DNA from: a virus
Length of the DNA stretch: 64,000 nt
IMG/VR virus record: IMGVR_UViG_3300022751_000016
Coordinates: 78,451-142,450 of that record
Strand: one strand, 5' to 3'
In this document: piece by piece, positions 1-64,000 of the stretch
Layout of the letters: each line of letters starts with the position of its first letter
Position numbering within the stretch: position 1 is the stretch's first letter
The notes under the pieces: model-generated
Seen by the model: the letters and a program-made list of their open reading frames with translations, nothing else
Databases searched by the model: none
Told to the model about the DNA's origin: nothing
Program-made: the position numbers and the translations under genes

Positions 1-162
1 ATACTTGGCTCCTCTGGATATCCCTGATAAGATAGCAAATTGTCAATTCACAGAAGCGTGGAATAAGGATAGAAAGACAATTGAAAGTACCATGCATAGG
101 ATTATTAATAAGCCCTCACAAAAATAGTTGAATATTTCCTTTTTTATTACGTTTATTTGGTC

Positions 163-170
163 TATCTTTG
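163..170 (+). promoter_or_regulatory. Bacteroidota sigma70-type -7 box (TATCTTTG)
   Basis: Matches TAnnTTTG upstream of the first gene run; no canonical TTTG -33 box at the usual spacing. Confidence 0.5.
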
Positions 171-204
171 TCGGACAATAGAGCGAGAGCGTAAAATTAG
201 AATT

Positions 205-378
205 ATGATAACACACAAATACTTCATAGCTTGCATAAAAATAGCAGGTGTAGATTATTACAAATTAATGAGAGAAACTTTTTTCTGTGGATTTTATTTG
301 TGGCAAAAAGAATTTAAAGAAGAGTACTCAACAGTAGAAGAGATAAGAACAGAAATAGAGAGATTGGAGAATGATTAA
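205..378 (+). CDS. hypothetical protein
   Basis: ORF track 157..378; the ATG at 205 is preferred because the TTG at 157 lies upstream of the promoter box. Confidence 0.55.
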   Translation: MITHKYFIACIKIAGVDYYKLMRETFFCGFYLWQKEFKEEYSTVEEIRTEIERLEND

Positions 379-390
379 AAAGCGTAACAC

Positions 391-651
391 ATGAAAAACA
401 TAACAACATTTTTACTCGGAGGACTAGTATTTATATCCTTCGCAGCGGCAACAACAAATATAATGACTGTTAAGCCTGCAACTCCTAAACAAACATTAGT
501 TAAAGATTTCTGGGGTGCATACGGAATTGAAAAAGAAATGCAAAAGTATATCACTTTACAAGTAAAAGGCGGATTTATAGTGAAAGGGTTTACTCTAGAC
601 TCAGAAGAGAATGGTTATCAAAGAGGATTAGTAGTAATGGAAAAATATTAA
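391..651 (+). CDS. small exported/membrane-anchored protein
   Basis: 86 aa with N-terminal signal-peptide-like segment MKNITTFLLGGLVFISFAAA. Confidence 0.65.
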   Translation: MKNITTFLLGGLVFISFAAATTNIMTVKPATPKQTLVKDFWGAYGIEKEMQKYITLQVKGGFIVKGFTLDSEENGYQRGLVVMEKY

Positions 652-653
652 AA

Positions 654-851
654 GTGGAAAATAAAAACTTAAACAAGAGACCCTTTAATTCAGAATCCGA
701 AGCTCGTGCAGAACTAGAACGTATACTAACAACTCAGCACAAGCCATGGTCAAAAAATGATGTAAAACCTTGTCGATATTATCACGATAAAGAATTAGAT
801 AAATGGTTTTTAACAAGCAATATAACAATAGTAGAATACCCTAAAAAATAA
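654..851 (+). CDS. hypothetical protein
   Basis: 65-aa ORF tightly packed in the operon. Confidence 0.65.
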   Translation: MENKNLNKRPFNSESEARAELERILTTQHKPWSKNDVKPCRYYHDKELDKWFLTSNITIVEYPKK

Positions 852-871
852 ACAATTAAATATAAAACAAC

Positions 872-1147
872 ATGAACAGAAAAGAGTTATTATCAGCGAA
901 TTTAAGTGAAGAGAAAAATGTAACAACAGTAGTTACTAACACATTAGCAAAAGATGCTAAATTTATTAAGAAAGCTAAAAGAGATTTAGAAGACCAAATC
1001 GAAGATGCAGAAGAAAAACTAGAGGAAAGACTATCTTCTAACACGCCTTTAGATAAATCTGTAGTAGAAGTACTTTATGATAGTTTAATAGGATTAAAAG
1101 CTACTTTAGCTTTATATGAAAAATTTGAGAAAGAAGTATTAGCCTAA
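872..1147 (+). CDS. coiled-coil hypothetical protein
   Basis: 91 aa, E/K-rich heptad pattern, A-rich start context. Confidence 0.7.
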   Translation: MNRKELLSANLSEEKNVTTVVTNTLAKDAKFIKKAKRDLEDQIEDAEEKLEERLSSNTPLDKSVVEVLYDSLIGLKATLALYEKFEKEVLA

Positions 1148-1151
1148 CACT

Positions 1152-1928
1152 ATGAGTAGAAGAAAAACTCCATTATTAAGTATACCTTCCTTGGCAGAAA
1201 TGCAACAGGGAGGAGTATATAAATTTACAAACTCTATTAATGATTTTACCTATATTGGGAGTTGTAAAAAGTTCTCAGATAGATTAGCGGGGCATATTTG
1301 CGATTCTAAACGAGGCAAAGCAAATAGATATTTAATAGAGTTTGTAAATGATTTTGGATGGGAAACTATTTCTTTTGAAATATTGGAAGTAGTTGAAGAT
1401 TTCTCTTTATTAAAAACGCGGGAGAATCATTGGATAGGACTTTTTGATTTTAATTTATTATGGAATTGTGCACCAAAAGCAGACACTTTAGTAGGGACTA
1501 AGATGCCTTTGACACATAAAATTAAGAGTTCTGAAAGAATGAAAGGTAATACACTTAGCGTAGGTTATGTTCACTCTAAGGAGAAGGGTATAAAATGCGC
1601 AAAGTATTGGGAAGAGCACCCAAAAGAGAAGGAAGAAATGATTTCTAAAAATAAAGAATCGCAGTCTAAGGTAGATAGGAGTTCTTGGGAAAAAGGAAAG
1701 ATTATAGAAGTTTATTATGAAAAAGTCTTGATTGATACAGTAGAGGGATTAAAAAATGTAGAGACAAAATACAATTTAGGACATACCTATGCGAGTAAAA
1801 TGTTACAAGGTAAGAAACCACCATTGAGGGGTTACTTTTTAAAAACAATAGGTTCTTATTTTATATCTGATAAAGTCTATATCAGAAGATATTTAAATGG
1901 AAAAGAAATAATAGAAAATAAATTATGA
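1152..1928 (+). mobile_element. GIY-YIG homing endonuclease (start possibly ATG at 1200)
   Basis: GVYKFTNSINDFTYIGS..RL..H..RENHWI motifs, followed by a basic NUMOD3-like DNA-binding region. Confidence 0.85.
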
Positions 1929-3274
1929 AATCAATACATTTTGTTACACCAACTTTACTTTCTCATTTGGATTTATTTTCTATGGGAGGTTCTGAAAAAG
2001 CTGAAGATACTAGTAAAATAGGAAGATACAATTCAGGACTATGTTATTCTATGGCATTATCTTTAAGGAATAATATAGACATGTCTGTACGAGTGTTTGA
2101 TACAGAATATGAGTCGGAAGGTCACGATAGAGCAAGGGAAACTTTATACACTATTGACACCTACACTGAAATTTGTGAACAAACAGATAAAGAAAAAGAA
2201 TTAATACAACTTAGTAAATCAGTTTCAAAACAATCTTTTTTCTCAGTTCACTGTGATGATTACGGTGGTGGAGATTTCCCAGAAGAGATTATTCCAACAG
2301 GATTCTCAGTTAAAATGGGAATAGGATGGGATTTGTGGATGGTCTTGAGAGAAATCTTCTCTAATATGATTGATGAGAATGGAAATTACTATGAAGACAC
2401 TTGTCCTGAAATTAAGTACGGAACAGTTTTTACATTAAGATTTGAAGATAGTTCAGAATTTGCAGAAATATGGAACAATCGTCATTTGTATATTAATGAA
2501 AAGCCACCTTTATACATCATTTCCGATACAGTTGAAGTATTAGAAAATGAAGAGGGATTTTTAAGAATTTACAAGCAAAACATATTAGTTTATAAAGATG
2601 AGAAAGTTCCAAGTAAGTTTGCGTATAATCTTAAATTCGGCGAAATAGACGAAAAAAGAATTTTATCTAATATTTGGAGTGTTTCCAGTGATATTGTATA
2701 TGCCATAAAAAATACAAAAAATGAAAATTACTTAAGAGAGATTATAACTGTTGATTTTGAAGATAAATTTCTTTCAGATAAAAGTGTCTATGGAACAGCT
2801 TCTGATTTAGCTCATAGCATAGCTTGTGAAATCTATAATAAATTCGGAGAAGTTAAAACATATCCTTGGTTGCTGAATTCTATTAAGGAAAGAAGTGATT
2901 GTGGAATTGGTGAGAAAAGAATCCAAAGCATAGGAGATAGTGTTTATAGTTATTCAAATACAGTAACTGTAACTTCTATTCCAGAGCCTTTTGCCGAACC
3001 ATCTATTGAAGTTGAGGGAGAAGTATTTATAGACCCTTTTTCCGCGGAAATAAAAAAACATTATAACTTTGAATTAGATGTAGAAGTTAGAAAAGCTAAA
3101 TTACGTGGGAATAAGGTTATAGCAGATAAGTTTGAAAAGTGTCTGATTGTAGACGAAAGTTTTGATGTAGAAAAATACTTTGGAGAGTTCATAATTCAAT
3201 ATTTAGATTTAACTGTTGAAGGAAATGTAATTAAGAATTTAGGAGAGTATATTTGTAATTTATTGAAGAAATGA
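1925..3274 (+). CDS. GHKL/HATPase_c-like ATPase domain protein with permuted motif order
   Basis: MGGSEK..IGRYNSGL (ATP-lid/G-box-like) precedes WMVLREIFSNMIDENG (N-box-like) and a GTVFTL strand. Confidence 0.6.
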   Translation: MKSIHFVTPTLLSHLDLFSMGGSEKAEDTSKIGRYNSGLCYSMALSLRNNIDMSVRVFDTEYESEGHDRARETLYTIDTYTEICEQTDKEKELIQLSKSVSKQSFFSVHCDDYGGGDFPEEIIPTGFSVKMGIGWDLWMVLREIFSNMIDENGNYYEDTCPEIKYGTVFTLRFEDSSEFAEIWNNRHLYINEKPPLYIISDTVEVLENEEGFLRIYKQNILVYKDEKVPSKFAYNLKFGEIDEKRILSNIWSVSSDIVYAIKNTKNENYLREIITVDFEDKFLSDKSVYGTASDLAHSIACEIYNKFGEVKTYPWLLNSIKERSDCGIGEKRIQSIGDSVYSYSNTVTVTSIPEPFAEPSIEVEGEVFIDPFSAEIKKHYNFELDVEVRKAKLRGNKVIADKFEKCLIVDESFDVEKYFGEFIIQYLDLTVEGNVIKNLGEYICNLLKK

Positions 3275-3501
3275 AAAAAGAACTGTTTATAGAATGCGAA
3301 TGTCACGGAGAGATTATTAAGCTAGATAAGTTTGATGACGAAGAAGAAATCTATTTAACTATATACAAATATTATTTTCCTAAATCTTCTTTTTGGCGCA
3401 GAATAAAAGCCGCGATAAGAGTATTAAAAGGAGAAGGAGTAAGAACAGCAGATATAGTATTAAGTAAAGAGAGTTTTAATAAAATTAAGAAGTTTAAATG
3501 A
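3271..3501 (+). CDS. hypothetical protein
   Basis: 76 aa, CECH motif, ATGA overlap with the upstream gene. Confidence 0.7.
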   Translation: MKKELFIECECHGEIIKLDKFDDEEEIYLTIYKYYFPKSSFWRRIKAAIRVLKGEGVRTADIVLSKESFNKIKKFK

Positions 3502-3505
3502 GCTT

Positions 3506-3790
3506 ATGAAACAGAAGATAACAAAACTTTTAGGTACTATACACTGCGATGAGTTAGATAAACTAACATTGGAAGAGGTAGTAGAAGTACTCACTAGAGT
3601 AATGCAACCTAATAGTAAATTAGATTATGACTATGATGGAACTTTCTATGTACAACTTAGTAGAGAAGAGACAGACGATGAATATAATCATAGAATTAAT
3701 GCCGAAAATGTCGCGAAAGAAAGATTAAAACAGAAAGAATTAGAAACATTAAGACAGTTAAAAGAGAAGTATGAAGGAACAAATAAATAA
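3506..3790 (+). CDS. hypothetical protein
   Basis: 94 aa, RxETDxEY motif with coiled C-terminus, typical of small phage ORFs. Confidence 0.7.
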   Translation: MKQKITKLLGTIHCDELDKLTLEEVVEVLTRVMQPNSKLDYDYDGTFYVQLSREETDDEYNHRINAENVAKERLKQKELETLRQLKEKYEGTNK

Positions 3791-4154
3791 TCTAGTAAAA
3801 GATGTCCACACTAAAAATGTAGAAGCTGGATGGTGGAATGACCCTGAAACAGGGGAAAGCCTACTAAACCATAAATTCACTCCTTATGTAATAGGAACTA
3901 AGTTAATGTTAACCGTAACAGAACTTGCAGAAGCAACAGAGGGTTATAGAAAAGATTTAATGGATGATAAACTTCCTCACAGAAAAATGATTGATGTAGA
4001 ATTAGCAGATGCTGTTATTAGAATATTAGATTTAGCTGGAGCTGTCGGTTGTAATGACTTGGGCGATATTATTGAGGAAAAGAGGGAAATGAATAGAACA
4101 AGACCTGACCATCAAGTAGTTAACAGATTGAAAGTTGGCGGAAAAAAGTTCTAA
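3771..4154 (+). CDS. MazG-like (d)NTP pyrophosphohydrolase
   Basis: TELAEATEG..R and VELADAVIRILDL acidic metal-binding helices of the all-alpha NTP-PPase superfamily. Confidence 0.8.
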   Translation: MKEQINNLVKDVHTKNVEAGWWNDPETGESLLNHKFTPYVIGTKLMLTVTELAEATEGYRKDLMDDKLPHRKMIDVELADAVIRILDLAGAVGCNDLGDIIEEKREMNRTRPDHQVVNRLKVGGKKF

Positions 4155-4156
4155 AA

Positions 4157-4267
4157 ATGAAACTAAAACTCATTGGTTTAATAGGGGTAGTTCCTTATTT
4201 ATTTTTAGGATTAATTTGTTGGGGAGTTTTTAGAATAATTAACTATTTAATTAGAATATTTTGGTAA
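4157..4267 (+). CDS. 36-aa membrane peptide (not in ORF track)
   Basis: MKLKLIGLIGVVPYLFLGLICWGVFRIINYLIRIFW fills the gap between its neighbours. Confidence 0.5.
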   Translation: MKLKLIGLIGVVPYLFLGLICWGVFRIINYLIRIFW

Positions 4268-4770
4268 TAGATAGAGTATGGGCAATGCCAAGTAAGAATA
4301 CATTTGATATAAAACCTATCAAAGAGTTAATAGAGAGGTATAATGCAGACATAAATAAACTAAGTGTAGACCCCTTTGCCAATAAAAATAGAATAGCAAA
4401 CGTTACAAATGATTTAGACCCTCAATATGATACCACTTACAATATAGATGCTATAGATTTCTTAAAATTGTTTAAAGATAGTTCGGTCGATTTAATTCTT
4501 TTCGACCCGCCATATTCTCCAAGACAAGTTTCAGAGTCTTACAAGAAATTAGGAATGTCTGTTAATATGCAAACTACACAATCTAGTTTTTGGGGAAATC
4601 TTAAAAAAGAAGTTGGTAGAGTAACTAAGAAAGATGGAGTTGTCATATCATTTGGTTGGAATTCAGGCGGAATGGGTAAATCAAACGGTTTTGAAATTAT
4701 TGAAATATTATTAGTACCTCACGGCGGAAACCACAATGATACTATAGTAACAGTAGAAAGAAAATTATAA
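4261..4770 (+). CDS. amino-DNA methyltransferase (N6A/N4C type)
   Basis: VDPFA SAM-binding-like motif and FDPPYS catalytic motif. Confidence 0.85.
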   Translation: MVIDRVWAMPSKNTFDIKPIKELIERYNADINKLSVDPFANKNRIANVTNDLDPQYDTTYNIDAIDFLKLFKDSSVDLILFDPPYSPRQVSESYKKLGMSVNMQTTQSSFWGNLKKEVGRVTKKDGVVISFGWNSGGMGKSNGFEIIEILLVPHGGNHNDTIVTVERKL

Positions 4771-4772
4771 TT

Positions 4773-5027
4773 ATGGTAAAAGGAAAAATCACTTTCGACA
4801 TGTCAGACCCAGATGACAGAAAAGCTTATTTAAGATGTTTTAAATCATTAGATATGGCTTTAGTACTTTGGAAATTTTCGCGGCAAACAAAGAAAGAAAT
4901 AGAACAAGAGTTTGAAAATAACACTATGGCAAATGAAGATGCTTATAGTGGTGCTCAACAAGTTTTTAATAAATTTAATGAGTTGTTGGATGAATATGGG
5001 ATAAATATTGAGGAACTTGTAGATTAA
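4773..5027 (+). CDS. hypothetical protein
   Basis: 84-aa ORF in the operon. Confidence 0.7.
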   Translation: MVKGKITFDMSDPDDRKAYLRCFKSLDMALVLWKFSRQTKKEIEQEFENNTMANEDAYSGAQQVFNKFNELLDEYGINIEELVD

Positions 5028-5032
5028 AAAGC

Positions 5033-5182
5033 ATGAAAAAAATTTCTAGAGTGGAAGTAATTGACCACAGTAAAGATGGTGAAGGAAGGGCTTATATTAA
5101 ACGAGGTAATTTTGAAGTGGAGATACAAGTTCAAGATGATGGTAAAACTTTGAAAATTTTTTTGTCAGATGGAGAACATTAA
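5033..5182 (+). CDS. 49-aa small phage protein (not in ORF track)
   Basis: MKKISRVEVIDHSKDGEGRAY..QVQDDGKTLKIFL fills the gap and overlaps the next start. Confidence 0.65.
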   Translation: MKKISRVEVIDHSKDGEGRAYIKRGNFEVEIQVQDDGKTLKIFLSDGEH

Positions 5183-5756
5183 CTTTGAGCTATATAAAAA
5201 GTATCAGTTAGAAGCATCTGATTTATTCTATCTTTTCGCCGCAAAACAAGTTAAAAAAGAGGTATTGGAGCATATACCACAAGATGTTTTAAAGCGTTTA
5301 GAGATATCATATCTAATAAAAAGTATAAAGGGTTCAGCAAAAGAAAATCCTCTCCATAAACTAAGAATAACAGATAAAGGAAAAAAACTACTAGTTGAGC
5401 CAATTGGAGGTGAAGATGAAGACAAGCTTTTTATGTGGTTAGCTAATTACTACACGGAAAGAGGTAAGGAGATAGGAAATCCCAATAGAGTGAAGAAGCT
5501 TTTATTATGGTTCAAACAAGAAACAGGTATAGAGAAGAATGCGTTAGTAAAACTTTTTATGCATTTTTTAAATGATGATTATGTTAATGAAGAGTCTCGA
5601 GTATTGGAGTTTACACTGTTTTATCCTAAGAAATTTACAACAGACAAAGGAAAATCTATAGCTTATGAAGCAAAACCTGATATTTTTGACTCTTGGCTCT
5701 ACAAACACTACCTTAAATATAAAGAGGAATTAGACCCCATATTAGAAATAGAATAA
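5169..5756 (+). CDS. putative replication protein (wHTH-like N-terminus)
   Basis: LKRLE..LI..LRITDKGKKLL winged-helix-like pattern; lies directly upstream of the helicase. Confidence 0.5.
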   Translation: MENINFELYKKYQLEASDLFYLFAAKQVKKEVLEHIPQDVLKRLEISYLIKSIKGSAKENPLHKLRITDKGKKLLVEPIGGEDEDKLFMWLANYYTERGKEIGNPNRVKKLLLWFKQETGIEKNALVKLFMHFLNDDYVNEESRVLEFTLFYPKKFTTDKGKSIAYEAKPDIFDSWLYKHYLKYKEELDPILEIE

Positions 5757-5771
5757 CATATAAAACTTACA

Positions 5772-6893
5772 ATGCAAATACAGAAATTTAAAGACCTAAC
5801 AGAACAAGCTTTTACAGAAATAAAAAAGTACCAGACAGGACAAAAAGGTATAGTAAAAACAGGACTTCCGTATTTCGACGATTTGTTTCCAGTTGTAAAT
5901 GGTTCAGTTATTGTGTATTCTGCGGGTTCTGGAATAGGTAAGAGTTTTCAGTTAGCTAAAATGACGGATAACATTTTAAATAAGGAGTTGAATCCTACGT
6001 GTGATGATTTTGTGGTTTTACATATTTCATTAGAAATGCGAGTCATGTCTCTGATTTTAAGAGGATTATCCAAAAATATTAAAGCTAAAACAAAAAAACA
6101 GATTCTTTTAGAAGAGTTTACAGAAGAAGAAAAAGAGCTTGCTAATAAATATTTCATTTCCCTGCAAGATGATAGAGTGAGTATTTCGCAAGTACCTACT
6201 ACACCTAAAAAATTTTATGAAGGGTGTAAACAATATTTAGAAGATAACAAACACCGAGCATCAGCTATCATAACTGTTGACCATTTAGCTCTCGTACAAG
6301 GGGATAATGGAGAACCAAAAAATAGTGTTATTGAACACTTTATTGAAAAGATTGTAGACTTAAAAATGCAATATGAGAATGCTATATTTATACTCTTATC
6401 TCAAACTAATTCAGAAATGGCTAAAAGGGCGGCAGATAAGAATATAATGTCACAACCTACTGCCAGTGATATCTATTATTCACAGTTTACTTTTCAGGTT
6501 GCAGATTATGTAGCTATTATGATTAGTCCAATGAAACTCGGAATAAAGGAGTATTCAAAGATTGACCCTGAACGTTATCCTAATTTAAGTAAATACTTTT
6601 TAGAGGAAGATAAGAATGGTCGTGTTTCATTAGAGACGTATTCTGTTAATTATGTACACTTACTAAAATGTCGCGAGGCGGAAGGTTTATATTTAGATAT
6701 CTATGCAGAGGAGATGTATATACCAAACGCAGAAAAAGAACGAGAAGCAAGAAAAAAAGAAAACAAACCTAAATTCTCCACCTCAATACCAGTTTTTAAC
6801 ACCACTATAGAAATAGAAAAAATGCCTCCTGTAACTTTGAAAAGTTTAAACGATGCTTTTGACATACCGAAAACTAAAGATGAGCCATTCTAA
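5772..6893 (+). CDS. DnaB-like (SF4) replicative helicase
   Basis: KTGLPYFD, Walker A AGSGIGKS, ISLEM, ITVDHL, LLSQ, ADYV and LLKCR motifs. Confidence 0.9.
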   Translation: MQIQKFKDLTEQAFTEIKKYQTGQKGIVKTGLPYFDDLFPVVNGSVIVYSAGSGIGKSFQLAKMTDNILNKELNPTCDDFVVLHISLEMRVMSLILRGLSKNIKAKTKKQILLEEFTEEEKELANKYFISLQDDRVSISQVPTTPKKFYEGCKQYLEDNKHRASAIITVDHLALVQGDNGEPKNSVIEHFIEKIVDLKMQYENAIFILLSQTNSEMAKRAADKNIMSQPTASDIYYSQFTFQVADYVAIMISPMKLGIKEYSKIDPERYPNLSKYFLEEDKNGRVSLETYSVNYVHLLKCREAEGLYLDIYAEEMYIPNAEKEREARKKENKPKFSTSIPVFNTTIEIEKMPPVTLKSLNDAFDIPKTKDEPF

Positions 6894-6906
6894 ACCTACT
6901 AATATG

Positions 6907-6938
6907 TTCCCATTTGTTAATTCAGGTGGGAATTTTTT
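6907..6938 (+). terminator. intrinsic terminator
   Basis: TTCCCATTTG-TTAATT-CAGGTGGGAA stem-loop followed by T6, after the helicase. Confidence 0.8.
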
Positions 6939-6979
6939 CTGCGAAAATAAGTGCAACGAGAAAATATTTGCAGAAAAGT

Positions 6980-7010
6980 TTTGTATAGTGGAAAATTAAT
7001 GTTACATTTG
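6980..7010 (+). promoter_or_regulatory. Bacteroidota sigma70 promoter
   Basis: TTTG-N19-TACATTTG. Confidence 0.85.
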
Positions 7011-7036
7011 CCTTATAAATAATTAAAACATAGTGC

Positions 7037-7864
7037 ATGAAAAATATACATTTATTAAAAACTGATAAACCAAGTAGGTTATTTATAATAGATAAAAGTA
7101 AAATGTTTAAATCAGAAGCTCCTTATTTATCTTTTTCGACTGTAGGTGGTAGAGTACATAAGGTAGAAGGTTCAGAACTGTATCAACCTCAAAATATGTA
7201 TATCACGTCTGATGAGGATATTAAAGAGCCTTGTTGGTGCGTAAATACAATAAAAAATACATGGACTAAAGACATAATATACTATCAAGGAGCAATGCCA
7301 GCTTATCATTTTGTGGGATTTAAGAAGATAGTATTAACAACAGATGAAGATTTAATTAAGGATGGAATTCAGAAAATTGAAGATGAATTTTTAGAATGGT
7401 TTGTTAAAAATAGCGATTGTGAATTTGTAGATGTTGAAAAAATGTTACAAACTAGACATGGAATAGATTGGTATGATTTGCCAAATCAAAAAGAAGGTAG
7501 AGAAGTTGATGGTATTTACCGTATAACTTACAAATTAAATATTCCTAAGAAAGACGAATGGATATCACCTATGCAAAAGTTTAAAAAGAAAAACATCATA
7601 GATACTTGGCTTGAAAAGAACGGCAACCCAGAAATAGAGAAGCAAGTTGAACTACAAGCAGCATCTCTTCTATTTACCAGATTACCAAAAGTATCCACTG
7701 TTCGTGACGGATTTGTTGAAGGAGCAACTTGGATGGCTGAGAGGACGTATTCGGAAGAGGAAGTTGTTAATTTGTTAGTGAAATGTTCAGAATGGCAATT
7801 ACCACAAGCAGAAGAAGATATAGTGAAAATTAAGGAGTGGTTTGAAAATAATAAAAAGAATTAA
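7037..7864 (+). CDS. hypothetical mosaic phage protein
   Basis: 275 aa; KKIVLTTD..LIKDGIQ and FVEGATW..YSEEEV segments resemble patterns common in flavobacterial phage early proteins. Confidence 0.75.
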   Translation: MKNIHLLKTDKPSRLFIIDKSKMFKSEAPYLSFSTVGGRVHKVEGSELYQPQNMYITSDEDIKEPCWCVNTIKNTWTKDIIYYQGAMPAYHFVGFKKIVLTTDEDLIKDGIQKIEDEFLEWFVKNSDCEFVDVEKMLQTRHGIDWYDLPNQKEGREVDGIYRITYKLNIPKKDEWISPMQKFKKKNIIDTWLEKNGNPEIEKQVELQAASLLFTRLPKVSTVRDGFVEGATWMAERTYSEEEVVNLLVKCSEWQLPQAEEDIVKIKEWFENNKKN

Positions 7865-7867
7865 CTT

Positions 7868-8044
7868 ATGAAATATTTTATAGGACTATATTTAGTAATA
7901 TTAGGAATGCATGGAATGATTCTAGTTATGTTTACAATGGTACTTAATTTAAGCATAGAAGAATTTATATTAAACTTAAAAGTTTCTTTACTTACTAGTT
8001 TATTTTTAACAATTCTATTATTTTTTCCTAGAAGTAAAAATTAA
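7868..8044 (+). CDS. 58-aa membrane protein (not in ORF track)
   Basis: Two hydrophobic segments; fills the gap. Confidence 0.55.
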   Translation: MKYFIGLYLVILGMHGMILVMFTMVLNLSIEEFILNLKVSLLTSLFLTILLFFPRSKN

Positions 8045-8054
8045 AAATATTATT

Positions 8055-8330
8055 ATGTACAGAATGAAACACATACCAACAGGATTGTATTATCAACCTC
8101 ACAAACACAGAGGAAGTCATTTATCTAAAACAGGAAAAGTTTATCAAAATAATACGAATGGTATTGAGTCTGGAAATTACGGTTTAAAACACTTTTCTGT
8201 TTGGTGTGAAAAAGGTAGTAGAATACATAAACAAACTGAGTCTATTTTAGATTGGCAAGAGGCTAGTTATCACAGAAATCAATTGAAAGCAGATACTAGA
8301 TTTGAAGATTGGATAAGAGAAGAAATTTAA
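8055..8330 (+). CDS. hypothetical protein
   Basis: 91 aa, YRMKHIPTGLYY..SKTGKVY. Confidence 0.7.
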   Translation: MYRMKHIPTGLYYQPHKHRGSHLSKTGKVYQNNTNGIESGNYGLKHFSVWCEKGSRIHKQTESILDWQEASYHRNQLKADTRFEDWIREEI

Positions 8331-8339
8331 AAATAAAAT

Positions 8340-8615
8340 ATGAGAAATATTAAAGAATTATTGCAAATAATGTTAGACAATCAACAACTATTTGATGATG
8401 GTTTGTGCTTGTGGACTAAAATGTTATTTTTGAAAAGTAAAATTACACTGGATGAACAGATATTACTAAGAAAGTACATAAATAAAAATTCACCAAGCCC
8501 ATTTTCAAGCTTAGACGCTATGATACATGCACCCTTATCCGCCTACTATTGGAAGAGAGATAGTATAAAACCACGCATAAAATGGATTGAAAAACATATA
8601 AAATGTAATTCTTAA
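8340..8615 (+). CDS. hypothetical protein
   Basis: 91 aa, GLC..YYW..RIKW pattern. Confidence 0.7.
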   Translation: MRNIKELLQIMLDNQQLFDDGLCLWTKMLFLKSKITLDEQILLRKYINKNSPSPFSSLDAMIHAPLSAYYWKRDSIKPRIKWIEKHIKCNS

Positions 8616-8619
8616 TGAT

Positions 8620-8853
8620 ATGGACGATATACAAATAATTCGGCTAAAAAAGTACAGAACAAGAAAACTATTCTCTATACTAGGAATAACATGGAACGGA
8701 TATGATTTCTATATTACAGGAAAGTTCTTAGGATATGTAACAGTGATTGAAGAAAAGTTTAAATCTAGAGCAACATACTTAAATGAATATGATTATAGAA
8801 TGTATTGGAGTGATTTTAAATTTTATTGGAAAGTAATTGAAATTGAAGAATAA
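8620..8853 (+). CDS. hypothetical protein
   Basis: 77-aa ORF in a tandem array. Confidence 0.65.
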   Translation: MDDIQIIRLKKYRTRKLFSILGITWNGYDFYITGKFLGYVTVIEEKFKSRATYLNEYDYRMYWSDFKFYWKVIEIEE

Positions 8854-8854
8854 T

Positions 8855-9028
8855 ATGTGGAAAGCAATAATAAATTACATAAATAGCAAGTCTTATAGAT
8901 GTAAACATAATTGGGAATTAATAAATGAGGTACACGTATACGAATCTTCAGATAGTAAGTTTCCTCACACTACAAAGATGACTTACATGTGTTATAAATG
9001 TGGTAATCATAAAACTATAAAAATATAA
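8855..9028 (+). CDS. small Zn-ribbon-like protein
   Basis: CKHNW..CYKCG; the ATG at 8855 is preferred. Confidence 0.65.
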   Translation: MWKAIINYINSKSYRCKHNWELINEVHVYESSDSKFPHTTKMTYMCYKCGNHKTIKI

Positions 9029-9207
9029 TGTACAAATATTTAGTAACAACAGAATTATGCACTCCTTGGTGGCTTAAACTTCTTAGATTTTTCCGTATAA
9101 AAAGTAAAAGACAAGAGTTTGAATTAGTCTTTGAAATTCCTTGGTTTGACGTAGGAACAATCTTATTAACAAGTAGTGGTAAAGTATTAGTAATAAAAGA
9201 AATATAA
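9028..9207 (+). CDS. 59-aa hypothetical protein (not in ORF track)
   Basis: TAATG coupling with the upstream stop; MYKYLVTTELCTPWWLKLL... Confidence 0.55.
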   Translation: MYKYLVTTELCTPWWLKLLRFFRIKSKRQEFELVFEIPWFDVGTILLTSSGKVLVIKEI

Positions 9208-9208
9208 T

Positions 9209-9448
9209 ATGAAAGAATATAAATTAAAAACATGGTATCCATCTTTACCAACAGAATGGATTTTTGATGATAAAAAATTTGAATTTCCAATAATTGTAGT
9301 GGAGAGAGAAAATGCAGAAAAGTTTATTAGAGATAATAAAAAGATGTACACTTTGAAAGATATGGTTAGGATTGCGAATCATTGGGCTTATATTAAATCA
9401 GTTACTCCAGAAGTGGCGAAAAAAGTTATAGACAAATGGAAACAGTAA
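9209..9448 (+). CDS. hypothetical protein
   Basis: 79-aa ORF in the array. Confidence 0.65.
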   Translation: MKEYKLKTWYPSLPTEWIFDDKKFEFPIIVVERENAEKFIRDNKKMYTLKDMVRIANHWAYIKSVTPEVAKKVIDKWKQ

Positions 9449-9467
9449 AAAAATTAAAGCGGAGCGC

Positions 9468-9707
9468 ATGAAGTTAGTAATCAACCCAGCAGAATTCGAG
9501 CATTTAGAAAATAAGTCTCACCGTAATCACAATTATTACAAAGATAAAAACGGCATAGAAATATTAGAAATCTGTCACGAAGAATGGCATTTTTATGAAT
9601 ATAGGTTAATAGAAGGAGACGCTTGGACTTTCTTAGGTTCATCAGTTTATTCTATAAGCGCAAAAGATTATGAAGTAGAGATAGATTTTAAACAGTTTTA
9701 TACTTAA
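9468..9707 (+). CDS. hypothetical protein
   Basis: 79-aa ORF in the array. Confidence 0.65.
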   Translation: MKLVINPAEFEHLENKSHRNHNYYKDKNGIEILEICHEEWHFYEYRLIEGDAWTFLGSSVYSISAKDYEVEIDFKQFYT

Positions 9708-9711
9708 CACT

Positions 9712-10746
9712 ATGATAAATACGGTAGATAAATACAAAGATAGTTTGTACATTAGGTTTAATGAAAGTGGCGATATTTACAAGGGAATAACCAAAGTACC
9801 ACACTATAAAACTTGGATAAAGTTATTAAATCATCTTAAGAAAAGAGGGTTCGCTATAAAAACGGCAAACTATTTTATTAGGAAAAATTGGGGATTAACA
9901 TACCATAAAATAGCTATAAAAAATAATGTTGCCATATATGTAGAGTGTATGGAGTCTCAAATACAAATTAAATTTGGAGATGTGAAAAATCTTTGGGACG
10001 ATGAGCATAATTTCTGGTCTCTAACAGATAGAAGAAGTGAGCAATTGATTTACTTAGAAGCTAAGAGGGTAGAATTAGAGGTGAGTAAGCTATTGTCTTT
10101 ATTTCCGAAAGATAAAATTAAGATAGAATCTACAAAAGAATTATCATCAACAGAAAAAATTCTCAAAGATAAAAAAGAAAGTAGCCATAACAGAGATAAA
10201 TCTAAGTTAGATGAATTAGGTTTGGACGGAATAGTGTATCAAATGAGTGAGTACGACCTTAATCAAAACTCAAATGACAGAGATAAGAAAAGGATTAATT
10301 GCGGAGAACTAAAATATTTTTACGATTATGATAAAAGGCTCAAATGTGGAAGAGTTTATCATCAGTTGAATAATAGATGGTATGTTTTAGCAGGTGGAGA
10401 GGTAGATTATGTTTCATCTTTTGATTTGTTTGACTATAGTAGTGAACCGCGCCGAAAACAATTAAAAACAGAAGAAAAAATAAATCGCTTGGAATCAGAG
10501 TTAAGAAAATATGAATCTAAGAAAAATTATCTACGATGCATGTCTATAAATAAGCAAATAGATAAATTAAAATCAAATGAAAAACTTTACTATGTTTGGA
10601 GCTTAAAATGGGGTAAATGGTGGGGAGCAAATAATTCAGGATATACTTCAGATAAAAGAATGGCAGGAGTATATTTAGAGAGTAATATTTTAAGAAATCA
10701 GTCTTACTATAATGATGGAGTAAGTACAAAAGCAATTTTAGCATGA
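9712..10746 (+). CDS. hypothetical protein
   Basis: 344 aa; C-terminal WWGANNSGYTSD..AGVY module. Confidence 0.8.
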   Translation: MINTVDKYKDSLYIRFNESGDIYKGITKVPHYKTWIKLLNHLKKRGFAIKTANYFIRKNWGLTYHKIAIKNNVAIYVECMESQIQIKFGDVKNLWDDEHNFWSLTDRRSEQLIYLEAKRVELEVSKLLSLFPKDKIKIESTKELSSTEKILKDKKESSHNRDKSKLDELGLDGIVYQMSEYDLNQNSNDRDKKRINCGELKYFYDYDKRLKCGRVYHQLNNRWYVLAGGEVDYVSSFDLFDYSSEPRRKQLKTEEKINRLESELRKYESKKNYLRCMSINKQIDKLKSNEKLYYVWSLKWGKWWGANNSGYTSDKRMAGVYLESNILRNQSYYNDGVSTKAILA

Positions 10747-10928
10747 CAATAATTATTATTTACGCGATTATAGCATTAACTTGCATACTATATTTTAAGA
10801 AATATATTTTCACAGATAGTGGATTTTTCTTAAGTTTCATTACAGGACTTTTCTTCCCTGCGGCATTCTTTGTATCAATAGTTTTAATTTCAATTCATTT
10901 TTTAATAAGTTTAGTATATGAAAGATAG
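10743..10928 (+). CDS. small membrane protein
   Basis: 61 aa, two hydrophobic helices. Confidence 0.65.
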   Translation: MTIIIIYAIIALTCILYFKKYIFTDSGFFLSFITGLFFPAAFFVSIVLISIHFLISLVYER

Positions 10929-11292
10929 TAAATTAATATTTGACAAAAAAGGAGAATTTGCAATAAATTTTTCTTGGGAAAATGGTGATGATGCACATTG
11001 GATTGATTTTTCAGGTGTGGAGGTTTGTTCAGATTATATGGATGAGAATAATCCTGAATTCATCACTTTTGATACAGGTTATGGTATATCAAGTGATTGT
11101 TTTGAATTTAAAGATGTGAAAGAAGAAGATTTATTTTTTACAGGTTTTATAAAATGGGATGGTTGTATGGAAATACATGATTTAAACTACCATTTCTGTC
11201 ATAACAATGATATTTTAAAAAGAGTTACTGATTTAATATATAAGTCGGGTAAAGAAATAATGATAAATAAAGCTGATTTTTATGAAAGATAA
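10918..11292 (+). CDS. hypothetical protein
   Basis: 124 aa, GFIKWDGC..HFC motif. Confidence 0.75.
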   Translation: MKDSKLIFDKKGEFAINFSWENGDDAHWIDFSGVEVCSDYMDENNPEFITFDTGYGISSDCFEFKDVKEEDLFFTGFIKWDGCMEIHDLNYHFCHNNDILKRVTDLIYKSGKEIMINKADFYER

Positions 11293-11836
11293 TATTATTT
11301 TATGTTTGTGGATAGCTTATACTATCGGGTTTGGTTTATTTGGAGTGTATATTGACCAAAAGGCTGATGCTGTAGAAATGTTCGGTTTAAGCTGTCTTTT
11401 TGGTCAAATCTTATTGGGAATATATTTACTTTTAATTCTATTATTGAATACAATGGTGGGTAAAATAAATTATAGATTTAAAATACCTCCACCTAAAAGG
11501 TTTAAAAACAAGGTAACACCTATTTACAAATTAAATGTTTATGAAGGAACTAAAAACTGTTTCTCTATTAGTAAATATCAATTAGAGTGGGTAGATATCG
11601 ACTTTTTAAATTATAGATTTTCATTAATTCCGTTTAGTGCTTTATTCCAGCGTTACAAATACGTTCCTGTAGACTTCTTCTATGAATTCGAAATGGATTT
11701 AGATGGTGTGACAGATATTGGTTTATTGTGGGAAAGTGAATACAGTAAAGAGTTGGAACTTAAATCGGCGGCACAAAAAGAAAAAGACAGAGTAAATAAA
11801 CTTAATAAAGTGTTTTTAGAGAATTATGAACAATAA
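11282..11836 (+). CDS. membrane protein
   Basis: 184 aa with two N-terminal transmembrane segments. Confidence 0.75.
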   Translation: MKDNIILCLWIAYTIGFGLFGVYIDQKADAVEMFGLSCLFGQILLGIYLLLILLLNTMVGKINYRFKIPPPKRFKNKVTPIYKLNVYEGTKNCFSISKYQLEWVDIDFLNYRFSLIPFSALFQRYKYVPVDFFYEFEMDLDGVTDIGLLWESEYSKELELKSAAQKEKDRVNKLNKVFLENYEQ

Positions 11837-12545
11837 CAACTTAGAGGTTTTTATAAAAGAATGGTTTCCTAAAACAGAAGAATGGAATAATATATCCAAG
11901 TTCATTTTAGAATCAGGGATACAAATAACAGATGATGTGAATCCTAAATGGTTAACAGGGTATACTAATATTGGTAAAAGTAGTAAGCCACATCATAAAG
12001 ATGAATATACACGCTACATGGAAGAAGGCATGTTTATGCTTCACGATGTAGTTCATCAAATATTTACTTTAGATACCGAATGTTCAGAAGAGCAGTACGT
12101 TAAAAGACAAATTTATGGAGAATTATTCACTTTTTATTTAACAGAGTACGTTATTCCTAGCAGTTATGGTTTAGGAGATAAAAGAAAAGAATATATTGTT
12201 TATAATAGAGACTGTTATAATTTATTGGATTGGGTAGTATCAGAAAAACCTCGTGTTAAATACAATATTATAGATTGGATGTGGGAAGTTTTTATAGAAG
12301 ATACAGATTTAAAATATATTAATAGGTTAGAAGAAGTTTATCTAGATAAATATCGAAAAATGTTTAAAGAAGACTTGGAGAACTCAAGAAAAAATTATAA
12401 ATTTGTACCTAATGGAATAAAGAATTATTGTATGGTTGGAGAGTCAAGTCAAAATCATATAGATTTCTTCTCTGCTGTTAAAAATGGCGCGATAAAAAAT
12501 ATAAAAAGAGATTTTAATTTAGAACTTCCTAATGAGTGGATTTAA
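11826..12545 (+). CDS. hypothetical protein with HDxxH metal-binding-like motif
   Basis: MLHDVVHQIF..YGELFT. Confidence 0.7.
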   Translation: MNNNNLEVFIKEWFPKTEEWNNISKFILESGIQITDDVNPKWLTGYTNIGKSSKPHHKDEYTRYMEEGMFMLHDVVHQIFTLDTECSEEQYVKRQIYGELFTFYLTEYVIPSSYGLGDKRKEYIVYNRDCYNLLDWVVSEKPRVKYNIIDWMWEVFIEDTDLKYINRLEEVYLDKYRKMFKEDLENSRKNYKFVPNGIKNYCMVGESSQNHIDFFSAVKNGAIKNIKRDFNLELPNEWI

Positions 12546-12568
12546 ATTAAAGATAAAAATAAAACAGA

Positions 12569-12904
12569 ATGGAAATAACAGAGCAATATTCATTTAATGA
12601 AGGAGAATACACAGATTACTCTCCTTACGAATGTGTCCAGTATATGATTGAACAAGATATGCCTAAAGAACATATTGTAGGGTGTAAACTAGAAATTTTA
12701 AAACTGGAACAATGTATACCATTAGGTAAAATTAAAGAAATTGTCTATGATAATTATGATGACCGTTTTGATGAGCAAGACTATCTGAGTGATAAACTAG
12801 AAAACATCTGGAAACAGTTTGAAGAGATAAAAATGTTCTATGCCTCAGATGAATATTACACAGTTACTGAGGAAGATTATAATGAAGTGATTAAAGATTT
12901 GTAG
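12569..12904 (+). CDS. acidic hypothetical protein
   Basis: 111 aa, D/E-rich. Confidence 0.7.
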   Translation: MEITEQYSFNEGEYTDYSPYECVQYMIEQDMPKEHIVGCKLEILKLEQCIPLGKIKEIVYDNYDDRFDEQDYLSDKLENIWKQFEEIKMFYASDEYYTVTEEDYNEVIKDL

Positions 12905-12907
12905 GTT

Positions 12908-13300
12908 ATGGGATTTAACAATGATAAAGCATGTCAACAAATATCTGACCACATAATATCAAAATATAATAAAATTGAAGTAAAAGCAGGAAAGTGTAAA
13001 TGGAATTTCAGATGCTCATTTAACAGTGTTCACTACGCCAAGAAAAATAAACATAAGAAAATAGCTATGTGTGTTTACATGGACGCAGATTATCCTATCA
13101 TACACTTTGTAAATTACAAGAATAAAAAGTTTGTAGATAATACTTTAGGAGAATGGTCTAGCAGATATGATTACTATTTTATTCGATGGATAGAACAAGA
13201 AGACATGTGGGATGTAAATAACATTTTTCGGGCTTTTAGAAGAGAACTTAGAAATAATTTGAGTTGGTGGGTAAAATTAACGAGTGATTATGATGCGTAA
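12908..13300 (+). CDS. hypothetical protein
   Basis: 130 aa; C..N..H..DNT residues loosely resemble a papain/transglutaminase-like triad (weak). Confidence 0.7.
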   Translation: MGFNNDKACQQISDHIISKYNKIEVKAGKCKWNFRCSFNSVHYAKKNKHKKIAMCVYMDADYPIIHFVNYKNKKFVDNTLGEWSSRYDYYFIRWIEQEDMWDVNNIFRAFRRELRNNLSWWVKLTSDYDA

Positions 13301-13303
13301 AAA

Positions 13304-13582
13304 ATGAGAATTCTAAAAATAACAACACTACCTCCAGCTAAAGAAGCATGGATAGATCGAGATATGATAATGCTACATGCCTGTTTTCAACTGTTAGCTG
13401 ATTTTGTAGAGAAAGAAGATGGACTGAACCACTGTAATTATGAAGCTCATAAAAAGGATATTGATGAATGTAAGGCTTTATATGATTGGTGGAAAAATGT
13501 TTATAGGATAGATATGGATTATACAATCCCTCAAGAGTATTTAGAGAGGCTGGTAAAAATCAGGTATTTTTTATGGACTTAA
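13304..13582 (+). CDS. hypothetical protein
   Basis: 92 aa, WIDRD..MLHACFQLL.DFVEKE..LYDWW. Confidence 0.75.
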   Translation: MRILKITTLPPAKEAWIDRDMIMLHACFQLLADFVEKEDGLNHCNYEAHKKDIDECKALYDWWKNVYRIDMDYTIPQEYLERLVKIRYFLWT

Positions 13583-13612
13583 TATTTTGGCGAAAAAATA
13601 AATAACAGAAGA

Positions 13613-13990
13613 ATGAAATTAATAGGCTACATAGATTACAGAGAGATATTTGAAATAGTTAAGAAAAATCACCTCAAAGAGTACCCAACAGTAGAAGAGT
13701 ATATTGAAAATATGGAGGGAGTGTACCACGTAGAGGATAAGAATGCTAGAGAGATGTATGAAGCTTTCAAAATTGATTTCTCAGAGTACGACACACCAAG
13801 TTCAACAGATGACTTTGATGATTCTGTTATATTAGACTATCTTAAAAAAGACCGTTTATTTTTAGAGTTTTCTATTGGCGGAAATGACTCTAATGAAAGT
13901 GGAGATAATTATTGGGGGTATGGGCATCAATTCACTATTAGTTTAGATGATGAGTTATTTATTGACTATAATTTTGAGAATTATTCATAA
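13613..13990 (+). CDS. acidic hypothetical protein
   Basis: 125 aa, very D/E-rich. Confidence 0.7.
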   Translation: MKLIGYIDYREIFEIVKKNHLKEYPTVEEYIENMEGVYHVEDKNAREMYEAFKIDFSEYDTPSSTDDFDDSVILDYLKKDRLFLEFSIGGNDSNESGDNYWGYGHQFTISLDDELFIDYNFENYS

Positions 13991-14006
13991 AATCGCGCGA
14001 AAAAAG

Positions 14007-14192
14007 ATGAAAAAACAGAAATATATTCATTACAATAACAAAAAATCCTACCTAGTCACAGATAAGTGTTTGATACAAGTGGACGATGAATGGAAGGAAG
14101 CTGTTTTATATAAGGAGGAGTTTGGCAGTCAATTATTTTGCCGAGAAGAAAAGGAGTTTTTAGAAAAATTTAAATTGGCTGAACATGAATAA
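14007..14192 (+). CDS. DUF1653-like small protein
   Basis: YIHYNNKKSYLV..VLYK..LFCRE..EFLEKF; the ATG at 14007 is preferred. Confidence 0.6.
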   Translation: MKKQKYIHYNNKKSYLVTDKCLIQVDDEWKEAVLYKEEFGSQLFCREEKEFLEKFKLAEHE

Positions 14193-14281
14193 AGAAGAAC
14201 TAGAAAGTCAAATTTCATGGATGGAGGAAGACTTAGAAAATTTAAAAGAACAATTGAGGAAATTATTAGAGGAGTAGAGAT

Positions 14282-16306
14282 ATGGATTTAGATAATATTT
14301 ACTGTGGTGATTTGGAATCTGATAATTTAGCAGAGGATGTTACTAAAATACACGTACTAAGTATTGCTTGGAAAAGTGATGGAGTGTGGAAAATAAAATC
14401 TACACCTAACTATGATGATATGCGAAAATTATTATCTGACCCTACAAAAGTTATTGCAATACATAATGGAATTAGATTCGATGGTAGAGTTTTAGAGCAG
14501 ATACTTGGTATAGAGATAAAAGCAACTATTATTGATACACTAGCTTTAGCTTGGTACATAGATTGTGCTAGAGGTAAGGAAGGTAAAAAGTATGGTTTAG
14601 CGTACTACGGGGAAGATACTTTTAATACTCCAAAGCCAAAGATTGATGATTGGGAGAATCTAACCTATGAAGAGTATAAATTTCGTTGTGAGGAGGATAC
14701 CAAAATAACCTATCAACTTTGGGAGTATCTACTCTTAAAATTAAGAGCTGTTTATGACAACGACGAAGATATTGTCAGAGTTATAAAATACCTTAATTTT
14801 ATCATGCTTTGCGCCAGAAAACAAGAAGAACAAAAGATTCAAGTTGATTTAGAAAAATTAGAAAGTAATTTAAAATATTTTGAGGCATTAAAAGAAGAAA
14901 AAATTAAACAGCTTATTGAGGCAATGCCTAAAATTCCTAACAAAATAACAAAAAACAGACCTAGTACTTATCATAAAAAAGATGGTTCTCTTTCTAAAGC
15001 TGCCGAAGAGTGGGAAAATATGCTAACTTCTTGTAACTTACCAAAAGATTATAGTGGAAGTATAGATGTCATAAAATCTTATGAATTAGGAAACCCAAAC
15101 TCAGTGAAACAAAAAAAAGATTGGTTGTATAGCTTAGGTTGGATTCCTCAAACATTTGTGCACAATAGAGACAAGCAGACAGGAGATGTAAAGAAAGTGG
15201 AACAAATACTTACAGAAGAGAAAATGCTTTGCCCAAGCGTCTTAAAACTAGTTGAAAAAGAACCTGCAATTGAATTGCTAGATGGACTTTCAGTTCTTAC
15301 CCATAGAATTGGAATATTTAAGGGATTGCAGAAAGCAGTTGATAAAAATGGATTTGTTATACAAGGTTTAATGCAGTTGGCGGTAAGTCTTCGCTGGCAA
15401 CACGCCCTGATTGTAAACTATCCTCGCGTTACAGGTAAAGGAGACATCAGGGATGGTAAATGGATTAGGGAGTGTCTAATAGCTGGGAAAGGTTATAAAT
15501 TTGTACAGAGTGACCTTAGTGGAATTGAATCAAGGACATCCGACCACTACACGTTCAATCTGAATAGAGAACTAATCGAAGAAACGCAGAGACCATTTTT
15601 TGACCCACACACAAAAATTTCTGTTGTTAGTAACTTAATGACGGAAGATGAAGAAATATGGTTTAAGTGGAAGAAGGAGAATAAAGAGAGGAAAGAAAAG
15701 GGGATAGAAGAGGACTTACCTCCTGAAGCTTTTGGGACACCCTCAGATAATTTTTACATACTCCAAGATTTAGATAAGGATGAAAGTAAGAAGTTAATGA
15801 ACAGATTAAAAGAGGCTAGGAGTAAAGGAAAGACTTGTAACTACGCATCACTCTACTTAGTTGGCAGTCAGACACTTGCTAGAAATTTAAACATTTCTAA
15901 GAAAGAAGCACAAGGACTAATAGATGCATATTGGAAAATTCATTGGGCAGTAAAAAAAGCTACGGAAAGTTTTGACATAAAAAAAGTAGGGGATGAGCTC
16001 TGGATATTAAATCCTATATCGAGATTCAGACATAATTTGCGTTTTGAAAAGGACTCCTTCTCGGTTGTAAACCAGTCGAGTGCAGTTTATTGCTTTAACA
16101 TGTGGCTATATAACATAACTAGACTTGGAGCTTTTCCCATATTGCAGACCCATGATGACGAATTACTAAGATGTAAGGAAGAAGAAGTTGATAAGTACGT
16201 AGCTATAACCAATAAGGCAATGGAAAACTTGAATAAGCAGTTAAAGTTAAATGTAGAATTAGCTTGTGAGGTACAAGTTGGTGATAACTTTGCAGAGACA
16301 CACTAA
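14282..16306 (+). CDS. polA: DNA polymerase family A with 3'-5' exonuclease
   Basis: ExoI DLESD, ExoII HNGIRFD, ExoIII RCEED; motif A SDLSGIESR, motif B RSKGKTCNYASLY, motif C THDD. Confidence 0.95.
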   Translation: MDLDNIYCGDLESDNLAEDVTKIHVLSIAWKSDGVWKIKSTPNYDDMRKLLSDPTKVIAIHNGIRFDGRVLEQILGIEIKATIIDTLALAWYIDCARGKEGKKYGLAYYGEDTFNTPKPKIDDWENLTYEEYKFRCEEDTKITYQLWEYLLLKLRAVYDNDEDIVRVIKYLNFIMLCARKQEEQKIQVDLEKLESNLKYFEALKEEKIKQLIEAMPKIPNKITKNRPSTYHKKDGSLSKAAEEWENMLTSCNLPKDYSGSIDVIKSYELGNPNSVKQKKDWLYSLGWIPQTFVHNRDKQTGDVKKVEQILTEEKMLCPSVLKLVEKEPAIELLDGLSVLTHRIGIFKGLQKAVDKNGFVIQGLMQLAVSLRWQHALIVNYPRVTGKGDIRDGKWIRECLIAGKGYKFVQSDLSGIESRTSDHYTFNLNRELIEETQRPFFDPHTKISVVSNLMTEDEEIWFKWKKENKERKEKGIEEDLPPEAFGTPSDNFYILQDLDKDESKKLMNRLKEARSKGKTCNYASLYLVGSQTLARNLNISKKEAQGLIDAYWKIHWAVKKATESFDIKKVGDELWILNPISRFRHNLRFEKDSFSVVNQSSAVYCFNMWLYNITRLGAFPILQTHDDELLRCKEEEVDKYVAITNKAMENLNKQLKLNVELACEVQVGDNFAETH

Positions 16307-16335
16307 AAAGTTAAGAAAATCTTAAATGATTAGGA

Positions 16336-16361
16336 AGTGTAAAAATAAAGTTGTATATTAG
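16336..16361 (+). promoter_or_regulatory. variant promoter upstream of structured leader
   Basis: AGTGTAAAAATAAAGTTGTATATTAG with a -7-like TATATTAG; closely similar to 25110-25135. Confidence 0.55.
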
Positions 16362-16365
16362 CGTT

Positions 16366-16475
16366 TTAAATTTCTTGGCGGAGATTTTAATAGCAAAATT
16401 TTAAAATAAAAAACATAAATAAGAGACACCTGTATGATGCTACCGCCATAGCTGATTATAGGTGTTCTCGTTTAT
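16366..16475 (+). ncRNA. putative cis-regulatory kissing-loop RNA leader (copy 1)
   Basis: Hairpin 1 loop TGGCGG (16376-81) is the exact reverse complement of hairpin 2 loop CCGCCA (16443-48). Confidence 0.65.
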
Positions 16476-16484
16476 AAAAATAAA

Positions 16485-17528
16485 ATGGAAATAACAAACC
16501 AACAAAAACAAGTATTACTAAGCGGTCTTTTAGGAGATGGAAGTATTAAAAGGTCACATGTGTCTTACAACTGTATGTATGAAGAATATATGCAATTTAA
16601 AAGAAGTTTACTAGGAAATTTAGCCAAATCAGAGGTTATTGAATCGGATAATTTAGGTTACAAAAAAGGTTCTAAAATTTACACTTTTTCTGGTAAATTT
16701 AATTCATATGCAGATTCTCTAGTTAATAAAGATTTATCTGAAATGATTCAAGACTTAGATGAATTGGGACTGGCTCTCTGGGTTATGGATGATGGCTCAC
16801 TTCACAAGAAGAATTATTTCTACAATATCAACACACATTCGTTTCCAAAAGAAGTTCAGGAAAAAGTATTAATTCCCGCCTTAAATAAATTTGGAATATA
16901 TCCTAAAACAATGGTTGAAAATAAACCTGATGGAAGACAGTTTCATTATTTGTATATTTCAAAATGGAATGGTGCAATGATTATTTCTCGAATACTTAGA
17001 AACTATGCTGTAAATTGTTATAAATACAAACTCATACCTAAAGAAATTGAAGACGCTTACTTTAAACTAGATTTAGAAGTTTTCAATGCACTACCAACAG
17101 AGTATGCAAAAACAAGTTATTTATTAAAACAGAACGGAGTTCGACAAATGAGTGATTTACTAATGAATAATACAAAAGGTAAAGAGTACACTTACGAAGA
17201 ATTAGACGAGTTATGGAATAAAACTTTTCCAAAAACAGATTGTGTCTTTTCTATATATGATTTTAAGAAAACAAAAGAAGGTGAGGATGAAAATGTCTTA
17301 ATACCACAAGTTAATTTTTTAGATGAAAATCCTATTGTTAAGGGGTCTTTTAAATTGTCTTTTAACACTTGGAAATATGGTGAAACTTTTTATTCTATCG
17401 AGGGAAGGTCACTTACTTGGAAAACGCTTCTAGATATTATAGATAAACATGGAGATGGACATCACATATTTTTAGAATTAATTGAAATTAAGAATAACAA
17501 CGAAGTGTTTGTATTTTTAGGCAGTTAG
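16485..17528 (+). mobile_element. free-standing LAGLIDADG homing endonuclease with C-terminal extension
   Basis: LLSGLLGDGSI and LALWVMDDGSL motifs; lies directly downstream of polA. Confidence 0.85.
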
Positions 17529-17534
17529 TATAAA

Positions 17535-17559
17535 GAGTCCTCTTAACCGAGGATTTTTT
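17535..17559 (+). terminator. intrinsic terminator
   Basis: GAGTCCTC-TTAACC-GAGGATTT stem-loop followed by a T-run. Confidence 0.8.
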
Positions 17560-17583
17560 ATTTTTAAAATAATCACCCAATTC

Positions 17584-17615
17584 TTTGTTTATATCATATG
17601 TATTGCTTATCTTTG
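17584..17615 (+). promoter_or_regulatory. Bacteroidota sigma70 promoter
   Basis: TTTG-N20-TATCTTTG. Confidence 0.85.
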
Positions 17616-17659
17616 CAGTGTAAATCACTGTTTTTTAACCCTTTTACCGCGAAATTAAT

Positions 17660-17887
17660 ATGGAAAGACTATTTAGAACCGTTAAAATATCAGAAAGACT
17701 GCCTGACATGGGTAAACGAGTTATGTTTTTAGATGAGGGCTATAAAAATGAGATAATGCACGATTATCATCCTCACGAAAAAATAGAAATAAAGAAAAAT
17801 AAATTTATACAAATGTTGGATTGTCATTTTGTAACAGAGTATTTAAAAAATAATTATACTCATTGGCTTGAAGAAATTGAACAATAA
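17660..17887 (+). CDS. DUF551-like small protein
   Basis: VKISERLP..YTHWLEE. Confidence 0.6.
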   Translation: MERLFRTVKISERLPDMGKRVMFLDEGYKNEIMHDYHPHEKIEIKKNKFIQMLDCHFVTEYLKNNYTHWLEEIEQ

Positions 17888-17891
17888 AAAT

Positions 17892-18233
17892 ATGAAAATA
17901 GAATTAAATCAAGAAGTAATAGTAGTAGGTATCGGAAATAATGCCAGATATAAAACACCAATCCACGAAGGTAAAGTTAGTAAAATAGGAAGGAAATGGT
18001 TTGAGGTAGATACATTTGACAGAGAGAAATTCTCTTTGGAAGATGGAAGAAGTGATGGTAAAGGTTATATGCCTGAGTGGCAAGTTTTTAATTCCTTAGA
18101 TGATTACAATGAATACTTAAATAAACCTAAACTAATTAATGAAATTACCAGAGATTTGAATAAGTTACTGAATTACAAACAGTTAGTTGAAGTTCAATTA
18201 TTGATTAAATCTTTTAATGCGGAAAATAAATAA
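17892..18233 (+). CDS. small beta-barrel-like hypothetical protein
   Basis: GKVSKIGRKWFEV motif; the ATG at 17892 is preferred. Confidence 0.65.
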   Translation: MKIELNQEVIVVGIGNNARYKTPIHEGKVSKIGRKWFEVDTFDREKFSLEDGRSDGKGYMPEWQVFNSLDDYNEYLNKPKLINEITRDLNKLLNYKQLVEVQLLIKSFNAENK

Positions 18234-18238
18234 TAATT

Positions 18239-18469
18239 ATGACAGGAATTCAATGCCACCAAGGACACGTATTTAGTATGATTTCAGATGATTATATTGA
18301 TGCAGAATGGAAATTACAAGAGTGTTATTATATGTCTCAGGAATGTGAGGTAGTTAAAGATGAGTTTTTATCTTTTTCTCCGGCTAGCGAAACTAAAGAT
18401 TGTAGTCACTGTTCTATATTAGAACATAAGTTTGAAGAATTAATAGAAGAAATTAAAGGAGAATTATGA
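18239..18469 (+). CDS. hypothetical protein
   Basis: 76 aa, CHQGH..CSHC. Confidence 0.65.
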   Translation: MTGIQCHQGHVFSMISDDYIDAEWKLQECYYMSQECEVVKDEFLSFSPASETKDCSHCSILEHKFEELIEEIKGEL

Positions 18470-18882
18470 AAGAATTAGAAAACAAAATCAGAGAAGTTTT
18501 ACCTCACTTGCAAGTTATAGAAAAAGGACAACTGTTCCATTCCAAGTACTATGGTAATATAACAGCCACTAAAGTAACATATCATGGAGGAGAAGCTTAT
18601 TCTATTTATGGTTTTTGTGAAGAAGGATTGCCGAGAGATTGCTACTATCCTAAAGAGTTAGAATTAGTTGGAAAACCTATTATGTTAAATGATGTCTTAC
18701 TATGGCATTCAACTAACGGAAGAGATTTATATTCTCATTTTGAAGTGAATATGGGACAAGGTGTATTTAGAATTTATGATTCAGAAGAGAGTTATTCAAT
18801 TATTTGGGATTTATCTTATCTTTTTCTAGCCGACCAAAGTGAAGAACTTATTGAATTTTTAAATGATATAGATTATGAATGA
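18466..18882 (+). CDS. hypothetical protein
   Basis: 138 aa, GKPIMLNDVL..WDLS..L.DQSEE. Confidence 0.75.
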   Translation: MKELENKIREVLPHLQVIEKGQLFHSKYYGNITATKVTYHGGEAYSIYGFCEEGLPRDCYYPKELELVGKPIMLNDVLLWHSTNGRDLYSHFEVNMGQGVFRIYDSEESYSIIWDLSYLFLADQSEELIEFLNDIDYE

Positions 18883-19019
18883 TAATTTAGAAGACTTTCA
18901 AGGATATATAGACTTAGACTTGATAACAGAAGAACGCTGGAGAATATGGGCAGAAATTTGCAAACATATTCCTAAAGGAACAGAACAATCAGATTTAATA
19001 CATAAAATAATATTTGAAA

Positions 19020-19445
19020 ATGACTAAAGAAGAAAGAATAAAATCAGAATGGGATAAATTTGGTATTTCAGAAAACATAGATGTTGATGGATGGGCGGAT
19101 ATGTATGTAGTTGCAGGCATAAATACTTTATCTGATAGATTTCATTATAAGGAGTATTCAGAACATAGTAATAATTTTGAAACTATTTTGTGTAGACCAA
19201 AATCTATTTCAGGAATAGAAAACAACAACGGCTGGATTAAAATTGAAAGTGAAGAGGATTTACCTAAACAAGATATTCGATGCGAATTTATAAAGGATAA
19301 TGGTAAGCAATTATACGGCAGATTTGAAAATAGAATGGGTGGTTTGTTTATAGATGAAAGTAGAAGATTTGAAAGTCCTGAATACCGTACAGAATCAGTA
19401 ACCCACTACCAACCAATTGAAAAGTTACCATCTCCATTACACTAA
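19020..19445 (+). CDS. DUF551-like protein
   Basis: NNNGWIKIESEEDLP..VTHYQPIEK. Confidence 0.7.
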   Translation: MTKEERIKSEWDKFGISENIDVDGWADMYVVAGINTLSDRFHYKEYSEHSNNFETILCRPKSISGIENNNGWIKIESEEDLPKQDIRCEFIKDNGKQLYGRFENRMGGLFIDESRRFESPEYRTESVTHYQPIEKLPSPLH

Positions 19446-19586
19446 AACTTATGAATAATGAAACTAAAAAGATAGCTATTAAATTTGCAAATTGGCTAAG
19501 AGAAGTTGACGTTCACGAAAGAGCTGAAGAATGGTTTGGATTTTCCGATGAAGATATGTTTGAATACTTTTTAAAAAACGTAAACT

Positions 19587-19802
19587 ATGACAACTAACAT
19601 CACATATTTAGACACACCTCTAGTAGTAGACTATTATTTAGAGGGAACTTATAGAGCAGCAACTTATTTAAATCCAGAGGAAGTGCCAGAAATTATCATC
19701 CGTACAATTTGTGCTGAAGATAGTAGTGTGGATTTGCAGAATATTTTAGATTGGTTGGATATAGAGAGAATAATAGAAATGATTGAAGAGAAAGAGTTAT
19801 GA
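19587..19802 (+). CDS. hypothetical protein
   Basis: 71-aa acidic ORF. Confidence 0.65.
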   Translation: MTTNITYLDTPLVVDYYLEGTYRAATYLNPEEVPEIIIRTICAEDSSVDLQNILDWLDIERIIEMIEEKEL

Positions 19803-19946
19803 CAACAGAATTAGAGAAATTAGAGATAATGAGAGACGTATTAGTTATTTTTTCTACGATACTTATTACAGCTTGCCTTATAATGGGAATTTCCTTAATA
19901 TTTATAACACATAAAATAAGTAACACGTATAAAGAAAATCTAACAC

Positions 19947-20333
19947 ATGAAAAAATTAATCTATAATTCAGTGAAATGTTTATCTTGTGGAGAAACTTTA
20001 GTTAGTTATCACGTACATGATTATAAAGTTTGTGGCTGTGAGAATGAAGCTATGGTAGATGGTGGGAACAGTTACGGTAGATATGGAGGTAAGAATTTAG
20101 ATTTAGTAGAAACTAATTACTTATATGATGACGCTCCTTTTGAAGTTATAAGAGAACATATCTTTAGGGGAAGTCGGGGCAAAGATGGTAAACAACCGTT
20201 AAAATATATTAAACTTAGTGAAATTGATGAGGATTATTTACAAGCTCTTATTGAGTATGAAGAACTTTATCGTCCTAGGAACCCACAATTAACTTATTAC
20301 AGGCAAGAACAGAAATATAGAATTAAATTATGA
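19947..20333 (+). CDS. Zn-binding phage protein
   Basis: KCLSCGETLVSYHVHDYKVCGC..VDGG..YGR. Confidence 0.75.
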   Translation: MKKLIYNSVKCLSCGETLVSYHVHDYKVCGCENEAMVDGGNSYGRYGGKNLDLVETNYLYDDAPFEVIREHIFRGSRGKDGKQPLKYIKLSEIDEDYLQALIEYEELYRPRNPQLTYYRQEQKYRIKL

Positions 20334-20548
20334 CAGCTATTATAACTCCTAAATTTAGTGTGTTCTACGATATAAGTAAAGAAGATAAATTTTTTGCCAA
20401 TAGTAAGTGGGTATTTGATTTTCCTAAAAGTTGTTTTGGTCGAAATTTTGATTCTTATTTATTAGCTTTTGGCGCGGAAAATATTAGAGATATAAATGAT
20501 ATAATAGACTATTTAGAAATGCATAATGTAAAAAGAATTTATGAATAA
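20330..20548 (+). CDS. hypothetical protein
   Basis: 72 aa, ATGA overlap. Confidence 0.6.
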   Translation: MTAIITPKFSVFYDISKEDKFFANSKWVFDFPKSCFGRNFDSYLLAFGAENIRDINDIIDYLEMHNVKRIYE

Positions 20549-20882
20549 ATACTGTGAAGATTGTAAAAATAAGGCAGTAATGCATGCATTTTCATCAGGT
20601 TGGTGTGAGATATGTAGTGTTGAAGTTACTACTGGACACATTCCTGTGGATAAGATTTGTTTAAACTGTGCCACAAGAGAAGATAAGTGTGAAAGTTGCG
20701 GAAAAGAAATGAAAACAGAAAAAGAAAGTTTAGATATTCCCGACATAAGAAATAAACTAACTCCTATAACTAATATGATTGAATTATTTGAGAGAGGTGA
20801 GTACACTTATATTAAAAATAAAGGTTTAGATGAAGTTAAAAAGAGTATTAATTATTTAGCGCAAAGAGATGTCTATAAATAA
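20541..20882 (+). CDS. multi-CxxC zinc-finger protein
   Basis: Four CxxC pairs. Confidence 0.7.
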   Translation: MNKYCEDCKNKAVMHAFSSGWCEICSVEVTTGHIPVDKICLNCATREDKCESCGKEMKTEKESLDIPDIRNKLTPITNMIELFERGEYTYIKNKGLDEVKKSINYLAQRDVYK

Positions 20883-21795
20883 TTATATGGATTTACAATT
20901 TCAGTGGTATTCTAACGGGATAAAGACAATTCGTTCATCTGGAATGATATCTCTTAGACAACTGATTAATGCAATTATATCGCCTAAACCTGAAATGATT
21001 GAGGCTTTTGGATTAATTAAAGAAGCTGGTTTGTCAGGTAATAAAGAGGAAAAAGACCGCCTGAAATCAGAAAAACTGTTCTTTACCACTCCTTCTGCAA
21101 TATTTGACCCTATAAGAAATTATGACTCAGTGAAGGAGTTTCTTCCAATAGGCGTGTATGAATATGACGATATAGAGTATTGCGAAGAGCTTAGAGATTA
21201 TATATTTGAAAAGAGAAAAGACTGTATTTTTGCTTTTTGTTCGCCGTCTTTCACTGGATGTAAATTCATTTTTTTATTTGGAGAAACTCCAACTAGTATA
21301 GCACATTATAAATCTTTATGGTTTGGAATAGCTCACGATTTAGATAAGTTTATCAATTTAGATTTAAGTAATGAACGGTGTACTCAACCTTTGTACAACA
21401 GCTACGACCCTAATGCAAAATTCAGAGCAGACGCTGTACCTGCCGAAATTAGAAGAGGCTATAAAGAAAACTCTTTTGTCCCTTTTGTTGGTGAAATTGA
21501 AATTCCAGAAGAAGTAAGTGAAGAAGATAAAGAACAATGTTTTAAACTAATTTCTCATCTTATAGACAGGGTAGTAGACCAAGGGCACAATCAGGTAATT
21601 AGTAGTTCATTTCTGTCTGCTGGGCTATGTGCATTCTACGGAATAGAAGTGGATGATATGTGGAATTTACTTGAAGAAAGGATTAGAGAAAATAGTTATC
21701 TAGCAAAAGGAACTGATGGGTATTTAACTAGTGCTAAGACAATGTTTAATAAGGGATTAAATTTTCCAAAAGAACTAAATAAAGATGGAAAGTAA
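20869..21795 (+). CDS. VirE N-terminal/BT4734-like putative primase (PrimPol-type)
   Basis: KDRLK..LFFTTPS..F..R..EYDD..FAFCSPSFTGCKFI..D.S..R..SYDP, followed by a helical PriCT-like region. Confidence 0.7.
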   Translation: MSINNYMDLQFQWYSNGIKTIRSSGMISLRQLINAIISPKPEMIEAFGLIKEAGLSGNKEEKDRLKSEKLFFTTPSAIFDPIRNYDSVKEFLPIGVYEYDDIEYCEELRDYIFEKRKDCIFAFCSPSFTGCKFIFLFGETPTSIAHYKSLWFGIAHDLDKFINLDLSNERCTQPLYNSYDPNAKFRADAVPAEIRRGYKENSFVPFVGEIEIPEEVSEEDKEQCFKLISHLIDRVVDQGHNQVISSSFLSAGLCAFYGIEVDDMWNLLEERIRENSYLAKGTDGYLTSAKTMFNKGLNFPKELNKDGK

Positions 21796-21886
21796 AGAAC
21801 AAAAATTAGTTAGCTTGTTACAACCTAAAGACTATAAGAGCAAAATAAAATTATATTGCTTAGATAGTAAATTTAATGTGCAAAAG

Positions 21887-21918
21887 TTTGGCAGTTTAAT
21901 TATAAAACCTTATATTTG
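21887..21918 (+). promoter_or_regulatory. Bacteroidota sigma70 promoter
   Basis: TTTG-N20-TATATTTG. Confidence 0.85.
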
Positions 21919-21945
21919 TCAGGTAGAAATTAAAGAGAAACAATT

Positions 21946-22152
21946 ATGACAAATTACGATATTACAATAGGGTATAAAGCAGTTATAACTGTAAATATCA
22001 ATGCAAATTCAGAACAGGAAGCTAAAGAAAAAGCAATTAATGAATTCGTTAAAAATAGAAATAAAATGATTAGTGGTAAGTTAGTATTACAAGATGATAC
22101 TTATCAAGTTAGTGGTGTTCTCAATATGGACGAAACATGGAAAATGTTATGA
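21946..22152 (+). CDS. small protein with AxSxxEA motif
   Basis: VNINANSEQEAKEKA. Confidence 0.7.
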   Translation: MTNYDITIGYKAVITVNINANSEQEAKEKAINEFVKNRNKMISGKLVLQDDTYQVSGVLNMDETWKML

Positions 22153-22322
22153 AATACAGTTTATTTGCAATAGAAAAGAAGTTTGAAACAGCTTATAGTG
22201 TTATTGGAACATACCTTACTGAGAGTTGCTTTGAATACTTAGGCACGTTTGATACTTTAGAAGACGCACAAAAAGACCAAAAGGAATATGATATTGAAAC
22301 ATTAATTTTACCGAGTTATTAA
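22137..22322 (+). CDS. hypothetical protein
   Basis: 61 aa, YLGTFDTLEDA. Confidence 0.6.
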   Translation: MENVMKYSLFAIEKKFETAYSVIGTYLTESCFEYLGTFDTLEDAQKDQKEYDIETLILPSY

Positions 22323-22324
22323 TT

Positions 22325-22591
22325 ATGAGAGTATACGAAATAAAAGAAAGTGGAGAAACAACTCACGTAGCTTTTGATGGCACTAAGAAGGAGTGTAAAG
22401 ATTGGTATGTAAGTGAAACAGATTGTGATGTAAATGAAATTGATTCTATTACTGTTTTGCCGCGAAAAAAGTGGAAAGAAATAACTGTTAAATTTGAAGA
22501 GTGGGGAATAGAACCTTTCACTACAACAATAGAAGAACTGATGGTAGGATGTAAGAATAATGAAATAATTTGTAGCACTTTATTTTTATGA
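22325..22591 (+). CDS. hypothetical protein
   Basis: 88-aa ORF in the array. Confidence 0.7.
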   Translation: MRVYEIKESGETTHVAFDGTKKECKDWYVSETDCDVNEIDSITVLPRKKWKEITVKFEEWGIEPFTTTIEELMVGCKNNEIICSTLFL

Positions 22592-23199
22592 AAGACAAAT
22601 ATTCAAAACTGTATTGGTTTGTCAAAGATTTAGAATGGATGCGAGTTTATTTCTCTCCTTTTAAATTCTTTTTGCCAAAATTATATGTGGGTAAAACTAA
22701 GATAGGCGTGCCCTATTTCCTACCTCGTAAATTTATAAAAGCCACTCCTGAATTAGCGCATAAAGCCGCTTTAGAGTTTATAAAAGAAACAGAGTCTTTT
22801 AATGAAAGAAATCCTGATTACAAACGTAGAGTTAGAGACTATCAAGACGTTTACCAAGAAAAATTAAAATGCTCTTATCCAATACCTCTAAAAATAGGAT
22901 TTAGTTCTTGTAGTCTCGGCTGGAAGACTAAGTATGACTCGTACAGGCACGAATGGAATCCTGTGTGGAGTTTTGTTTGTTTCGGTTATCAAATAGCTTT
23001 GATATTCCGTCCTGAACATGATATGCACTATTGGGAATGTTGGCTTGCGTATAATCTAGAAACAGATAAATCAAAATCGGCGAAAGAAAGAATAGAAGAA
23101 GCAAAAGAGAAATTTCCTTGTCGTTGGAGTTATTATTCAGGAGATGAAAAGATTACTACGAATTATTGGGATTTAATATTAAAATCAAGCTATAATTAA
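22588..23199 (+). CDS. hypothetical protein
   Basis: 203 aa, aromatic-rich, GWKTKYD..R.EW.P. Confidence 0.75.
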   Translation: MKDKYSKLYWFVKDLEWMRVYFSPFKFFLPKLYVGKTKIGVPYFLPRKFIKATPELAHKAALEFIKETESFNERNPDYKRRVRDYQDVYQEKLKCSYPIPLKIGFSSCSLGWKTKYDSYRHEWNPVWSFVCFGYQIALIFRPEHDMHYWECWLAYNLETDKSKSAKERIEEAKEKFPCRWSYYSGDEKITTNYWDLILKSSYN

Positions 23200-23494
23200 A
23201 TGGACGATAAAGCAATAAAATGGTGGTACACACTGCCAATAAAAGAAAGGATTAAATTAGCTGATGAAGAGCATTGGACAACTTTAAAACTAATAACAGA
23301 GCATCAAATAAAAATGATTTATTTAGATAAATTTTACGGCTACTAATGAAAAAACCAGAAAGATTAATTGAAAAAACAGGTTCTAGTGAAAGTTATTCAG
23401 TAGAAAATCCTGATTTTTATGATGAAGATGGGAACTTTAGAAAATATAGAAATCCTATGAGTCATTTAAAACCTAAAAAGAAAAAACGTAAGAA

Positions 23495-23797
23495 ATGAAA
23501 CAAAAATTAGCACAAAAAATGTTAGATGAGAAGTTGGACTTCTTACCTCTAAAAGAAAGTATAGAATTATATGATTCTGGAGTTAAATTAGAAACTAGAT
23601 TTAGTTGGGTTGTACGCACAGAAGAATTAGAAAATAACGGCTATGATATGACTACAGAAGAGTTGTTAGAGTCTATTGAGGAGCTTTACGGCTTAGATAA
23701 TGATTACGCTTTAACTATAGGAGACCGTTATGATGAATTTGACGAGTTTACTTTAGAACTTTGTCCTGCACCTACGTATATTGACTTAATTAAATAA
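23495..23797 (+). CDS. acidic hypothetical protein
   Basis: 100 aa ending in CPAPT. Confidence 0.7.
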   Translation: MKQKLAQKMLDEKLDFLPLKESIELYDSGVKLETRFSWVVRTEELENNGYDMTTEELLESIEELYGLDNDYALTIGDRYDEFDEFTLELCPAPTYIDLIK

Positions 23798-23803
23798 AAA
23801 TAG

Positions 23804-25084
23804 ATGGAAATAAACAAAACAAGGTTATTAGAAATTTACGCTCACGAAGAAACTATTACTGCTGCGGCTAAAAAATTAGCAGAAGAAACAAATCAGGAGT
23901 TTAATGATTCTTTTCGAAGACGATGTAGTACTTTGATAAACAGAGAGAACGTTGATAGTGATTTGGAGAATGAGGTTAAATCTGATAGCAACAACTATTC
24001 TAACGATAAAGAAAAATCCCCTAAAGGGTTTACAGCTATTGGTGATGATAATAAGTTAATGAATATCGAACAGTACTGCCAACACTATGGTTTAGATGTA
24101 AATAAGATTAGGAGTTATAAATTAATTTCTCACAGTGGTATTCCCTTCTATAATGTGGTTTTCTATACCGCAGAAGAGGAGGCTGTCTCTAATATAAATG
24201 AGCATTTAGATGAAATTATCTCTAAATACATACAACCTGTTAAGTCAGAAATTACACAATATAGTTTCCATGCTTCGGATTGGTTTGACCGTTTAGTATT
24301 TTCTGATGTCCATATTGCTATGGATGTTAATGGTGGAGGCGACCCCCTTTATGACGGAAAATGGGACAAAGCGGAATTATTCAGAAGATTGGAAATAATG
24401 ATTCAACATACTAAAAATCATCAAAAATCAAACTTATTAGTCATAAGTAATCTGGGGGATTATATGGATGGATTAGGTGGTGAGACAACTAGAAAAGGAC
24501 ATGAGTTACCTCAAAATATGAATGATAAAGAAGCTTTTGACTTAGGTATAGAATTTAGTTTAAAACTAGTTGATTCTCTAGTTGACGATTATGAAGAAAT
24601 AAGATATAATTTTTTAGTAGAGGATAATCATTCGGGAATATTCAGTTATTTTGTGAGTCAAGCTATAAAAGGTATTTTAGAAGTAAGATATCCACAAAAA
24701 GTGTCTGTAAAAACCCAAAAGAAATTTATAGACCATTTCAAAATTGGTAAGCACACTATAGTAGAAACTCACGGTAAAGATTCAATAGCTTTAAAATTTG
24801 GCTTTCGCCCACATTTAGATGATAAACAAGCTAAAAAAATAGACCACTACTTAAAAGAGAACGGCTTATATGATGGTAATTTTATAGAGTTTTCTAAGGG
24901 AGATTCACATTTGGCTCTTTTTGATGAGAGTACCAGTACAGATTTTCACTATTATAATTATCCTGCTTTTTCACCTCCTTCAAATTGGGTAAAATCTAAT
25001 TTCTCCAACACAAAATCAGGATTTAGATTTTTCAATATTAAAAAAGATGAAAATATAAAAAATCATTTTCCTTATTGGTTTTAA
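23804..25084 (+). CDS. calcineurin-like metallophosphoesterase with N-terminal extension
   Basis: SDVH, NLGDYMDG, DNH, THG and GDSH metal-binding motifs. Confidence 0.8.
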   Translation: MEINKTRLLEIYAHEETITAAAKKLAEETNQEFNDSFRRRCSTLINRENVDSDLENEVKSDSNNYSNDKEKSPKGFTAIGDDNKLMNIEQYCQHYGLDVNKIRSYKLISHSGIPFYNVVFYTAEEEAVSNINEHLDEIISKYIQPVKSEITQYSFHASDWFDRLVFSDVHIAMDVNGGGDPLYDGKWDKAELFRRLEIMIQHTKNHQKSNLLVISNLGDYMDGLGGETTRKGHELPQNMNDKEAFDLGIEFSLKLVDSLVDDYEEIRYNFLVEDNHSGIFSYFVSQAIKGILEVRYPQKVSVKTQKKFIDHFKIGKHTIVETHGKDSIALKFGFRPHLDDKQAKKIDHYLKENGLYDGNFIEFSKGDSHLALFDESTSTDFHYYNYPAFSPPSNWVKSNFSNTKSGFRFFNIKKDENIKNHFPYWF

Positions 25085-25109
25085 TTACACAAAAAGTAAT
25101 CAATTTTGT

Positions 25110-25135
25110 AGTGTGAAGATAGTGTTGTATATTGC
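25110..25135 (+). promoter_or_regulatory. variant promoter upstream of structured leader
   Basis: AGTGTGAAGATAGTGTTGTATATTGC, with TTTG at 25105-08; closely similar to 16336-16361. Confidence 0.55.
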
Positions 25136-25140
25136 ACTTG

Positions 25141-25244
25141 TTAATTTCTTGCTGCGAACACTAAATTAATTTATAAAGTATTATTTTTTTTGAGAAGCTT
25201 CTTTCATTAACTATTCGCAGTAGTTTTTGTTAGAAGTTTTCTTA
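25141..25244 (+). ncRNA. putative cis-regulatory kissing-loop RNA leader (copy 2)
   Basis: Hairpin 1 loop CTGCGAA (25152-58) is the exact reverse complement of hairpin 2 loop TTCGCAG (25214-20). Confidence 0.65.
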
Positions 25245-25257
25245 TTTTTAAATAGTT

Positions 25258-25383
25258 ATGTGTCAAACAAAAGTATGTACAAAATGTGGGATAGATAAAT
25301 CCACCTCAGAATTCAGTTACCATAATACAGCTAAGGATAACTTATATAAAAAATGTATCTACTTTATAAACAATGAGGACTGA
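25258..25383 (+). pseudogene. truncated zinc-finger N-terminus of an HNH/EndoVII-type homing endonuclease
   Basis: MCQTKVCTKCGIDKSTSEFSYHNTAKDNLYKKC, then the expected second CxxC is lost and a stop follows at 41 aa. Confidence 0.55.
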
Positions 25384-25419
25384 AAAAGCATTAGAAATAT
25401 ACCTAAACAAAGAATAATT

Positions 25420-25563
25420 ATGAATCAAATTACAATAAACGGACAACTTTACATAGTTCCAGAAGAAGTAGCAGAACACATAGAAGATTTAAGAAGTAGA
25501 TTGGATACAGTTAAAGAAGGTACAGATAATATTATAAAAATATTGGAGAAATATACAAAATAA
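25420..25563 (+). CDS. 47-aa hypothetical protein (not in ORF track)
   Basis: MNQITINGQLYIVPEEVAEHIEDL...; fills the gap. Confidence 0.55.
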   Translation: MNQITINGQLYIVPEEVAEHIEDLRSRLDTVKEGTDNIIKILEKYTK

Positions 25564-25573
25564 AGCGAAGTAC

Positions 25574-25846
25574 ATGAAAATACAAGAAATTCTAATAGAA
25601 GGTGTACACGAATACACGTTAATAACAGAAGGCGAAACAGTTAAACTTTATTATTCAACAGCAGAGCATTGGAGTGAACCTAACACTGAAGTTATGTCAT
25701 TGGAGGACACTGGAGACTATTATAAAATATCGCCGCTAAGAAAGAAAAATCAAATCGATTATCAAGAAGCTGAAATGCTTTATATTTTATTAGCTGTTCT
25801 AAAAGAAGTTAAGATTGAGGTGGTGGAGACTAAAAAAGAAATATAA
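25574..25846 (+). CDS. hypothetical protein
   Basis: 90-aa ORF. Confidence 0.7.
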   Translation: MKIQEILIEGVHEYTLITEGETVKLYYSTAEHWSEPNTEVMSLEDTGDYYKISPLRKKNQIDYQEAEMLYILLAVLKEVKIEVVETKKEI

Positions 25847-26199
25847 TGATTGAATTAATAGATGGAATTAATTTCCACAATTTCATGTTAGATAGTAAAC
25901 CTAAATCTTGGTTTAAGAAAGGCAGAGAAGAAACTGTTGATAACTGGATTAAAAGAGTAGCTTACCAAGGTAAGTCTAATTTTCTTAGTGAGAGTAAATG
26001 GAGACAGAGTAATAAATATTGGATTAATAGTAGTGTTGAAATATCTCTTTCTGTTTTAACTTTTCTCGGCGAAAATAATATGGAAAAAGAAACTCTGGAA
26101 GATTTAGTAGGTTTTGAACTTAATCTAAAAGGGTCTTATGATTGGAAGCTAAGTGAGATTAGGAGATTAGAGTTGATATTAAATAAGAAGTTGTTATAG
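25846..26199 (+). CDS. hypothetical protein (possible C-terminal HTH)
   Basis: LKGSYDWKLSEIRRLELIL resembles an Xre-HTH tail. Confidence 0.65.
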   Translation: MIELIDGINFHNFMLDSKPKSWFKKGREETVDNWIKRVAYQGKSNFLSESKWRQSNKYWINSSVEISLSVLTFLGENNMEKETLEDLVGFELNLKGSYDWKLSEIRRLELILNKKLL

Positions 26200-26203
26200 A
26201 AAG

Positions 26204-26234
26204 AAAGCTAGAGGAAATTAATCTTCTAGCTTTT
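26204..26234. terminator. bidirectional terminator between the convergent gene blocks
   Basis: AAAGCTAGAGG..CTTCTAGCTTT inverted repeat at the strand switch. Confidence 0.8.
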
Positions 26235-26240
26235 GTTGTT

Positions 26241-26564
26241 TTATTCAGGTATTTCCATCCATCTCGTTACTATTTCATGTGTTTTTCTTCCTCCCCTACA
26301 ATACCATTTTTCATTAAGGTACACTCCTAATTTACGTTCATACCATTCAAGATTATCTATGTCCTCTAAATAACAAAGGACTGTCATATCCTCTTCAGGG
26401 AGCTTATCTTTTGTATTATACCATCTAGGTTCAGCTGCTTTATATCCCGCTAAAAAATCACTCTTACTCTGTAATATATCTATAGCATATATTTCATCAT
26501 CTATAACATCTCCATATAAATATTCTAAATATTCCTGAAATGCTTTCTCTTTATTTAAACTCAT
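26241..26564 (-). CDS. DUF551-like protein
   Basis: WYNTKDKLPE..VTRWMEIPE. Confidence 0.7.
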   Translation of the reverse strand: MSLNKEKAFQEYLEYLYGDVIDDEIYAIDILQSKSDFLAGYKAAEPRWYNTKDKLPEEDMTVLCYLEDIDNLEWYERKLGVYLNEKWYCRGGRKTHEIVTRWMEIPE

Positions 26565-26805
26565 CTAACATCGTTTTTAATTTGTTTTCTACTTCTTGCC
26601 AAAAATGTATATTACCATTTGAATCTACATCCCACTTTAAATCGTTTATCAGAAAGTTTAGCATTTCCTCCACAACTATTAAAGAATTCTCTATTGCTTG
26701 TTCTAGCATCCAATCATCTGAATTAGGTTCGTCATTGTAACAATCCCAATAATCCGTTTTATATGGTTTGTTTAGTAGCTCTTTTACTTTTTTATCTACG
26801 TTCAT
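26551..26805 (-). CDS. hypothetical protein
   Basis: 84 aa, LIVVEEML..FWQEVE. Confidence 0.7.
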   Translation of the reverse strand: MNVDKKVKELLNKPYKTDYWDCYNDEPNSDDWMLEQAIENSLIVVEEMLNFLINDLKWDVDSNGNIHFWQEVENKLKTMLDEFK

Positions 26806-27179
26806 TACTTACTATAATTAAATTCAATATCTTTATTATACATTGCTTCAAATATTTTATCCGCAGTTTCTTCTCTAAGGCACACATTCATAGCATCATC
26901 GAACTGTTGGCTAATTTTAGTAATCTTACCTTTTGAATCTGTTACTCTTAATGTAATGTTAGGTCTTGGGCTTATTAAAGTTGCGGGTTTACCTCTTTCA
27001 TTTAATCCAAAGATTATCTGTTTTGTTTCATCTCCGTCTTTCATGTACCTTACATCTAATCCACCCTCAACCATAGTGCTATAATCATTTATATTATTTG
27101 GAACATATTTTCCATCTACATATCTGTATGACTTATATCCTAAATCTTCTACTAAGTACTTTGTTAAATGTTTATTCAT
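26805..27179 (-). CDS. hypothetical protein
   Basis: 124 aa, translationally coupled. Confidence 0.7.
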   Translation of the reverse strand: MNKHLTKYLVEDLGYKSYRYVDGKYVPNNINDYSTMVEGGLDVRYMKDGDETKQIIFGLNERGKPATLISPRPNITLRVTDSKGKITKISQQFDDAMNVCLREETADKIFEAMYNKDIEFNYSK

Positions 27180-27463
27180 TTCAATTTATTTTGTAATTCC
27201 TGTAATATGTAAATATAAGCTTTATAAGACGTTGTTTTTTCGTAATTAACTGTCTTAGCTAATTTAGGAGTTTCTTCATTAGAAAGCTCTGAACGATACT
27301 TATTTAAAGTGTCTAAGATTAATTTGTTTACTAGTTTTTCTTTCGCTGCGAAACCAGCCTTAAAAGCATCTTCAATATGCATCTCTTCTGTCCAAGTTAA
27401 GTCTTCATAGCTTTTATTTCTTATGTATTCTTCTGCTAGATTATTTATATCTGTCTTTTTCAT
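27176..27463 (-). CDS. hypothetical protein
   Basis: 95 aa, LAEEY..AFKAG. Confidence 0.7.
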   Translation of the reverse strand: MKKTDINNLAEEYIRNKSYEDLTWTEEMHIEDAFKAGFAAKEKLVNKLILDTLNKYRSELSNEETPKLAKTVNYEKTTSYKAYIYILQELQNKLK

Positions 27464-27752
27464 TCTTTATTTGGTTTTTCATCTCTTCTTGTAAAGCGTC
27501 ATTATACATCTTACAAGGACTGCACTTTTCATTACCACAATTATAAAAACTCATTATATCCACTGTACCAACTGTAACACATCCTCTAACACCTTTTATG
27601 ATTCGTGGTGAAGGTAAGTCTTTAAAAACAGACTCCACTATAGAATTCCAATTAAATACCCCTGCTTCATCTGACAACCATCCAATATGCTCTGCGTAAC
27701 CTTCTTCTAATTTACTTTTCTTTTTCATATAGTCTATTTCTATTAATGCCAT
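27441..27752 (-). CDS. hypothetical protein
   Basis: 103 aa, CGNEKCSPC. Confidence 0.65.
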   Translation of the reverse strand: MALIEIDYMKKKSKLEEGYAEHIGWLSDEAGVFNWNSIVESVFKDLPSPRIIKGVRGCVTVGTVDIMSFYNCGNEKCSPCKMYNDALQEEMKNQIKNEKDRYK

Positions 27753-27921
27753 CTCTATTGCTTTTTTGTTTTTTACGCCGAAATGTTTAAAGTGATTAAG
27801 ATTATGATAAGCAGGTACTTGTATAAATATCTCCCATCCATATTTATGGAGTAAATTTAGTACTTTATAAAATGGGATGCCTTTAAAATCTGCTTTTTAC
27901 ATCAGTTCCTTAATACCTTCG

Positions 27922-28329
27922 TTATTTTCTTTTGTCTTTTTCATTAATTCTTGGTTCTTCGCCTTCTAGGTGTGTTATAATGTAAGTTTTATCAGGTTGA
28001 ATATTTCCCAATCTATAATAGCCAACATCTTCTCTTTTTATTGACGCGGCATCTTTTTCACAAATTATGTAAAATTCAGGAAATACACTTTTATTCTCTT
28101 TGAAGAATTCTATACCTCTCTCATTATAACTGATTCTTAATCTTGATTTAGCTACTTTCTTATGATTTTTAATTACCTCAATTAATTCTTCTTTTATCGC
28201 ACCAGAATTATTCTTAACTAAGTTATAATATTCCCAAAACACATTAGCTGAACTAAATGATAAGTTTTGATACAGAGTAAAATATTTAAACTTCTGTTCT
28301 GTATATTGTTTTTCGTAAGTTATTTTCAT
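27922..28329 (-). CDS. hypothetical protein
   Basis: 135-aa ORF coupled to the SLOG gene. Confidence 0.65.
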   Translation of the reverse strand: MKITYEKQYTEQKFKYFTLYQNLSFSSANVFWEYYNLVKNNSGAIKEELIEVIKNHKKVAKSRLRISYNERGIEFFKENKSVFPEFYIICEKDAASIKREDVGYYRLGNIQPDKTYIITHLEGEEPRINEKDKRK

Positions 28330-28808
28330 GGCTTTATAATTGTTATTTCTTTATTTTGTTTTCGCGCATATTTTACACAATTTCCTGTACCTCCGTCTGT
28401 TTCATCCCACACCGCGATAACATAGTCTGATTTATCAACCATCCAAATATTTCTAACCTGCATAAGGTACGGCTTATAATCTTCATCAGTAACCAAAACT
28501 ACTTCGTCACTCTTATCACAAACCTCTTGCCATAAATCTCTAGATTCTTTATTCCACTTATTTGGATGATTTCTACAAGGTATAGCCGATATAAGTTTTA
28601 TATGCGGATATTTTTCTTGTAGTTTTAAAACTATTTTGGCTGACCACAAGTCAATTCCTAAAGCTAATCCATTTATAAAGGTATCTACTTTGTGTTCTTC
28701 AATGTGTCTTACAATTTCTGTGTGTAATCTCCATAACAAATCTCTATTGTCTTCTGCATTATAACCTTTTAATTTATTTGGTCTGTGACCCGTGAAGCAT
28801 GTTGTCAT
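28326..28808 (-). CDS. YspA/DUF1273 SLOG-family protein
   Basis: FTGHRP, GLALGIDLW, RNIWMVD, AVWD and GGTGNCVKYA motifs. Confidence 0.9.
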   Translation of the reverse strand: MTTCFTGHRPNKLKGYNAEDNRDLLWRLHTEIVRHIEEHKVDTFINGLALGIDLWSAKIVLKLQEKYPHIKLISAIPCRNHPNKWNKESRDLWQEVCDKSDEVVLVTDEDYKPYLMQVRNIWMVDKSDYVIAVWDETDGGTGNCVKYARKQNKEITIIKP

Positions 28809-29100
28809 TGTTGTATATTTCGTTAGCTTTTTCTATTGCGGCATTTATAGCATTAATTCTATTTTCTTGAAATTGACTACATTCAGTTCTAACATCATTT
28901 TGTAAAATATAGGAATCAAATGTTTCATCAATACATATTAAAACTCCTATGTAAATCCCAACTGAATCAAAGAAATCAATTATTAAAGCATTTTTACAAG
29001 TATCTGATAAACTATGGTAATTTTTATACTCTTCTATTGGCGTATTTCTTTCAAAGAACCACATTCCAAAATCTTCATTACATTTACCTGTCAATTTCAT
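28774..29100 (-). CDS. hypothetical protein
   Basis: 108 aa, FFDSVGIYI..AIEKANEIYN. Confidence 0.7.
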   Translation of the reverse strand: MKLTGKCNEDFGMWFFERNTPIEEYKNYHSLSDTCKNALIIDFFDSVGIYIGVLICIDETFDSYILQNDVRTECSQFQENRINAINAAIEKANEIYNNDNMLHGSQTK

Positions 29101-29119
29101 ATATTAAGTTTTTATCCCA

Positions 29120-29151
29120 CAAATATAATGAAAAAATTCCCAAATGACAAG
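29120..29151 (-). promoter_or_regulatory. Bacteroidota sigma70 promoter overlapping a terminator
   Basis: Minus strand CTTG-N20-TATATTTG. Confidence 0.65.
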
Positions 29152-29164
29152 ACAAATGGGAATT
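29131..29164 (-). terminator. intrinsic terminator after the PRS-like gene
   Basis: Minus strand AATTCCCA..TGGGAATT followed by a T-run; similar in sequence to the terminator at 6907. Confidence 0.6.
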
Positions 29165-29169
29165 AATTT

Positions 29170-29985
29170 TTAAAATAATTTTATAACTTCTAAATTCTCT
29201 GCTTTTGAAGCTCCTCCACCATCTTTATGAAGAATTGGGAAATACTCTTCATATTTAGAATTAGTAGTAAATACTTTATCGAATAAAGTGAATAATTCAG
29301 GATTAGGATTAGGTACTGTTAAATGACTCACTGCTAAATATAATTTTCCAATATTTCTTTCTCTAAGCATTTTTGCCAGTCCTACGAATGTTCCTCCATA
29401 AACTGAAATGTCATCAATAATTAAAATATCTTTACCTTCAAAATCTTGTCTGTCAATTACTTGGACTAACTTGGATTTTCCTTCTTCATATTTTCTACTT
29501 TTTGATGCTCCATAAACTTCTCCTCTCCATTTCAGTTTATCCGCTAATTTCATGAGAGGTTTAAAACCTCCTGCATCACTAGAAAATAATACTGTATCTT
29601 GTGTAAAAGTTTCAGTTCTTATTTGCTTGAAAACTTCTTGTATAAACTCACTATTATCTATAATCTCTACATTATCCATCAAAGCTTCTACAACTTCTCC
29701 ATTATGAGGATGAAAAATCTTAAAGTTAGCTTCTAGATTGTTTAAAAATTTCAACACTAACTTCAAACCGCTAGACTCTCCTTTATTAAATCTTCTATCT
29801 GCCTGTGCATCAATTAAATTAGGAATGATGATGTTCGGTCTGATTCCGTTATGTTCACTACGAAAGGCATCAACAAATTGATTTAAGTGCCACAGGTCTT
29901 CATAACTGTTTATTCTAAAAACTTGTTCACCTAATTTCGTACTATTAATACAACTTGTTCCGTCTGGGTATTTATTTAAGTGCAT
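29170..29985 (-). CDS. ribose-phosphate pyrophosphokinase-like protein (PRS or ADPR-PP synthetase, Adps-like)
   Basis: YPDG, QADRR, HPH, SSDAGG, IIDDISVYGGTF PRT loop, VSH and FTTNS motifs. Confidence 0.9.
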   Translation of the reverse strand: MHLNKYPDGTSCINSTKLGEQVFRINSYEDLWHLNQFVDAFRSEHNGIRPNIIIPNLIDAQADRRFNKGESSGLKLVLKFLNNLEANFKIFHPHNGEVVEALMDNVEIIDNSEFIQEVFKQIRTETFTQDTVLFSSDAGGFKPLMKLADKLKWRGEVYGASKSRKYEEGKSKLVQVIDRQDFEGKDILIIDDISVYGGTFVGLAKMLRERNIGKLYLAVSHLTVPNPNPELFTLFDKVFTTNSKYEEYFPILHKDGGGASKAENLEVIKLF

Positions 29986-30436
29986 CTTTCAAATCTTTTT
30001 TTAATTCTGTTAAATTTTTATATAAGGGTATTCTATATTTATCACAAACAATTTGGATATTTCCACTTCTGTAGAATTTATCAGGACAGCAAACTAATAA
30101 TTTACCGCTTTTTGCGAAAAGCCCTAACTCCAATAAAGTTATTGGTGATTTACTATCAGGTAATAAATTCAAAACAATATAATCAGCTCTTTCTAAAGCA
30201 TCTAATTCCCAATTTACTTGTTGATAAAATTGCGGATTCTCGTACTTTTGTTCCCAACTACTATCCCAAGACTCTCTCCTTGGATTATAAAAAGAAAGTC
30301 TAGTATATTCGCTGAAATATTTAGTAAATTCTGTTTGCCAATCTTCACTATTTCCCATATCAATAGTTCCTGCTAAAAATATGGAAAGTTGTACCTTTCG
30401 CTCTTCTATTTGATTTGGCGGTGTAAATACTCTCAT
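29972..30436 (-). CDS. nucleoside 2-deoxyribosyltransferase-like protein (Nuc_deoxyri_tr2 type)
   Basis: IFLAGTID..WQ, NPRR, QVNWEL, SPITLLELGL and R.GN motifs. Confidence 0.85.
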   Translation of the reverse strand: MRVFTPPNQIEERKVQLSIFLAGTIDMGNSEDWQTEFTKYFSEYTRLSFYNPRRESWDSSWEQKYENPQFYQQVNWELDALERADYIVLNLLPDSKSPITLLELGLFAKSGKLLVCCPDKFYRSGNIQIVCDKYRIPLYKNLTELKKDLKDALK

Positions 30437-31155
30437 AACTCTATTTTTCTTATTACTTTACTTGTATCTTGTTTTATCACTAAATGTTGAAATCTGTCAT
30501 AGAATTTAGAATCTTCTGCCCTATATTCATAAATAAACCAACCGTGTTTTTGTAACTCTTTTATATCTTCCTTAGTAAACCACTGATATAAATCTTCTAA
30601 TGTCGGAACTGCCGATAACCACCCTACTAACTCTTGGTCAAAATCCATTTTAAGCTCCGCATTAGCACAAAAATTAAACCTATCGTGAATTAATCCTGTA
30701 AAATTTCCATCAAATTGATACCATAAACCCTGCTTAGTTTCTTCATTACAAACTCTGTAAAATGTATTTTTCTTTACTTCTGAAACTAGTTTTGTTAAAG
30801 TGTAATACGTTTCTCGAATCGAACTCCTGTCATCAATGTATATATTCGCGTATAACTTTCTATTTCCTCTAACACCGTAAGGAGCATCTTCATTTATTGA
30901 ATGATAGGGTATATTATTTTCCGCCAAAAAAGATTTAATAAAAACTGTATCTTGATTGCCTGTCCACATAATAATGTAGCAACCAATATCATATAAATCT
31001 CTTACTAGTTGTCTAACCATTTCATACGATTCTCCTGTTCCATGAAAGTCGAAAACAGTGTCGTCTACATCGACTGCGACGATTAAGCTTCCGTATTTAT
31101 TGTATTCCGCCCAGAGTCTTTCATAGGCTGAATTTTCTTTTAAATATTTATCCAT
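30433..31155 (-). CDS. HAD-superfamily phosphatase-like domain fused to an uncharacterised C-terminal domain
   Basis: AVDVDDT, WTG, K..A.IYIDDR; a second domain begins at TFYRV. Confidence 0.75.
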   Translation of the reverse strand: MDKYLKENSAYERLWAEYNKYGSLIVAVDVDDTVFDFHGTGESYEMVRQLVRDLYDIGCYIIMWTGNQDTVFIKSFLAENNIPYHSINEDAPYGVRGNRKLYANIYIDDRSSIRETYYTLTKLVSEVKKNTFYRVCNEETKQGLWYQFDGNFTGLIHDRFNFCANAELKMDFDQELVGWLSAVPTLEDLYQWFTKEDIKELQKHGWFIYEYRAEDSKFYDRFQHLVIKQDTSKVIRKIEL

Positions 31156-31895
31156 TAGTCTGTGATTTCTATTTTATAGTTATACATTGCGTGATGACAT
31201 TCTATGGAAATTAAAGTTTTCCACTCGTCCGCTACTTCTTTTATATACTTTTCTTTTGCTGTTTTATAAGCTTGAAATGCCTCCTCTGGGGTGTTAAAAC
31301 GTCCTAAATCTACATATTCTTCTTTCTTATGAAACCTCGCTTTGTATTTTTTATCTGCCTTAGTAACTCCAATTGGGTATTTTCCTCGAACCTTGTTACT
31401 TTTTACAAACAAAGAGTTTATTTCGTGAGGTACAAAGCAACATGTTTCCTGAGAATAAAAAATATTCCCTTTGACAAAAATGTCTTTATCTAATTCCCAT
31501 CCTTGCATATAAGGTTTCCAATTATCTTCATACCACTTAGCAAAATTCTGAAAACATTTCCAGTCTTCAATAACAAAACAATTTTTATAAGTTTGGTAAT
31601 TTTTCTGATACTTGTCACTATAACTCCTTTGTAATATGCCAGCCCACTTTTTGTATATTTCAGGATGTGTTTTGTTTGTATATTTACCAACCCCTAAATA
31701 ACCAACTCCGTACACAGAAGGATGATTGGGATTTTTTACAACTCCCTCTTTAATGTGCCCATATTGAATATTTTTTAATATTACTCCATCTTCAAATTGT
31801 ACAGCACAGTTGTTGCATCCAAAGTATTCAATGATTTCCATTTTGAGACCTTGCTTGTTAATATACACCTTTCCTACTTTGTTGTTATATCTCAT
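31155..31895 (-). mobile_element. HNH-type homing endonuclease with AP2-like C-terminal domain
   Basis: YKKWAGILQR, W..FQNFAKW, LDKDI..YS..C.FVP..IN, PIGV and LGRFNTPEEAFQAY motifs. Confidence 0.8.
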
Positions 31896-33381
31896 TGATT
31901 CTTTGTCTTATTAAACTGAGTGTTGTTTGATTGTAGTAGTTGCCGTCCTTAAATCTAACTTTTAGTTGGTTTTCTTCTGATGATAATTCTTCTAAACTCG
32001 CTTGGTCTTTCAAATAATACTCCCCATTTTCATCTTTAAACACTACTGTTAAACCTTTTGCTGATTTTTTAATTCCGTCGTCAGTTACGGGGTCTTTCAT
32101 AATTTCAACTAATTCTCCATTTCTTTGTTGTGCAATACATTTCAAAGCCATTCCCCAAGTATCTCTTGTTACCATTTGCATAGAGAAACTACCTTGACCG
32201 AAGAAGCAGTTACTTGCTGCAAAACTTTTAGCTTCTAGGCGCGAAAAGATTTCTTTAATATTATTTTGGTTAATTGCCTCACCATAAATCATTCCTATGT
32301 GAGAATCTAAAACTTTAAAACCTTCTTCGTTAACTGTTCCGCCGAAAACGTCCCAAAGAAGTTCAATTACACCTTTGTTTTTTGGCGAAATGGTTACAGG
32401 TTGTGAATAAGCTTTATTTGTTTTATAATTAATAGGTTCTCCACAAATAATATCTACAGGATTTCCTGAATCAGGTCGAATAACTAATTTACCATCACGA
32501 GCCATAATAATATCTTTCAATTTAGGCAAGTAATCTGTTAAAACTCTCCACAAATCAAAACTGTCTGATACTAGTGACATGATTCCTGTTGGAAACTTAG
32601 TAAGCAGATTTTCATATATTTCAAATTCTCCTTCGATTCCACCCGCTGTCATTTGGCTGTGCTCTGAAGCTCTCACACTAAATACAGGCGTAGATGTTTC
32701 ATCATAATAATGCTGAGAAGCTTTTATTACTGGTAAACTGTCAGAACCCATAGATACAGAAGCAAAAGCTAATCCTGAACCAATCGCCGCATCTAAGCCT
32801 GTTAAACCACGCATAGAGAAATCATGTAACATAAAATCAACAGCTCCAACATTATCTTTATCTGTTTTTAACACTGCCTCTTTAACTATTCTCTTCATTA
32901 AGAGTACATTAGTTGCTGTTGTTAATGGTTGCCACAGTAAATTACTTAGAATAGTTTCAATGTAATTAGTAACCCAAGCAAATCTAATGTCAGTGTTGTA
33001 TAAAAATAACACAGGAATTTTAATAGCAGATTCTGTCCCTTCATCTAAAGTTCTAATCTCTAAAGGTAAATATCCTAAATCATGCAGTTCTTCAATATGT
33101 TTTGTATCGTAATCTACGTCCAAATAAGCTGAAAAATTAGTTTTTACATCATTAATAATATCTTCTTTTCGAATGTTAAAAAAGTTTTCATTAAAATGCT
33201 CCACTATAAAACGGATTGCATATTGGTGTCCAAAATTTAATACTTTACCATTATTACCTTTTGGTGCGTATTTATTACTTCGCGGAGTAAAATTACTGTA
33301 CACGATTTCTGTACCGTCTTGATACATTTCAAAGTGGGAAATTTTATATCCATCTACTAAAAACATACTATTCATTCTCAT
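31885..33381 (-). CDS. nadV: nicotinamide phosphoribosyltransferase-like protein (Nampt or Namat)
   Basis: DGYKISH, HDFSMRG, GSDS, ASEHS, VSDSFD, IRPDSG, IYGE, KDPVTD and KKSAKG motifs. Confidence 0.92.
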   Translation of the reverse strand: MRMNSMFLVDGYKISHFEMYQDGTEIVYSNFTPRSNKYAPKGNNGKVLNFGHQYAIRFIVEHFNENFFNIRKEDIINDVKTNFSAYLDVDYDTKHIEELHDLGYLPLEIRTLDEGTESAIKIPVLFLYNTDIRFAWVTNYIETILSNLLWQPLTTATNVLLMKRIVKEAVLKTDKDNVGAVDFMLHDFSMRGLTGLDAAIGSGLAFASVSMGSDSLPVIKASQHYYDETSTPVFSVRASEHSQMTAGGIEGEFEIYENLLTKFPTGIMSLVSDSFDLWRVLTDYLPKLKDIIMARDGKLVIRPDSGNPVDIICGEPINYKTNKAYSQPVTISPKNKGVIELLWDVFGGTVNEEGFKVLDSHIGMIYGEAINQNNIKEIFSRLEAKSFAASNCFFGQGSFSMQMVTRDTWGMALKCIAQQRNGELVEIMKDPVTDDGIKKSAKGLTVVFKDENGEYYLKDQASLEELSSEENQLKVRFKDGNYYNQTTLSLIRQRINEI

Positions 33382-33408
33382 ATTTTATCTTTTTAAAGTT
33401 TTACATGG

Positions 33409-33439
33409 CAAATATAATACTTTTAATTGGTTCTGCAAA
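33409..33439 (-). promoter_or_regulatory. Bacteroidota sigma70 promoter of the NAD operon
   Basis: Minus strand TTTG-N19-TATATTTG. Confidence 0.85.
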
Positions 33440-33467
33440 AGAAAACAAGGAAATTCTTCCACAAAAT

Positions 33468-33489
33468 AAAAAACCCTCTTAATAGAGGG
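33468..33489 (-). terminator. intrinsic terminator ending the virion module
   Basis: Minus strand CCCTCT-ATTA-AGAGGG followed by T6. Confidence 0.8.
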
Positions 33490-33714
33490 CTAGTTTGTTG
33501 GTTTTTTAAGTCTTTGTAATTCAATTCGAAGACGGTCTTCTTCTTTGACACTGAGCTCATCGAACAAGTATTCTGCTAGGTCTAAAACATTTGCAAAGAT
33601 GTCAATTGTCGATTGTTCTAAATTCACTCCTAATTTCTCTAACTGCCATAATTGTTTTGCATCCATAATTATATAATTTATAACAAATATAGTATAAAAA
33701 AGTAAATACGCCAA
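33490..33714 (-). CDS. hypothetical protein (start may be the ATG at 33666)
   Basis: ORF between the giant cargo gene and the terminator. Confidence 0.55.
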   Translation of the reverse strand: MAYLLFYTIFVINYIIMDAKQLWQLEKLGVNLEQSTIDIFANVLDLAEYLFDELSVKEEDRLRIELQRLKKPTN

Positions 33715-33729
33715 ATAAATAACAAAAAT

Positions 33730-36700
33730 TTATTCTTTATCTCTAGCTATGTACATTAAAGGGCTAAGTTTAAATACGTCGTTTCTCACTTCTGTTTGAT
33801 ATCTCAGATTTTCAAATTGTTGTGCTGGGTCTCTCAATTTAATGAAACTATTTAAGATTGGTGTATTTTTTCTCAAAGTTTCTACTCCTTTACTTTCATC
33901 AAACATATTGGACATCTGAACCATTGTATCATAAGCTAAGACAGGTGATTCCATTATTTGTTGGTAATTTGAATAAATACCTAAATTCGACTGATAAACC
34001 TCACTATTTAATCTAGCTAAGATTAGATTTGTAAATTGTAAGCTATAAACATCTTTTTTGTCAGGGTCATCTGCAATTCCGCGAACTAAGAGTGATAAAA
34101 GCATTAGAGTATTGGCAATTACTACATCCTTCATTACTCTTTTTAAATTAGCTTGTCTTAAATCAACTTCTTCCCAATTTTCAGCATCTTTATTTGTGCC
34201 GTTATACTCATCTTTAAATGCTTTCAAAATATTACCGCCATTCTGTTTCCACTCATTTATTACACCACCTAAAAACTTATAAGTAGAGTTATAACTTCCT
34301 TCTTCTAAAGACCTTGTTAATGAGTTAAACTGTTGTGTTTTAAATCTAGATTCTGTTAGTGGGATAATGAAAGATTTGTGTGTAAGTAATAAATTCCACA
34401 AGAAATGTCTTTGTATCCCTACTTTTTCTTCCTGTGGGAGTTGCATATCAATCTTTACATTTAAATTCTTTGTTTGTGCGCGAATATCATTACTGATACT
34501 TAGTATTTCTTCATCTAATCGAGTTCCTTCTAGATTTATAGCTTGTCCTAGCTGTTCTCTATTAAAACTCACTTCTCCATCTTTAGTTTCTATATAGTTG
34601 TAAATAGGATTGTTATCATATTCTTTCCACATTTCTTCCACTTGCTTCAGAGATTTTCCCTGTCTTCTATGCACTTGTCTGAAAGACTGGAAATTATGTA
34701 TTCTTCCATCTGCAATTCTGTAGTCGTGCAAAGTAGTTAACAAGTTCTTAGCAAATATAGGATAAGCCACTGCTTGATAAAGTCCCATTGCTGTTCTTGG
34801 AGCAGCTCTGGCTAACCACCCATATTGTGAATTTCTAAGACCTACTTCTAAATCAAAGGCTTGAAAAAATTGACCCAAGACATTTAATTTAGCTTCGGTG
34901 TTTACTTGTCCAAATTCTAATAACGAATCTTTAACCAGCTTGTCAAATTCCTTAGAGCCTTTTTTATAAGTGTTGTTTTGCATATATTGTCCTGCCCATC
35001 TTTCTTGAAGTTGTGCCACTTTCATAGTGCCATACCCCGTCAAAGAGATAATAGGAGAGAATCCTAAGTTTTTTAAACTAATGAATTTCATTCCACTTTT
35101 AACAATTTTAGCTCCTGACAATGTTCCAAATGCTGTTTCAAAGGGTAATGTTACTTCCTCTTTAATTCCATAGTATTGATAGTCAATAACAGCTTTAACT
35201 TGTTTGTAAGCATTTGTTGATTCAACAGCTTTTCCATTATATTGTCTTAAATTAATAGAATCTGAAATACTATTAATATCTCCATAAGCATTAACTTTAG
35301 CTTTTCTTAGGAATCCTTCTTTTCCGCGCATAAATAAAGTGTAGAATAAGTCTTCTGTTGCTAAATCTTTACTGTCTCTTAATTTCTGTACATACGGCTG
35401 TGGAATTACATTTATACCATTATATCTTTCTCCTTCTACTTGTTCTTCCTGAGTGTATGCAAAGGTGTCCTTCAAAGCAGCTACAACTGTGGAAATAGAT
35501 GGGTTTGCAACTAAACTTTTAGTTCTTTCTAATCCGTTTTTTCTCACTTGCGGCATTGTAAAATAATTATATCCTGTATCAGCCATACCTTCTGCATCTA
35601 AACTAGCTTCGTTATAATCTAAAACGGCATTATATACTTTAGCTAATTTTTGATTTGAAGAGGAATCAACTATAATTCTATCATTCTCCACTTTTACATT
35701 TTGTCCGAATTTATCATAGAATGCTTTATTTTTAAACTTTGCTACATTTGGTTGTAAATACCCTACTCTTGAAGTTCTATCATAATTAGGGTTTATACTT
35801 CCATCTTCCTGTGCATCATAGAATGAGTAGTTAGGATTTATATTTATGAAATTAGTGGGGTCATTTACAGTGTCTTGCAATAACTCAGTTAAATTTTCCG
35901 TTGTTTGTAATTCTTGTCTAAACTGTGAATAGCTCGCTGGAGCGAATCTTTTATAGTATGGTAGTAATTTAGTCTTACCATATTCTTGCATGAAATAAAT
36001 ATACTCCTCCGTATTATTTAAATCTAATTCTCTTTCATTAGCCAGTCTCTCTATACTTAGAGGTAATGTAGCTCTTTTACCTAGTCTAAATTGCTCAATT
36101 TGATATTTATCATTTAAAAGCTTATTTTTATTTCTTGTTGTTGAATTTTGCCCAATAAAATCTATCAGTTTATCTAATTGTTTCAATTGCTCTTCTTCTG
36201 AGGTAGATGGGTCTATATTCAGTCCTAAATCTGCCACTTCTTTATTGAAAGATTCATTTGACTCACTAATTCCTATTGAAACCTCTCTTTCTTCAAATGT
36301 AGATTTAATGTATTTTGAAGCTTTCTCATAATTAGCTTCCAAACGTTCTTGTACATTTCTAATACTATCTTTTGAAGTTTGAGATATGTCTTCACTTATT
36401 TCAGAAGGACTCCCTTTTTTTGCCCAAGTTTTTAAAATACCACGAACTCTTATTCTATCTTCTTCGATGCTTTGAATAAGTTCTTGTACTTCTGGATTAG
36501 CTTGTTTAACTGTTTCTAATTTATCTAAAATATCTTGACTTTCGGCATCACCCATACTAGACCAGAAAGCTTCACTAAATCCTATGAAGGAATTTAAGTT
36601 TATAGCTTTAATAGCCGCTTCTCTTCCTTTTGTATTGTCTATATTTGTAATTAAATCTAGATATGTTTGAGGTAAGGTTTCTATAGTGAATAAGTCTTCT

Positions 36701-39700
36701 CTTTGCTCTTCCGTTAAAGCTAATTTATTATCTTTTCTGTTTTGAATTATCGTTTTATCCGCCGTTTGTGTATCTCCTGTAATTTGTCTGTACTTTTCTA
36801 TAAACTTTACATCAGAACTAAAAACATTCAAACTGTCCAATTTATTCAAATCTAAGGCTATTCTAGCATCTACAGAAATTTCATTTGAAGAAGCTTTAAT
36901 AATCACTTTACCTGTTTCGTCTCTAACAAGTCTTCCATTAGAATCTCTTTCGTATTCCAATCCCTTTTTTAGCTCACCACTTTCTGTATAATAGTTTTTA
37001 GCCGTTAATCTCCCTCTTTCAAGTATTTCCAAAGCATCTAAATCTGGCAATCTTAAACTAGACCTATCTAAAATACCCTCAGCAGTTCTTGCATGCTTCA
37101 TTATTTGCCCTACACTAGATAAGTATGCGCTGTTCCAAAAAATAGTGTCTTCTGAAATACCTGCTTCCTGATATTTCTTATTTTGAGCATCATAATACTC
37201 CTTAGTTCTTGGTTTTTCATCCAAATCTTGTTCGATACTTAAATCTCTTTCTATTCTTAGAATATTGTCATTATCAACAGGATTTAAATTCAAAGAATTC
37301 TCATCTCTTTGCTGAATAATTTCCTCATCTGTTAGAGTGGAATCTGTAATCACTTGTTTGAAAGCTGTTATAAAGTTTTTATTGTGTGCCTCTGTATTAG
37401 CTTTAAAATCAAATCTACTTAAAATAAATCCATCTTTTGAACCAAATTCAGATATTACTTTCTCTGTATAACCCTCATCCTTAATAGCTTTCTGTAATCT
37501 CTTTACATTATTTTGATTTTCTTGATGTCCAACATTGTGCATATTAGTTATTAAAACTGATAATAGCCCTAAAGTTGGGTCTTTTGAATTAATTAAAGTA
37601 CCTACATTTGCAGCCAAAGCACTAACATCTTGGTCATTTCTATTCATGTAGTTTTCAAAATATTGTCGCATAGATTCAGGATAGCCTCCTCTTCTTAATA
37701 CTTCGTCAATTAGTCTTCTCAGTGTTTGGTCAGTTACTAGACTCTTTGTTGCAATAACTCTTAAAACTGTATCTTGCGTTTCTTTAATTCTAGATTTTAA
37801 AATATCCCAATCATCACCTTTATTGTCTTTGATTAATTCTCCCAATTCTCCAATAGAAGGTAAGGCTTGTTTAGAAACAAACTCAAATAGTACCACTTCT
37901 TCTTGCGATAAAGCATAGTTTTTATTGTTTATAGAGGAATCTTCTAAAGCTTTTTCTAAATACTTAGAGATGTTGTTAGTTATACCCACTAAAGTAGCAA
38001 TAGCCTCTACTTCCGCTGTATCTTGTACTTGCAAGTCTAAATTTTTAAGTTTTAATAAGTCTACACTGCTTATAGGACTTACACCTCTTGTTTTTCTTAA
38101 AGACTTTGCCGCACTTTCTAATTGACTTGCTGTTTTTCTTGCTGCTACGATTAACTTATTTTCAGGAGTTCCTGCTTCTAGAGAATAAAATCTGAAAGGA
38201 TTGTCACTTAAATCTCTATTTGCAAAAAATACACTGTCTTTCAGTAATAAGCTATTAACATCTTCTAAGTATTTACTTAGTTCTTGCGCGTATTCAGGCT
38301 TGAAATAATTTGCTATTCTATCCACAAATGTTTGTATAAATTCCAGAGCTTTTGAAATGAAGTTATTAGATGGAGCAATATTTCTATTCAAAACAGCTTT
38401 TCCAACTATTTTACCTAATATCTCTTTTCTTACAGCCGTTTCTAATAATTCTGGCGTATATTCCTCCGCATACTTTTTTTTATAAATGTCAGCAAACTGC
38501 AACCATTCCTCCGACCTATCAATGTTTCTAAGAATGTCTGCTGTATCTGCATCAGGCATAAATTCTACAATGAAATGTCCTAATTCCTCTGCTAACTCAT
38601 CCTCGCTAATATCTACGCCATCTTTTAGAGCAATTGTTCTCATAGCTATGTCAGCTAAAGCTCTTGCACTAGGGTCTACACCGTTTCTATTTCTATAGTC
38701 TGATACATAATTAGATAGAGAAGTTATTTTAACTCCCATTTTATTCAATAGATTTAAAATACCTAATTGCGCTTCTTTTTCTGTTTTTAATATAGTTGGT
38801 TGTATTATTTGTGTATCTCTTTGAGCTGGGCGATTTTGTGTATAGTATTTTCCTGCTATAAGTTGGTCTGCATTTTCACTGTACTTTGCTTGTATTTGTT
38901 GGTCAGATAATGCGTCAAATTCTTGTTCTGTAATATATGTATCCTCACTTACCAAGATTTTATCTTTAACCTTCACTATGTCAAAAACATTTTCATCTCT
39001 AATAACTCCACCAAATCCTACATAATTAACAGCATCTTCAGATAAAAGTTCTGCATTTACATTCTTTTTAAGTTCAGTTTCTCCTTCTGTTATGAATTTA
39101 TAATCATCGCCAATTCTTATCTTTTCTCCTGATAACAGTCCTTGTTCTATTGCTGAATTTATATACCCTACTTCAGAATCTCTATTTACAGACTTAGTTG
39201 TTGAAAGTAGTTTTGTAAACTCTCCATTCTGTAAAAATCCTGCTTTTATTTCATCACTGTTTTTTAAAGCTTCTTTGTAAGAGTTTGTGTAACTTCCATC
39301 TGCTGTTTGATAAACAAAGCTTACATTATCTTTTTTTGATATGCTTTGCTTAAATAACTTTCCTTTTTCGGTTTGAATATCTGAATCTTTAACAGGGATA
39401 TTATTATTTGCTAAAAATTCATATAAAGAAGTTGCGATTCCTTTTCTTTGTTGATTTTCATTTACTTTTATGATGTTTGCAAAAAACTGACCATCAGAAT
39501 CTTTTTTAAGTCCCATAGTGGCTACTTTTTCACCATTACTATTAATAACACTTAATCCTATTTTTTCAGTTTCTTTCCTATTTTCTAACGAAGATATTTT
39601 ACCGTTTATGCCATCATAAATCTCAATGTAAAATTTTTCTCCGTCTTTTGAAGTGTAAATATTATCTTCTAATTTGGATGAACTCCTATCCCCATTAAAG

Positions 39701-39858
39701 TTCTCGCTGTAAACGTTTTTATAAATATTTAAAGCTTCTTCTGTATCTTTTACTAAGGGAGATTTAGCTATATTAATAAAAAGTTGACTTTCTTCACCAA
39801 CTTCGTTTAAAACTTTTGTTATTTTGTTTTCTTCGTTTCTAATTATAGAACAATCCAT
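33730..39858 (-). CDS. giant polyvalent virion cargo/ejection protein with GNAT-like and metallopeptidase-like domains
   Basis: 2042 aa; VNENQQRKGIATSLY GNAT motif A; EELGH..EILG zincin-like pattern; largely helical body with hydrophobic C-terminal segments. Confidence 0.75.
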   Translation of the reverse strand: MDCSIIRNEENKITKVLNEVGEESQLFINIAKSPLVKDTEEALNIYKNVYSENFNGDRSSSKLEDNIYTSKDGEKFYIEIYDGINGKISSLENRKETEKIGLSVINSNGEKVATMGLKKDSDGQFFANIIKVNENQQRKGIATSLYEFLANNNIPVKDSDIQTEKGKLFKQSISKKDNVSFVYQTADGSYTNSYKEALKNSDEIKAGFLQNGEFTKLLSTTKSVNRDSEVGYINSAIEQGLLSGEKIRIGDDYKFITEGETELKKNVNAELLSEDAVNYVGFGGVIRDENVFDIVKVKDKILVSEDTYITEQEFDALSDQQIQAKYSENADQLIAGKYYTQNRPAQRDTQIIQPTILKTEKEAQLGILNLLNKMGVKITSLSNYVSDYRNRNGVDPSARALADIAMRTIALKDGVDISEDELAEELGHFIVEFMPDADTADILRNIDRSEEWLQFADIYKKKYAEEYTPELLETAVRKEILGKIVGKAVLNRNIAPSNNFISKALEFIQTFVDRIANYFKPEYAQELSKYLEDVNSLLLKDSVFFANRDLSDNPFRFYSLEAGTPENKLIVAARKTASQLESAAKSLRKTRGVSPISSVDLLKLKNLDLQVQDTAEVEAIATLVGITNNISKYLEKALEDSSINNKNYALSQEEVVLFEFVSKQALPSIGELGELIKDNKGDDWDILKSRIKETQDTVLRVIATKSLVTDQTLRRLIDEVLRRGGYPESMRQYFENYMNRNDQDVSALAANVGTLINSKDPTLGLLSVLITNMHNVGHQENQNNVKRLQKAIKDEGYTEKVISEFGSKDGFILSRFDFKANTEAHNKNFITAFKQVITDSTLTDEEIIQQRDENSLNLNPVDNDNILRIERDLSIEQDLDEKPRTKEYYDAQNKKYQEAGISEDTIFWNSAYLSSVGQIMKHARTAEGILDRSSLRLPDLDALEILERGRLTAKNYYTESGELKKGLEYERDSNGRLVRDETGKVIIKASSNEISVDARIALDLNKLDSLNVFSSDVKFIEKYRQITGDTQTADKTIIQNRKDNKLALTEEQREDLFTIETLPQTYLDLITNIDNTKGREAAIKAINLNSFIGFSEAFWSSMGDAESQDILDKLETVKQANPEVQELIQSIEEDRIRVRGILKTWAKKGSPSEISEDISQTSKDSIRNVQERLEANYEKASKYIKSTFEEREVSIGISESNESFNKEVADLGLNIDPSTSEEEQLKQLDKLIDFIGQNSTTRNKNKLLNDKYQIEQFRLGKRATLPLSIERLANERELDLNNTEEYIYFMQEYGKTKLLPYYKRFAPASYSQFRQELQTTENLTELLQDTVNDPTNFININPNYSFYDAQEDGSINPNYDRTSRVGYLQPNVAKFKNKAFYDKFGQNVKVENDRIIVDSSSNQKLAKVYNAVLDYNEASLDAEGMADTGYNYFTMPQVRKNGLERTKSLVANPSISTVVAALKDTFAYTQEEQVEGERYNGINVIPQPYVQKLRDSKDLATEDLFYTLFMRGKEGFLRKAKVNAYGDINSISDSINLRQYNGKAVESTNAYKQVKAVIDYQYYGIKEEVTLPFETAFGTLSGAKIVKSGMKFISLKNLGFSPIISLTGYGTMKVAQLQERWAGQYMQNNTYKKGSKEFDKLVKDSLLEFGQVNTEAKLNVLGQFFQAFDLEVGLRNSQYGWLARAAPRTAMGLYQAVAYPIFAKNLLTTLHDYRIADGRIHNFQSFRQVHRRQGKSLKQVEEMWKEYDNNPIYNYIETKDGEVSFNREQLGQAINLEGTRLDEEILSISNDIRAQTKNLNVKIDMQLPQEEKVGIQRHFLWNLLLTHKSFIIPLTESRFKTQQFNSLTRSLEEGSYNSTYKFLGGVINEWKQNGGNILKAFKDEYNGTNKDAENWEEVDLRQANLKRVMKDVVIANTLMLLSLLVRGIADDPDKKDVYSLQFTNLILARLNSEVYQSNLGIYSNYQQIMESPVLAYDTMVQMSNMFDESKGVETLRKNTPILNSFIKLRDPAQQFENLRYQTEVRNDVFKLSPLMYIARDKE

Positions 39859-39877
39859 TTATTTATGTTTTTATTTG

Positions 39878-39909
39878 CAAATATAAGTGTAAAATTATTT
39901 ATTTACAAG
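39878..39909 (-). promoter_or_regulatory. internal sigma70-type promoter for the 2042-aa gene
   Basis: Minus strand CTTG-N20-TATATTTG, with the -7 box ending about 20 nt before the ATG. Confidence 0.55.
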
Positions 39910-41896
39910 CTAATTCTTCATTTATTTTTTCTTCCTGTGCCTTATTGTAAGTGTTTGTTACATTTAATTCAGGATTAGTTTGTGGTATAGCTGTGTATGA
40001 GGGCAGTATATCAGGAGCAATATTCAACCCGTAAACCTTGTATTCCCCTGTATTTGGAATCATTTTTTCATATATGTTAACATCAGACCTTTGATAAATA
40101 CCATCACTAATTCTTAAAAACGGCTCTTGCGATTGAGCTCCTATTTTACCGTCTTCCATTCTCTGATAATCTTCTTGAAAAATAGGTAATGCTTGCGGAT
40201 AATTTGTATAATAGTCTCTAATGTTTTGTTCATCTGAATCTACGTATTCTCCCTCATTAGGAAAAGTTATCTCAGAATTTATTTTGGCATTGAAGTAATT
40301 TTTAAGCTTAGAATTGTTCTCTATCTCTACCCTAATTGCCTGTAAAGTAATTGGGTCTAAACTTATTGGTTCTATTCCATTCTCTGTTATTTTAAATAAC
40401 TCACTATTCATATTTGCAATGTAGAATTCAGAAACATATTCGTCCGACACTTCTTTCACATCAATGACAAGGTTTTCTTCATAGGTTGATAACTCTATTT
40501 CATTATCTAGCTTTCCGCTCAATAATTCTTTGTAAATTACCATTTTTTGCAGAACTTCTGAATCTATGCTTTCTTGCTCAACTTTTGATAAATCAATTAA
40601 CTTCACTTCACTCTGAATACGTCTTTTTAGCTCTTCTAAGGGTGTGTTTAATCTTTGTGATGCAATATCATATAAACTATCTAAATCTTGTCTTAGAGCG
40701 TCTGTTCTTTGATATAAATTATTTCCTAAAGGTAAAAGTCCTTCATTTTGGAATAGAGTATATGCACTGTCTTTAGTAATTACATTGTACATACTTTTAT
40801 TTCCTTGGATATTTTGAACAATCACTTTAGGAGAAATGTCTACACCAAAGAAATCATCATAAACACTTGCGAATTCATCTATGTTTCCTAAATTAAATAA
40901 GTTGTTAACACTAACTAGAAAATCTTTCATTTCTTCCTGACTTTTGTTGTCATAGAAAGTACCTAAGTTTTTCAAGTCCAATCCTAATTTAGCAGCTTTT
41001 TTATTTATTGTAGACAACATTGTTTGCACTTCCTGTGGAGAATTGTCATAAACGAATGGGTGTACGACTAATAGTTTACTAACTGTATCTCTTAAACTTC
41101 CATTTACATCTTCTTGCAACACCTTGTCTAGCAGATTTTTTGTATCCGTTTGTGGCTTGTCTCTTAATATTCCATTCTCATAAACCTTCTGTCTTATTCT
41201 TTTAAACTTGCTGAAAAAATCATACTTCCCTTTTAGAAATTCTAATTCGGGGTCTTGTATAGCTACGTTGAATTCTTCTTCTTTTAACCCGCCTAATTTT
41301 TGAATAGCATCCTGTTCTACAATGTAGGGATTTTTTATTTGTGTTTTACCAAACTGATTAGGAGTTAAACCATCAGAAACTATGAAATCTTTATTTAAAA
41401 AAGCGTCATTTACAACTGTCTCTTCTGTGTTTGAAAGTTTTATTATAAACTCTTGAATACTGTTTTGCAACTCTAAGTCTCTCAGAATATTTTCTCTTTC
41501 GTAGGAAGTATAGATGTCTAAATTATTTAAACTGTTTCTTGTAGGTTCAGGAAAAAATGCATCTCTCAATTCTTCTTTTAATTGGTCAGAGTTTTCAAAT
41601 CTAGTGTCAGCTAAATTTACTTTCAATTGAGTTAATTCCTGCTCAGACAGAGGCTCTTTAATATTTTCTCTTTCTATGAAATAGACAACATCTTTTAAAA
41701 TAGGTTCTCCATTTTTATCTGTTTCTGTGATTAGAGCGTTGTCTAAAAAACTTTCTGTTTGTGAAACTGCCCAAATATCTGAGGCTTGCTCTTGATTCCC
41801 TGTGAATGTTTTAGCGTTAGCAAATAATATACTAGGTTTTCCATTGTTGGCTTCTATTTTTATAGTGCCATTATCTATAGTTATGTTACAACTCAT
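39899..41896 (-). CDS. virion cargo protein
   Basis: 665 aa; N-terminal ANNGKPSILF..W..T..F..DKNGEP module; lies between two giant cargo genes. Confidence 0.7.
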   Translation of the reverse strand: MSCNITIDNGTIKIEANNGKPSILFANAKTFTGNQEQASDIWAVSQTESFLDNALITETDKNGEPILKDVVYFIERENIKEPLSEQELTQLKVNLADTRFENSDQLKEELRDAFFPEPTRNSLNNLDIYTSYERENILRDLELQNSIQEFIIKLSNTEETVVNDAFLNKDFIVSDGLTPNQFGKTQIKNPYIVEQDAIQKLGGLKEEEFNVAIQDPELEFLKGKYDFFSKFKRIRQKVYENGILRDKPQTDTKNLLDKVLQEDVNGSLRDTVSKLLVVHPFVYDNSPQEVQTMLSTINKKAAKLGLDLKNLGTFYDNKSQEEMKDFLVSVNNLFNLGNIDEFASVYDDFFGVDISPKVIVQNIQGNKSMYNVITKDSAYTLFQNEGLLPLGNNLYQRTDALRQDLDSLYDIASQRLNTPLEELKRRIQSEVKLIDLSKVEQESIDSEVLQKMVIYKELLSGKLDNEIELSTYEENLVIDVKEVSDEYVSEFYIANMNSELFKITENGIEPISLDPITLQAIRVEIENNSKLKNYFNAKINSEITFPNEGEYVDSDEQNIRDYYTNYPQALPIFQEDYQRMEDGKIGAQSQEPFLRISDGIYQRSDVNIYEKMIPNTGEYKVYGLNIAPDILPSYTAIPQTNPELNVTNTYNKAQEEKINEELACK

Positions 41897-41897
41897 T

Positions 41898-44800
41898 TTA
41901 ACATTCTTTTACTTTTTGTACTTCTTTTCTAAGATTTGCTTGTATTTTAGCTTCATTCATTAATTCTTTCAATTCCGCTATTTTTTCAAACTTGTTTTTA
42001 ATACTATCAATTTTATCTTTACCTACAATATCTAAAACTTTTTTAGGAATACTTTCTGATATTGCTTCTCTAAGAATGTTTATATTCACTTGTTGAGATA
42101 TATTTGGAAGATTTTCACTACCTACAGATATAACAGCGTTCTCACTGAAAGCTTGAATAAAAGTATTATCTTCTGGAAAAGTTAAATCTAAATTTGAAGC
42201 TATTTGTGCTGCTTCATTTATTTGCCTATTTATCTGAATTGCTTCATCGCTCAATTCTGCCTCCAAAGATACAACATTATCTTGTAATTCGCTTCTTTTT
42301 TGTACAGGACTTTGATATTCTACATTTCCTAAATTAATAAGGAGTTTTCCTGTACTGAAAGGATTGTTTGTTATATCTACAGCTATTTCTGCGGAAGACA
42401 GTAATTGATTTTTATCGAAAGATTTGTCAGCTAATTCATCAGCGGATAAGTATAATTCCAATTCGCTTAAAGCGTCTGATAAGTTATTCAATTCATCAGA
42501 GGTTTGCCAATCTGTATTTGCGAAATTTATATTATATGTTTCTGGACTTATACCTGAACCTTGCATGAGTCTAATAACTTGTACAGCTTTTTCATCTGCT
42601 GAAATTTCTGTATTCATTATTCTACTTAAATCCTCACTTTTTGATATTTGTGTGACATTCATTTTAATAGGGAACGCTACATTTTTATCTTGATATCTTA
42701 TAACAACAAATGGTATTTTAAATTGTGCGTTTCTTTTAGTGATTCCTTTTACACTTGTTAAGTTTACATCATTTACAGATTTACTGTAAACTACATCATC
42801 TCCTTGCATATATCCTGTAGAAACTATGTTTTCCAAAGCTTTTTCAGTGAATGGTATAGTTGTAGGTTGTGCATTTCCATTTTCATCTAGTTGTGCTTGT
42901 AAATTAGGACTCCCTAACAACACTGTATTAACTGTTGCTGTTTGTCCCGTGCCTACAATTCTATCGGGAGAAAATAGCATTCTTTCTACAGTTTCTTTTC
43001 TTATAGATTTATTTTTTTCAAATGCTGGCGTAATTGCACTATTTCCTGTAGTGGCTGATAATTGACCTAAAACTTCATTACTGCCTTGTCCGTAAATATA
43101 TATGTTTAAACTATTCTCTAACTCTTCTAAGGCTTGGTCTGTTGGATTAGAATTGTATTTTTGAATTAATTGTGCATTATAAGAATCCTCTTTATCTACT
43201 CTTAATTCTAAAACATCTCCTTTTTTCTTAGAATTTACTAATTCAGGAACAGCTTGTACTTTATTACCTTTAGTGTCTTCTGTTATGAAATCTGATTTTA
43301 CAGGAATTAATTCACCATTAGCTAATTCTTCAAAAAGTATATTTTGATTACTTACACCTGTACTTAATATGTGTAGAGTGGATGGAATATTATTTAAAGA
43401 ATTTTCTAAAACTACTAGTCTAGAATTAGTTCCCACTTCTACTTCTATCTCTTTATCTTCCTGTATAATTACAAACTTACTTCCTTCTTTCTTACTAGGT
43501 TTAAATTCTTTAAGTCCCGTTCTTGTTTTAGAGAAGATTTCTGAATTAGGGAAGAATCTTGCAAAACCTTCAATAGATAAAAAACTGATATTTTGTTTTC
43601 TAATTCCATCTCTTTCTGAAACGAATGTCAAAGCATTGTCAGGAGATTTAACTACAGAGGAATTAGTTAAAAAAGGTGTATCAGCTGTATTTATTTCTGC
43701 TGTTAAGAAATCGTAGTCCGTATTGGAATACTCCACTTTAGTTTCAGCTCTCAAAACATTATCTTGTAAAGCTTTTCTAATTCTCAATAAATCTGCAATA
43801 GAACTGTCATACTCATCTACAGAACCTTCTAATATTGTCCAATCTGTTAATTTTTTAGTCAGATTTTGGAATTCTTCTGTATTCTCATTGTTATATAATA
43901 GTTCTTGATATCTGTTAATCTCTTCTTGTGTAGGCTCTTCTGCTGTCAATACCTCTTCACCAATATATTGTAGTGTATAGAGATTCTTATTTAGAATATC
44001 ATTTATCTTTTGGTCTATCTGAGACTTTGGTTTCTCTACTGTTTCTTCTATTTCTATGGTGTCTACATTAAGCTCCTCTGCTCTTTCTGAATTTGCATTT
44101 AATATTTCTTGCTGTTGTATTGTTAGAGTGTTTCCTTTTTTAATTTCCGAGTTTAACTTTTCTAAATAACTATTCTCAACAACCTCTCCTTTTTTAAAGC
44201 TAACATAAGCTTCATTATCTTCTTTTTGTCCTCTTACAATAATTTCTATCTCCGCTTTATTTTCAGCATAACTTTCTAAAGTTGATTTAAAATATTCAAA
44301 TTCATTTTCTTTATAATCACGAGCTTTAAGTATTGAAGACAACCATCCATTCAACAAAGTAAATCTTGTTTCTGGATTCATAAGAGTTTGTGTAGTCTCA
44401 TTAAATCCCTTAACATTTCTTATGGCTCTACTTTGCTCTTGAATTAATTTTTGTACAATTGCATATTTTTGCGGGTCAACTTGTTTTAAAGCTTGTATAG
44501 ATTCACTAAGTTTTCCTATATTCTCTTTTTGGTTGTCCAGCATTTCAATTGTTATGTTAGTACCTGTTAAATTTTTAACATTTATGGCATCAACAATAAC
44601 TTGTTTTTGATTATAAATTTCTGCTTTTTCTTGTTGTACATCTAAAAGCTTTTTAGCATTATCATTTAAAAGTCTAGTTTTTTCTGTGTTATCCTCTTTA
44701 TTAGAGATAGTTTGTAAATCTAAAGTTTTTCTAAGTAGGTCTTGCTCTGTTTTAGCTAAGTATTTTGACTTTCTATCTAATATATTATACTGTTTCTTTT

Positions 44801-46844
44801 TATTAGCTTCTGTTTGGTCTAATACAAAATCTGTATCTATAGCTTGCTCTGCGGAATTACTAGTTGTAATGTCAGACGCTATAAATCTTTTAATAGTGTT
44901 CGTAATATCTTGAGAATCTTTTAAGGCGTGTTTACCCAACACCATATTTGAAGTGATGGCTCTACCTAATTTAATTCTGTCATCATTGGACATCCCTGCT
45001 ATTTTAACATCTCCCAATAAAGAATTAGAGAAATTATTGTAAGCTTCATAGTCTGAGGCTAATTCTTTAAACTCCGAAATTCTAATTTGTTTGTATTGAG
45101 CTGCTTCTTCTACACTTACACCTAACTGTTGTGCTAAATCTGCATCAGGTGTAGCATTCATAGCTGTTTGAAACTGTTCTATTCCATAATCCACTCCACC
45201 TAAAGAATCTAAATTCTCTAGTACAGCAATCATGCTCTCTCTATTAGCTTGTATTTCACCTGTACTGTCGTCTTTTTTATTGGCAGCATCACTTTTTTCA
45301 ATAGCTCTTGAAATTTTATTATTAGCTATTTGATTATTAATTAACATTCCTACGTGGAAATTGTTATAATTATTTACATTAGCTTCTATATTCTGTCTTT
45401 CTATTGCTGAGTCGTTAAACAATCCTTGTCCTGAAGCTACGCTAGAAAATCCACCGCCAAATGCTCCAATTAACATTCCTAGTCCTACTTCTTTCCACCC
45501 TTCTTTTGTACCATATGTACTAGATAAAGCTTCATATAAAGCTTCTTGCATTCCATAGCTAGTTCTAGTGGCATTTTTATCATAACCACTCAACATAAAG
45601 TTTTTAGCTGTTTCTGACGCTACTTTTTGACCTCCTTCTTCATACAGTCCTTCCGTCACTGCATGTTTACCTATTCCATAAACTCGTGAAAATGCTTTTT
45701 GTGCAGTTGTAGCTTGTATAGCTTCTAAAGTTCCTCTTTCTGTACCTTCTTTAAACCCTACTCCCAATAAATTTTTACTGAACCAAGAATTTGATAATTC
45801 AGGTTTAATAGTTTTACCCATAGCAAGTTTACCGAAGGTTGCCATGTTGGAGCTTCCTACTAAAACCATGTTAGCTGTAAAAACAGCATTTGCAGTGTTT
45901 GTCAGATTATTTTTAAAGTCTTGATACTCTGTTCCATCAGGTGTTCGTCCATTTTGGTTTTCAAAGTTTTTTAACCACTCATCTTCAGTGTTTTTCATAT
46001 ATTGTCTAGCCTCCATAGCCGACTCATATCCTGCCGAAGTCATAGTAAATCTCAAAGCATCTAAAGCCTTAACTGTTTGATTTGCTCTTGTTGCTTGAAC
46101 TACAGAGCCTAAAGACAATGGTGCATTTACAGCATTTCTCATTGGTTGAGTAGCTATTCTTTTACCAAATATCCCTGCTGTCTTTAACTCTGCATTTGTT
46201 AAGTTTCTCGTTAAAGCTCCTGCGCCTCCTCTGGCTAATAGTGAAGTTCCTCCTGTAGCATAAGCCCAAATACCTTCAGAAACAATCGCCCCTGCTGTAA
46301 AGCTCAATCCTCCTAGAAAATCATTTGCCCAGAAATTAGCTGAACCTATACTTCCTCCAAATCCTGCTTCTTTTTCTTGTTCTGTATAATAGTTTGGTAG
46401 CTTATAATCTAATTTTGTATTTAAGTCGTCTAACCATTTATCAAAGTCTGAGTTATATGCTGCTGAGAGAGAACCTTCTTTTACACCAACTATTAAATCA
46501 TTTACAATACCGTAAGTGCCGCCTAAAACTGCTGTTCCTGTTTTTGCAAAGAATTTACTAGCTCCGTTTATCCATTTTTCAGAAGTTGATTGTTGTTCTG
46601 CTAAACGTTGTTCATTATTAATTCCTGGAATAAAACTTTCATACTTAGAAACTTTAGTACCATCATTCATTGTCTGGTAAATAGTTTCTTCTTTGTAAGG
46701 TGTAATACTTTCAAATCTAGGTTTAGTGTCTTCCTGAATATTCCATATTGGACTTAAAGAGGTTTGACTGTCTTGTGTCTCTGGCTTGTAGCTTCCTTTA
46801 ATTCTTTCGTTTAAATAAACTATCTTATTAAAATTATTGTCCAT
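41898..46844 (-). CDS. large virion ejection protein (putative membrane-channel former)
   Basis: 1648 aa; Gly/Ala-rich hydrophobic segments, EGLYEEGGQ motif and long coiled regions. Confidence 0.75.
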   Translation of the reverse strand: MDNNFNKIVYLNERIKGSYKPETQDSQTSLSPIWNIQEDTKPRFESITPYKEETIYQTMNDGTKVSKYESFIPGINNEQRLAEQQSTSEKWINGASKFFAKTGTAVLGGTYGIVNDLIVGVKEGSLSAAYNSDFDKWLDDLNTKLDYKLPNYYTEQEKEAGFGGSIGSANFWANDFLGGLSFTAGAIVSEGIWAYATGGTSLLARGGAGALTRNLTNAELKTAGIFGKRIATQPMRNAVNAPLSLGSVVQATRANQTVKALDALRFTMTSAGYESAMEARQYMKNTEDEWLKNFENQNGRTPDGTEYQDFKNNLTNTANAVFTANMVLVGSSNMATFGKLAMGKTIKPELSNSWFSKNLLGVGFKEGTERGTLEAIQATTAQKAFSRVYGIGKHAVTEGLYEEGGQKVASETAKNFMLSGYDKNATRTSYGMQEALYEALSSTYGTKEGWKEVGLGMLIGAFGGGFSSVASGQGLFNDSAIERQNIEANVNNYNNFHVGMLINNQIANNKISRAIEKSDAANKKDDSTGEIQANRESMIAVLENLDSLGGVDYGIEQFQTAMNATPDADLAQQLGVSVEEAAQYKQIRISEFKELASDYEAYNNFSNSLLGDVKIAGMSNDDRIKLGRAITSNMVLGKHALKDSQDITNTIKRFIASDITTSNSAEQAIDTDFVLDQTEANKKKQYNILDRKSKYLAKTEQDLLRKTLDLQTISNKEDNTEKTRLLNDNAKKLLDVQQEKAEIYNQKQVIVDAINVKNLTGTNITIEMLDNQKENIGKLSESIQALKQVDPQKYAIVQKLIQEQSRAIRNVKGFNETTQTLMNPETRFTLLNGWLSSILKARDYKENEFEYFKSTLESYAENKAEIEIIVRGQKEDNEAYVSFKKGEVVENSYLEKLNSEIKKGNTLTIQQQEILNANSERAEELNVDTIEIEETVEKPKSQIDQKINDILNKNLYTLQYIGEEVLTAEEPTQEEINRYQELLYNNENTEEFQNLTKKLTDWTILEGSVDEYDSSIADLLRIRKALQDNVLRAETKVEYSNTDYDFLTAEINTADTPFLTNSSVVKSPDNALTFVSERDGIRKQNISFLSIEGFARFFPNSEIFSKTRTGLKEFKPSKKEGSKFVIIQEDKEIEVEVGTNSRLVVLENSLNNIPSTLHILSTGVSNQNILFEELANGELIPVKSDFITEDTKGNKVQAVPELVNSKKKGDVLELRVDKEDSYNAQLIQKYNSNPTDQALEELENSLNIYIYGQGSNEVLGQLSATTGNSAITPAFEKNKSIRKETVERMLFSPDRIVGTGQTATVNTVLLGSPNLQAQLDENGNAQPTTIPFTEKALENIVSTGYMQGDDVVYSKSVNDVNLTSVKGITKRNAQFKIPFVVIRYQDKNVAFPIKMNVTQISKSEDLSRIMNTEISADEKAVQVIRLMQGSGISPETYNINFANTDWQTSDELNNLSDALSELELYLSADELADKSFDKNQLLSSAEIAVDITNNPFSTGKLLINLGNVEYQSPVQKRSELQDNVVSLEAELSDEAIQINRQINEAAQIASNLDLTFPEDNTFIQAFSENAVISVGSENLPNISQQVNINILREAISESIPKKVLDIVGKDKIDSIKNKFEKIAELKELMNEAKIQANLRKEVQKVKEC

Positions 46845-49707
46845 TCAAGTTATTTATCAGATTTTCTTTCAAATTATTTATCATTATACTGTATTGTAAA
46901 TAAAAAGAACTGTTATTTTTTTCTCTTCCTGTTAAAGGTTGTGAACTTACTACTTCTTGTCCTGTTGTTGGGTCTGTGTAATATATATCTACCCAGAAAG
47001 GATTATTAGGGTCAGATGTAACTTTTGGCGCAGCTGTAAACTTACTGTTTAAAATAGTATTTATTGGCTGTTGATTTCTTTGGAAGAAGTCCGCACCTCT
47101 GTCTTGTATTATTTGATTTGCAAATTCTATTGTTGTTTTGAATGGAGACTTTGAAGGGTCAGTTTGTAATTGTGCAATCATTTGTTGACTCATCACGTCT
47201 GTTAGGTTTTCTGCTATATTCCTCACCTCTACATTTCTTTTTGCAGCACTAGTTTCAGGTAAAAATGCTTGAGGTGTTAATTTAATATCAGGATTAAAAG
47301 GGCTATTTTTCCAATCTTGTTGTGTTTCATTAAATGTGTCAGAAACTGTTGTTGGTAATGTGTCTACATATATTGATGAACGTTCTTGTCCTAATTTTGT
47401 TTTTTTAGTAAATCCAATTCTATATCCTTCTCCTTCTCGTTGTACTGTATAATCATTACTTCCTTCTGGAACTTCTGGTGCGTCTGAAGAATTTAAAACT
47501 GCTGCTCTTAAAGCTCTTGCTGTAGGTGCTTGCCCTTTATCCAGAGTAGAAAATGTATATGCTTTCTTATCACTTAGATTTTTACTATACCCTGCTGATT
47601 TTTCTTCTATTAGTTTTTTAATTCTTTCATTTTCTACATCAAATTGAGTTTTAGCAGCTATTCCTCCTGATAAGTCTCTACCTTGAATTTCTGTAATATT
47701 AGAATCTGTGTAAAATAAATCTCTATTAACTTCCCTCACATCTTCAAAACTTCTACTTAAGTCTTGAGCCACTAATGCATCCGTAGCTTGTCTTTCTCTT
47801 AATCTAGTATCTGCTATTTCTTGATTATTAAATACTCTATTGAATCCATATTCTAAAGCGTTTGCAACTGGCGCGATTACTTTTTTCTCTAAAGCTAGTG
47901 CACCTGTTAAAATATTTCCTGCATAAATTGAAGCTACTCCAGACCTTTCTTGTGTTGAAGTACTTCCTTTTATAGTGTTTAGAATTACCTTAGAATCTGT
48001 AGTTTTTAAACCTTCTAATTTTGCTTTTAATCCTGTTACAGACCTTTCATATGCAGCTCTTACATCACCTGTTAATTTATTATTATATTGTAAATTACTA
48101 CTTGCAAATTCTGCCATAACTCCATATTTTTGAGCAGTACTTAAATTGTTGAAAGAAGTTATATCTTTTCTCCCTAACATTGTAGCAGTTAATGGCATTG
48201 TAGTGGATAGATTTCTAGTATTTAAGTCGGAAGTTCCTTTACCTTGTAACATTTGATTAAAGATATCTGTTGTGGTAGATTGAATCCCGTCTGTTGTGGT
48301 AGATACTATATTTGCATATTGTTTTTGTGAGGCTTGGAAATCTTCCACTAAATTTCTATACTCTGCTGTATTTCCTTTTATCTTAGGGTTTTCTGCATCA
48401 AGATATAATTTATAATTCCACTTTTCTTTCTCATCTAACAATTTATAATTAGGGTCATTTTTAGCTAGATACAAATCTAAAGCTGCTGCCGAACGATGTG
48501 TAGCTTGTCTAATATTTGTAAAATCAGACTGTTCTTTGTCACCCTCTACTTGCACTACGTCTGTAGTTATTCCTAATGCTGCCTTTCTAGCTACATCCAC
48601 TTTTTCTTGACTCTCTGATAAAGACTTTTGTTTTTGAAAGTTAAATTTCTCTACTTCCAATGCATAATTTCTATCATCTTTGGCTATCTCATAAGCCATT
48701 TTATCAACATCAAACTTAGTTATAATATCTCTATCGTATTCTCCCGCAACATCTCTAGTAACTCTATTAGCATAAGTTTGATACGCATCATTAATAGAAA
48801 AATTTCCTGTTTTTATCTTTATATCATTATCGGAAATTGCTTTTTTAAGTGCAGTTATTTGCGGTTCGTATTGAGCAGCTTCTTCTGCTGACATTCCTTT
48901 CATTTCAGCTAATCCTTGCGCTAAAAAATTTTTATTTTTAGAGTTTTCATCAGAAAGTTGTTCAATCATATAGGCATTAGAATCTGTTCCTATAGTACGC
49001 CTAGCGTTTATTTGCATTTGCGCCATAGCTTTAGAATCTAAAGAGTTAATCAAATGACTTTGAATATCATCTGTTGAAACTCGTATACCAAATTTCTGTA
49101 TGTCATATGGATGTGCTAAGTCTCCTGCTCTCTGTGTACCTAAATATTGTTCCTTACCGTTTTTATCTATGTATGTTTGTGCGTTCTTGTTTAGTAATTC
49201 AGGAACATTTACATAATCATGGTATACCAAATTTCCCACTTTATCTGTTTCTCCACTCATAAAGCTTTGAACTCCTGCCATATTTAAAGCATCTTGATAA
49301 TTACCTTCGTCAAACCTGTCAGGACTTTTTTCTTTTAGTCTTTCAACATCTTTTGAAAAAGCTTGTATCTTTTGACTTTGGTTTATTTCATTCAAAACTG
49401 TTGGGTCTTGAACTATATTTTTTATTTGACTGTTAATTGCTCTGGCTACTCCTGATTTAGATAAATCTCTATCTCCTGAGTTATTTACAAGCTGTGTAAC
49501 AGCATCTAACTTACCTGCCAAGTATTCTTTACCTTTTTGACGTAAGTTTTGTGCTAAAGCCCCGTATTGGTCTACGGTATTTTGTATGGCGTTCTGAGCT
49601 AAATTATACTTCTCCTCTTTAGCCATTGCAACTTTAAACAGTATATCAGTAACATCTGTAGAAATTGTTGTACCATAATGGACGGGTTTGCTGAGATAAT
49701 TACTCAT
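46834..49707 (-). CDS. virion cargo/ejection protein
   Basis: 957 aa, helical and Cys-free, in the position typical of internal virion proteins. Confidence 0.7.
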   Translation of the reverse strand: MSNYLSKPVHYGTTISTDVTDILFKVAMAKEEKYNLAQNAIQNTVDQYGALAQNLRQKGKEYLAGKLDAVTQLVNNSGDRDLSKSGVARAINSQIKNIVQDPTVLNEINQSQKIQAFSKDVERLKEKSPDRFDEGNYQDALNMAGVQSFMSGETDKVGNLVYHDYVNVPELLNKNAQTYIDKNGKEQYLGTQRAGDLAHPYDIQKFGIRVSTDDIQSHLINSLDSKAMAQMQINARRTIGTDSNAYMIEQLSDENSKNKNFLAQGLAEMKGMSAEEAAQYEPQITALKKAISDNDIKIKTGNFSINDAYQTYANRVTRDVAGEYDRDIITKFDVDKMAYEIAKDDRNYALEVEKFNFQKQKSLSESQEKVDVARKAALGITTDVVQVEGDKEQSDFTNIRQATHRSAAALDLYLAKNDPNYKLLDEKEKWNYKLYLDAENPKIKGNTAEYRNLVEDFQASQKQYANIVSTTTDGIQSTTTDIFNQMLQGKGTSDLNTRNLSTTMPLTATMLGRKDITSFNNLSTAQKYGVMAEFASSNLQYNNKLTGDVRAAYERSVTGLKAKLEGLKTTDSKVILNTIKGSTSTQERSGVASIYAGNILTGALALEKKVIAPVANALEYGFNRVFNNQEIADTRLRERQATDALVAQDLSRSFEDVREVNRDLFYTDSNITEIQGRDLSGGIAAKTQFDVENERIKKLIEEKSAGYSKNLSDKKAYTFSTLDKGQAPTARALRAAVLNSSDAPEVPEGSNDYTVQREGEGYRIGFTKKTKLGQERSSIYVDTLPTTVSDTFNETQQDWKNSPFNPDIKLTPQAFLPETSAAKRNVEVRNIAENLTDVMSQQMIAQLQTDPSKSPFKTTIEFANQIIQDRGADFFQRNQQPINTILNSKFTAAPKVTSDPNNPFWVDIYYTDPTTGQEVVSSQPLTGREKNNSSFYLQYSIMINNLKENLINNLNGQ

Positions 49708-50584
49708 TTGGCTTAAAAATTAAAGTTGTTTTATTAAGTTTCTTTCCTGTCAAATATTGAGACAATGTATTTTTACTAATACCTAATTGTCTAGAAGCTT
49801 CCGCACAAGAGCTATAAATAATACCTGTTGCGGTATCTAATACTTCTTTTTTATGTGGTCTTCTATCTGCTTCTTTTACTTGCATACCTTCTACATAGTC
49901 TTTTAAGTATACTAAGTTTGTTCTGTTTTTTGTTTTTCCGTTTAAAAATTCAGCAAGTCTTGACCTATTTATGCCTATTTTTTTACTCGCCTCTCTTATA
50001 GATACAAATGTTTCTAGAGTAATAACATCAATAATCGGCTTAGACCCATAATTATCAGCACCTTTTAATAATTTTCTATTTGGTTGAGGTACGCCCTTCA
50101 TTGGATTTATCTCCATATTAGCATATCTTTCTTTCATAATTATGCTCATACGTTGTTTAAATTCTTCAGACCTAGGTTTACCATATAATGGACAAAGCTC
50201 TCCCTTTCTTCCATACATATAGTGGTTTTCTTTATTTTTAAGACGTTCTTTATTCGCTCTGGATATTTTTTCTCTGCCCTCCTCTGACATTTCTACTACA
50301 CCATCTCCTCCGCTAGTTAGATTTACTAATGTACCTGATTTTAAATCTCTACGACCATACCAAGAAATAAGAGTTGTTTCTATCTCACAAGCCTCATCTT
50401 TAGTTAAACCTGTAGTTAATATTTGAACTTCATAATTAGGATGTTTTTTAACTAGACTTTTCCAATATCTATTCCTAGCCGTTCTATCTTTAGCTCTTTT
50501 TTTATTTTTACTTAATCCTACATAAAACACTTCTCCACATGGTTTTAAGTGTCTATATATATAATAATTTCGTTTTTCTTCCAT
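49700..50584 (-). mobile_element. GIY-YIG-like homing endonuclease with NUMOD3/NUMOD1-like repeats
   Basis: YYIYRH..FYVG..RA..E..LI..YG..LVNLT.GGDG; two (F/Y)xSxxEA HTH repeats. Confidence 0.85.
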
Positions 50585-50598
50585 TAATGTTTTAATTA

Positions 50599-50625
50599 AA
50601 AAGCCCCACGTTGTATTGTGAGGCT
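50599..50625 (-). terminator. terminator-like hairpin upstream of the endonuclease
   Basis: Minus strand AGCCTCAC-AATACAAC-GTGGGGCT followed by a T-run, directly after a TATCTTTA -7-like box. Confidence 0.6.
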
Positions 50626-50662
50626 GTAAAGATAATTATAATAAACTGTTATCTAAAATTGG

Positions 50663-53608
50663 TTATTTTTTCTGTGACTTCAAATCTTTCGCTATTTGTT
50701 TTTGTCTTGTTTCTGGTAATTTATTTATATCTACGTATTGTGTAGCTGGACTTCCCATAGTAGGTGTGCTTATGATATTAGAATTACTGTCTACAAAATT
50801 CACTTGACCATTATTGATTTTATATTTGTCAAATAATTGATTGTAAGCGTTTATTTTATTACGTTCTAATTCTGCTAATTGTCCTTGTTCATTATACTTA
50901 TTAAAATAATTTTGCAAGCTTTGTTCATAAGCATTTTGTCCACCAAACACCTGATTTTGGTAATCTTGTCTAAACTGTTGGTTAGTGATGTCAGCTTTGA
51001 AATCTAAATTAGCTTGTTGTAATCTCGCTGCATTTTCTGCTTGTTGATTAGCCACTTCTGCTTGTGAAATCGCTTGATTTGCTACAGATTGATTTTGAGC
51101 AAAACTTGCTGCTAACATTGCCGCTCTTTGAGAATCAGGTAAAAATCCTAATTGTTCTTGTGTTGCAATGCTTTGTCTGGCTAATTCAACCAAATTAGGT
51201 TCTACTGTTGTTTTAACAAAATCTGTTCTAACATTTGGTGCTTGCACTCCTGCCAACATTACAGGCTGAACTGCTGATGGTTGCATATACAAAGGTTGAA
51301 ATCTGAAATTGTTTTCACCTAATTGTCTTGCTGTTGGTTCTTTTTGAGGCGCATTATTTGCGACATCTGCTATTGTAGGCTCTACAATATTTGGCGTTGG
51401 TAAAACTGCTGAAGTGGTTATTTGATTTGCATTATCTCCAATTACAGGTTGTAATTCTGAACCAATTGGTGCTAAAACTCCTCTCCAATCGTACTTCTCA
51501 TCATTGAATTGGTCTAACCAGAATTGATTGTTTAATTCACTTCCTAAAACACCTTTCAAAGCTTCTTTTTCTTGTGGAGTATATTGAGAAGCTTGTTTAT
51601 TAGCTTCTATTCCCGCCTGTTTAAATGCATCAGGATATTGATTTTTTATAATTTCAACACCTTTTGCTGTCATTGGCTGAGTTTGAAAATAGTCCACTAC
51701 TAATTCAGGCTTATTTTCCACCATCCATTTTTGGAGTTTTCCTGCTTCTCTGTTTAAATCTTTGGCTTGTACATCTATGTTTCCTTGATATCCAAAAGCT
51801 TGCATATTTTGAGCCCAATCTCTGAATCTGCTTCTTCTGTCTTCATTAGTGTAACCTCCTTCTTGCATATATTTAGCTTGTAAATCCCCATTCTTTTTTG
51901 GAATTTTTTCTTGTCTGCTAAATACATCTTCAAAAGCTTTACTTCTATAGTCTCTTAAAGGAATTTGCTTATCTTTTATTTCTTGCATTTTACCTGTCAA
52001 GAACTGTGTATTTAATTCTTGTGAGTTTTCATCTGACTCTGAATTAGTAATTACTTTTTCTAGTTGTTCTGTTAATTTAACTTCTTCATCAATTAGCTTT
52101 TCTAATCCTGATTTCTTAGTTATTTTATCTAAAACCGTTGCAAATGTATCTTTTGATGAAATTTTTACATCATATTCTTTTGAGAGTTGTTTCGCGTTGT
52201 CTGCACCTACTTTAGTGAAGTTAGAAATTATTTTAGCGTCTTCTAAATTCATTCCCACTCCTCCGTCTTCATGACTATCACCAACTACTTTTTTAATTTC
52301 CCCTGTCTTATTATCTTTTATATACTCTCCATCCTCTACTTCAACTGTTATTGGTGCGCCATTTGGTTCTTCTACGGCATATTCTCCCGTCAGAGATTCT
52401 GCACCAGAGATTTTTCCTCCTTCTTGTGCTTGTGGAACTTGACTTTGTAGAGCATCCATCATCTGTTGTAGTGAAGCTTGTTGTTGCTCTGGACGCATTT
52501 GTTGAAGCTGAGCTACTATTGCTTGCGGGTCTTGTTGTGTGAGCTGTGAAAATGCTTGTATTATTTCTTCTGGTGATGGAGATTGCGAACCCATTTCTCC
52601 TCCCTCTTGAAACATAGCTACTTGTCTTTGTTTAGGTCTTGGTGCACCTACATAAGTCATGTATTCAGGAGATTGTTGATATCCTTCCCATTGACTATAA
52701 GGAACTGTTGTATAATCTCTACCTTGTACAGGCTCTTGTTTACCTACAAACCATTCGGGTTTTTGAGTTCTCCAAACTTTTCTGTCAGTGAATTGTCCAT
52801 CTGAAGTGATATCTCTAATAGGTAGTTTTGAATAATCTGTTTGTGCAGGTTGTTGAGCTGCTCTTTGTGCCGATTGTCTGTCAAATTCTTCTTCAGTTAC
52901 AAAATATCCCGACTTGCCAAATTCAGGTGTAATTTGCATTCCTCCAAATAGGTTATTAGTATTTATGTCATTCACTTGCGCATCTGTTAGAGGTCTTTGA
53001 ATAGTTCCTCCTTCTTGAGCATAAACAGGTTTTCTCCAGTCCGTGTATTGATTTTGTTGGTATTGGTTGGCGGCATACTGATTAGCTTTACCTGCTGAAT
53101 AAGATGATAAGCCTTCTCTTAGCATTCCTAGTCCTGCTTTACTCAATCCTAATACACCGCTTGTGGTATTTCCTCTACCAAGATTATAAAGCCCATATTG
53201 TAGAGCAGCTTGATTTTCTATTCCACCATCAGGCGTATTTGTAATATTAGCGTCTACCCAATTTCTATAACCGTTTGTTTGAGTCTCGTCATTGTATGTT
53301 TGTGGTGTGTATCCTATATTAGTTTCTACATTACCCTGTATATTTTCAGGAAGTGGATTTCTATTTGCCCAATTTTGACCAAATGCTAAATTTTGTTCAG
53401 CAATAGCTTGATTAGATAACTGTCCCATTCCATTACCAAATCCATAATTATTTTCTTGCAAATTAGGAGTGTACCCTATGTTTTCAGGTACTTGGTATCC
53501 CAGAGCTTGTTGCTGAAAATTAAAAGGATTTATGTTCATTCCAAATTGAGCTTTTGGTACGTAGTTTTGAAATGCTTTTTTTATTTGTTCTTCTTGCTTA
53601 TTTTTCAT
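50663..53608 (-). CDS. Q/N-rich internal virion protein with repeated QEGG motifs
   Basis: 981 aa; four QEGG motifs; EVEDGEY..GDSHEDGGV domain; Cys-free. Confidence 0.75.
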   Translation of the reverse strand: MKNKQEEQIKKAFQNYVPKAQFGMNINPFNFQQQALGYQVPENIGYTPNLQENNYGFGNGMGQLSNQAIAEQNLAFGQNWANRNPLPENIQGNVETNIGYTPQTYNDETQTNGYRNWVDANITNTPDGGIENQAALQYGLYNLGRGNTTSGVLGLSKAGLGMLREGLSSYSAGKANQYAANQYQQNQYTDWRKPVYAQEGGTIQRPLTDAQVNDINTNNLFGGMQITPEFGKSGYFVTEEEFDRQSAQRAAQQPAQTDYSKLPIRDITSDGQFTDRKVWRTQKPEWFVGKQEPVQGRDYTTVPYSQWEGYQQSPEYMTYVGAPRPKQRQVAMFQEGGEMGSQSPSPEEIIQAFSQLTQQDPQAIVAQLQQMRPEQQQASLQQMMDALQSQVPQAQEGGKISGAESLTGEYAVEEPNGAPITVEVEDGEYIKDNKTGEIKKVVGDSHEDGGVGMNLEDAKIISNFTKVGADNAKQLSKEYDVKISSKDTFATVLDKITKKSGLEKLIDEEVKLTEQLEKVITNSESDENSQELNTQFLTGKMQEIKDKQIPLRDYRSKAFEDVFSRQEKIPKKNGDLQAKYMQEGGYTNEDRRSRFRDWAQNMQAFGYQGNIDVQAKDLNREAGKLQKWMVENKPELVVDYFQTQPMTAKGVEIIKNQYPDAFKQAGIEANKQASQYTPQEKEALKGVLGSELNNQFWLDQFNDEKYDWRGVLAPIGSELQPVIGDNANQITTSAVLPTPNIVEPTIADVANNAPQKEPTARQLGENNFRFQPLYMQPSAVQPVMLAGVQAPNVRTDFVKTTVEPNLVELARQSIATQEQLGFLPDSQRAAMLAASFAQNQSVANQAISQAEVANQQAENAARLQQANLDFKADITNQQFRQDYQNQVFGGQNAYEQSLQNYFNKYNEQGQLAELERNKINAYNQLFDKYKINNGQVNFVDSNSNIISTPTMGSPATQYVDINKLPETRQKQIAKDLKSQKK

Positions 53609-54669
53609 TTAAAATATTCTTGTAAATTTATAGGGAATTCTGTAAATTTTGTTGCCTGTGGAAAATAATGCTCTCCTGTGTTTGGTAGTATTATCTGAGG
53701 TTCGCCTACGTCAGGAATAGTTAATAAAGGTATGTTTCCATAACCTTCTGTACTCATCGTATTGCCCTGTATTTCTGTAGGTTGCCAAGGAAAGTTTATT
53801 TGTCCTCTTTGACTTTTTATAATTCCACCTCCTCTGGCAATTGGAGCGTCTACGAAATTAGAAACTTCTACAAAAGTTTGTTCTATGCTTTTTTGAGTAG
53901 GAGCTGTTTGTTGCATTTGTGGTGCATTAAACTGTTGAGATATATTATTTCTTTGCTGATTCACCATTTCATCAATTAAATTCAACTCATTAGTTCTCTC
54001 AGTCAATATTTTCTCTGCTTCGACTTCTTTAGGAGTATCTTCTGATTTTGCAAAGGTAGTTCCTTCTTTACTTAAATCAAAATTGATTACTTTTTGTGTA
54101 ATTGGAGATTCTATGTTAATTACTTCTGCAACAGCCTCCACTGGCGGAGTATAAAAATCAGAATCTACTTTCTTTTTACCTCCTTCTATTCTTCTTGTGA
54201 GTTCATTATAAACTTCTTTATTAGTTCTAAGTTGTCCGCTTTTATTTAGAAAAACGCCTTTATTATATTTTAATTCTGCCTCTGTTGGGGTTACTCTCGC
54301 GTCAGGGTTAGATTGCAAAGACCTTAAAAATTTATTAGCTCCTCCCGCTCCTAAAAAGTGAGCAGCATACAATTCTGTACTATTTGGTTTCCTGCCTAAA
54401 GTATTTGTTATAGCTTGTTCATTATCTTTAGTAAATCTTTCTATTACTTTTTGCTGTTTCACTGGGTCATACCTGTCATCTGCTGTGTAATTTAATCCCA
54501 TCTTTTCTGTTACAGCTTTCCAAGTACCTTTTGTAAACTGATAAATTCCTGCCGCACTAGCTCCTTTTTGTGGATTTTTTATACTTTTCCCGCCTGATTC
54601 TGCTTGAGCCAGTTTTGCATAAAATGAAGGGTCTATTTCTCCAACTTGTTTGTACTTTAATAAACTCAT
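53605..54669 (-). CDS. virion-associated lytic transglycosylase (SLT/lysozyme-like)
   Basis: AQAESGG, ASAAGIYQF..TW and LYAAHFLGAGGA motifs. Confidence 0.85.
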   Translation of the reverse strand: MSLLKYKQVGEIDPSFYAKLAQAESGGKSIKNPQKGASAAGIYQFTKGTWKAVTEKMGLNYTADDRYDPVKQQKVIERFTKDNEQAITNTLGRKPNSTELYAAHFLGAGGANKFLRSLQSNPDARVTPTEAELKYNKGVFLNKSGQLRTNKEVYNELTRRIEGGKKKVDSDFYTPPVEAVAEVINIESPITQKVINFDLSKEGTTFAKSEDTPKEVEAEKILTERTNELNLIDEMVNQQRNNISQQFNAPQMQQTAPTQKSIEQTFVEVSNFVDAPIARGGGIIKSQRGQINFPWQPTEIQGNTMSTEGYGNIPLLTIPDVGEPQIILPNTGEHYFPQATKFTEFPINLQEYFK

Positions 54670-55589
54670 ATTTTCTCTTGTTGTACTGTATTCTTTAAAA
54701 TAACCATGTGTTGTGAATCTGTAAACTCCATTCTTAACATAAAATAATTTCCTCTCATTCTCTCTAAATTTGCTTTTCCTTTAAAGGCTACTGCATGTGG
54801 ATTTATTATTTTATTTATTCTCACATTGTCATTATTCCATATTTCAACATTATTATCTTGGTTCTTTACGCGATTAAAGAAATAGTTAAATCTTTGATAT
54901 TCATCACTCACTGTTGAAATAATGTCTTGAGTATTGTCAGCATTAGTTTTAGGGTATTTAGCCGTTTGGGTTAAACTTTTTTCTAATTTAAGGTTTAATC
55001 TTCCTGAATTATTTGTAGAATTATAGACAGTTACTTCTGAAAATCCTATATTTTTATTTACAGCATAATCATACTCATTTTGATATCTTCTAGGTTCTAA
55101 TCCAATTTTAACAGATTCTAATACTTTTGTCACATATTGATTCTTAACAGGTATTTCTGCAATAAAAGGATACTTTTCACCGTAAAAAACACAATAAGAT
55201 TTATTTGTTAATAGATGACTATTCAAAGTTCCTGTCCAAGTGCTGTTTTTAAAGTAATTTAAGCCTGTTTGAAAGTAATTGTTATGGTTTACATAGTAAT
55301 CAGGTTTAAAACTAAAATAACTGCCCCATTGCCCTTCTGTCGGTTTATAAGATACTGTCCAACTAGCTTCTTCAAAATAATCAGTATTATTAAAATCTAT
55401 TTTTGTTTTTATTTGTGTAAACACTGGTTCTACTGAATCTATGCAACTACAAACTATGTTATCATCTATTAAGATTGGTTCGCAATTCTCAGGACAAACT
55501 ACATCGGAGATAATGTCTACACATGTGCATAGAACAATACCTCCTTGTGTTTCTTGTGTACATTCATTATTTTCGCAAGTGCAAGTCAT
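54666..55589 (-). CDS. C-terminal part of the tail stabilisation ('muzzle'-like) protein, encoded as a separate gene
   Basis: SWTVSY..WGSYFSFKPDYY..N..F and RMRG.Y segments typical of the C-terminus of crAss-related stabilisation proteins; Cys-rich N-terminus. Confidence 0.6.
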   Translation of the reverse strand: MTCTCENNECTQETQGGIVLCTCVDIISDVVCPENCEPILIDDNIVCSCIDSVEPVFTQIKTKIDFNNTDYFEEASWTVSYKPTEGQWGSYFSFKPDYYVNHNNYFQTGLNYFKNSTWTGTLNSHLLTNKSYCVFYGEKYPFIAEIPVKNQYVTKVLESVKIGLEPRRYQNEYDYAVNKNIGFSEVTVYNSTNNSGRLNLKLEKSLTQTAKYPKTNADNTQDIISTVSDEYQRFNYFFNRVKNQDNNVEIWNNDNVRINKIINPHAVAFKGKANLERMRGNYFMLRMEFTDSQHMVILKNTVQQEKI

Positions 55590-55602
55590 CTTATTTTATT
55601 TT

Positions 55603-58600
55603 TTATTCGCATATTTCATCTAAAGCGGTAATAATTTGTGTAACTCCTCCGTTAGCAATCACACCTCCTGTAACTGTTGCTAAATTCTGTAATATAGGTT
55701 TAGTTGTAGAATTAACATTTAATAACATTACCTTAATTCCTTTGTCTATACAACTTTGTGTTATTGCAGCTATCTCTCCTGTAACGCTTTCATTAGTTTC
55801 TGCATCTGTTGCTATAATTACTAATTTAGATACTGTTGGTCTAAATGCACCAGCTATATCAAAATCTACAACTCTGGTTAAGCCGTATGTTGCAGGTTCT
55901 GGAGTATCTCCACCACTACCTAGCGGGAAAAAGGAGGTGTTTAAAACATCCAATTGACCACCAAAACTTAGTTCATTATTCAAATCAAATTTTTCAACTG
56001 TTGTAATGTACTTATACAGTTCATTTCCTATTGTTGACTTATAGATATGTTTTTGGTCGGATGGTAAGCTTGTATAACCTCCTGATGCTCCGTAGTTACT
56101 AGGAATAGCATCGGTATTCTCATCAAAAAGAGTTAATGATAATCTGTAATCTCCCTCTGATTTTTCTACAATTTTAGCTACAATTGTTGAGATGTTTGTT
56201 TTTAAACTATTAATTGTAGTTCCCATACTTCCTGTATAGTCCATTAAGAATGCTACGTCCATACCTGCATTACATGGAATAAAAGTGCTTTCAACTTTAA
56301 CTACTACATTCACTGGTTCTCCCATACAATCTCCTAATGTTGGTGTAATTATGTAAGTGGATGTTCCCTCTCCTGTAATTACTTGATTAATTGTACTTCC
56401 TGTTCCTGATACAGCTCCTGTTGTTCCTGAATTATTCACCGTCCATGAGAAAGTTGTACCTGTTTGTTCACTAGTTAATTCTATAATTGCCGCACTTCCA
56501 CTTTCAATTGTTAAACTGGTTGGAGTTACTACTAAATTTGGTGTTTCATTAACTGTTACTACTACATTAGTTGGAGTACCTTCACAACCACTCTCTATTT
56601 CAAATGGCGTCACTGTATAAACTACTGTTCCTCTTCCTATTAAAGTTTGATTTATACTCATTCCACTTCCAGATGTTGCTCCTGTTACTCCATCTTGAAC
56701 TGCTGTCCAATTAAATGATACTCCTGTTGATGTACTTGTTAATTCTATTCCAGTTTCTGCTCCACTACATACTATTTGCGATGGAGTTGTGACATCTGCT
56801 GTACATGTACACTCTGCTTCTGTCACTGTAGTTAAGGTACAGGTTTGTGCTTCGCTGTCATAGATATAACCGTCTGGGCATAAAGGTGGTGTCAATACTG
56901 TGCGTTCACACATATTAGTGATTCCGTTATATGTATATCCGTCTGGGCATGTCACTCCTTCTTCGCCGCAATCTGTATAAAATCCGTCCTCTTCTGAATA
57001 CTTTAGACAATCTGTATTTTTTACAATATAGTCCTTTTTAGTTATGAACACTCTATCGAAGCGAGCATCCCAACCCATAGATATGCCAATACCTTTAAAT
57101 TTATTATCTATATCTATATCAGGAAATGTTCTTAATATTTTGAATGGTAATTGTTCTCTAAACCAATTTTTTAATCCACTATCTCTTCCACCAATAACAT
57201 CTGATATAGGTTGTAAATCTCTTCCATTTTGGTCTAATTGGAATATTTTCCCTCTCTTAGCATCCACTGTAAAATGTCCGTAAGGTGTGCTAGACATGTC
57301 TGTATGCTGTGTTCCTGCGAATCCTAAATCTGTAGCTTTGAAGTCAATTGGTCTTTTTGTAAATATTCCACCTGTACCTATTTCTACTAAGCTTGGAGAC
57401 AATTCATTAGCTAAATTATCCACTGCATTAAATAACACTTGTTGATTTTCAAATCTCCCTAATATTTGAGCTGATTCTAAGTCTCTAAGGCTTATTAGCT
57501 TACCATATTTTTTAGGGAATTCATATCTATCTAATGGTCTATAAATCAACCAAGGGTCAACTAAATCATTCTCTGAGTTATCGGGTAGCGAATATATCAC
57601 TCCATTTTCGGAATCATCTTTCTTGTCCCAAACTTCTTTCGAATATGTTCTGTCTAAAATAGTGTATGGTGATTTGTAAACAGGTAAGGAATATACATTA
57701 TTATAATAAAAAGTGTTTGGTTCTTTTATTGAAACATTTTTCTCTTGTACCCAATTTAATAAATCTCCTGATTGAGGATAGAATTGGTCTTTAGGTTGTG
57801 TTAATCCATATCTAAAATTGCAGTTTATTTCACTCTCTACTAAGTAATTTGCAATACCATAATAATACAAATAAAACTTAGACGGTTTTTTAATATAGAA
57901 CTGCCCCCTATTAAAACAATCTAGTTCATAATTACTATCAATATCTGGAAATAATGCGCTGGATAAATTATCTCCTCCTCCATTTTCATAATCTACATAA
58001 TACTTAGCTTTTGCTATATTTTGATAGTTAGAATATTTGAAAGGAAGTTTGTCAGGAAGTCCAAAAGCTGTCTTATTGAATAACTGTATTTTTCTTTTAT
58101 AAGTAAATCTAGAAATAAAAACCGTTCCTCCATAAATTACTTCGCATGAATTATCCGTTGATAAATCTGAAAAATAGTTTGTCGTTAACCACTGTATTGA
58201 ATCTATAGTTCCATACTGAGAAGGAAGATAGTTTTTAAGTGTAAAATATGGACTACCTGCATTTCTTATAACTTCTGTATTATCACATCCATTTTGTGAG
58301 GCTATAGTTCTACTACCTGACTCAGAATTTGTTGTATTATTATCATAAAACTTATATGTGTCGTTGTATTCAAACTCGTAATTTCCTAAAGATGTAAAAA
58401 CAGAATTTTCTCTGCTAAAATTATTTATAGAAATAGGTTCTCCTGAATGTTCATCGGTAAATATAAAATTACCTTCTCTTAAATATTTCTTAACAGATAA
58501 AGCTCTCACATAATTTTCTTCATCTTGATTTCTCAAAAACTTGTTATGATATCCTTCCGAAGCAAAAACACTTGCAAATATTTCTGGTGAACCTAAATCT

Positions 58601-61600
58601 CTAATAGTTGTTAGCCACTGTAGTCTATATTTACCTATCCTCATAACAGAGCTTACACCATATCCTGCGGCAGCTATTCCTGCACCTACAGAACCTAAAC
58701 TAGCTCCACTAGATAATCCCGCAACAAACCAAGTTTGAGCTATTAATTCTGATGATTTTATAACTGCTTCTAATACAGCTTCTATTGTTGCCAAAGTGGT
58801 AGCTGTTCTCTTTGCATTATTTGATAAAATAACCCATCTTGAATGCTCTTCAACATCTTGAAAATATCCTCTTGAATTACCTAATTGATACCCTGACAAA
58901 ACCATTTCTGTTGGTAACGCAGGTTTAGAGTATATAAGTTCTGGTGAAATTAATGAAAATTTACTGTTAGAGTTTCCTCCGTTCGGATGCTCTATTAGGT
59001 TATTATTTTCTGTGTGGAGTAAATCTCTCCCTAAATCATTGTGCGGATAATTTGCATAAAATACGTCTTTATTCTTCTCTGTGTATTTGTACATGTCGTA
59101 TCCTAAAGCATTTGTTATAATACTTTTGTTTACAGAGTTATCTCCTTTTAATATTTCAAATCCTGTTATTGTATTTCTTTTTTCTTGCGATATTAAGCTA
59201 TTCCTAACGGCGATATCTAAGAATGTGTTAACTATATTATTACTTAAATGCACACCTAATGGAAAAATCAAAGCCTCTGAAAAATTAACAGTGTTTTGAA
59301 AGTTCATAAAGGGGCTCACCTTATTGTCAGGAAATTTAAAATGTCTGATAGGTTTACATTGTAAATTTGTATCTTCTTTTAAAGTGTAATTTATTCCATT
59401 TTTTGTTTGTACAAAATAATTTTCAAAATCTGTTCTTTGACTGCTTGTTAAATTAACTAAATCGGGACTTTGTATTTTTAACTTTGAAGAGTCATACAAC
59501 TCTGCATTGTCAGGGTATGTTGCCAAACTTTCCCAGTATGCCGATTTTCCACTAGCATAAGGAATAGGGTCACAATCATTTACTTCTGGTAATAAATAAT
59601 CACAATTCGCTACATAAACTTGTCTTTTATCAATTGTTATTCCCTCAAAATCCACAACTACTTGTGAAAATTCTATATCTCTGGTAGCTACAGAAAAACA
59701 TCCACATGGTGGAGCTGTTCTGTAAACTGTATTGTCTGCGCAGTTCTGACGTTGAATCAAAGGTACATCAATAGCTACATAGAAAGAACTTGAAGGAAAT
59801 CCTGCCAAGTCTTCCATTATAAGTAACTCACCAACTGTAGAATCTATTACTTTTGATGTCTGAATTGAAGTAGATACTATTGGAGAAGTTGAAGAACAAC
59901 TGGAATAAAAAGTGTATCTCAACTTATTCATAGCAGGTATATCGTCTATATCATCAGCACAAGTACTAGTTTTAGTAATTTCAAATACTAATTTCTCTCT
60001 GTTATTTCTTTCTATTTTAAACCATACAGCTCCCTTATGTAAATTAGTTTGAAAATCTGTCGCTGCTACAGATATTTTAGGTGTTAATAGTTCTGCAATT
60101 GTTATGCCTCCATAATAATTATTAAAATAAGGTTGAGGAGGAGATGCAGGGTCTAATCCATTAGGTACAACTTGCGCATATATGCAATTTTCATTTACAG
60201 GTATACTTGCTCTAAAATAAGCTTTTTGGTACTGATTGGGGAAAGGAAAATTGTCACAATCCATGTACTGCTCTTCAAAACTGGTATCTCTTTTGTTTAC
60301 TAATCTTCCATCACTGTTAACCTCAGTTCTGTATAAGACGCAATTGTCTGGAGCAAGTGTTGGAATATACTCACTTTGTGATTTTTCTGTGTATATCGAA
60401 TTCTCATTTATTACAGTTCCTATAGAATTGTTAGACGAAATTAATACAGGATTGTCGCACTCTCCTTCAAATAAAGGAGTACAATTATCAGCTATGTATT
60501 CAGAACTTAATGCATTTGCTACTTCAGCTAAATATTTATCTGAGTTAGGGTCTGTAACCTCCTCTAAATTATCGTTTATATAAGATTTTAAATTTGTATA
60601 GTTATCATCTAAAGAAAGTACATAACTATTTTGTGGTATTGTATATACAGGTTCAATTATACAGCTTCTTTCTGTTGATTCTGTTATTATTGTACCTCCT
60701 TCTGTAAAATCTGTACAAACTTTGTCTTGAGTGGCGGTATTATATACTTGCCATCTGTATTTTCTATCTGATTGACTACAATTTGGTGAGTTTTCCCAAA
60801 TAGACTTTAGATTTGTGTCATCTGTTTTTGTTTCACCAGATTCAATGTAAGTTAAATCTTCTAAATCTGTAGATAACGCAGGTCTTGAAACTAATGGAAA
60901 ATTGGAAGAATACCCCCCATCTTTATATAGAAATCTTATAGCATACGGTTGTACTTCATCTCGCATATTACCTTTATACTTAGATGTAGCTATAGCTGAC
61001 TTATATAAATTTTCATTTGCAACAGAACTCTGCCATTGCAGAAAAGCTCCCATTAAATTAACGACTGGTTGTAAATTGTCTTGTTTTTTGGCAGTTAACC
61101 CATATCTAAATAGATAATTATTTGATGAAACTACTCCTCTAGACTTTTCAAATTTAGTTTTTACTGCAAGTAAGTTATCAATAGTTGTTCTAGGCTTTGG
61201 ACTTACAATATCTGAATTAAGATTATTTTGTCCTATAGACGCTGAAGTAGTGTATAATATGGTATCGTCAGTGGTTGGGTGAATTCCTTCTACATAATAT
61301 GACTCTGTATTGGCTAAATTAACTCTTTCTATTACAATTACTTTATAGTACTTAAATCTAACATCTAAGTCTAAAACCTTTATTTTTATAGCAAAGCTAG
61401 TGAGTTGATTTAATTCTTGCTGGGTTAATATGTTATTATTTTCATCAAATATTGAAATAGGGTTTGTAGGTGTGGAATATTGAGTAATCTCATTGCCTGC
61501 AATATCACAATAGGCTATAGAGAAACTATAAGTTCCTTGCTTTAAATTTCCTCCTATTTGTAAAGTTTCTGGCTCTAATTTAGGTATCGTATAGTTTGGA

Positions 61601-62241
61601 GATAATAGTAATTTTTCAACATCTATACAAGTTGGATTTCTTAAATCTTCTCCGCATATTATTTCTCCTGTGTATTTATAATAATCAATATCATCAACAT
61701 TAAGATATCTGTCTGGATTTCTATTATCTGCCCAATATAAAACAGTTCCTAACTTTTCTGTTTTTATTTCTATATTGCGAATTGGAAAATTTATATTTAA
61801 ATTCAGGTCTCCATTACAGTTGTCATTAAGCATCTCTACATATGTGTGAGAAGGGACTTGTGTTTGATTTTCTAAAGGTTCTGAAAGTATTTTAAAATAA
61901 TTACAATCTTCACATTCTATTTCTGCGTCAGAGGTAGACTGTAAATTTTGAATATTTGAAACATATCCTATTGAAGAATAGCTAGATGTTGGGTTAGTAA
62001 GTATAAAATATGTCCTGTCGGAGTTTATATCACTTCTATAACCTAAAACCTTATATCCTTCTGGAAATCTTACTGTAAGTAAATTTGAAGGTTCGTTTAT
62101 TAAGTTAATTCTGTCACCTAAAAAATCTTCTGTATTACCATTAAGCATGAAAGAATATACCTTTTCATCTAAAAGATGTTCGGATATCTCTCTATTCATA
62201 CCCATTTTAGGTATATTGTTAGTTATTTGCTCTTTAGCCAT
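55603..62241 (-). CDS. tail stabilisation ('muzzle'-like) protein with C-terminal PKD-like repeats and vWA domain
   Basis: 2212 aa; GMNR, LYWADNRNP.R, GGNLKQGTY, MRDEV, IRHFKFPD, GG..FI motifs; CPDGY x2, F.WT beta-sandwich x2, DYTGSM MIDAS motif. Confidence 0.75.
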   Translation of the reverse strand: MAKEQITNNIPKMGMNREISEHLLDEKVYSFMLNGNTEDFLGDRINLINEPSNLLTVRFPEGYKVLGYRSDINSDRTYFILTNPTSSYSSIGYVSNIQNLQSTSDAEIECEDCNYFKILSEPLENQTQVPSHTYVEMLNDNCNGDLNLNINFPIRNIEIKTEKLGTVLYWADNRNPDRYLNVDDIDYYKYTGEIICGEDLRNPTCIDVEKLLLSPNYTIPKLEPETLQIGGNLKQGTYSFSIAYCDIAGNEITQYSTPTNPISIFDENNNILTQQELNQLTSFAIKIKVLDLDVRFKYYKVIVIERVNLANTESYYVEGIHPTTDDTILYTTSASIGQNNLNSDIVSPKPRTTIDNLLAVKTKFEKSRGVVSSNNYLFRYGLTAKKQDNLQPVVNLMGAFLQWQSSVANENLYKSAIATSKYKGNMRDEVQPYAIRFLYKDGGYSSNFPLVSRPALSTDLEDLTYIESGETKTDDTNLKSIWENSPNCSQSDRKYRWQVYNTATQDKVCTDFTEGGTIITESTERSCIIEPVYTIPQNSYVLSLDDNYTNLKSYINDNLEEVTDPNSDKYLAEVANALSSEYIADNCTPLFEGECDNPVLISSNNSIGTVINENSIYTEKSQSEYIPTLAPDNCVLYRTEVNSDGRLVNKRDTSFEEQYMDCDNFPFPNQYQKAYFRASIPVNENCIYAQVVPNGLDPASPPQPYFNNYYGGITIAELLTPKISVAATDFQTNLHKGAVWFKIERNNREKLVFEITKTSTCADDIDDIPAMNKLRYTFYSSCSSTSPIVSTSIQTSKVIDSTVGELLIMEDLAGFPSSSFYVAIDVPLIQRQNCADNTVYRTAPPCGCFSVATRDIEFSQVVVDFEGITIDKRQVYVANCDYLLPEVNDCDPIPYASGKSAYWESLATYPDNAELYDSSKLKIQSPDLVNLTSSQRTDFENYFVQTKNGINYTLKEDTNLQCKPIRHFKFPDNKVSPFMNFQNTVNFSEALIFPLGVHLSNNIVNTFLDIAVRNSLISQEKRNTITGFEILKGDNSVNKSIITNALGYDMYKYTEKNKDVFYANYPHNDLGRDLLHTENNNLIEHPNGGNSNSKFSLISPELIYSKPALPTEMVLSGYQLGNSRGYFQDVEEHSRWVILSNNAKRTATTLATIEAVLEAVIKSSELIAQTWFVAGLSSGASLGSVGAGIAAAGYGVSSVMRIGKYRLQWLTTIRDLGSPEIFASVFASEGYHNKFLRNQDEENYVRALSVKKYLREGNFIFTDEHSGEPISINNFSRENSVFTSLGNYEFEYNDTYKFYDNNTTNSESGSRTIASQNGCDNTEVIRNAGSPYFTLKNYLPSQYGTIDSIQWLTTNYFSDLSTDNSCEVIYGGTVFISRFTYKRKIQLFNKTAFGLPDKLPFKYSNYQNIAKAKYYVDYENGGGDNLSSALFPDIDSNYELDCFNRGQFYIKKPSKFYLYYYGIANYLVESEINCNFRYGLTQPKDQFYPQSGDLLNWVQEKNVSIKEPNTFYYNNVYSLPVYKSPYTILDRTYSKEVWDKKDDSENGVIYSLPDNSENDLVDPWLIYRPLDRYEFPKKYGKLISLRDLESAQILGRFENQQVLFNAVDNLANELSPSLVEIGTGGIFTKRPIDFKATDLGFAGTQHTDMSSTPYGHFTVDAKRGKIFQLDQNGRDLQPISDVIGGRDSGLKNWFREQLPFKILRTFPDIDIDNKFKGIGISMGWDARFDRVFITKKDYIVKNTDCLKYSEEDGFYTDCGEEGVTCPDGYTYNGITNMCERTVLTPPLCPDGYIYDSEAQTCTLTTVTEAECTCTADVTTPSQIVCSGAETGIELTSTSTGVSFNWTAVQDGVTGATSGSGMSINQTLIGRGTVVYTVTPFEIESGCEGTPTNVVVTVNETPNLVVTPTSLTIESGSAAIIELTSEQTGTTFSWTVNNSGTTGAVSGTGSTINQVITGEGTSTYIITPTLGDCMGEPVNVVVKVESTFIPCNAGMDVAFLMDYTGSMGTTINSLKTNISTIVAKIVEKSEGDYRLSLTLFDENTDAIPSNYGASGGYTSLPSDQKHIYKSTIGNELYKYITTVEKFDLNNELSFGGQLDVLNTSFFPLGSGGDTPEPATYGLTRVVDFDIAGAFRPTVSKLVIIATDAETNESVTGEIAAITQSCIDKGIKVMLLNVNSTTKPILQNLATVTGGVIANGGVTQIITALDEICE

Positions 62242-63110
62242 TAAATTTTAGGTAATTTGAATCTATTAAAATTTATTCTATTTTGTAATCTGGCTTTCCC
62301 TTTCCAACTTCCATCGGCTATTGTTTTGAATTTAGAAGCGGTCATGGCTAGTGAAAAATAATTATCTGCTTCTGCTTTATAGAAAGATAATAATTGTGCT
62401 GTAGCTCCTGGATTACGTCCATTACCTATCCACCCTAGAATCAGTTTGTATTTTACAAAATTTTCAAGGTATTGTTCTAAACTTAATATTTCAGGAATTA
62501 ATATCTCTCCGTCCTCATCTTCATCCAATCCGTAATACTGTAAGTAGACAAGTCCTGAATTGAAGTTAGTCTGTAAAGTATTTCCTGTAATGGATATTTC
62601 ATAGCAGTTTTTATCTCTAATATTCTTAGAAATATTTAAACAATCTGCTGATATACTATCTCTCTTCATACCTTTAACCACTTTAAGCCATTGAGCATTA
62701 TAACACACTCTTGCAGTTCCTGTTTTTAAAGTCACTATTTCCTCTATAATTTTTGCATTGCAACTCTTAACATATTCTAAACTAACGTCGTTAAAATAAG
62801 CTCCATGTTCTATTCTTTTTCTGCTGTAATATGAACCTCTGTATTCTTCATCAGAGCATCCTTCTAAAACTCTTCCAAAAGGCTCTACTTTTAAAGCTAA
62901 TTTAAGATTTTTAAAATTGTTTTCAAAAGTATATTGGGAATTTTTAATGTCAACAACTTTTTCGTGAACGGTTAGAATATTATTACCAAATCTCTTTAAT
63001 TCATTTGTTACCCATCTCAATATCGAACCTGTGTCTATATCCCCACTTTCTGCATATGTAGAAAAATCATTTTCAATCTCTGATATAAATTCACTAAGCC
63101 TTGTTGCCAT
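62241..63110 (-). CDS. tail ring/tubular protein (putative)
   Basis: 289 aa; LQTNFNSGLVYLQYYGL.EDEDGEILIPE; lies upstream of the stabilisation protein. Confidence 0.6.
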   Translation of the reverse strand: MATRLSEFISEIENDFSTYAESGDIDTGSILRWVTNELKRFGNNILTVHEKVVDIKNSQYTFENNFKNLKLALKVEPFGRVLEGCSDEEYRGSYYSRKRIEHGAYFNDVSLEYVKSCNAKIIEEIVTLKTGTARVCYNAQWLKVVKGMKRDSISADCLNISKNIRDKNCYEISITGNTLQTNFNSGLVYLQYYGLDEDEDGEILIPEILSLEQYLENFVKYKLILGWIGNGRNPGATAQLLSFYKAEADNYFSLAMTASKFKTIADGSWKGKARLQNRINFNRFKLPKI

Positions 63111-63594
63111 TTTTTCTATTGTTAATTTGTCTAGTTTCCAAACTAGCTTTTTTTAATTTTTTTACCGCCGAATAAAATAATTTATATTTTTTCCCCGCTT
63201 TTATTTGGTTTCTAATTTTTAGAACTAAAAAATAATTAAATGTCTTATTCATAGTCCAATTTTTAAAAGTTGTGTTAGACACATCTCCAAAAAAATAAGG
63301 ATAGTATCTTTTAGCAGGAATAAAGCTCTTTAAACTGGAATCATACATATTATATCTAACTGTTTTTTTTAGTGTCTCAAACACTGCAAAATAGCCTAAA
63401 TTTTCTATAAACACTCCTCCTTCTGACTCAACAATTAATTCATGTAAAGCTAACATTAGCCCACCAACAGCTTTTTCGAAATGTTCAAATTGATAAATTC
63501 CTTTTGCTGTCTTTTTTCTATTCTTCTTATAGTAGTCATAGAATTCTCTATCTTTTAAAGATATACTGTCTATTATTTGTTTATCTCCCCTCAA
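63094..63594 (-). CDS. IHF/HU-like DNA-binding protein (putative)
   Basis: FYDYYK..ELIVE..GVFIENLGYF.V pattern; basic; lies in the tail module as in crAss-related phages. Confidence 0.5.
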   Translation of the reverse strand: MRGDKQIIDSISLKDREFYDYYKKNRKKTAKGIYQFEHFEKAVGGLMLALHELIVESEGGVFIENLGYFAVFETLKKTVRYNMYDSSLKSFIPAKRYYPYFFGDVSNTTFKNWTMNKTFNYFLVLKIRNQIKAGKKYKLFYSAVKKLKKASLETRQINNRKNGNKA

Positions 63595-64000
63595 TAGTGT
63601 TTGGATTTATATCTGGTTGTATTTGTTTGTATGAACCTAGTAGTGTATTTAAACCTTCTTTAAAAACTGCTTCTGCTAATTTATCAGGTACAATAAATTC
63701 ATATTCCCATCCTGATTTACAAGATTCTTCTTCGCATGTTGTTACAGATTCCGTATTCATGGTTATCAGCCTTATATTCACCGCATAAATTTCATGGTCA
63801 GGAATATATAGGTAACCTTCTTGGTCTATATAAGCCGAAACTTCTGTTTTTAGTTTGTATTTTCTTTTTTTGTCGCGGCGATATTTTTCTAAAGATGTTA
63901 CTATTAATCTGAATTCATCATCCACACTCGTAACCTCTTTAATGGAAGACCCTAATCTACTATAAATTAATTCAGGAAGTTTCTTTTTACTTTTCATTAA
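63581..64000 (-). CDS. tail ring-like protein, 5'-truncated at the window edge
   Basis: Frame is open beyond the ATG at 63997; GYLYI..EFIVPDKL..D.NPN C-terminus. Confidence 0.55.
   Translation of the reverse strand, partial: LMKSKKKLPELIYSRLGSSIKEVTSVDDEFRLIVTSLEKYRRDKKRKYKLKTEVSAYIDQEGYLYIPDHEIYAVNIRLITMNTESVTTCEEESCKSGWEYEFIVPDKLAEAVFKEGLNTLLGSYKQIQPDINPNTIEGR

Follow-up and report, generated by a model that had tools for sequence, protein, structure and literature searches.

Locus architecture

The window analysed here, a 64,000-nucleotide stretch of viral DNA (positions 78,451 to 142,450 of IMG/VR record IMGVR_UViG_3300022751_000016), carries two copies of a two-hairpin leader, each placed between a promoter-like box and a start codon (Table 1). 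In copy 1 a short hairpin (P1), an A-rich linker and a long hairpin (P2) are followed by a gap of 15 nt and the ATG of a LAGLIDADG homing-endonuclease gene at 16485, and the leader RNA has a length of about 125 bases. An earlier note, made from the sequence alone, had described this order of elements with P2 ending about 15 nt before the ATG, and each of its sequences was recovered where it had been placed. The GC-rich loops of copy 1, TGGCGG and CCGCCA, are exact complements as that note had reported, and its second copy at 25.1 kb was likewise located (25111-25257), with the different complementary loops CTGCGAA and TTCGCAG and an ATG at 25258. The leader has more copies than the two of the note, as the whole 142-kb genome contains five.

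Table 1. Features of the two leader copies and their surroundings in the window.
Feature	Position	Strand	Remarks
Copy 1 promoter-like box	16337..16361	+	23-nt block in common with copy 2 at 16337-16359
Copy 1 -7-type element	16354-16361		TATATTAG; inside promoter-like box; ends 4 nt before P1
Copy 1 hairpin P1	16366..16390	+	5' arm 16366-16375, loop TGGCGG 16376-16381, 3' arm 16382-16390
Copy 1 linker	16391..16422	+	32 nt, A-rich, mostly unpaired
Copy 1 hairpin P2	16423..16469	+	long, imperfect; 5' arm 16423-16442, 3' arm 16449-16469
Copy 1 P2 loop	16443-16448		CCGCCA, 6 nt; exact complement of P1 loop
Copy 1 tail	16470..16484	+	GTTTATAAAAATAAA; short T run, then A-rich tract up to start codon
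LAGLIDADG homing-endonuclease gene	16485..17528	+	347 aa; directly behind copy 1 leader
Hairpin with T run	17536..17565	+	closes endonuclease cassette
Next promoter	17608..17620	+	-7 box TATCTTTG and start region; behind cassette
Copy 2 promoter-like box	25111..25135	+	23-nt block 25111-25133
Copy 2 -7-type element	25128-25135		TATATTGC; TTTG 19 nt upstream of -7 element
Copy 2 hairpin P1	25138..25172	+	loop includes CTGCGAA 25152-25158
Copy 2 hairpin P2	25192..25243	+	7-nt loop TTCGCAG 25214-25220; ATTTTTAAAT directly after
41-aa ORF with CxxC finger	25258..25383	+	weak match to HNH/EndoVII N-terminus, phrog_2255, E = 5e-4

Both hairpins were predicted in both copies by unconstrained RNAfold, with z = -2.8 and -2.9 relative to dinucleotide shuffles. 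In copy 1 the stem of P1 has imperfections (3 bp, a 2x1 internal loop and 5 A-U pairs), and the unconstrained minimum-energy fold of this copy pulls two loop bases of P1 into the stem. The 23-nt block common to the two promoter-like boxes occurs exactly twice in the window against an expectation of 0.01. The promoter type is that of Bacteroidota, TTTG-N19-TAnnTTTG; the -33 position of copy 1 is poor (TAGG), and further intergenic sites of the source genome carry TTTG-N19/20-TATATTTG. If the -7 box of copy 1 is used, P1 is predicted to lie at or near the 5' end of the transcript. The P1 5' arm also contains two weaker -7 look-alikes, TAAATTTC and TAATTTCT. The tail of copy 1 is almost identical in L122, L002 and L004.

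With respect to the surrounding genes, the window shows the order own promoter, leader, gene, terminator and then a promoter homologous to that of L001, a relative free of the endonuclease, in which the promoter matched by TTTGCAGTGTA stands directly after polA. Since the promoter downstream of the cassette matches the post-polA promoter of L001, the promoter-to-terminator cassette behaves as an insertion. The LAGLIDADG protein has 51% identity over 212 aa to a gene of L004 which itself stands behind an orthologous leader, and searches of IMG/VR with the protein, alone and as a two-sequence alignment, matched only the L004 contig itself. No near relative was returned when polA and the endonuclease gene were compared by blastn with 50,697 phage records, and the best tblastn identity for the same region was at most 38%. 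The 41-aa ORF behind copy 2 is probably an endonuclease remnant.

A family of leaders with private loop pairs

The complete arrangement (promoter, P1, linker, P2, T-rich run, start codon and loops complementary over at least 6 nt) was found in both window copies and at 13 further loci. Five of the resulting 15 instances lie in the 142-kb genome itself and ten in related phage contigs (relatives with instances: G004, G002, L112, L116, L118, L121 and L122). The relatives found to carry the leader form a narrow, crAss-like group of AT-rich marine phages, which presumably infect Flavobacteriia. Their shared layout has a linker of about 22-35 nt carrying the semi-conserved motif WRAAAG(Y)ATTTAAAA, 47-64 nt between the two loops, and an end of P2 9-20 nt before the start codon, which follows P2 at an almost fixed short distance in 14 of the 15. 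In 8 of 12 leaders P1 starts within a few nucleotides of the predicted transcription start and has its loop 10-16 nt after the -7 box.

In all 15 instances the two loops pair perfectly over 6-9 nt, each time with a sequence private to the locus. Among the tabulated instances the cognate loops matched over 6-9 nt in 12 of 12, and non-cognate loops, compared in 130 combinations, matched over a mean of 2.3 nt and a maximum of 5 nt. An initial permissive scan gave hundreds of A/T-only matches, which were discarded. Chance expectation was taken from sixteen block-wise dinucleotide shuffles of the source genome, which yielded 0.19 loci per strand with loop pairs of at least 7 nt and none of at least 8 nt; the real + strand has 5 loci with at least 7 nt, 4 of them directly behind promoter boxes. 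The 6-nt loop match of copy 1 is not significant by itself, and draws its weight from the family of 15 instances with private pairs. Candidates at 22.5k, 36.4k, 84.3k, 113.2k and 121.3k of G000 were excluded as being without a leader-type promoter box, and their number equals the shuffle background.

Compensatory changes and model searches

In an alignment of five sequences, 6 of the 7 pairs of the loop-loop (kissing) helix showed double changes and 94% of pairs were kept, a value reached by none of 500 shuffles, with slid controls at 35-53%. On seven sequences the kissing helix was 90% and P2 77-79% paired, and 10 of 15 P2 pairs had changed on both sides; the P1 pair counts in this larger set are too low because MAFFT misaligns P1 and the long-form copies. 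RNAalifold chose the loop-loop helix unprompted. Orthologous LAGLIDADG leaders differ in their loops: the window has TGGCGG/CCGCCA, L004 has ACGCAAC/GTTGCGT and L122 has GTGCGAG/CTCGCAC; the window and L122 leaders have promoter and tail in common and differ in all stems. By these comparisons, loop pairing has been kept by compensatory change among paralogues and orthologues.

A covariance-model search had also been suggested. The model used (R1) describes P1, P2 and sequence only and does not encode the loop-loop pairing. It retrieved the untrained members L122, L112, L091 and L118 (E = 9e-13 to 0.08), with perfect loop pairs in all four. R1 missed the long-form copies at 28.9k and 74.9k of G000, and therefore underestimates the family. 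No match was obtained on 76 more distant polA loci (L005-L080). A marginal match in the window at 2578-2720 on the - strand has no obvious hairpin pair, and another marginal match was given at L116 21883-22008. The exact pattern of promoter and P1 arm had 0 matches in IMG/VR.

The kissing-loop leader family is absent from Rfam. The whole window gave no match to Rfam 15 at gathering thresholds, and at E <=10 the two copies gave only chance-level scores of 13-19 bits against thresholds of 44-80, in agreement with the earlier note, which could not match the leader to a named RNA family. A literature search for kissing-loop leaders of endonuclease genes, or for such leaders in Bacteroidota or crAss-like phages, turned up no relevant work.

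Genes behind the leaders

Tabulation of the downstream genes, again as had been suggested, showed homing-endonuclease genes or remnants behind 9 of the 15 leaders, the endonucleases being of LAGLIDADG, three HNH, GIY-YIG and T5orf172 types. Behind the other 6 lies a conserved gene of unknown function (277-300 aa), an RNA ligase gene, a gene for a 305-aa unknown protein, or no ORF at all. In the last category the 74.9k copy of G000 has promoter, P1, P2 and a canonical terminator with no ORF behind them. The 300-aa protein matched only its own contig in IMG/VR, nothing in a profile search of PDB sequences and only DUF6945, weakly, in Pfam, so that a Rep-like identity is no more than tentative. 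Endonuclease genes without the leader were also found (window 31155-31895 on the - strand, L121 and L113-L115), and leader and endonuclease ORF assort independently. The claim that the leader travels with selfish endonucleases is only partly right, and the data support a strong, not an exclusive, link to homing-endonuclease genes. One type of leader stands in front of three distinct endonuclease families, which makes it a portable regulatory module; as 6 of 15 leaders have no endonuclease gene and some endonucleases are leaderless, endonuclease dosing is not its sole role.

Fold, strand and terminator-like features

The sense fold was more stable than the antisense fold in all 12 leaders tested, by a mean of 8.6 kcal/mol. 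The difference is due to G-U pairs, and the leader is therefore an RNA feature. With the loops left free, P1 and P2 together gave -19 to -42 kcal/mol, to which the loop duplex contributed a further -8.6 to -12.7 kcal/mol, the two hairpins and the kissing helix being mutually compatible. A nested long-range helix in place of the kissing contact, when forced, reached only -14 to -24 kcal/mol in 10 of 12 leaders and was rejected as less stable. Extension of the pairing into the stems as a zipper or antiterminator was also rejected, since in the copies inspected the complementarity does not reach beyond the loops. The absence of conserved nucleotides from the loops and the linker core makes a ribozyme or riboswitch unlikely. 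The start codon and the A-rich tract lie outside P2 and are unpaired in the predicted folds.

Of the roles offered in the earlier note, a structured 5' leader RNA is upheld by loop-loop pairing that compensatory changes have maintained. Its "switch" found no counterpart, as a search among the leader folds for a competing antiterminator or a mutually exclusive alternative fold found none, and nothing in the analysis speaks for its "RNA cofactor".

Every P2 has at least 4 T within the following 8 nt. A G+C-rich base followed by a run of 5-9 T is present in the P2 hairpins of G000 74.9k, G004 130k, G002 55.8k, L116, L118 and L121. A terminator consensus scan flagged neither window P2, where the T runs are short (GTTTAT and ATTTTT, in the tails GTTTATAA and ATTTTTAA). 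Judged by these features across the family, P2 looks like a promoter-proximal terminator. Because the loop-loop complementarity touches only the P2 loop and not the stem, it offers no obvious way to make or break the putative terminator.

Interpretation

We slightly favour the view that these elements form a so far uncatalogued family of 5' leader RNAs that act in cis as attenuators, with P2 modulated by the kissing contact. A host-type promoter would start a transcript that opens with the short hairpin P1, and P2 would act as a promoter-proximal intrinsic terminator or attenuator whose loop docks on the P1 loop through a kissing helix. This contact would fix or modulate the fold of P2, so that no more than a set fraction of transcripts, or none but those made at a certain time, would continue into the downstream gene. 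With its own loop sequence at each locus, no cross-pairing among leaders in one cell would be expected. The gene gated in this way is in most cases that of a potentially harmful homing endonuclease, which together with its promoter, leader and terminator makes up a self-contained cassette, and the leader probably limits its expression. What the sequences show is the layout and its recurrence, the covariation, the strand and the association with genes; that transcription starts at the upstream promoter and ends at P2, and which way the regulation works, is what we infer from sequence and predicted structure.

It is possible, though doubtful, that the kissing contact itself does the work in a new kind of attenuation, in which a 5' hairpin docks on the tip of a promoter-proximal terminator and each locus has a private address. 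If so, the contact could be read by a structure-specific phage factor, or terminated leaders that have accumulated could act in trans, each on nascent leaders from its own locus only. The phage would then run several orthogonal, self-addressed expression gates per cell, and mobile endonucleases would carry a portable gate.

Other functions of the same fold were considered. The leader could act on mRNA stability, its 5'-terminal hairpin docking on P2 and so protecting against 5'-end-dependent decay, or on translation through an A-rich ribosome landing region, rather than on transcription. The position of P1 close to the predicted start, the conserved A-rich tail before the AUG and the weak T runs of the window P2 hairpins would suit such a role, and Bacteroidota start translation on unstructured A-rich leaders. 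However, no predicted fold sequesters the start codon and its tract, and many P2 hairpins have full terminator features that a stability element would not need, so we regard this as unlikely. We think it quite unlikely that the product is a terminated small RNA, about 105-120 nt long, which begins at the promoter, ends in the T run of P2, would be made nuclease-resistant by the kissing helix that locks its hairpins together, and might act in trans on its own nascent leader or as a decoy and would let downstream genes be expressed by read-through only. The ORF-less 74.9k copy of G000, the canonical terminators among the P2 hairpins and the mutual orthogonality of the loop codes in one genome, expected if RNA cross-talk matters, agree with such a product. 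The near-fixed spacing of P2 and start codon fits a leader instead; moreover, any seed sequence would be occupied by loops complementary within one molecule, and there is no conserved single-stranded sequence for a common target.

Recognition by a protein is a further option, the kissing fold serving a structure-specific factor (a phage antiterminator or RNase III-type enzyme) for timed release or processing of the leader. The loop sequences are free to vary while loop size and spacing stay constant, the linker motif is semi-conserved, and stacking of P1, kissing helix and P2 could give a rod of about 35 bp; in ColE1, Rom recognises the kissing complex by shape and not by sequence. The analysis yielded no candidate protein, and we consider this very unlikely as a separate account; it would refine the attenuator reading rather than exclude it. 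Almost no weight can be given to a DNA-level element (a cruciform, an operator, or an endonuclease recognition or recombination site) or to a chance inverted repeat. Inverted repeats are strand-symmetric, DNA hairpins are formally possible, and the elements do lie at endonuclease insertion sites. Against this, the sense strand folds better in all 12 leaders tested, all copies lie in the direction of transcription directly behind promoters, and loops that differ from copy to copy provide no common protein site; the shuffles exclude chance.

The attenuator reading bears on a general problem, as homing endonucleases need enough expression to spread and too little to harm their carrier. To our knowledge, how free-standing homing endonucleases are controlled has been worked out only for a handful of genes of T-even phages. 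The present leader is compact and portable, has unusually clean natural covariation, and is common to four unrelated endonuclease families and to some ordinary phage genes. The hosts of this phage lineage do not use Shine-Dalgarno-based translational control, and the phages therefore cannot hide the ribosome-binding site as T4 does. Should termination or read-through depend on the kissing contact, the leaders would represent a new attenuator design and also a natural collection of RNA parts that are orthogonal to one another.

Relation to known RNA elements

The closest functional precedent is found in T-even phages, where homing-endonuclease genes (I-TevI/II/III, segB and Aeh1 mobE) are tightly controlled through upstream RNA hairpins, dedicated promoters and weak intrinsic terminators, the mobE terminator of T4 stopping about 30% of transcripts (PMC2988022). 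The likeness lies in phage homing-endonuclease genes with their own promoter and a hairpin just upstream. In T4 the ribosome-binding site is sequestered, whereas here the start codon and A-rich tract are free and P2 ends before them. In the T-even genes a late or middle promoter lies inside the hairpin, so that late transcripts are without its 5' half; here the only promoter-like box is upstream of P1. The T-even hairpins also differ from the covarying loop-loop contact of two hairpins described here, and there is no sequence relationship.

Contact between two hairpins through loops of 6-8 nt that are complementary throughout is familiar from ColE1 RNA I/RNA II with Rom, pT181 and pIP501, and in pT181 and pIP501 the kissing contact decides whether a leader terminator forms. 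In those antisense systems the contact is intermolecular, with an RNA from the opposite strand, whereas here both loops are on one leader strand and of the terminator-like hairpin only the loop takes part. In the zipper-type attenuator cATT of pLS20, the leader contains an intrinsic terminator, a long imperfect hairpin and, upstream, a weak hairpin, and long-range complementarity between upstream and downstream elements decides read-through (PMC13401043). The upstream element of cATT pairs with the terminator stem to form an antiterminator; in the present leaders only the apical loops pair.

The leaders resemble the guanidine-II (mini-ykkC) riboswitch in having tandem 5'-leader hairpins, a variable linker and loop-to-loop docking. 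The riboswitch binds a ligand and has conserved ACGR tetraloops, whereas the loops here are 6-9 nt long, different in each copy and fully Watson-Crick paired, with no cmscan match. The put RNA of phage HK022 likewise consists of two hairpins; it is encoded immediately after phage promoters and works in cis on the polymerase that transcribes it. It is conserved in sequence and structure, is without loop-loop pairing and suppresses downstream terminators; in the present leaders, by contrast, the second hairpin itself resembles a terminator.

Anatomy of the leader

Both copies of the leader were read directly in the window and their sequences are present as the earlier note had described them. 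In each, a promoter box is followed by a first hairpin (P1), an A-rich linker and a second hairpin (P2), and the recurrence of this order at 25.1 kb (copy 2) with different, complementary loops was confirmed. A degenerate pattern of the 23-nt block that opens copy 1 has exactly 2 matches in the window versus 0.01 expected. Unconstrained RNAfold predicted both hairpins in both copies (z = -2.8 and -2.9), with a poorer result for the opposite strand. P1 of copy 1 is indeed a hairpin but is weaker than had been implied: a 2x1 internal loop interrupts it, and two loop bases join the stem in the MFE fold. Both copy 1 loops are 6 nt long and complementary over their full length, and the TAR/TAR* and RNA I/RNA II kissing complexes have this geometry. 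The features are collected in the table.

Features of the window copies, the other leaders (P1 loop/P2 loop) and associated elements; G000 is the whole record, and G and L numbers denote related phage genomes, contigs or loci
Feature	Position	Strand	Details
Copy 1 block	16337-16359	+	23 nt; 17/23 bases identical at 25111-25133
Copy 1 -7-type element	16354-16361	+	TATATTAG
Copy 1 P1	16366-16390	+	loop TGGCGG
Copy 1 linker P1-P2		+	32 nt, A-rich
Copy 1 P2	16423-16469	+	loop CCGCCA
Copy 1 tail after P2		+	15 nt, U/A-rich
LAGLIDADG gene	ATG at 16485	+	347 aa
Hairpin and T run 3' of LAGLIDADG gene	17536-17565
Second promoter	17608-17615		TATCTTTG
Copy 2 loops	25152-25158; 25214-25220		CTGCGAA/TTCGCAG
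Linker motif WRAAAG(Y)ATTTAAAA	16391-16410; 25173-25190		also equivalent linkers in relatives
G000 leader	28.9k	+	GTGGAAAG/CTTTCCAC; 300-aa gene, function not assigned
G000 leader	49.7k	+	GTACGAAC/GTTCGTAC; HNH endonuclease, phrog_374, E = 1e-48
G000 leader	74.9k	+	CTCTCACC/GGTGAGAG; no ORF, ~700 nt non-coding
L004/G004 leader	3' of polA		ACGCAAC/GTTGCGT; LAGLIDADG, 51% identical to window gene
L002/G002 leader	3' of polA		GTGCGAG/CTCGCAC; HNH, phrog_953
L112 leader			GTGCGAG/CTCGCAC; GIY-YIG
L122 leader			GTGCGAG/CTCGCAC; LAGLIDADG, 347 aa
L116 leader			AGCATCCTA/TAGGATGCT; DUF723/T5orf172
L118 leader			TTTCCGAGA/TCTCGGAAA; RNA ligase
G002 leader	55.8k		GGTAGGAT/ATCCTACC; NUMOD4 + HNH_3
G004 leader	130.4k		CCACCAC/GTGGTGG; 300-aa gene homologue
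L121 leader	4.7k		CCTTCAC/GTGAAGG; 300-aa gene homologue, by N-terminal NINS.LY motif
L121 leader	18.7k		TTCGGACG/CGTCCGAA; 305-aa protein, function not assigned
277-300-aa protein	G000 29041-29943; L098 10576-11466 (-); L121 4864-5697
Box GTTACA(C)AGAAAA(A)TAACCAATTTG	G000 49.65k, 74.86k, ~486(-); G004 130.45k(-)

The window is the final 64 kb of one virus record of 142,450 bp (30.8% G+C). Judged by its sequence, the box preceding both window leaders is of the TTTG-N19/20-TAnnTTTG type, which is the Bacteroidota housekeeping-promoter consensus and which was found at intergenic sites throughout the genome. A ~24-nt box (GTTACA type, table) lies immediately next to the TTTG at -33 in several promoters, those of three leaders among them, and may be an operator or upstream promoter element.

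Distribution in related phages

No near relative was found in the phage collection; IMG/VR supplied four contigs with 57-63% polA identity, and a large protein collection supplied many more, eleven of whose loci were examined. The lineage is crAss-like, since one relative carries the Pfam family crAss_MUZ (L119 13608-14198); another encodes an RVT_1 reverse transcriptase (L116 769-1701) ~9 kb upstream of polA. The census reached 15 leaders in seven phage genomes or contigs, so that further homologues with covarying loops do exist. All five copies in the whole record lie on the + strand, each directly 3' of a promoter box.

The end of the 74.9k leader, ATGGATTC, resembles how the 300-aa gene at 29.0k begins, and this leader runs into ~700 nt of non-coding, hairpin-rich DNA (G000 74.9k-75.7k, ~3.4-2.7 kb before the window). 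The conserved 277-300-aa protein, with an N-terminal ..N(I)NS.LY..LFS motif, always stands behind a long-form kissing leader and matched nothing convincingly in Pfam, PHROG or PDB. A two-hairpin candidate at G004 33.76k-33.85k has near-palindromic 8-nt loops (GTAGCTGC/GCAGCTAC), no clear promoter and an ambiguous strand.

Loop pairing and covariation

Both strands of the genome were scanned for pairs of local hairpins carrying, in their apical loops, reverse-complementary words of at least 6 nt with at least 3 G/C, 25-90 nt apart, with 16 block-wise dinucleotide shuffles as control. Shuffled sequence contained on average 4.5 loci per strand, 0.19 with at least 7 nt and none with at least 8, and the real + strand gave nine loci, five with at least 7 nt, four of these five being leader copies. 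The remaining candidates lacked a leader-like promoter box and their number equalled the background rate. The 6-nt pair of copy 1 falls outside this count solely through the stem-counting rule; its homologous promoter and tail link copy 1 to the family. Cognate loops were perfectly complementary over 6-9 nt in all 12 tabulated instances, compared with a mean of 2.3 nt and never more than 5 for non-cognate combinations (n=130), and the five leaders of the whole record are mutually orthogonal (maximum cross-match 4).

The loops were said to show natural covariation, and this was borne out. In a MAFFT alignment of the five core members, 6 of 7 pairs of the loop-loop (kissing) helix changed on both sides and 94% were paired; none of 500 shuffles matched this, slid registers paired 35-53% only, and RNAalifold picked the long-range helix unprompted. 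With seven members the kissing helix was 90% paired and P2 77-79%, both sides having changed in 10 of the 15 pairs of P2; the low P1 score here arises because MAFFT misplaces the P1 3' arm. Between the window and L122 the promoter and tail, CGTTTATAAAA(A)TAAAATGGAAATA, are nearly letter-identical, and between them all stems and both loops differ with the fold kept. A covariance-model check was also run. Model R1, which was trained on five members and encodes just P1 and P2, matched four untrained loci, L122 (E = 9e-13), L112 (6e-4), L091 (0.04) and L118 (0.08), all four with perfect loop pairs, a feature invisible to R1. The leader is thus a genuine RNA structure under selection.

In 12/12 leaders the sense fold is more stable than that of the complementary strand (by a mean of 8.6 kcal/mol), the exact signature produced by G-U pairs, and all copies are oriented along transcription; a DNA-level element is therefore very unlikely. 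With loops free, P1 and P2 together give -19 to -42 kcal/mol, to which the loop duplex contributes a further -8.6 to -12.7; a nested loop-loop helix had to be forced and lost most of P1/P2 (-14 to -24 kcal/mol in 10/12). The P2 loop of several members consists of the complementary word and nothing else. In 8/12 the end of the -7 box and the P1 loop are separated by 10-16 nt, so P1 would lie at the extreme 5' end of the RNA; this distance is 29-53 nt in the 300-aa-gene type and 74.9k. The two loops are 47-64 nt apart, and the linker carries, directly 3' of P1 in 8/12 leaders, a semi-conserved A-rich WRAAAG(Y) motif which may bind a protein or be a site of cleavage.

P2 is an imperfect hairpin of 17-22 bp, followed in all members by a T-rich run (at least 4 T in 8 nt), and the start codon lies 9-20 nt past it in an unpaired A-rich tract. 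Six members combine a G+C-rich P2 base with 5-9 T, the features of a canonical intrinsic terminator. A simple terminator scan flagged neither P2 hairpin of the window, and for these two the term is plausible but weak.

Genes behind the leader

The window unit is self-contained, comprising promoter and leader, the LAGLIDADG gene, a terminator-like hairpin and a second promoter. The start region of the latter, TTTGCAGTGTA, matches the promoter directly after polA in the endonuclease-free L001, which indicates that leader and gene behave as a single inserted cassette. The earlier note had the leader travelling with selfish endonucleases, which holds for this cassette and for a frequent pairing, but 6 of the 15 leaders are followed by a gene of another kind or by none, and some endonuclease genes are leaderless. 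The latter include the L121 LAGLIDADG gene 10 nt after polA, those in L113-L115, and a second phrog_374-type HNH gene (window 31155-31895, -) that overlaps its neighbours in a NAD-salvage operon and lacks both a leader and a separate promoter. The suggested tabulation of downstream genes returned LAGLIDADG, HNH, GIY-YIG, DUF723/T5orf172, RNA ligase, 300-aa/305-aa genes and none; copy 2 precedes a 41-aa ORF weakly resembling an HNH/EndoVII nuclease zinc-finger start. The GTGCGAG/CTCGCAC leader type precedes HNH, GIY-YIG and LAGLIDADG genes in three genomes, and LAGLIDADG genes were found behind three different loop pairs. As the parts assort independently, the leader appears to be a general regulatory module of the phage lineage; it is not endonuclease-specific, though mobile nuclease genes are very often behind it.

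The post-polA site (window 16307-17620; L001-L004, L112-L123) is a mobile-gene hotspot in this phage group, occupied in different relatives by LAGLIDADG, HNH, GIY-YIG, DUF723/T5orf172, an RNA-ligase/PNKP pair or nothing, with hypervariable small ORFs further downstream. The window LAGLIDADG ORF (347 aa) continues for ~135 aa past the 235-aa L004 homologue, and this extra part (window 17121-17525, +) has no Pfam match; L121 and L122 likewise encode 346-347-aa forms.

Proposed mechanism and comparison with known systems

Of the readings considered, a promoter-proximal attenuator fits best, in which P2 would halt part of the transcripts ahead of the gene and docking of P1 on the P2 apex would stabilise or tune the halted state. 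The terminator features point this way, as do the fixed place of the element after the promoter and ahead of the start codon and the need to keep nuclease expression low, and cis-acting attenuation is a plausible function. The weak point is that the kissing contact touches the loop only; a competing fold of the leader was looked for and not found. Alternatively, the functional product may be the terminated RNA of ~110 nt, which the ORF-less 74.9k copy fits, or the leader may serve as a 5' stability or translation element or as a shape-specific protein target. The private loop codes accord best with a need to prevent leaders in one cell from pairing with each other.

As in the earlier note, the leader could be assigned to no named RNA family, with no match in Rfam. 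No description of such a leader was found in the literature searched, and such a motif goes unmentioned in the main text of a survey covering 10,006 candidate viral structured RNAs. One trait is shared with each of antisense kissing systems, the guanidine-II riboswitch and HK022 put, whose defining traits differ. Biologically, the leader comes closest to the multilayered regulation of endonuclease genes in T-even phages, where hairpins hide the ribosome-binding site and a late promoter is embedded, and where ~30% of transcripts end at a weak terminator inside T4 mobE (PMC2988022); the hidden ribosome-binding site and embedded late promoter that define that hairpin system are not seen here. The pLS20 zipper attenuator likewise has an upstream hairpin and a terminator joined by long-range pairing (PMC13401043), but there the pairing invades the terminator stem. 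The leader family is new, its general kind, a cis-acting leader or attenuator, is known, and its defining contact is unusual.

Follow-up and report, generated by a model that had tools for sequence, protein, structure and literature searches.

Terminal cysteines of three giant cargo proteins in a phi17:2-related phage and their possible role as end-to-end links

Giant cargo genes and their cysteines

Analysis of the window, by which we mean the whole 64-kb stretch of DNA under study, revealed a run of giant genes on its minus strand (Table 1). The source genome is a virus record of 142,450 bp, and its closest named phages are the Cellulophaga phages phi17:2 and phi4:1, with about 26% identity for protein B. 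The proteins called here A, B and C have homologues in phi17:2 and phi4:1 that are annotated as virion structural proteins, the label that PHROGs gives to the families of C and of the neighbouring 957-aa and 981-aa proteins. A Pfam search of A, B and C returned no family above the cut-off. The N-terminal half of A is Gly-rich and conserved, and the AlphaFold2 monomer model of B had a pLDDT of 90. The run also includes a 354-aa cargo protein with an SLT lytic transglycosylase domain, which is typical of ejected proteins that breach the cell wall.

Table 1. Features of the cargo gene run, with positions counted in the window
Feature	Positions	Strand	Remarks
354-aa protein	53605..54669	-	Cys-free by count; SLT lytic transglycosylase domain match
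981-aa cargo protein	50663..53608	-	Cys-free; phrog_36695, virion structural
GIY-YIG homing endonuclease gene	between the 981-aa and 957-aa genes	-	within the giant-gene run
957-aa cargo protein	46834..49707	-	Cys-free; phrog_32131, virion structural; outside the proposed chain
Protein A, 1648 aa	41898..46844	-	proposed chain starter; phrog_32390
A Cys1648 codon	41901..41903	-	TGT; TAA next, ATG of B one base further on
Protein B, 665 aa	39899..41896	-	proposed middle link; no Pfam or PHROG family matched
B N-terminal plug, residues 1-58	41723..41896	-	Cys3, then beta-hairpin and helices
B Cys3 codon	41888-41890	-	TGT
B C-terminal tail	39902..40015	-	disordered linker 628-647, helix 652-663, Cys664, Lys665
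B Cys664 codon	39905-39907	-	TGT
Protein C, 2042 aa	33730..39858	-	proposed chain terminator; phrog_37651, virion structural
C N-terminal plug, residues 1-58	39685..39858	-	includes Cys3; homologous to the B plug
C Cys3 codon	39850-39852	-	TGT
2212-aa Cys-rich protein and 307-aa protein		-	same giant-gene run

An earlier note on this DNA, made by reading the translations, had placed four cysteines in A, B and C, all at the ends that adjoin in gene order, and none in the 957-, 981- and 354-aa neighbours. A scripted count matched these numbers and positions exactly and returned zero for each of the three neighbours. The sole cysteine of A is Cys1648, its last residue, and its N-terminus is without Cys; B has Cys3 and Cys664 and no others; and C has only Cys3, with none at its C-terminus. 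All four of these junction cysteines are encoded by TGT, and the M-x-C starts of B and C use the first possible start codon past the in-frame stop.

Comparison with the remaining 130 ORFs of the genome, in which Cys accounts for 1.40% of residues, revealed a strong depletion, with 4 cysteines seen in A, B and C versus about 61 expected (binomial P ~1e-21) and the same 4 in the 6647 aa of all six cargo proteins (P ~6e-35). The probability that all four would lie no more than 3 residues from a junction-side terminus is ~1e-10. Among the 217 ORFs of the genome, 5.5% have a cysteine at residues 3-6 and 3.7% have one within the last 3 residues. Chance is excluded as the origin of both the depletion and the placement of Cys in A, B and C. 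Suppression of Cys is a published hallmark of ejected proteins, explained by their passage through the periplasm, and in that work two ejection proteins contained 0.00075% and 0.0055% Cys versus 0.865% for the proteome (PMC11445570). The cargo set in the window shows strong Cys suppression by the criterion of the same study.

Conservation of the terminal cysteines among homologues

An exhaustive phmmer search with B yielded 242 representatives, and the figures given here are from the 150 listed, which are at most 50% identical to one another and sum to 153,075 aa. These 150 sequences contain 276 cysteines, of which 267 are terminal and 9 internal, so that internal Cys amounts to 0.006% versus the 1.40% genome background. 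Both the N-terminal and the C-terminal cysteine are present in 123 of the 150. Their positions are narrowly constrained: 125 of 127 N-terminal cysteines fall at residues 3-6, and 136 of 140 C-terminal cysteines are followed by 0-2 residues. In an alignment of 73 B sequences, no columns other than C3 and C664 are invariant.

Homologues of the two flanking proteins showed the corresponding pattern. The sole cysteine of A homologues lies among the last two residues in all 15 distinct sequences, and 23 of the 26 listed C homologues start with M-x(1-3)-C, within the longer motif M-x(1-3)-C-[TSK]-[VI]-x-R, mostly without any further Cys. A scan of viral contigs with the single B sequence gave no matches, after which the C alignment was used as the query.

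The signature is carried by the cultured Cellulophaga phages phi4:1 and phi17:2, making a direct test possible. In phi17:2, gp039 (1957 aa) has one Cys, the final residue; gp038 (517 aa) has Cys4 and Cys516; and gp036 (1914 aa) has Cys3 only. The signature is equally strict in gut phages of the csAssE-Sib group, whose habitat is anoxic, and the lineages that bear it are Bacteroidota phages, both marine and gut. Homologues were found to keep the terminal cysteines down to about 22-26% identity, and the placement of these cysteines followed gene order in about 20 distinct loci, as would be expected if the reading of the earlier note were right. Judged from these homologues, the terminal-Cys pattern is a deep family signature and no quirk of one phage.

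A by-product of chance, of gene-calling artefacts or of nucleotide-level signals at the junctions has almost no prospect of explaining this signature. Some database homologues without an N-terminal Cys looked like exceptions in its favor, but two B representatives of this kind that were examined in context (P0054 and P0073) both begin at contig edges, and a third sequence, P0024, carries the motif ahead of a start that was called wrongly, which explains at least one of the three exceptions among the listed C homologues. Also at odds with a by-product are the unambiguous start codons in the window, the depletion and placement statistics given above, and the retention of the cysteines where genes intervene at a junction or where, as in the csAssE-Sib gut group, C is encoded some 10 kb away.

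Cysteine pairs at fused and split genes

Comparison of loci in which these genes are fused or split revealed that Cys pairs vanish at fusions and appear at splits, and this lock-step with polypeptide breaks, followed across homologous gene sets, is the strongest evidence for a chain. In the A-B fusions (P0137, P0140 and L009-L011; 2200-2400 aa), the sole Cys is C-terminal and the next gene encodes a C with Cys3; a further locus, L007, shows the A-B fusion pattern at its C-terminal end, its 5' end being cut off. Conversely, in the B-C fusion P0151 (2380 aa) the sole Cys is Cys3, and the A encoded upstream of it has its sole Cys as the last residue.

The opposite event was found among the many relatives with a big B of 1400-2600 aa, which has Cys only near both ends (L012-L017). 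In one such locus, L087, a 228-aa GIY-YIG-like gene splits the big B into B1 and B2, which are colinear with, and 67% identical to, the unsplit B of L012. The unsplit protein (2469 aa) has Cys at residues 5 and 2468 only. After the split, B1 (400 aa) keeps Cys5 and has gained Cys400 as its last residue, and B2 (1802 aa) keeps the old C-terminal Cys1801 and has gained Cys3.

At nearly every fully visible locus, the number of N-terminal cysteines equals the number of C-terminal cysteines and is one less than the number of polypeptides. With a slash marking each break between polypeptides, equal counts of 1, 2 or 3 pairs were found for the architectures A/C (L021), AB/C, A/BC, A/B/C and A/B1/B2/C. 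Across the architectures compared, Cys is never found at the N-terminus of the first protein or at the C-terminus of the last. The single exception to parity is P0109 in L088, whose N-terminal Cys lacks a visible upstream partner on a short contig of 7.4 kb.

These same data bear on whether each terminal cysteine could act by itself, as an anchor to the portal, inner capsid or tail, as a packaging or ejection signal, or as a modification site. We consider a solo role unlikely. Fusion removes the termini at a junction and, with them, any role tied to a terminus, and the unpartnered P0109 would also fit; however, a solo role leaves unexplained both the absence of Cys at the first N-terminus and the last C-terminus and the parity of N- and C-terminal cysteines in chains of 2 up to 4 polypeptides, and a fixed virion partner would need a variable number of sites. 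The pattern fits a link between facing ends, the reading preferred here.

Terminal architecture, the proposed chain and known systems

Analysis of the regions next to the cysteines revealed a small N-terminal domain, or plug, shared by B and C. The two plugs are homologous (hhalign probability 99.3%, E 3.9e-20), and in AlphaFold models they share a fold in which a hairpin right after the Cys is followed by helices and a disordered linker. A profile of the plug found exactly two copies in the whole genome, those on B and C. A profile search identified 37 more proteins, all 37 with an N-terminal Cys, and the full-length middle links among them all have a C-terminal Cys as well. The annotated C of the csAssE-Sib group lacks the plug solely because of a frameshifted gene in the record. 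The tails of A and B showed no homology beyond the Cys. Some proteins, such as phi17:2 gp038, have the N-terminal Cys without a recognizable plug, suggesting that a plug-tail docking step would not be general and that the Cys, rather than the plug, is the universal element.

The earlier note had proposed modelling each C-terminal helix with the N-terminal domain of the next protein, and for the B tail and the C N-terminus such a model was weakly favored. In complex prediction, B residues 480-665 paired with C residues 1-230 scored 0.51 versus 0.02 for the best control, a value to be read against the calibration of the tool. There, 58 of 80 solved complexes passed its mark, as did 2 of 110 mismatched pairs, and scores of 0.60 or less comprised only 7 of the 80 solved complexes and both passing mismatches. 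Passes in this range are counted as wrong more frequently than right, except where the guess was probable beforehand. The B-C runs had at least 60% of contacts in common, with a partner pLDDT of 69-70.

This prediction weighs, if weakly, against other disulfide wirings, in which B would be cyclized through Cys3 and Cys664 with A and C paired to each other, or in which homodimers would form through the terminal cysteines. Such wirings, which seem very unlikely, are compatible with the parity of Cys counts, and the position of the B C-terminal helix on a 20-residue disordered linker would bring its own N-terminus within reach. However, the cysteines lost or gained in each fusion or fission are the pair that face each other across the break, and cyclization of B would require the surviving Cys to swap partners every time, which is less parsimonious.

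The presence of the signature across more than 150 distant relatives makes it probable that end-to-end staples join A, B and C into a single thread for injection. On balance, we favor the view that they are Cys-purged ejection or cargo proteins of a phi17:2-related phage, joined end to end, most likely by disulfides. The linear 1648-665-2042 order put forward in the earlier note gained support from gene order, from the tracking of fusions and fissions and from the plug shared by B and C. In such a chain, the C-terminus of A would join the N-terminus of B, and the C-terminus of B would join the N-terminus of C, through their terminal cysteines. The downstream partner would contribute a Cys at residue 3-6, usually where a small folded plug begins, and the upstream partner a Cys 0-2 residues from its C-terminus, preceded by a helix and, before that, a flexible linker. 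With the links at the very ends, the product would be a nearly unbranched thread; cysteines at such extreme positions leave no more than a stub of a few residues, in keeping with a joined product that has to stay a thread. The thread might then pass the ejection channel as a single unit, with its parts in fixed stoichiometry, and fall apart on reduction in the host cytoplasm. The retained Cys pairs would be a deliberate exception to the general suppression of Cys.

Virion proteins meet an oxidizing medium after lysis, which would make a disulfide the obvious chemistry, with the intermolecular bond probably forming after the virion leaves the reducing cytoplasm. A search of the phage's own genome found no Erv1/ALR, thioredoxin or glutaredoxin genes, and without a phage thiol oxidase oxidation would have to be spontaneous after lysis.

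The same partners could instead be held end to end by a bridging metal ion or by other thiol chemistry inside the head, a variant that we regard as distinctly unlikely. The lack of a thiol oxidase gene in the genome is consistent with it, as are the acidic or amide residues that often flank the C-terminal Cys (motifs F-D/N-C and I-D-N/E-C), and the strict signature in phages of the anoxic gut keeps a non-disulfide link in play. In contrast, a metal would be poorly held by two thiolates, neither a conserved His nor a further Cys is present near the sole invariant columns, and a four-ligand site is at odds with the only two cysteines left after fusion, which are better suited to a disulfide.

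If the bond is a disulfide, the chain may be a polyvalent cargo protein with redox-cleavable staples in place of peptide bonds. We see an even chance that a widespread lineage of marine and gut Bacteroidota phages delivers its effector cargo as such a redox-cleavable train, in which gene fission, for instance by homing endonucleases, is offset by a new Cys pair and which threads through the tail in one piece before reductants of the host cytoplasm uncouple it. Relatives of B and C contain ART-PolyVal (58 bits), LPD23, DUF3293 and Methyltransf_23 domains, suggesting that the chain resembles a polyvalent cargo protein spread over several genes and re-joined after translation. Like the polyvalent proteins (Iyer et al. 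2017, PMC5512222), it would deliver many effector domains alongside the DNA; unlike those single-chain proteins, for which cleavage into parts by an MPTase peptidase has been proposed, its cargo is spread over 2-4 chains that are apparently re-joined through terminal Cys. Disulfides are not mentioned in the polyvalent protein paper (PMC5512222). In C itself, the region after the plug showed a GNAT-like fold with weak E-values (0.01-0.05). C also has an invariant motif, E424-E425-x-x-H428, and a Pfam search gave no match to the zincin-like MPTase domain.

Internal core proteins of the T7 type, gp14, gp15 and gp16, are ejected before the DNA, and one of them has a lytic transglycosylase; similar to this ejectosome, an SLT protein adjoins the cargo genes in the window. 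The T7-type proteins are not known to be joined covalently, and no terminal-Cys signature is known among them. The closest parallel in composition is with Schitoviridae gp71, gp72 and gp73 and N4 gp50, which are giant internal virion proteins from one operon and near Cys-free (PMC11445570). In contrast to the Schitoviridae and N4 proteins, in which Cys is simply absent, the proteins described here have one Cys per internal terminus and a dedicated N-terminal domain, and our comparison of the two sets found no sequence relation and no clear fold relation. Inter-subunit disulfides are known from the virion of another Bacteroidota phage, crAss001, in its tail and portal-vertex proteins (PMC10172136), where they brace static tail and capsid parts between folded domains rather than the ends of ejected cargo.

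A second comparison with crAss-like phages concerned A and B as a split virion RNA polymerase of the two-barrel type exemplified by phi14:2 gp66. The model of B gave a weak match to the phi14:2 vRNAP structure 6vr4 (Foldseek E 8.4e-3, TM 0.21; VIA Z 6.1, rmsd 11.9 Å) and no sequence match. The idea was set aside because the DxDxD motif is absent from A, B and C. Fold searches with B returned no convincing fold, the top matches being generic helical bundles (Z no higher than 7.3), and sequence searches of the PDB with A and with the B profile gave nothing useful.

Several other uses of a terminal cysteine were considered as well. Split inteins or protein trans-splicing were rejected, as no Hint or intein Pfam match was found and the upstream Cys is last or penultimate, leaving no room for an intein fragment. 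A bacterial lipoprotein was rejected because the Cys, at residue 3-6, comes straight after the start, with no signal peptide or lipobox. Intein, lipoprotein and Ntn-hydrolase-type readings are all ruled out by the position of the cysteines and by their loss in fusions.

Cys-free ejection proteins and polyvalent proteins are already known. Literature searches turned up no account of the terminal Cys pairs, the plug domain or the lock-step with fusion and fission. If correct, the chain would offer a simple physical answer to how giant proteins pass the channel of a short-tailed podophage in the right order and numbers, and a polyvalent cargo with reversible staples instead of peptide bonds would represent a new principle. 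The survival of these giant genes after splitting by mobile elements would be accounted for as well. Finally, a start of the form M-x(1-4)-C together with a Cys in the last three residues and no others could serve as a marker for ejected cargo in metagenomic phages.

Folds and conserved regions in the three cargo proteins

Structure and sequence comparisons covered the three giant proteins whose cysteines lie only at their facing termini (A, 1648 aa; B, 665 aa; C, 2042 aa). The region of C following the plug, the 58-aa N-terminal Cys-bearing domain common to B and C, gave many matches to the GNAT acetyltransferase fold (residues ~65-340), with Foldseek probabilities of up to 0.99 yet E-values of just 0.01-0.05; further along C, the motif E424-E425-x-x-H428 is invariant. 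For B, the match to 6vr4, the virion RNA polymerase of the crAss-like phage phi14:2, was weak (Foldseek E 8.4e-3; VIA Z 6.1 with an rmsd of 11.9 A) and was followed by RpoB chains at E >0.1; this structural likeness is too faint to be usable. The N-terminal half of A (residues ~56-640) is conserved, with many invariant Gly and Asn residues, and includes a hydrophobic Gly-rich stretch at residues ~441-466. This half of A may be a membrane-active portion of an ejection channel.

Coordinates of cargo-protein regions and associated genes
Feature	Location	Strand	Remarks
Protein A	window 41898-46844	-	
Protein B	window 39899-41896	-	
Protein C, region 3' of plug	window 38400-39660	-	
GIY-YIG/NUMOD homing endonuclease gene	window 49700-50584	-	294 aa; between Cys-free 981-aa and 957-aa cargo genes
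307-aa ORF	window 54666-55589	-	aligned to gp043 of phi17:2
2212-aa ORF	window 55603-62241	-	part of gp043 counterpart
gp026 of phi17:2	L001:30164-30592		
csAssE-Sib (OR575929) C homologue	L002:26430-27275 and 27175-32832		two overlapping annotated ORFs
IS605 OrfB (TnpB-like) gene	L005:8280-9467		directly upstream of C homologue, gut-phage contig
IS605 OrfB (TnpB-like) gene	L006:8747-9853		directly upstream of C homologue, gut-phage contig
P0109	L088:1940-5929		1329 aa; C-terminal half of A combined with B

Mobile elements and interrupted genes

Fission in the cargo gene block seems to have been caused repeatedly by mobile endonucleases. At one homologous locus (L087), the large B gene is split by a gene similar to the homing endonuclease gene of the window. 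The C homologue of the gut phage group csAssE-Sib is interrupted by a frameshift, either real or a sequencing error: its first ORF (281 aa) carries the plug at its start (MTSTC..) and overlaps an 1885-aa ORF in a different frame. In the clade of the two gut-phage contigs with IS605 genes, C is separated from A and B by ~10 kb and has one additional Cys in its interior, which is conserved and lies near residue 1894 or 2160.

Terminal cysteines in fused and split proteins

The fused protein P0109 contains Cys5 and Cys1319, and the ORFs upstream of it on its 7.4-kb contig lack Cys. Its partner may be encoded elsewhere, or the parity rule, by which each locus has equal numbers of N-terminal and C-terminal Cys, may be broken here.

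A further giant virion protein has been split and carries Cys at each of the new termini: gp043 (2289 aa) of the Cellulophaga phage phi17:2 corresponds to two ORFs of the window, and its C-terminal 256 residues align with the shorter of them. The 2212-aa protein ends in ..EICE and has 40 Cys in all, and the 307-aa protein begins with MTCTCE and holds 9 Cys within residues 1-49. Because the protein is Cys-rich, the Cys at these new ends may be a coincidence.

Also in phi17:2, gp026, which lies downstream of the cargo block at a distance of ~7 kb, is annotated in the record as a cysteine dioxygenase, an odd gene in a phage having a Cys-based feature.
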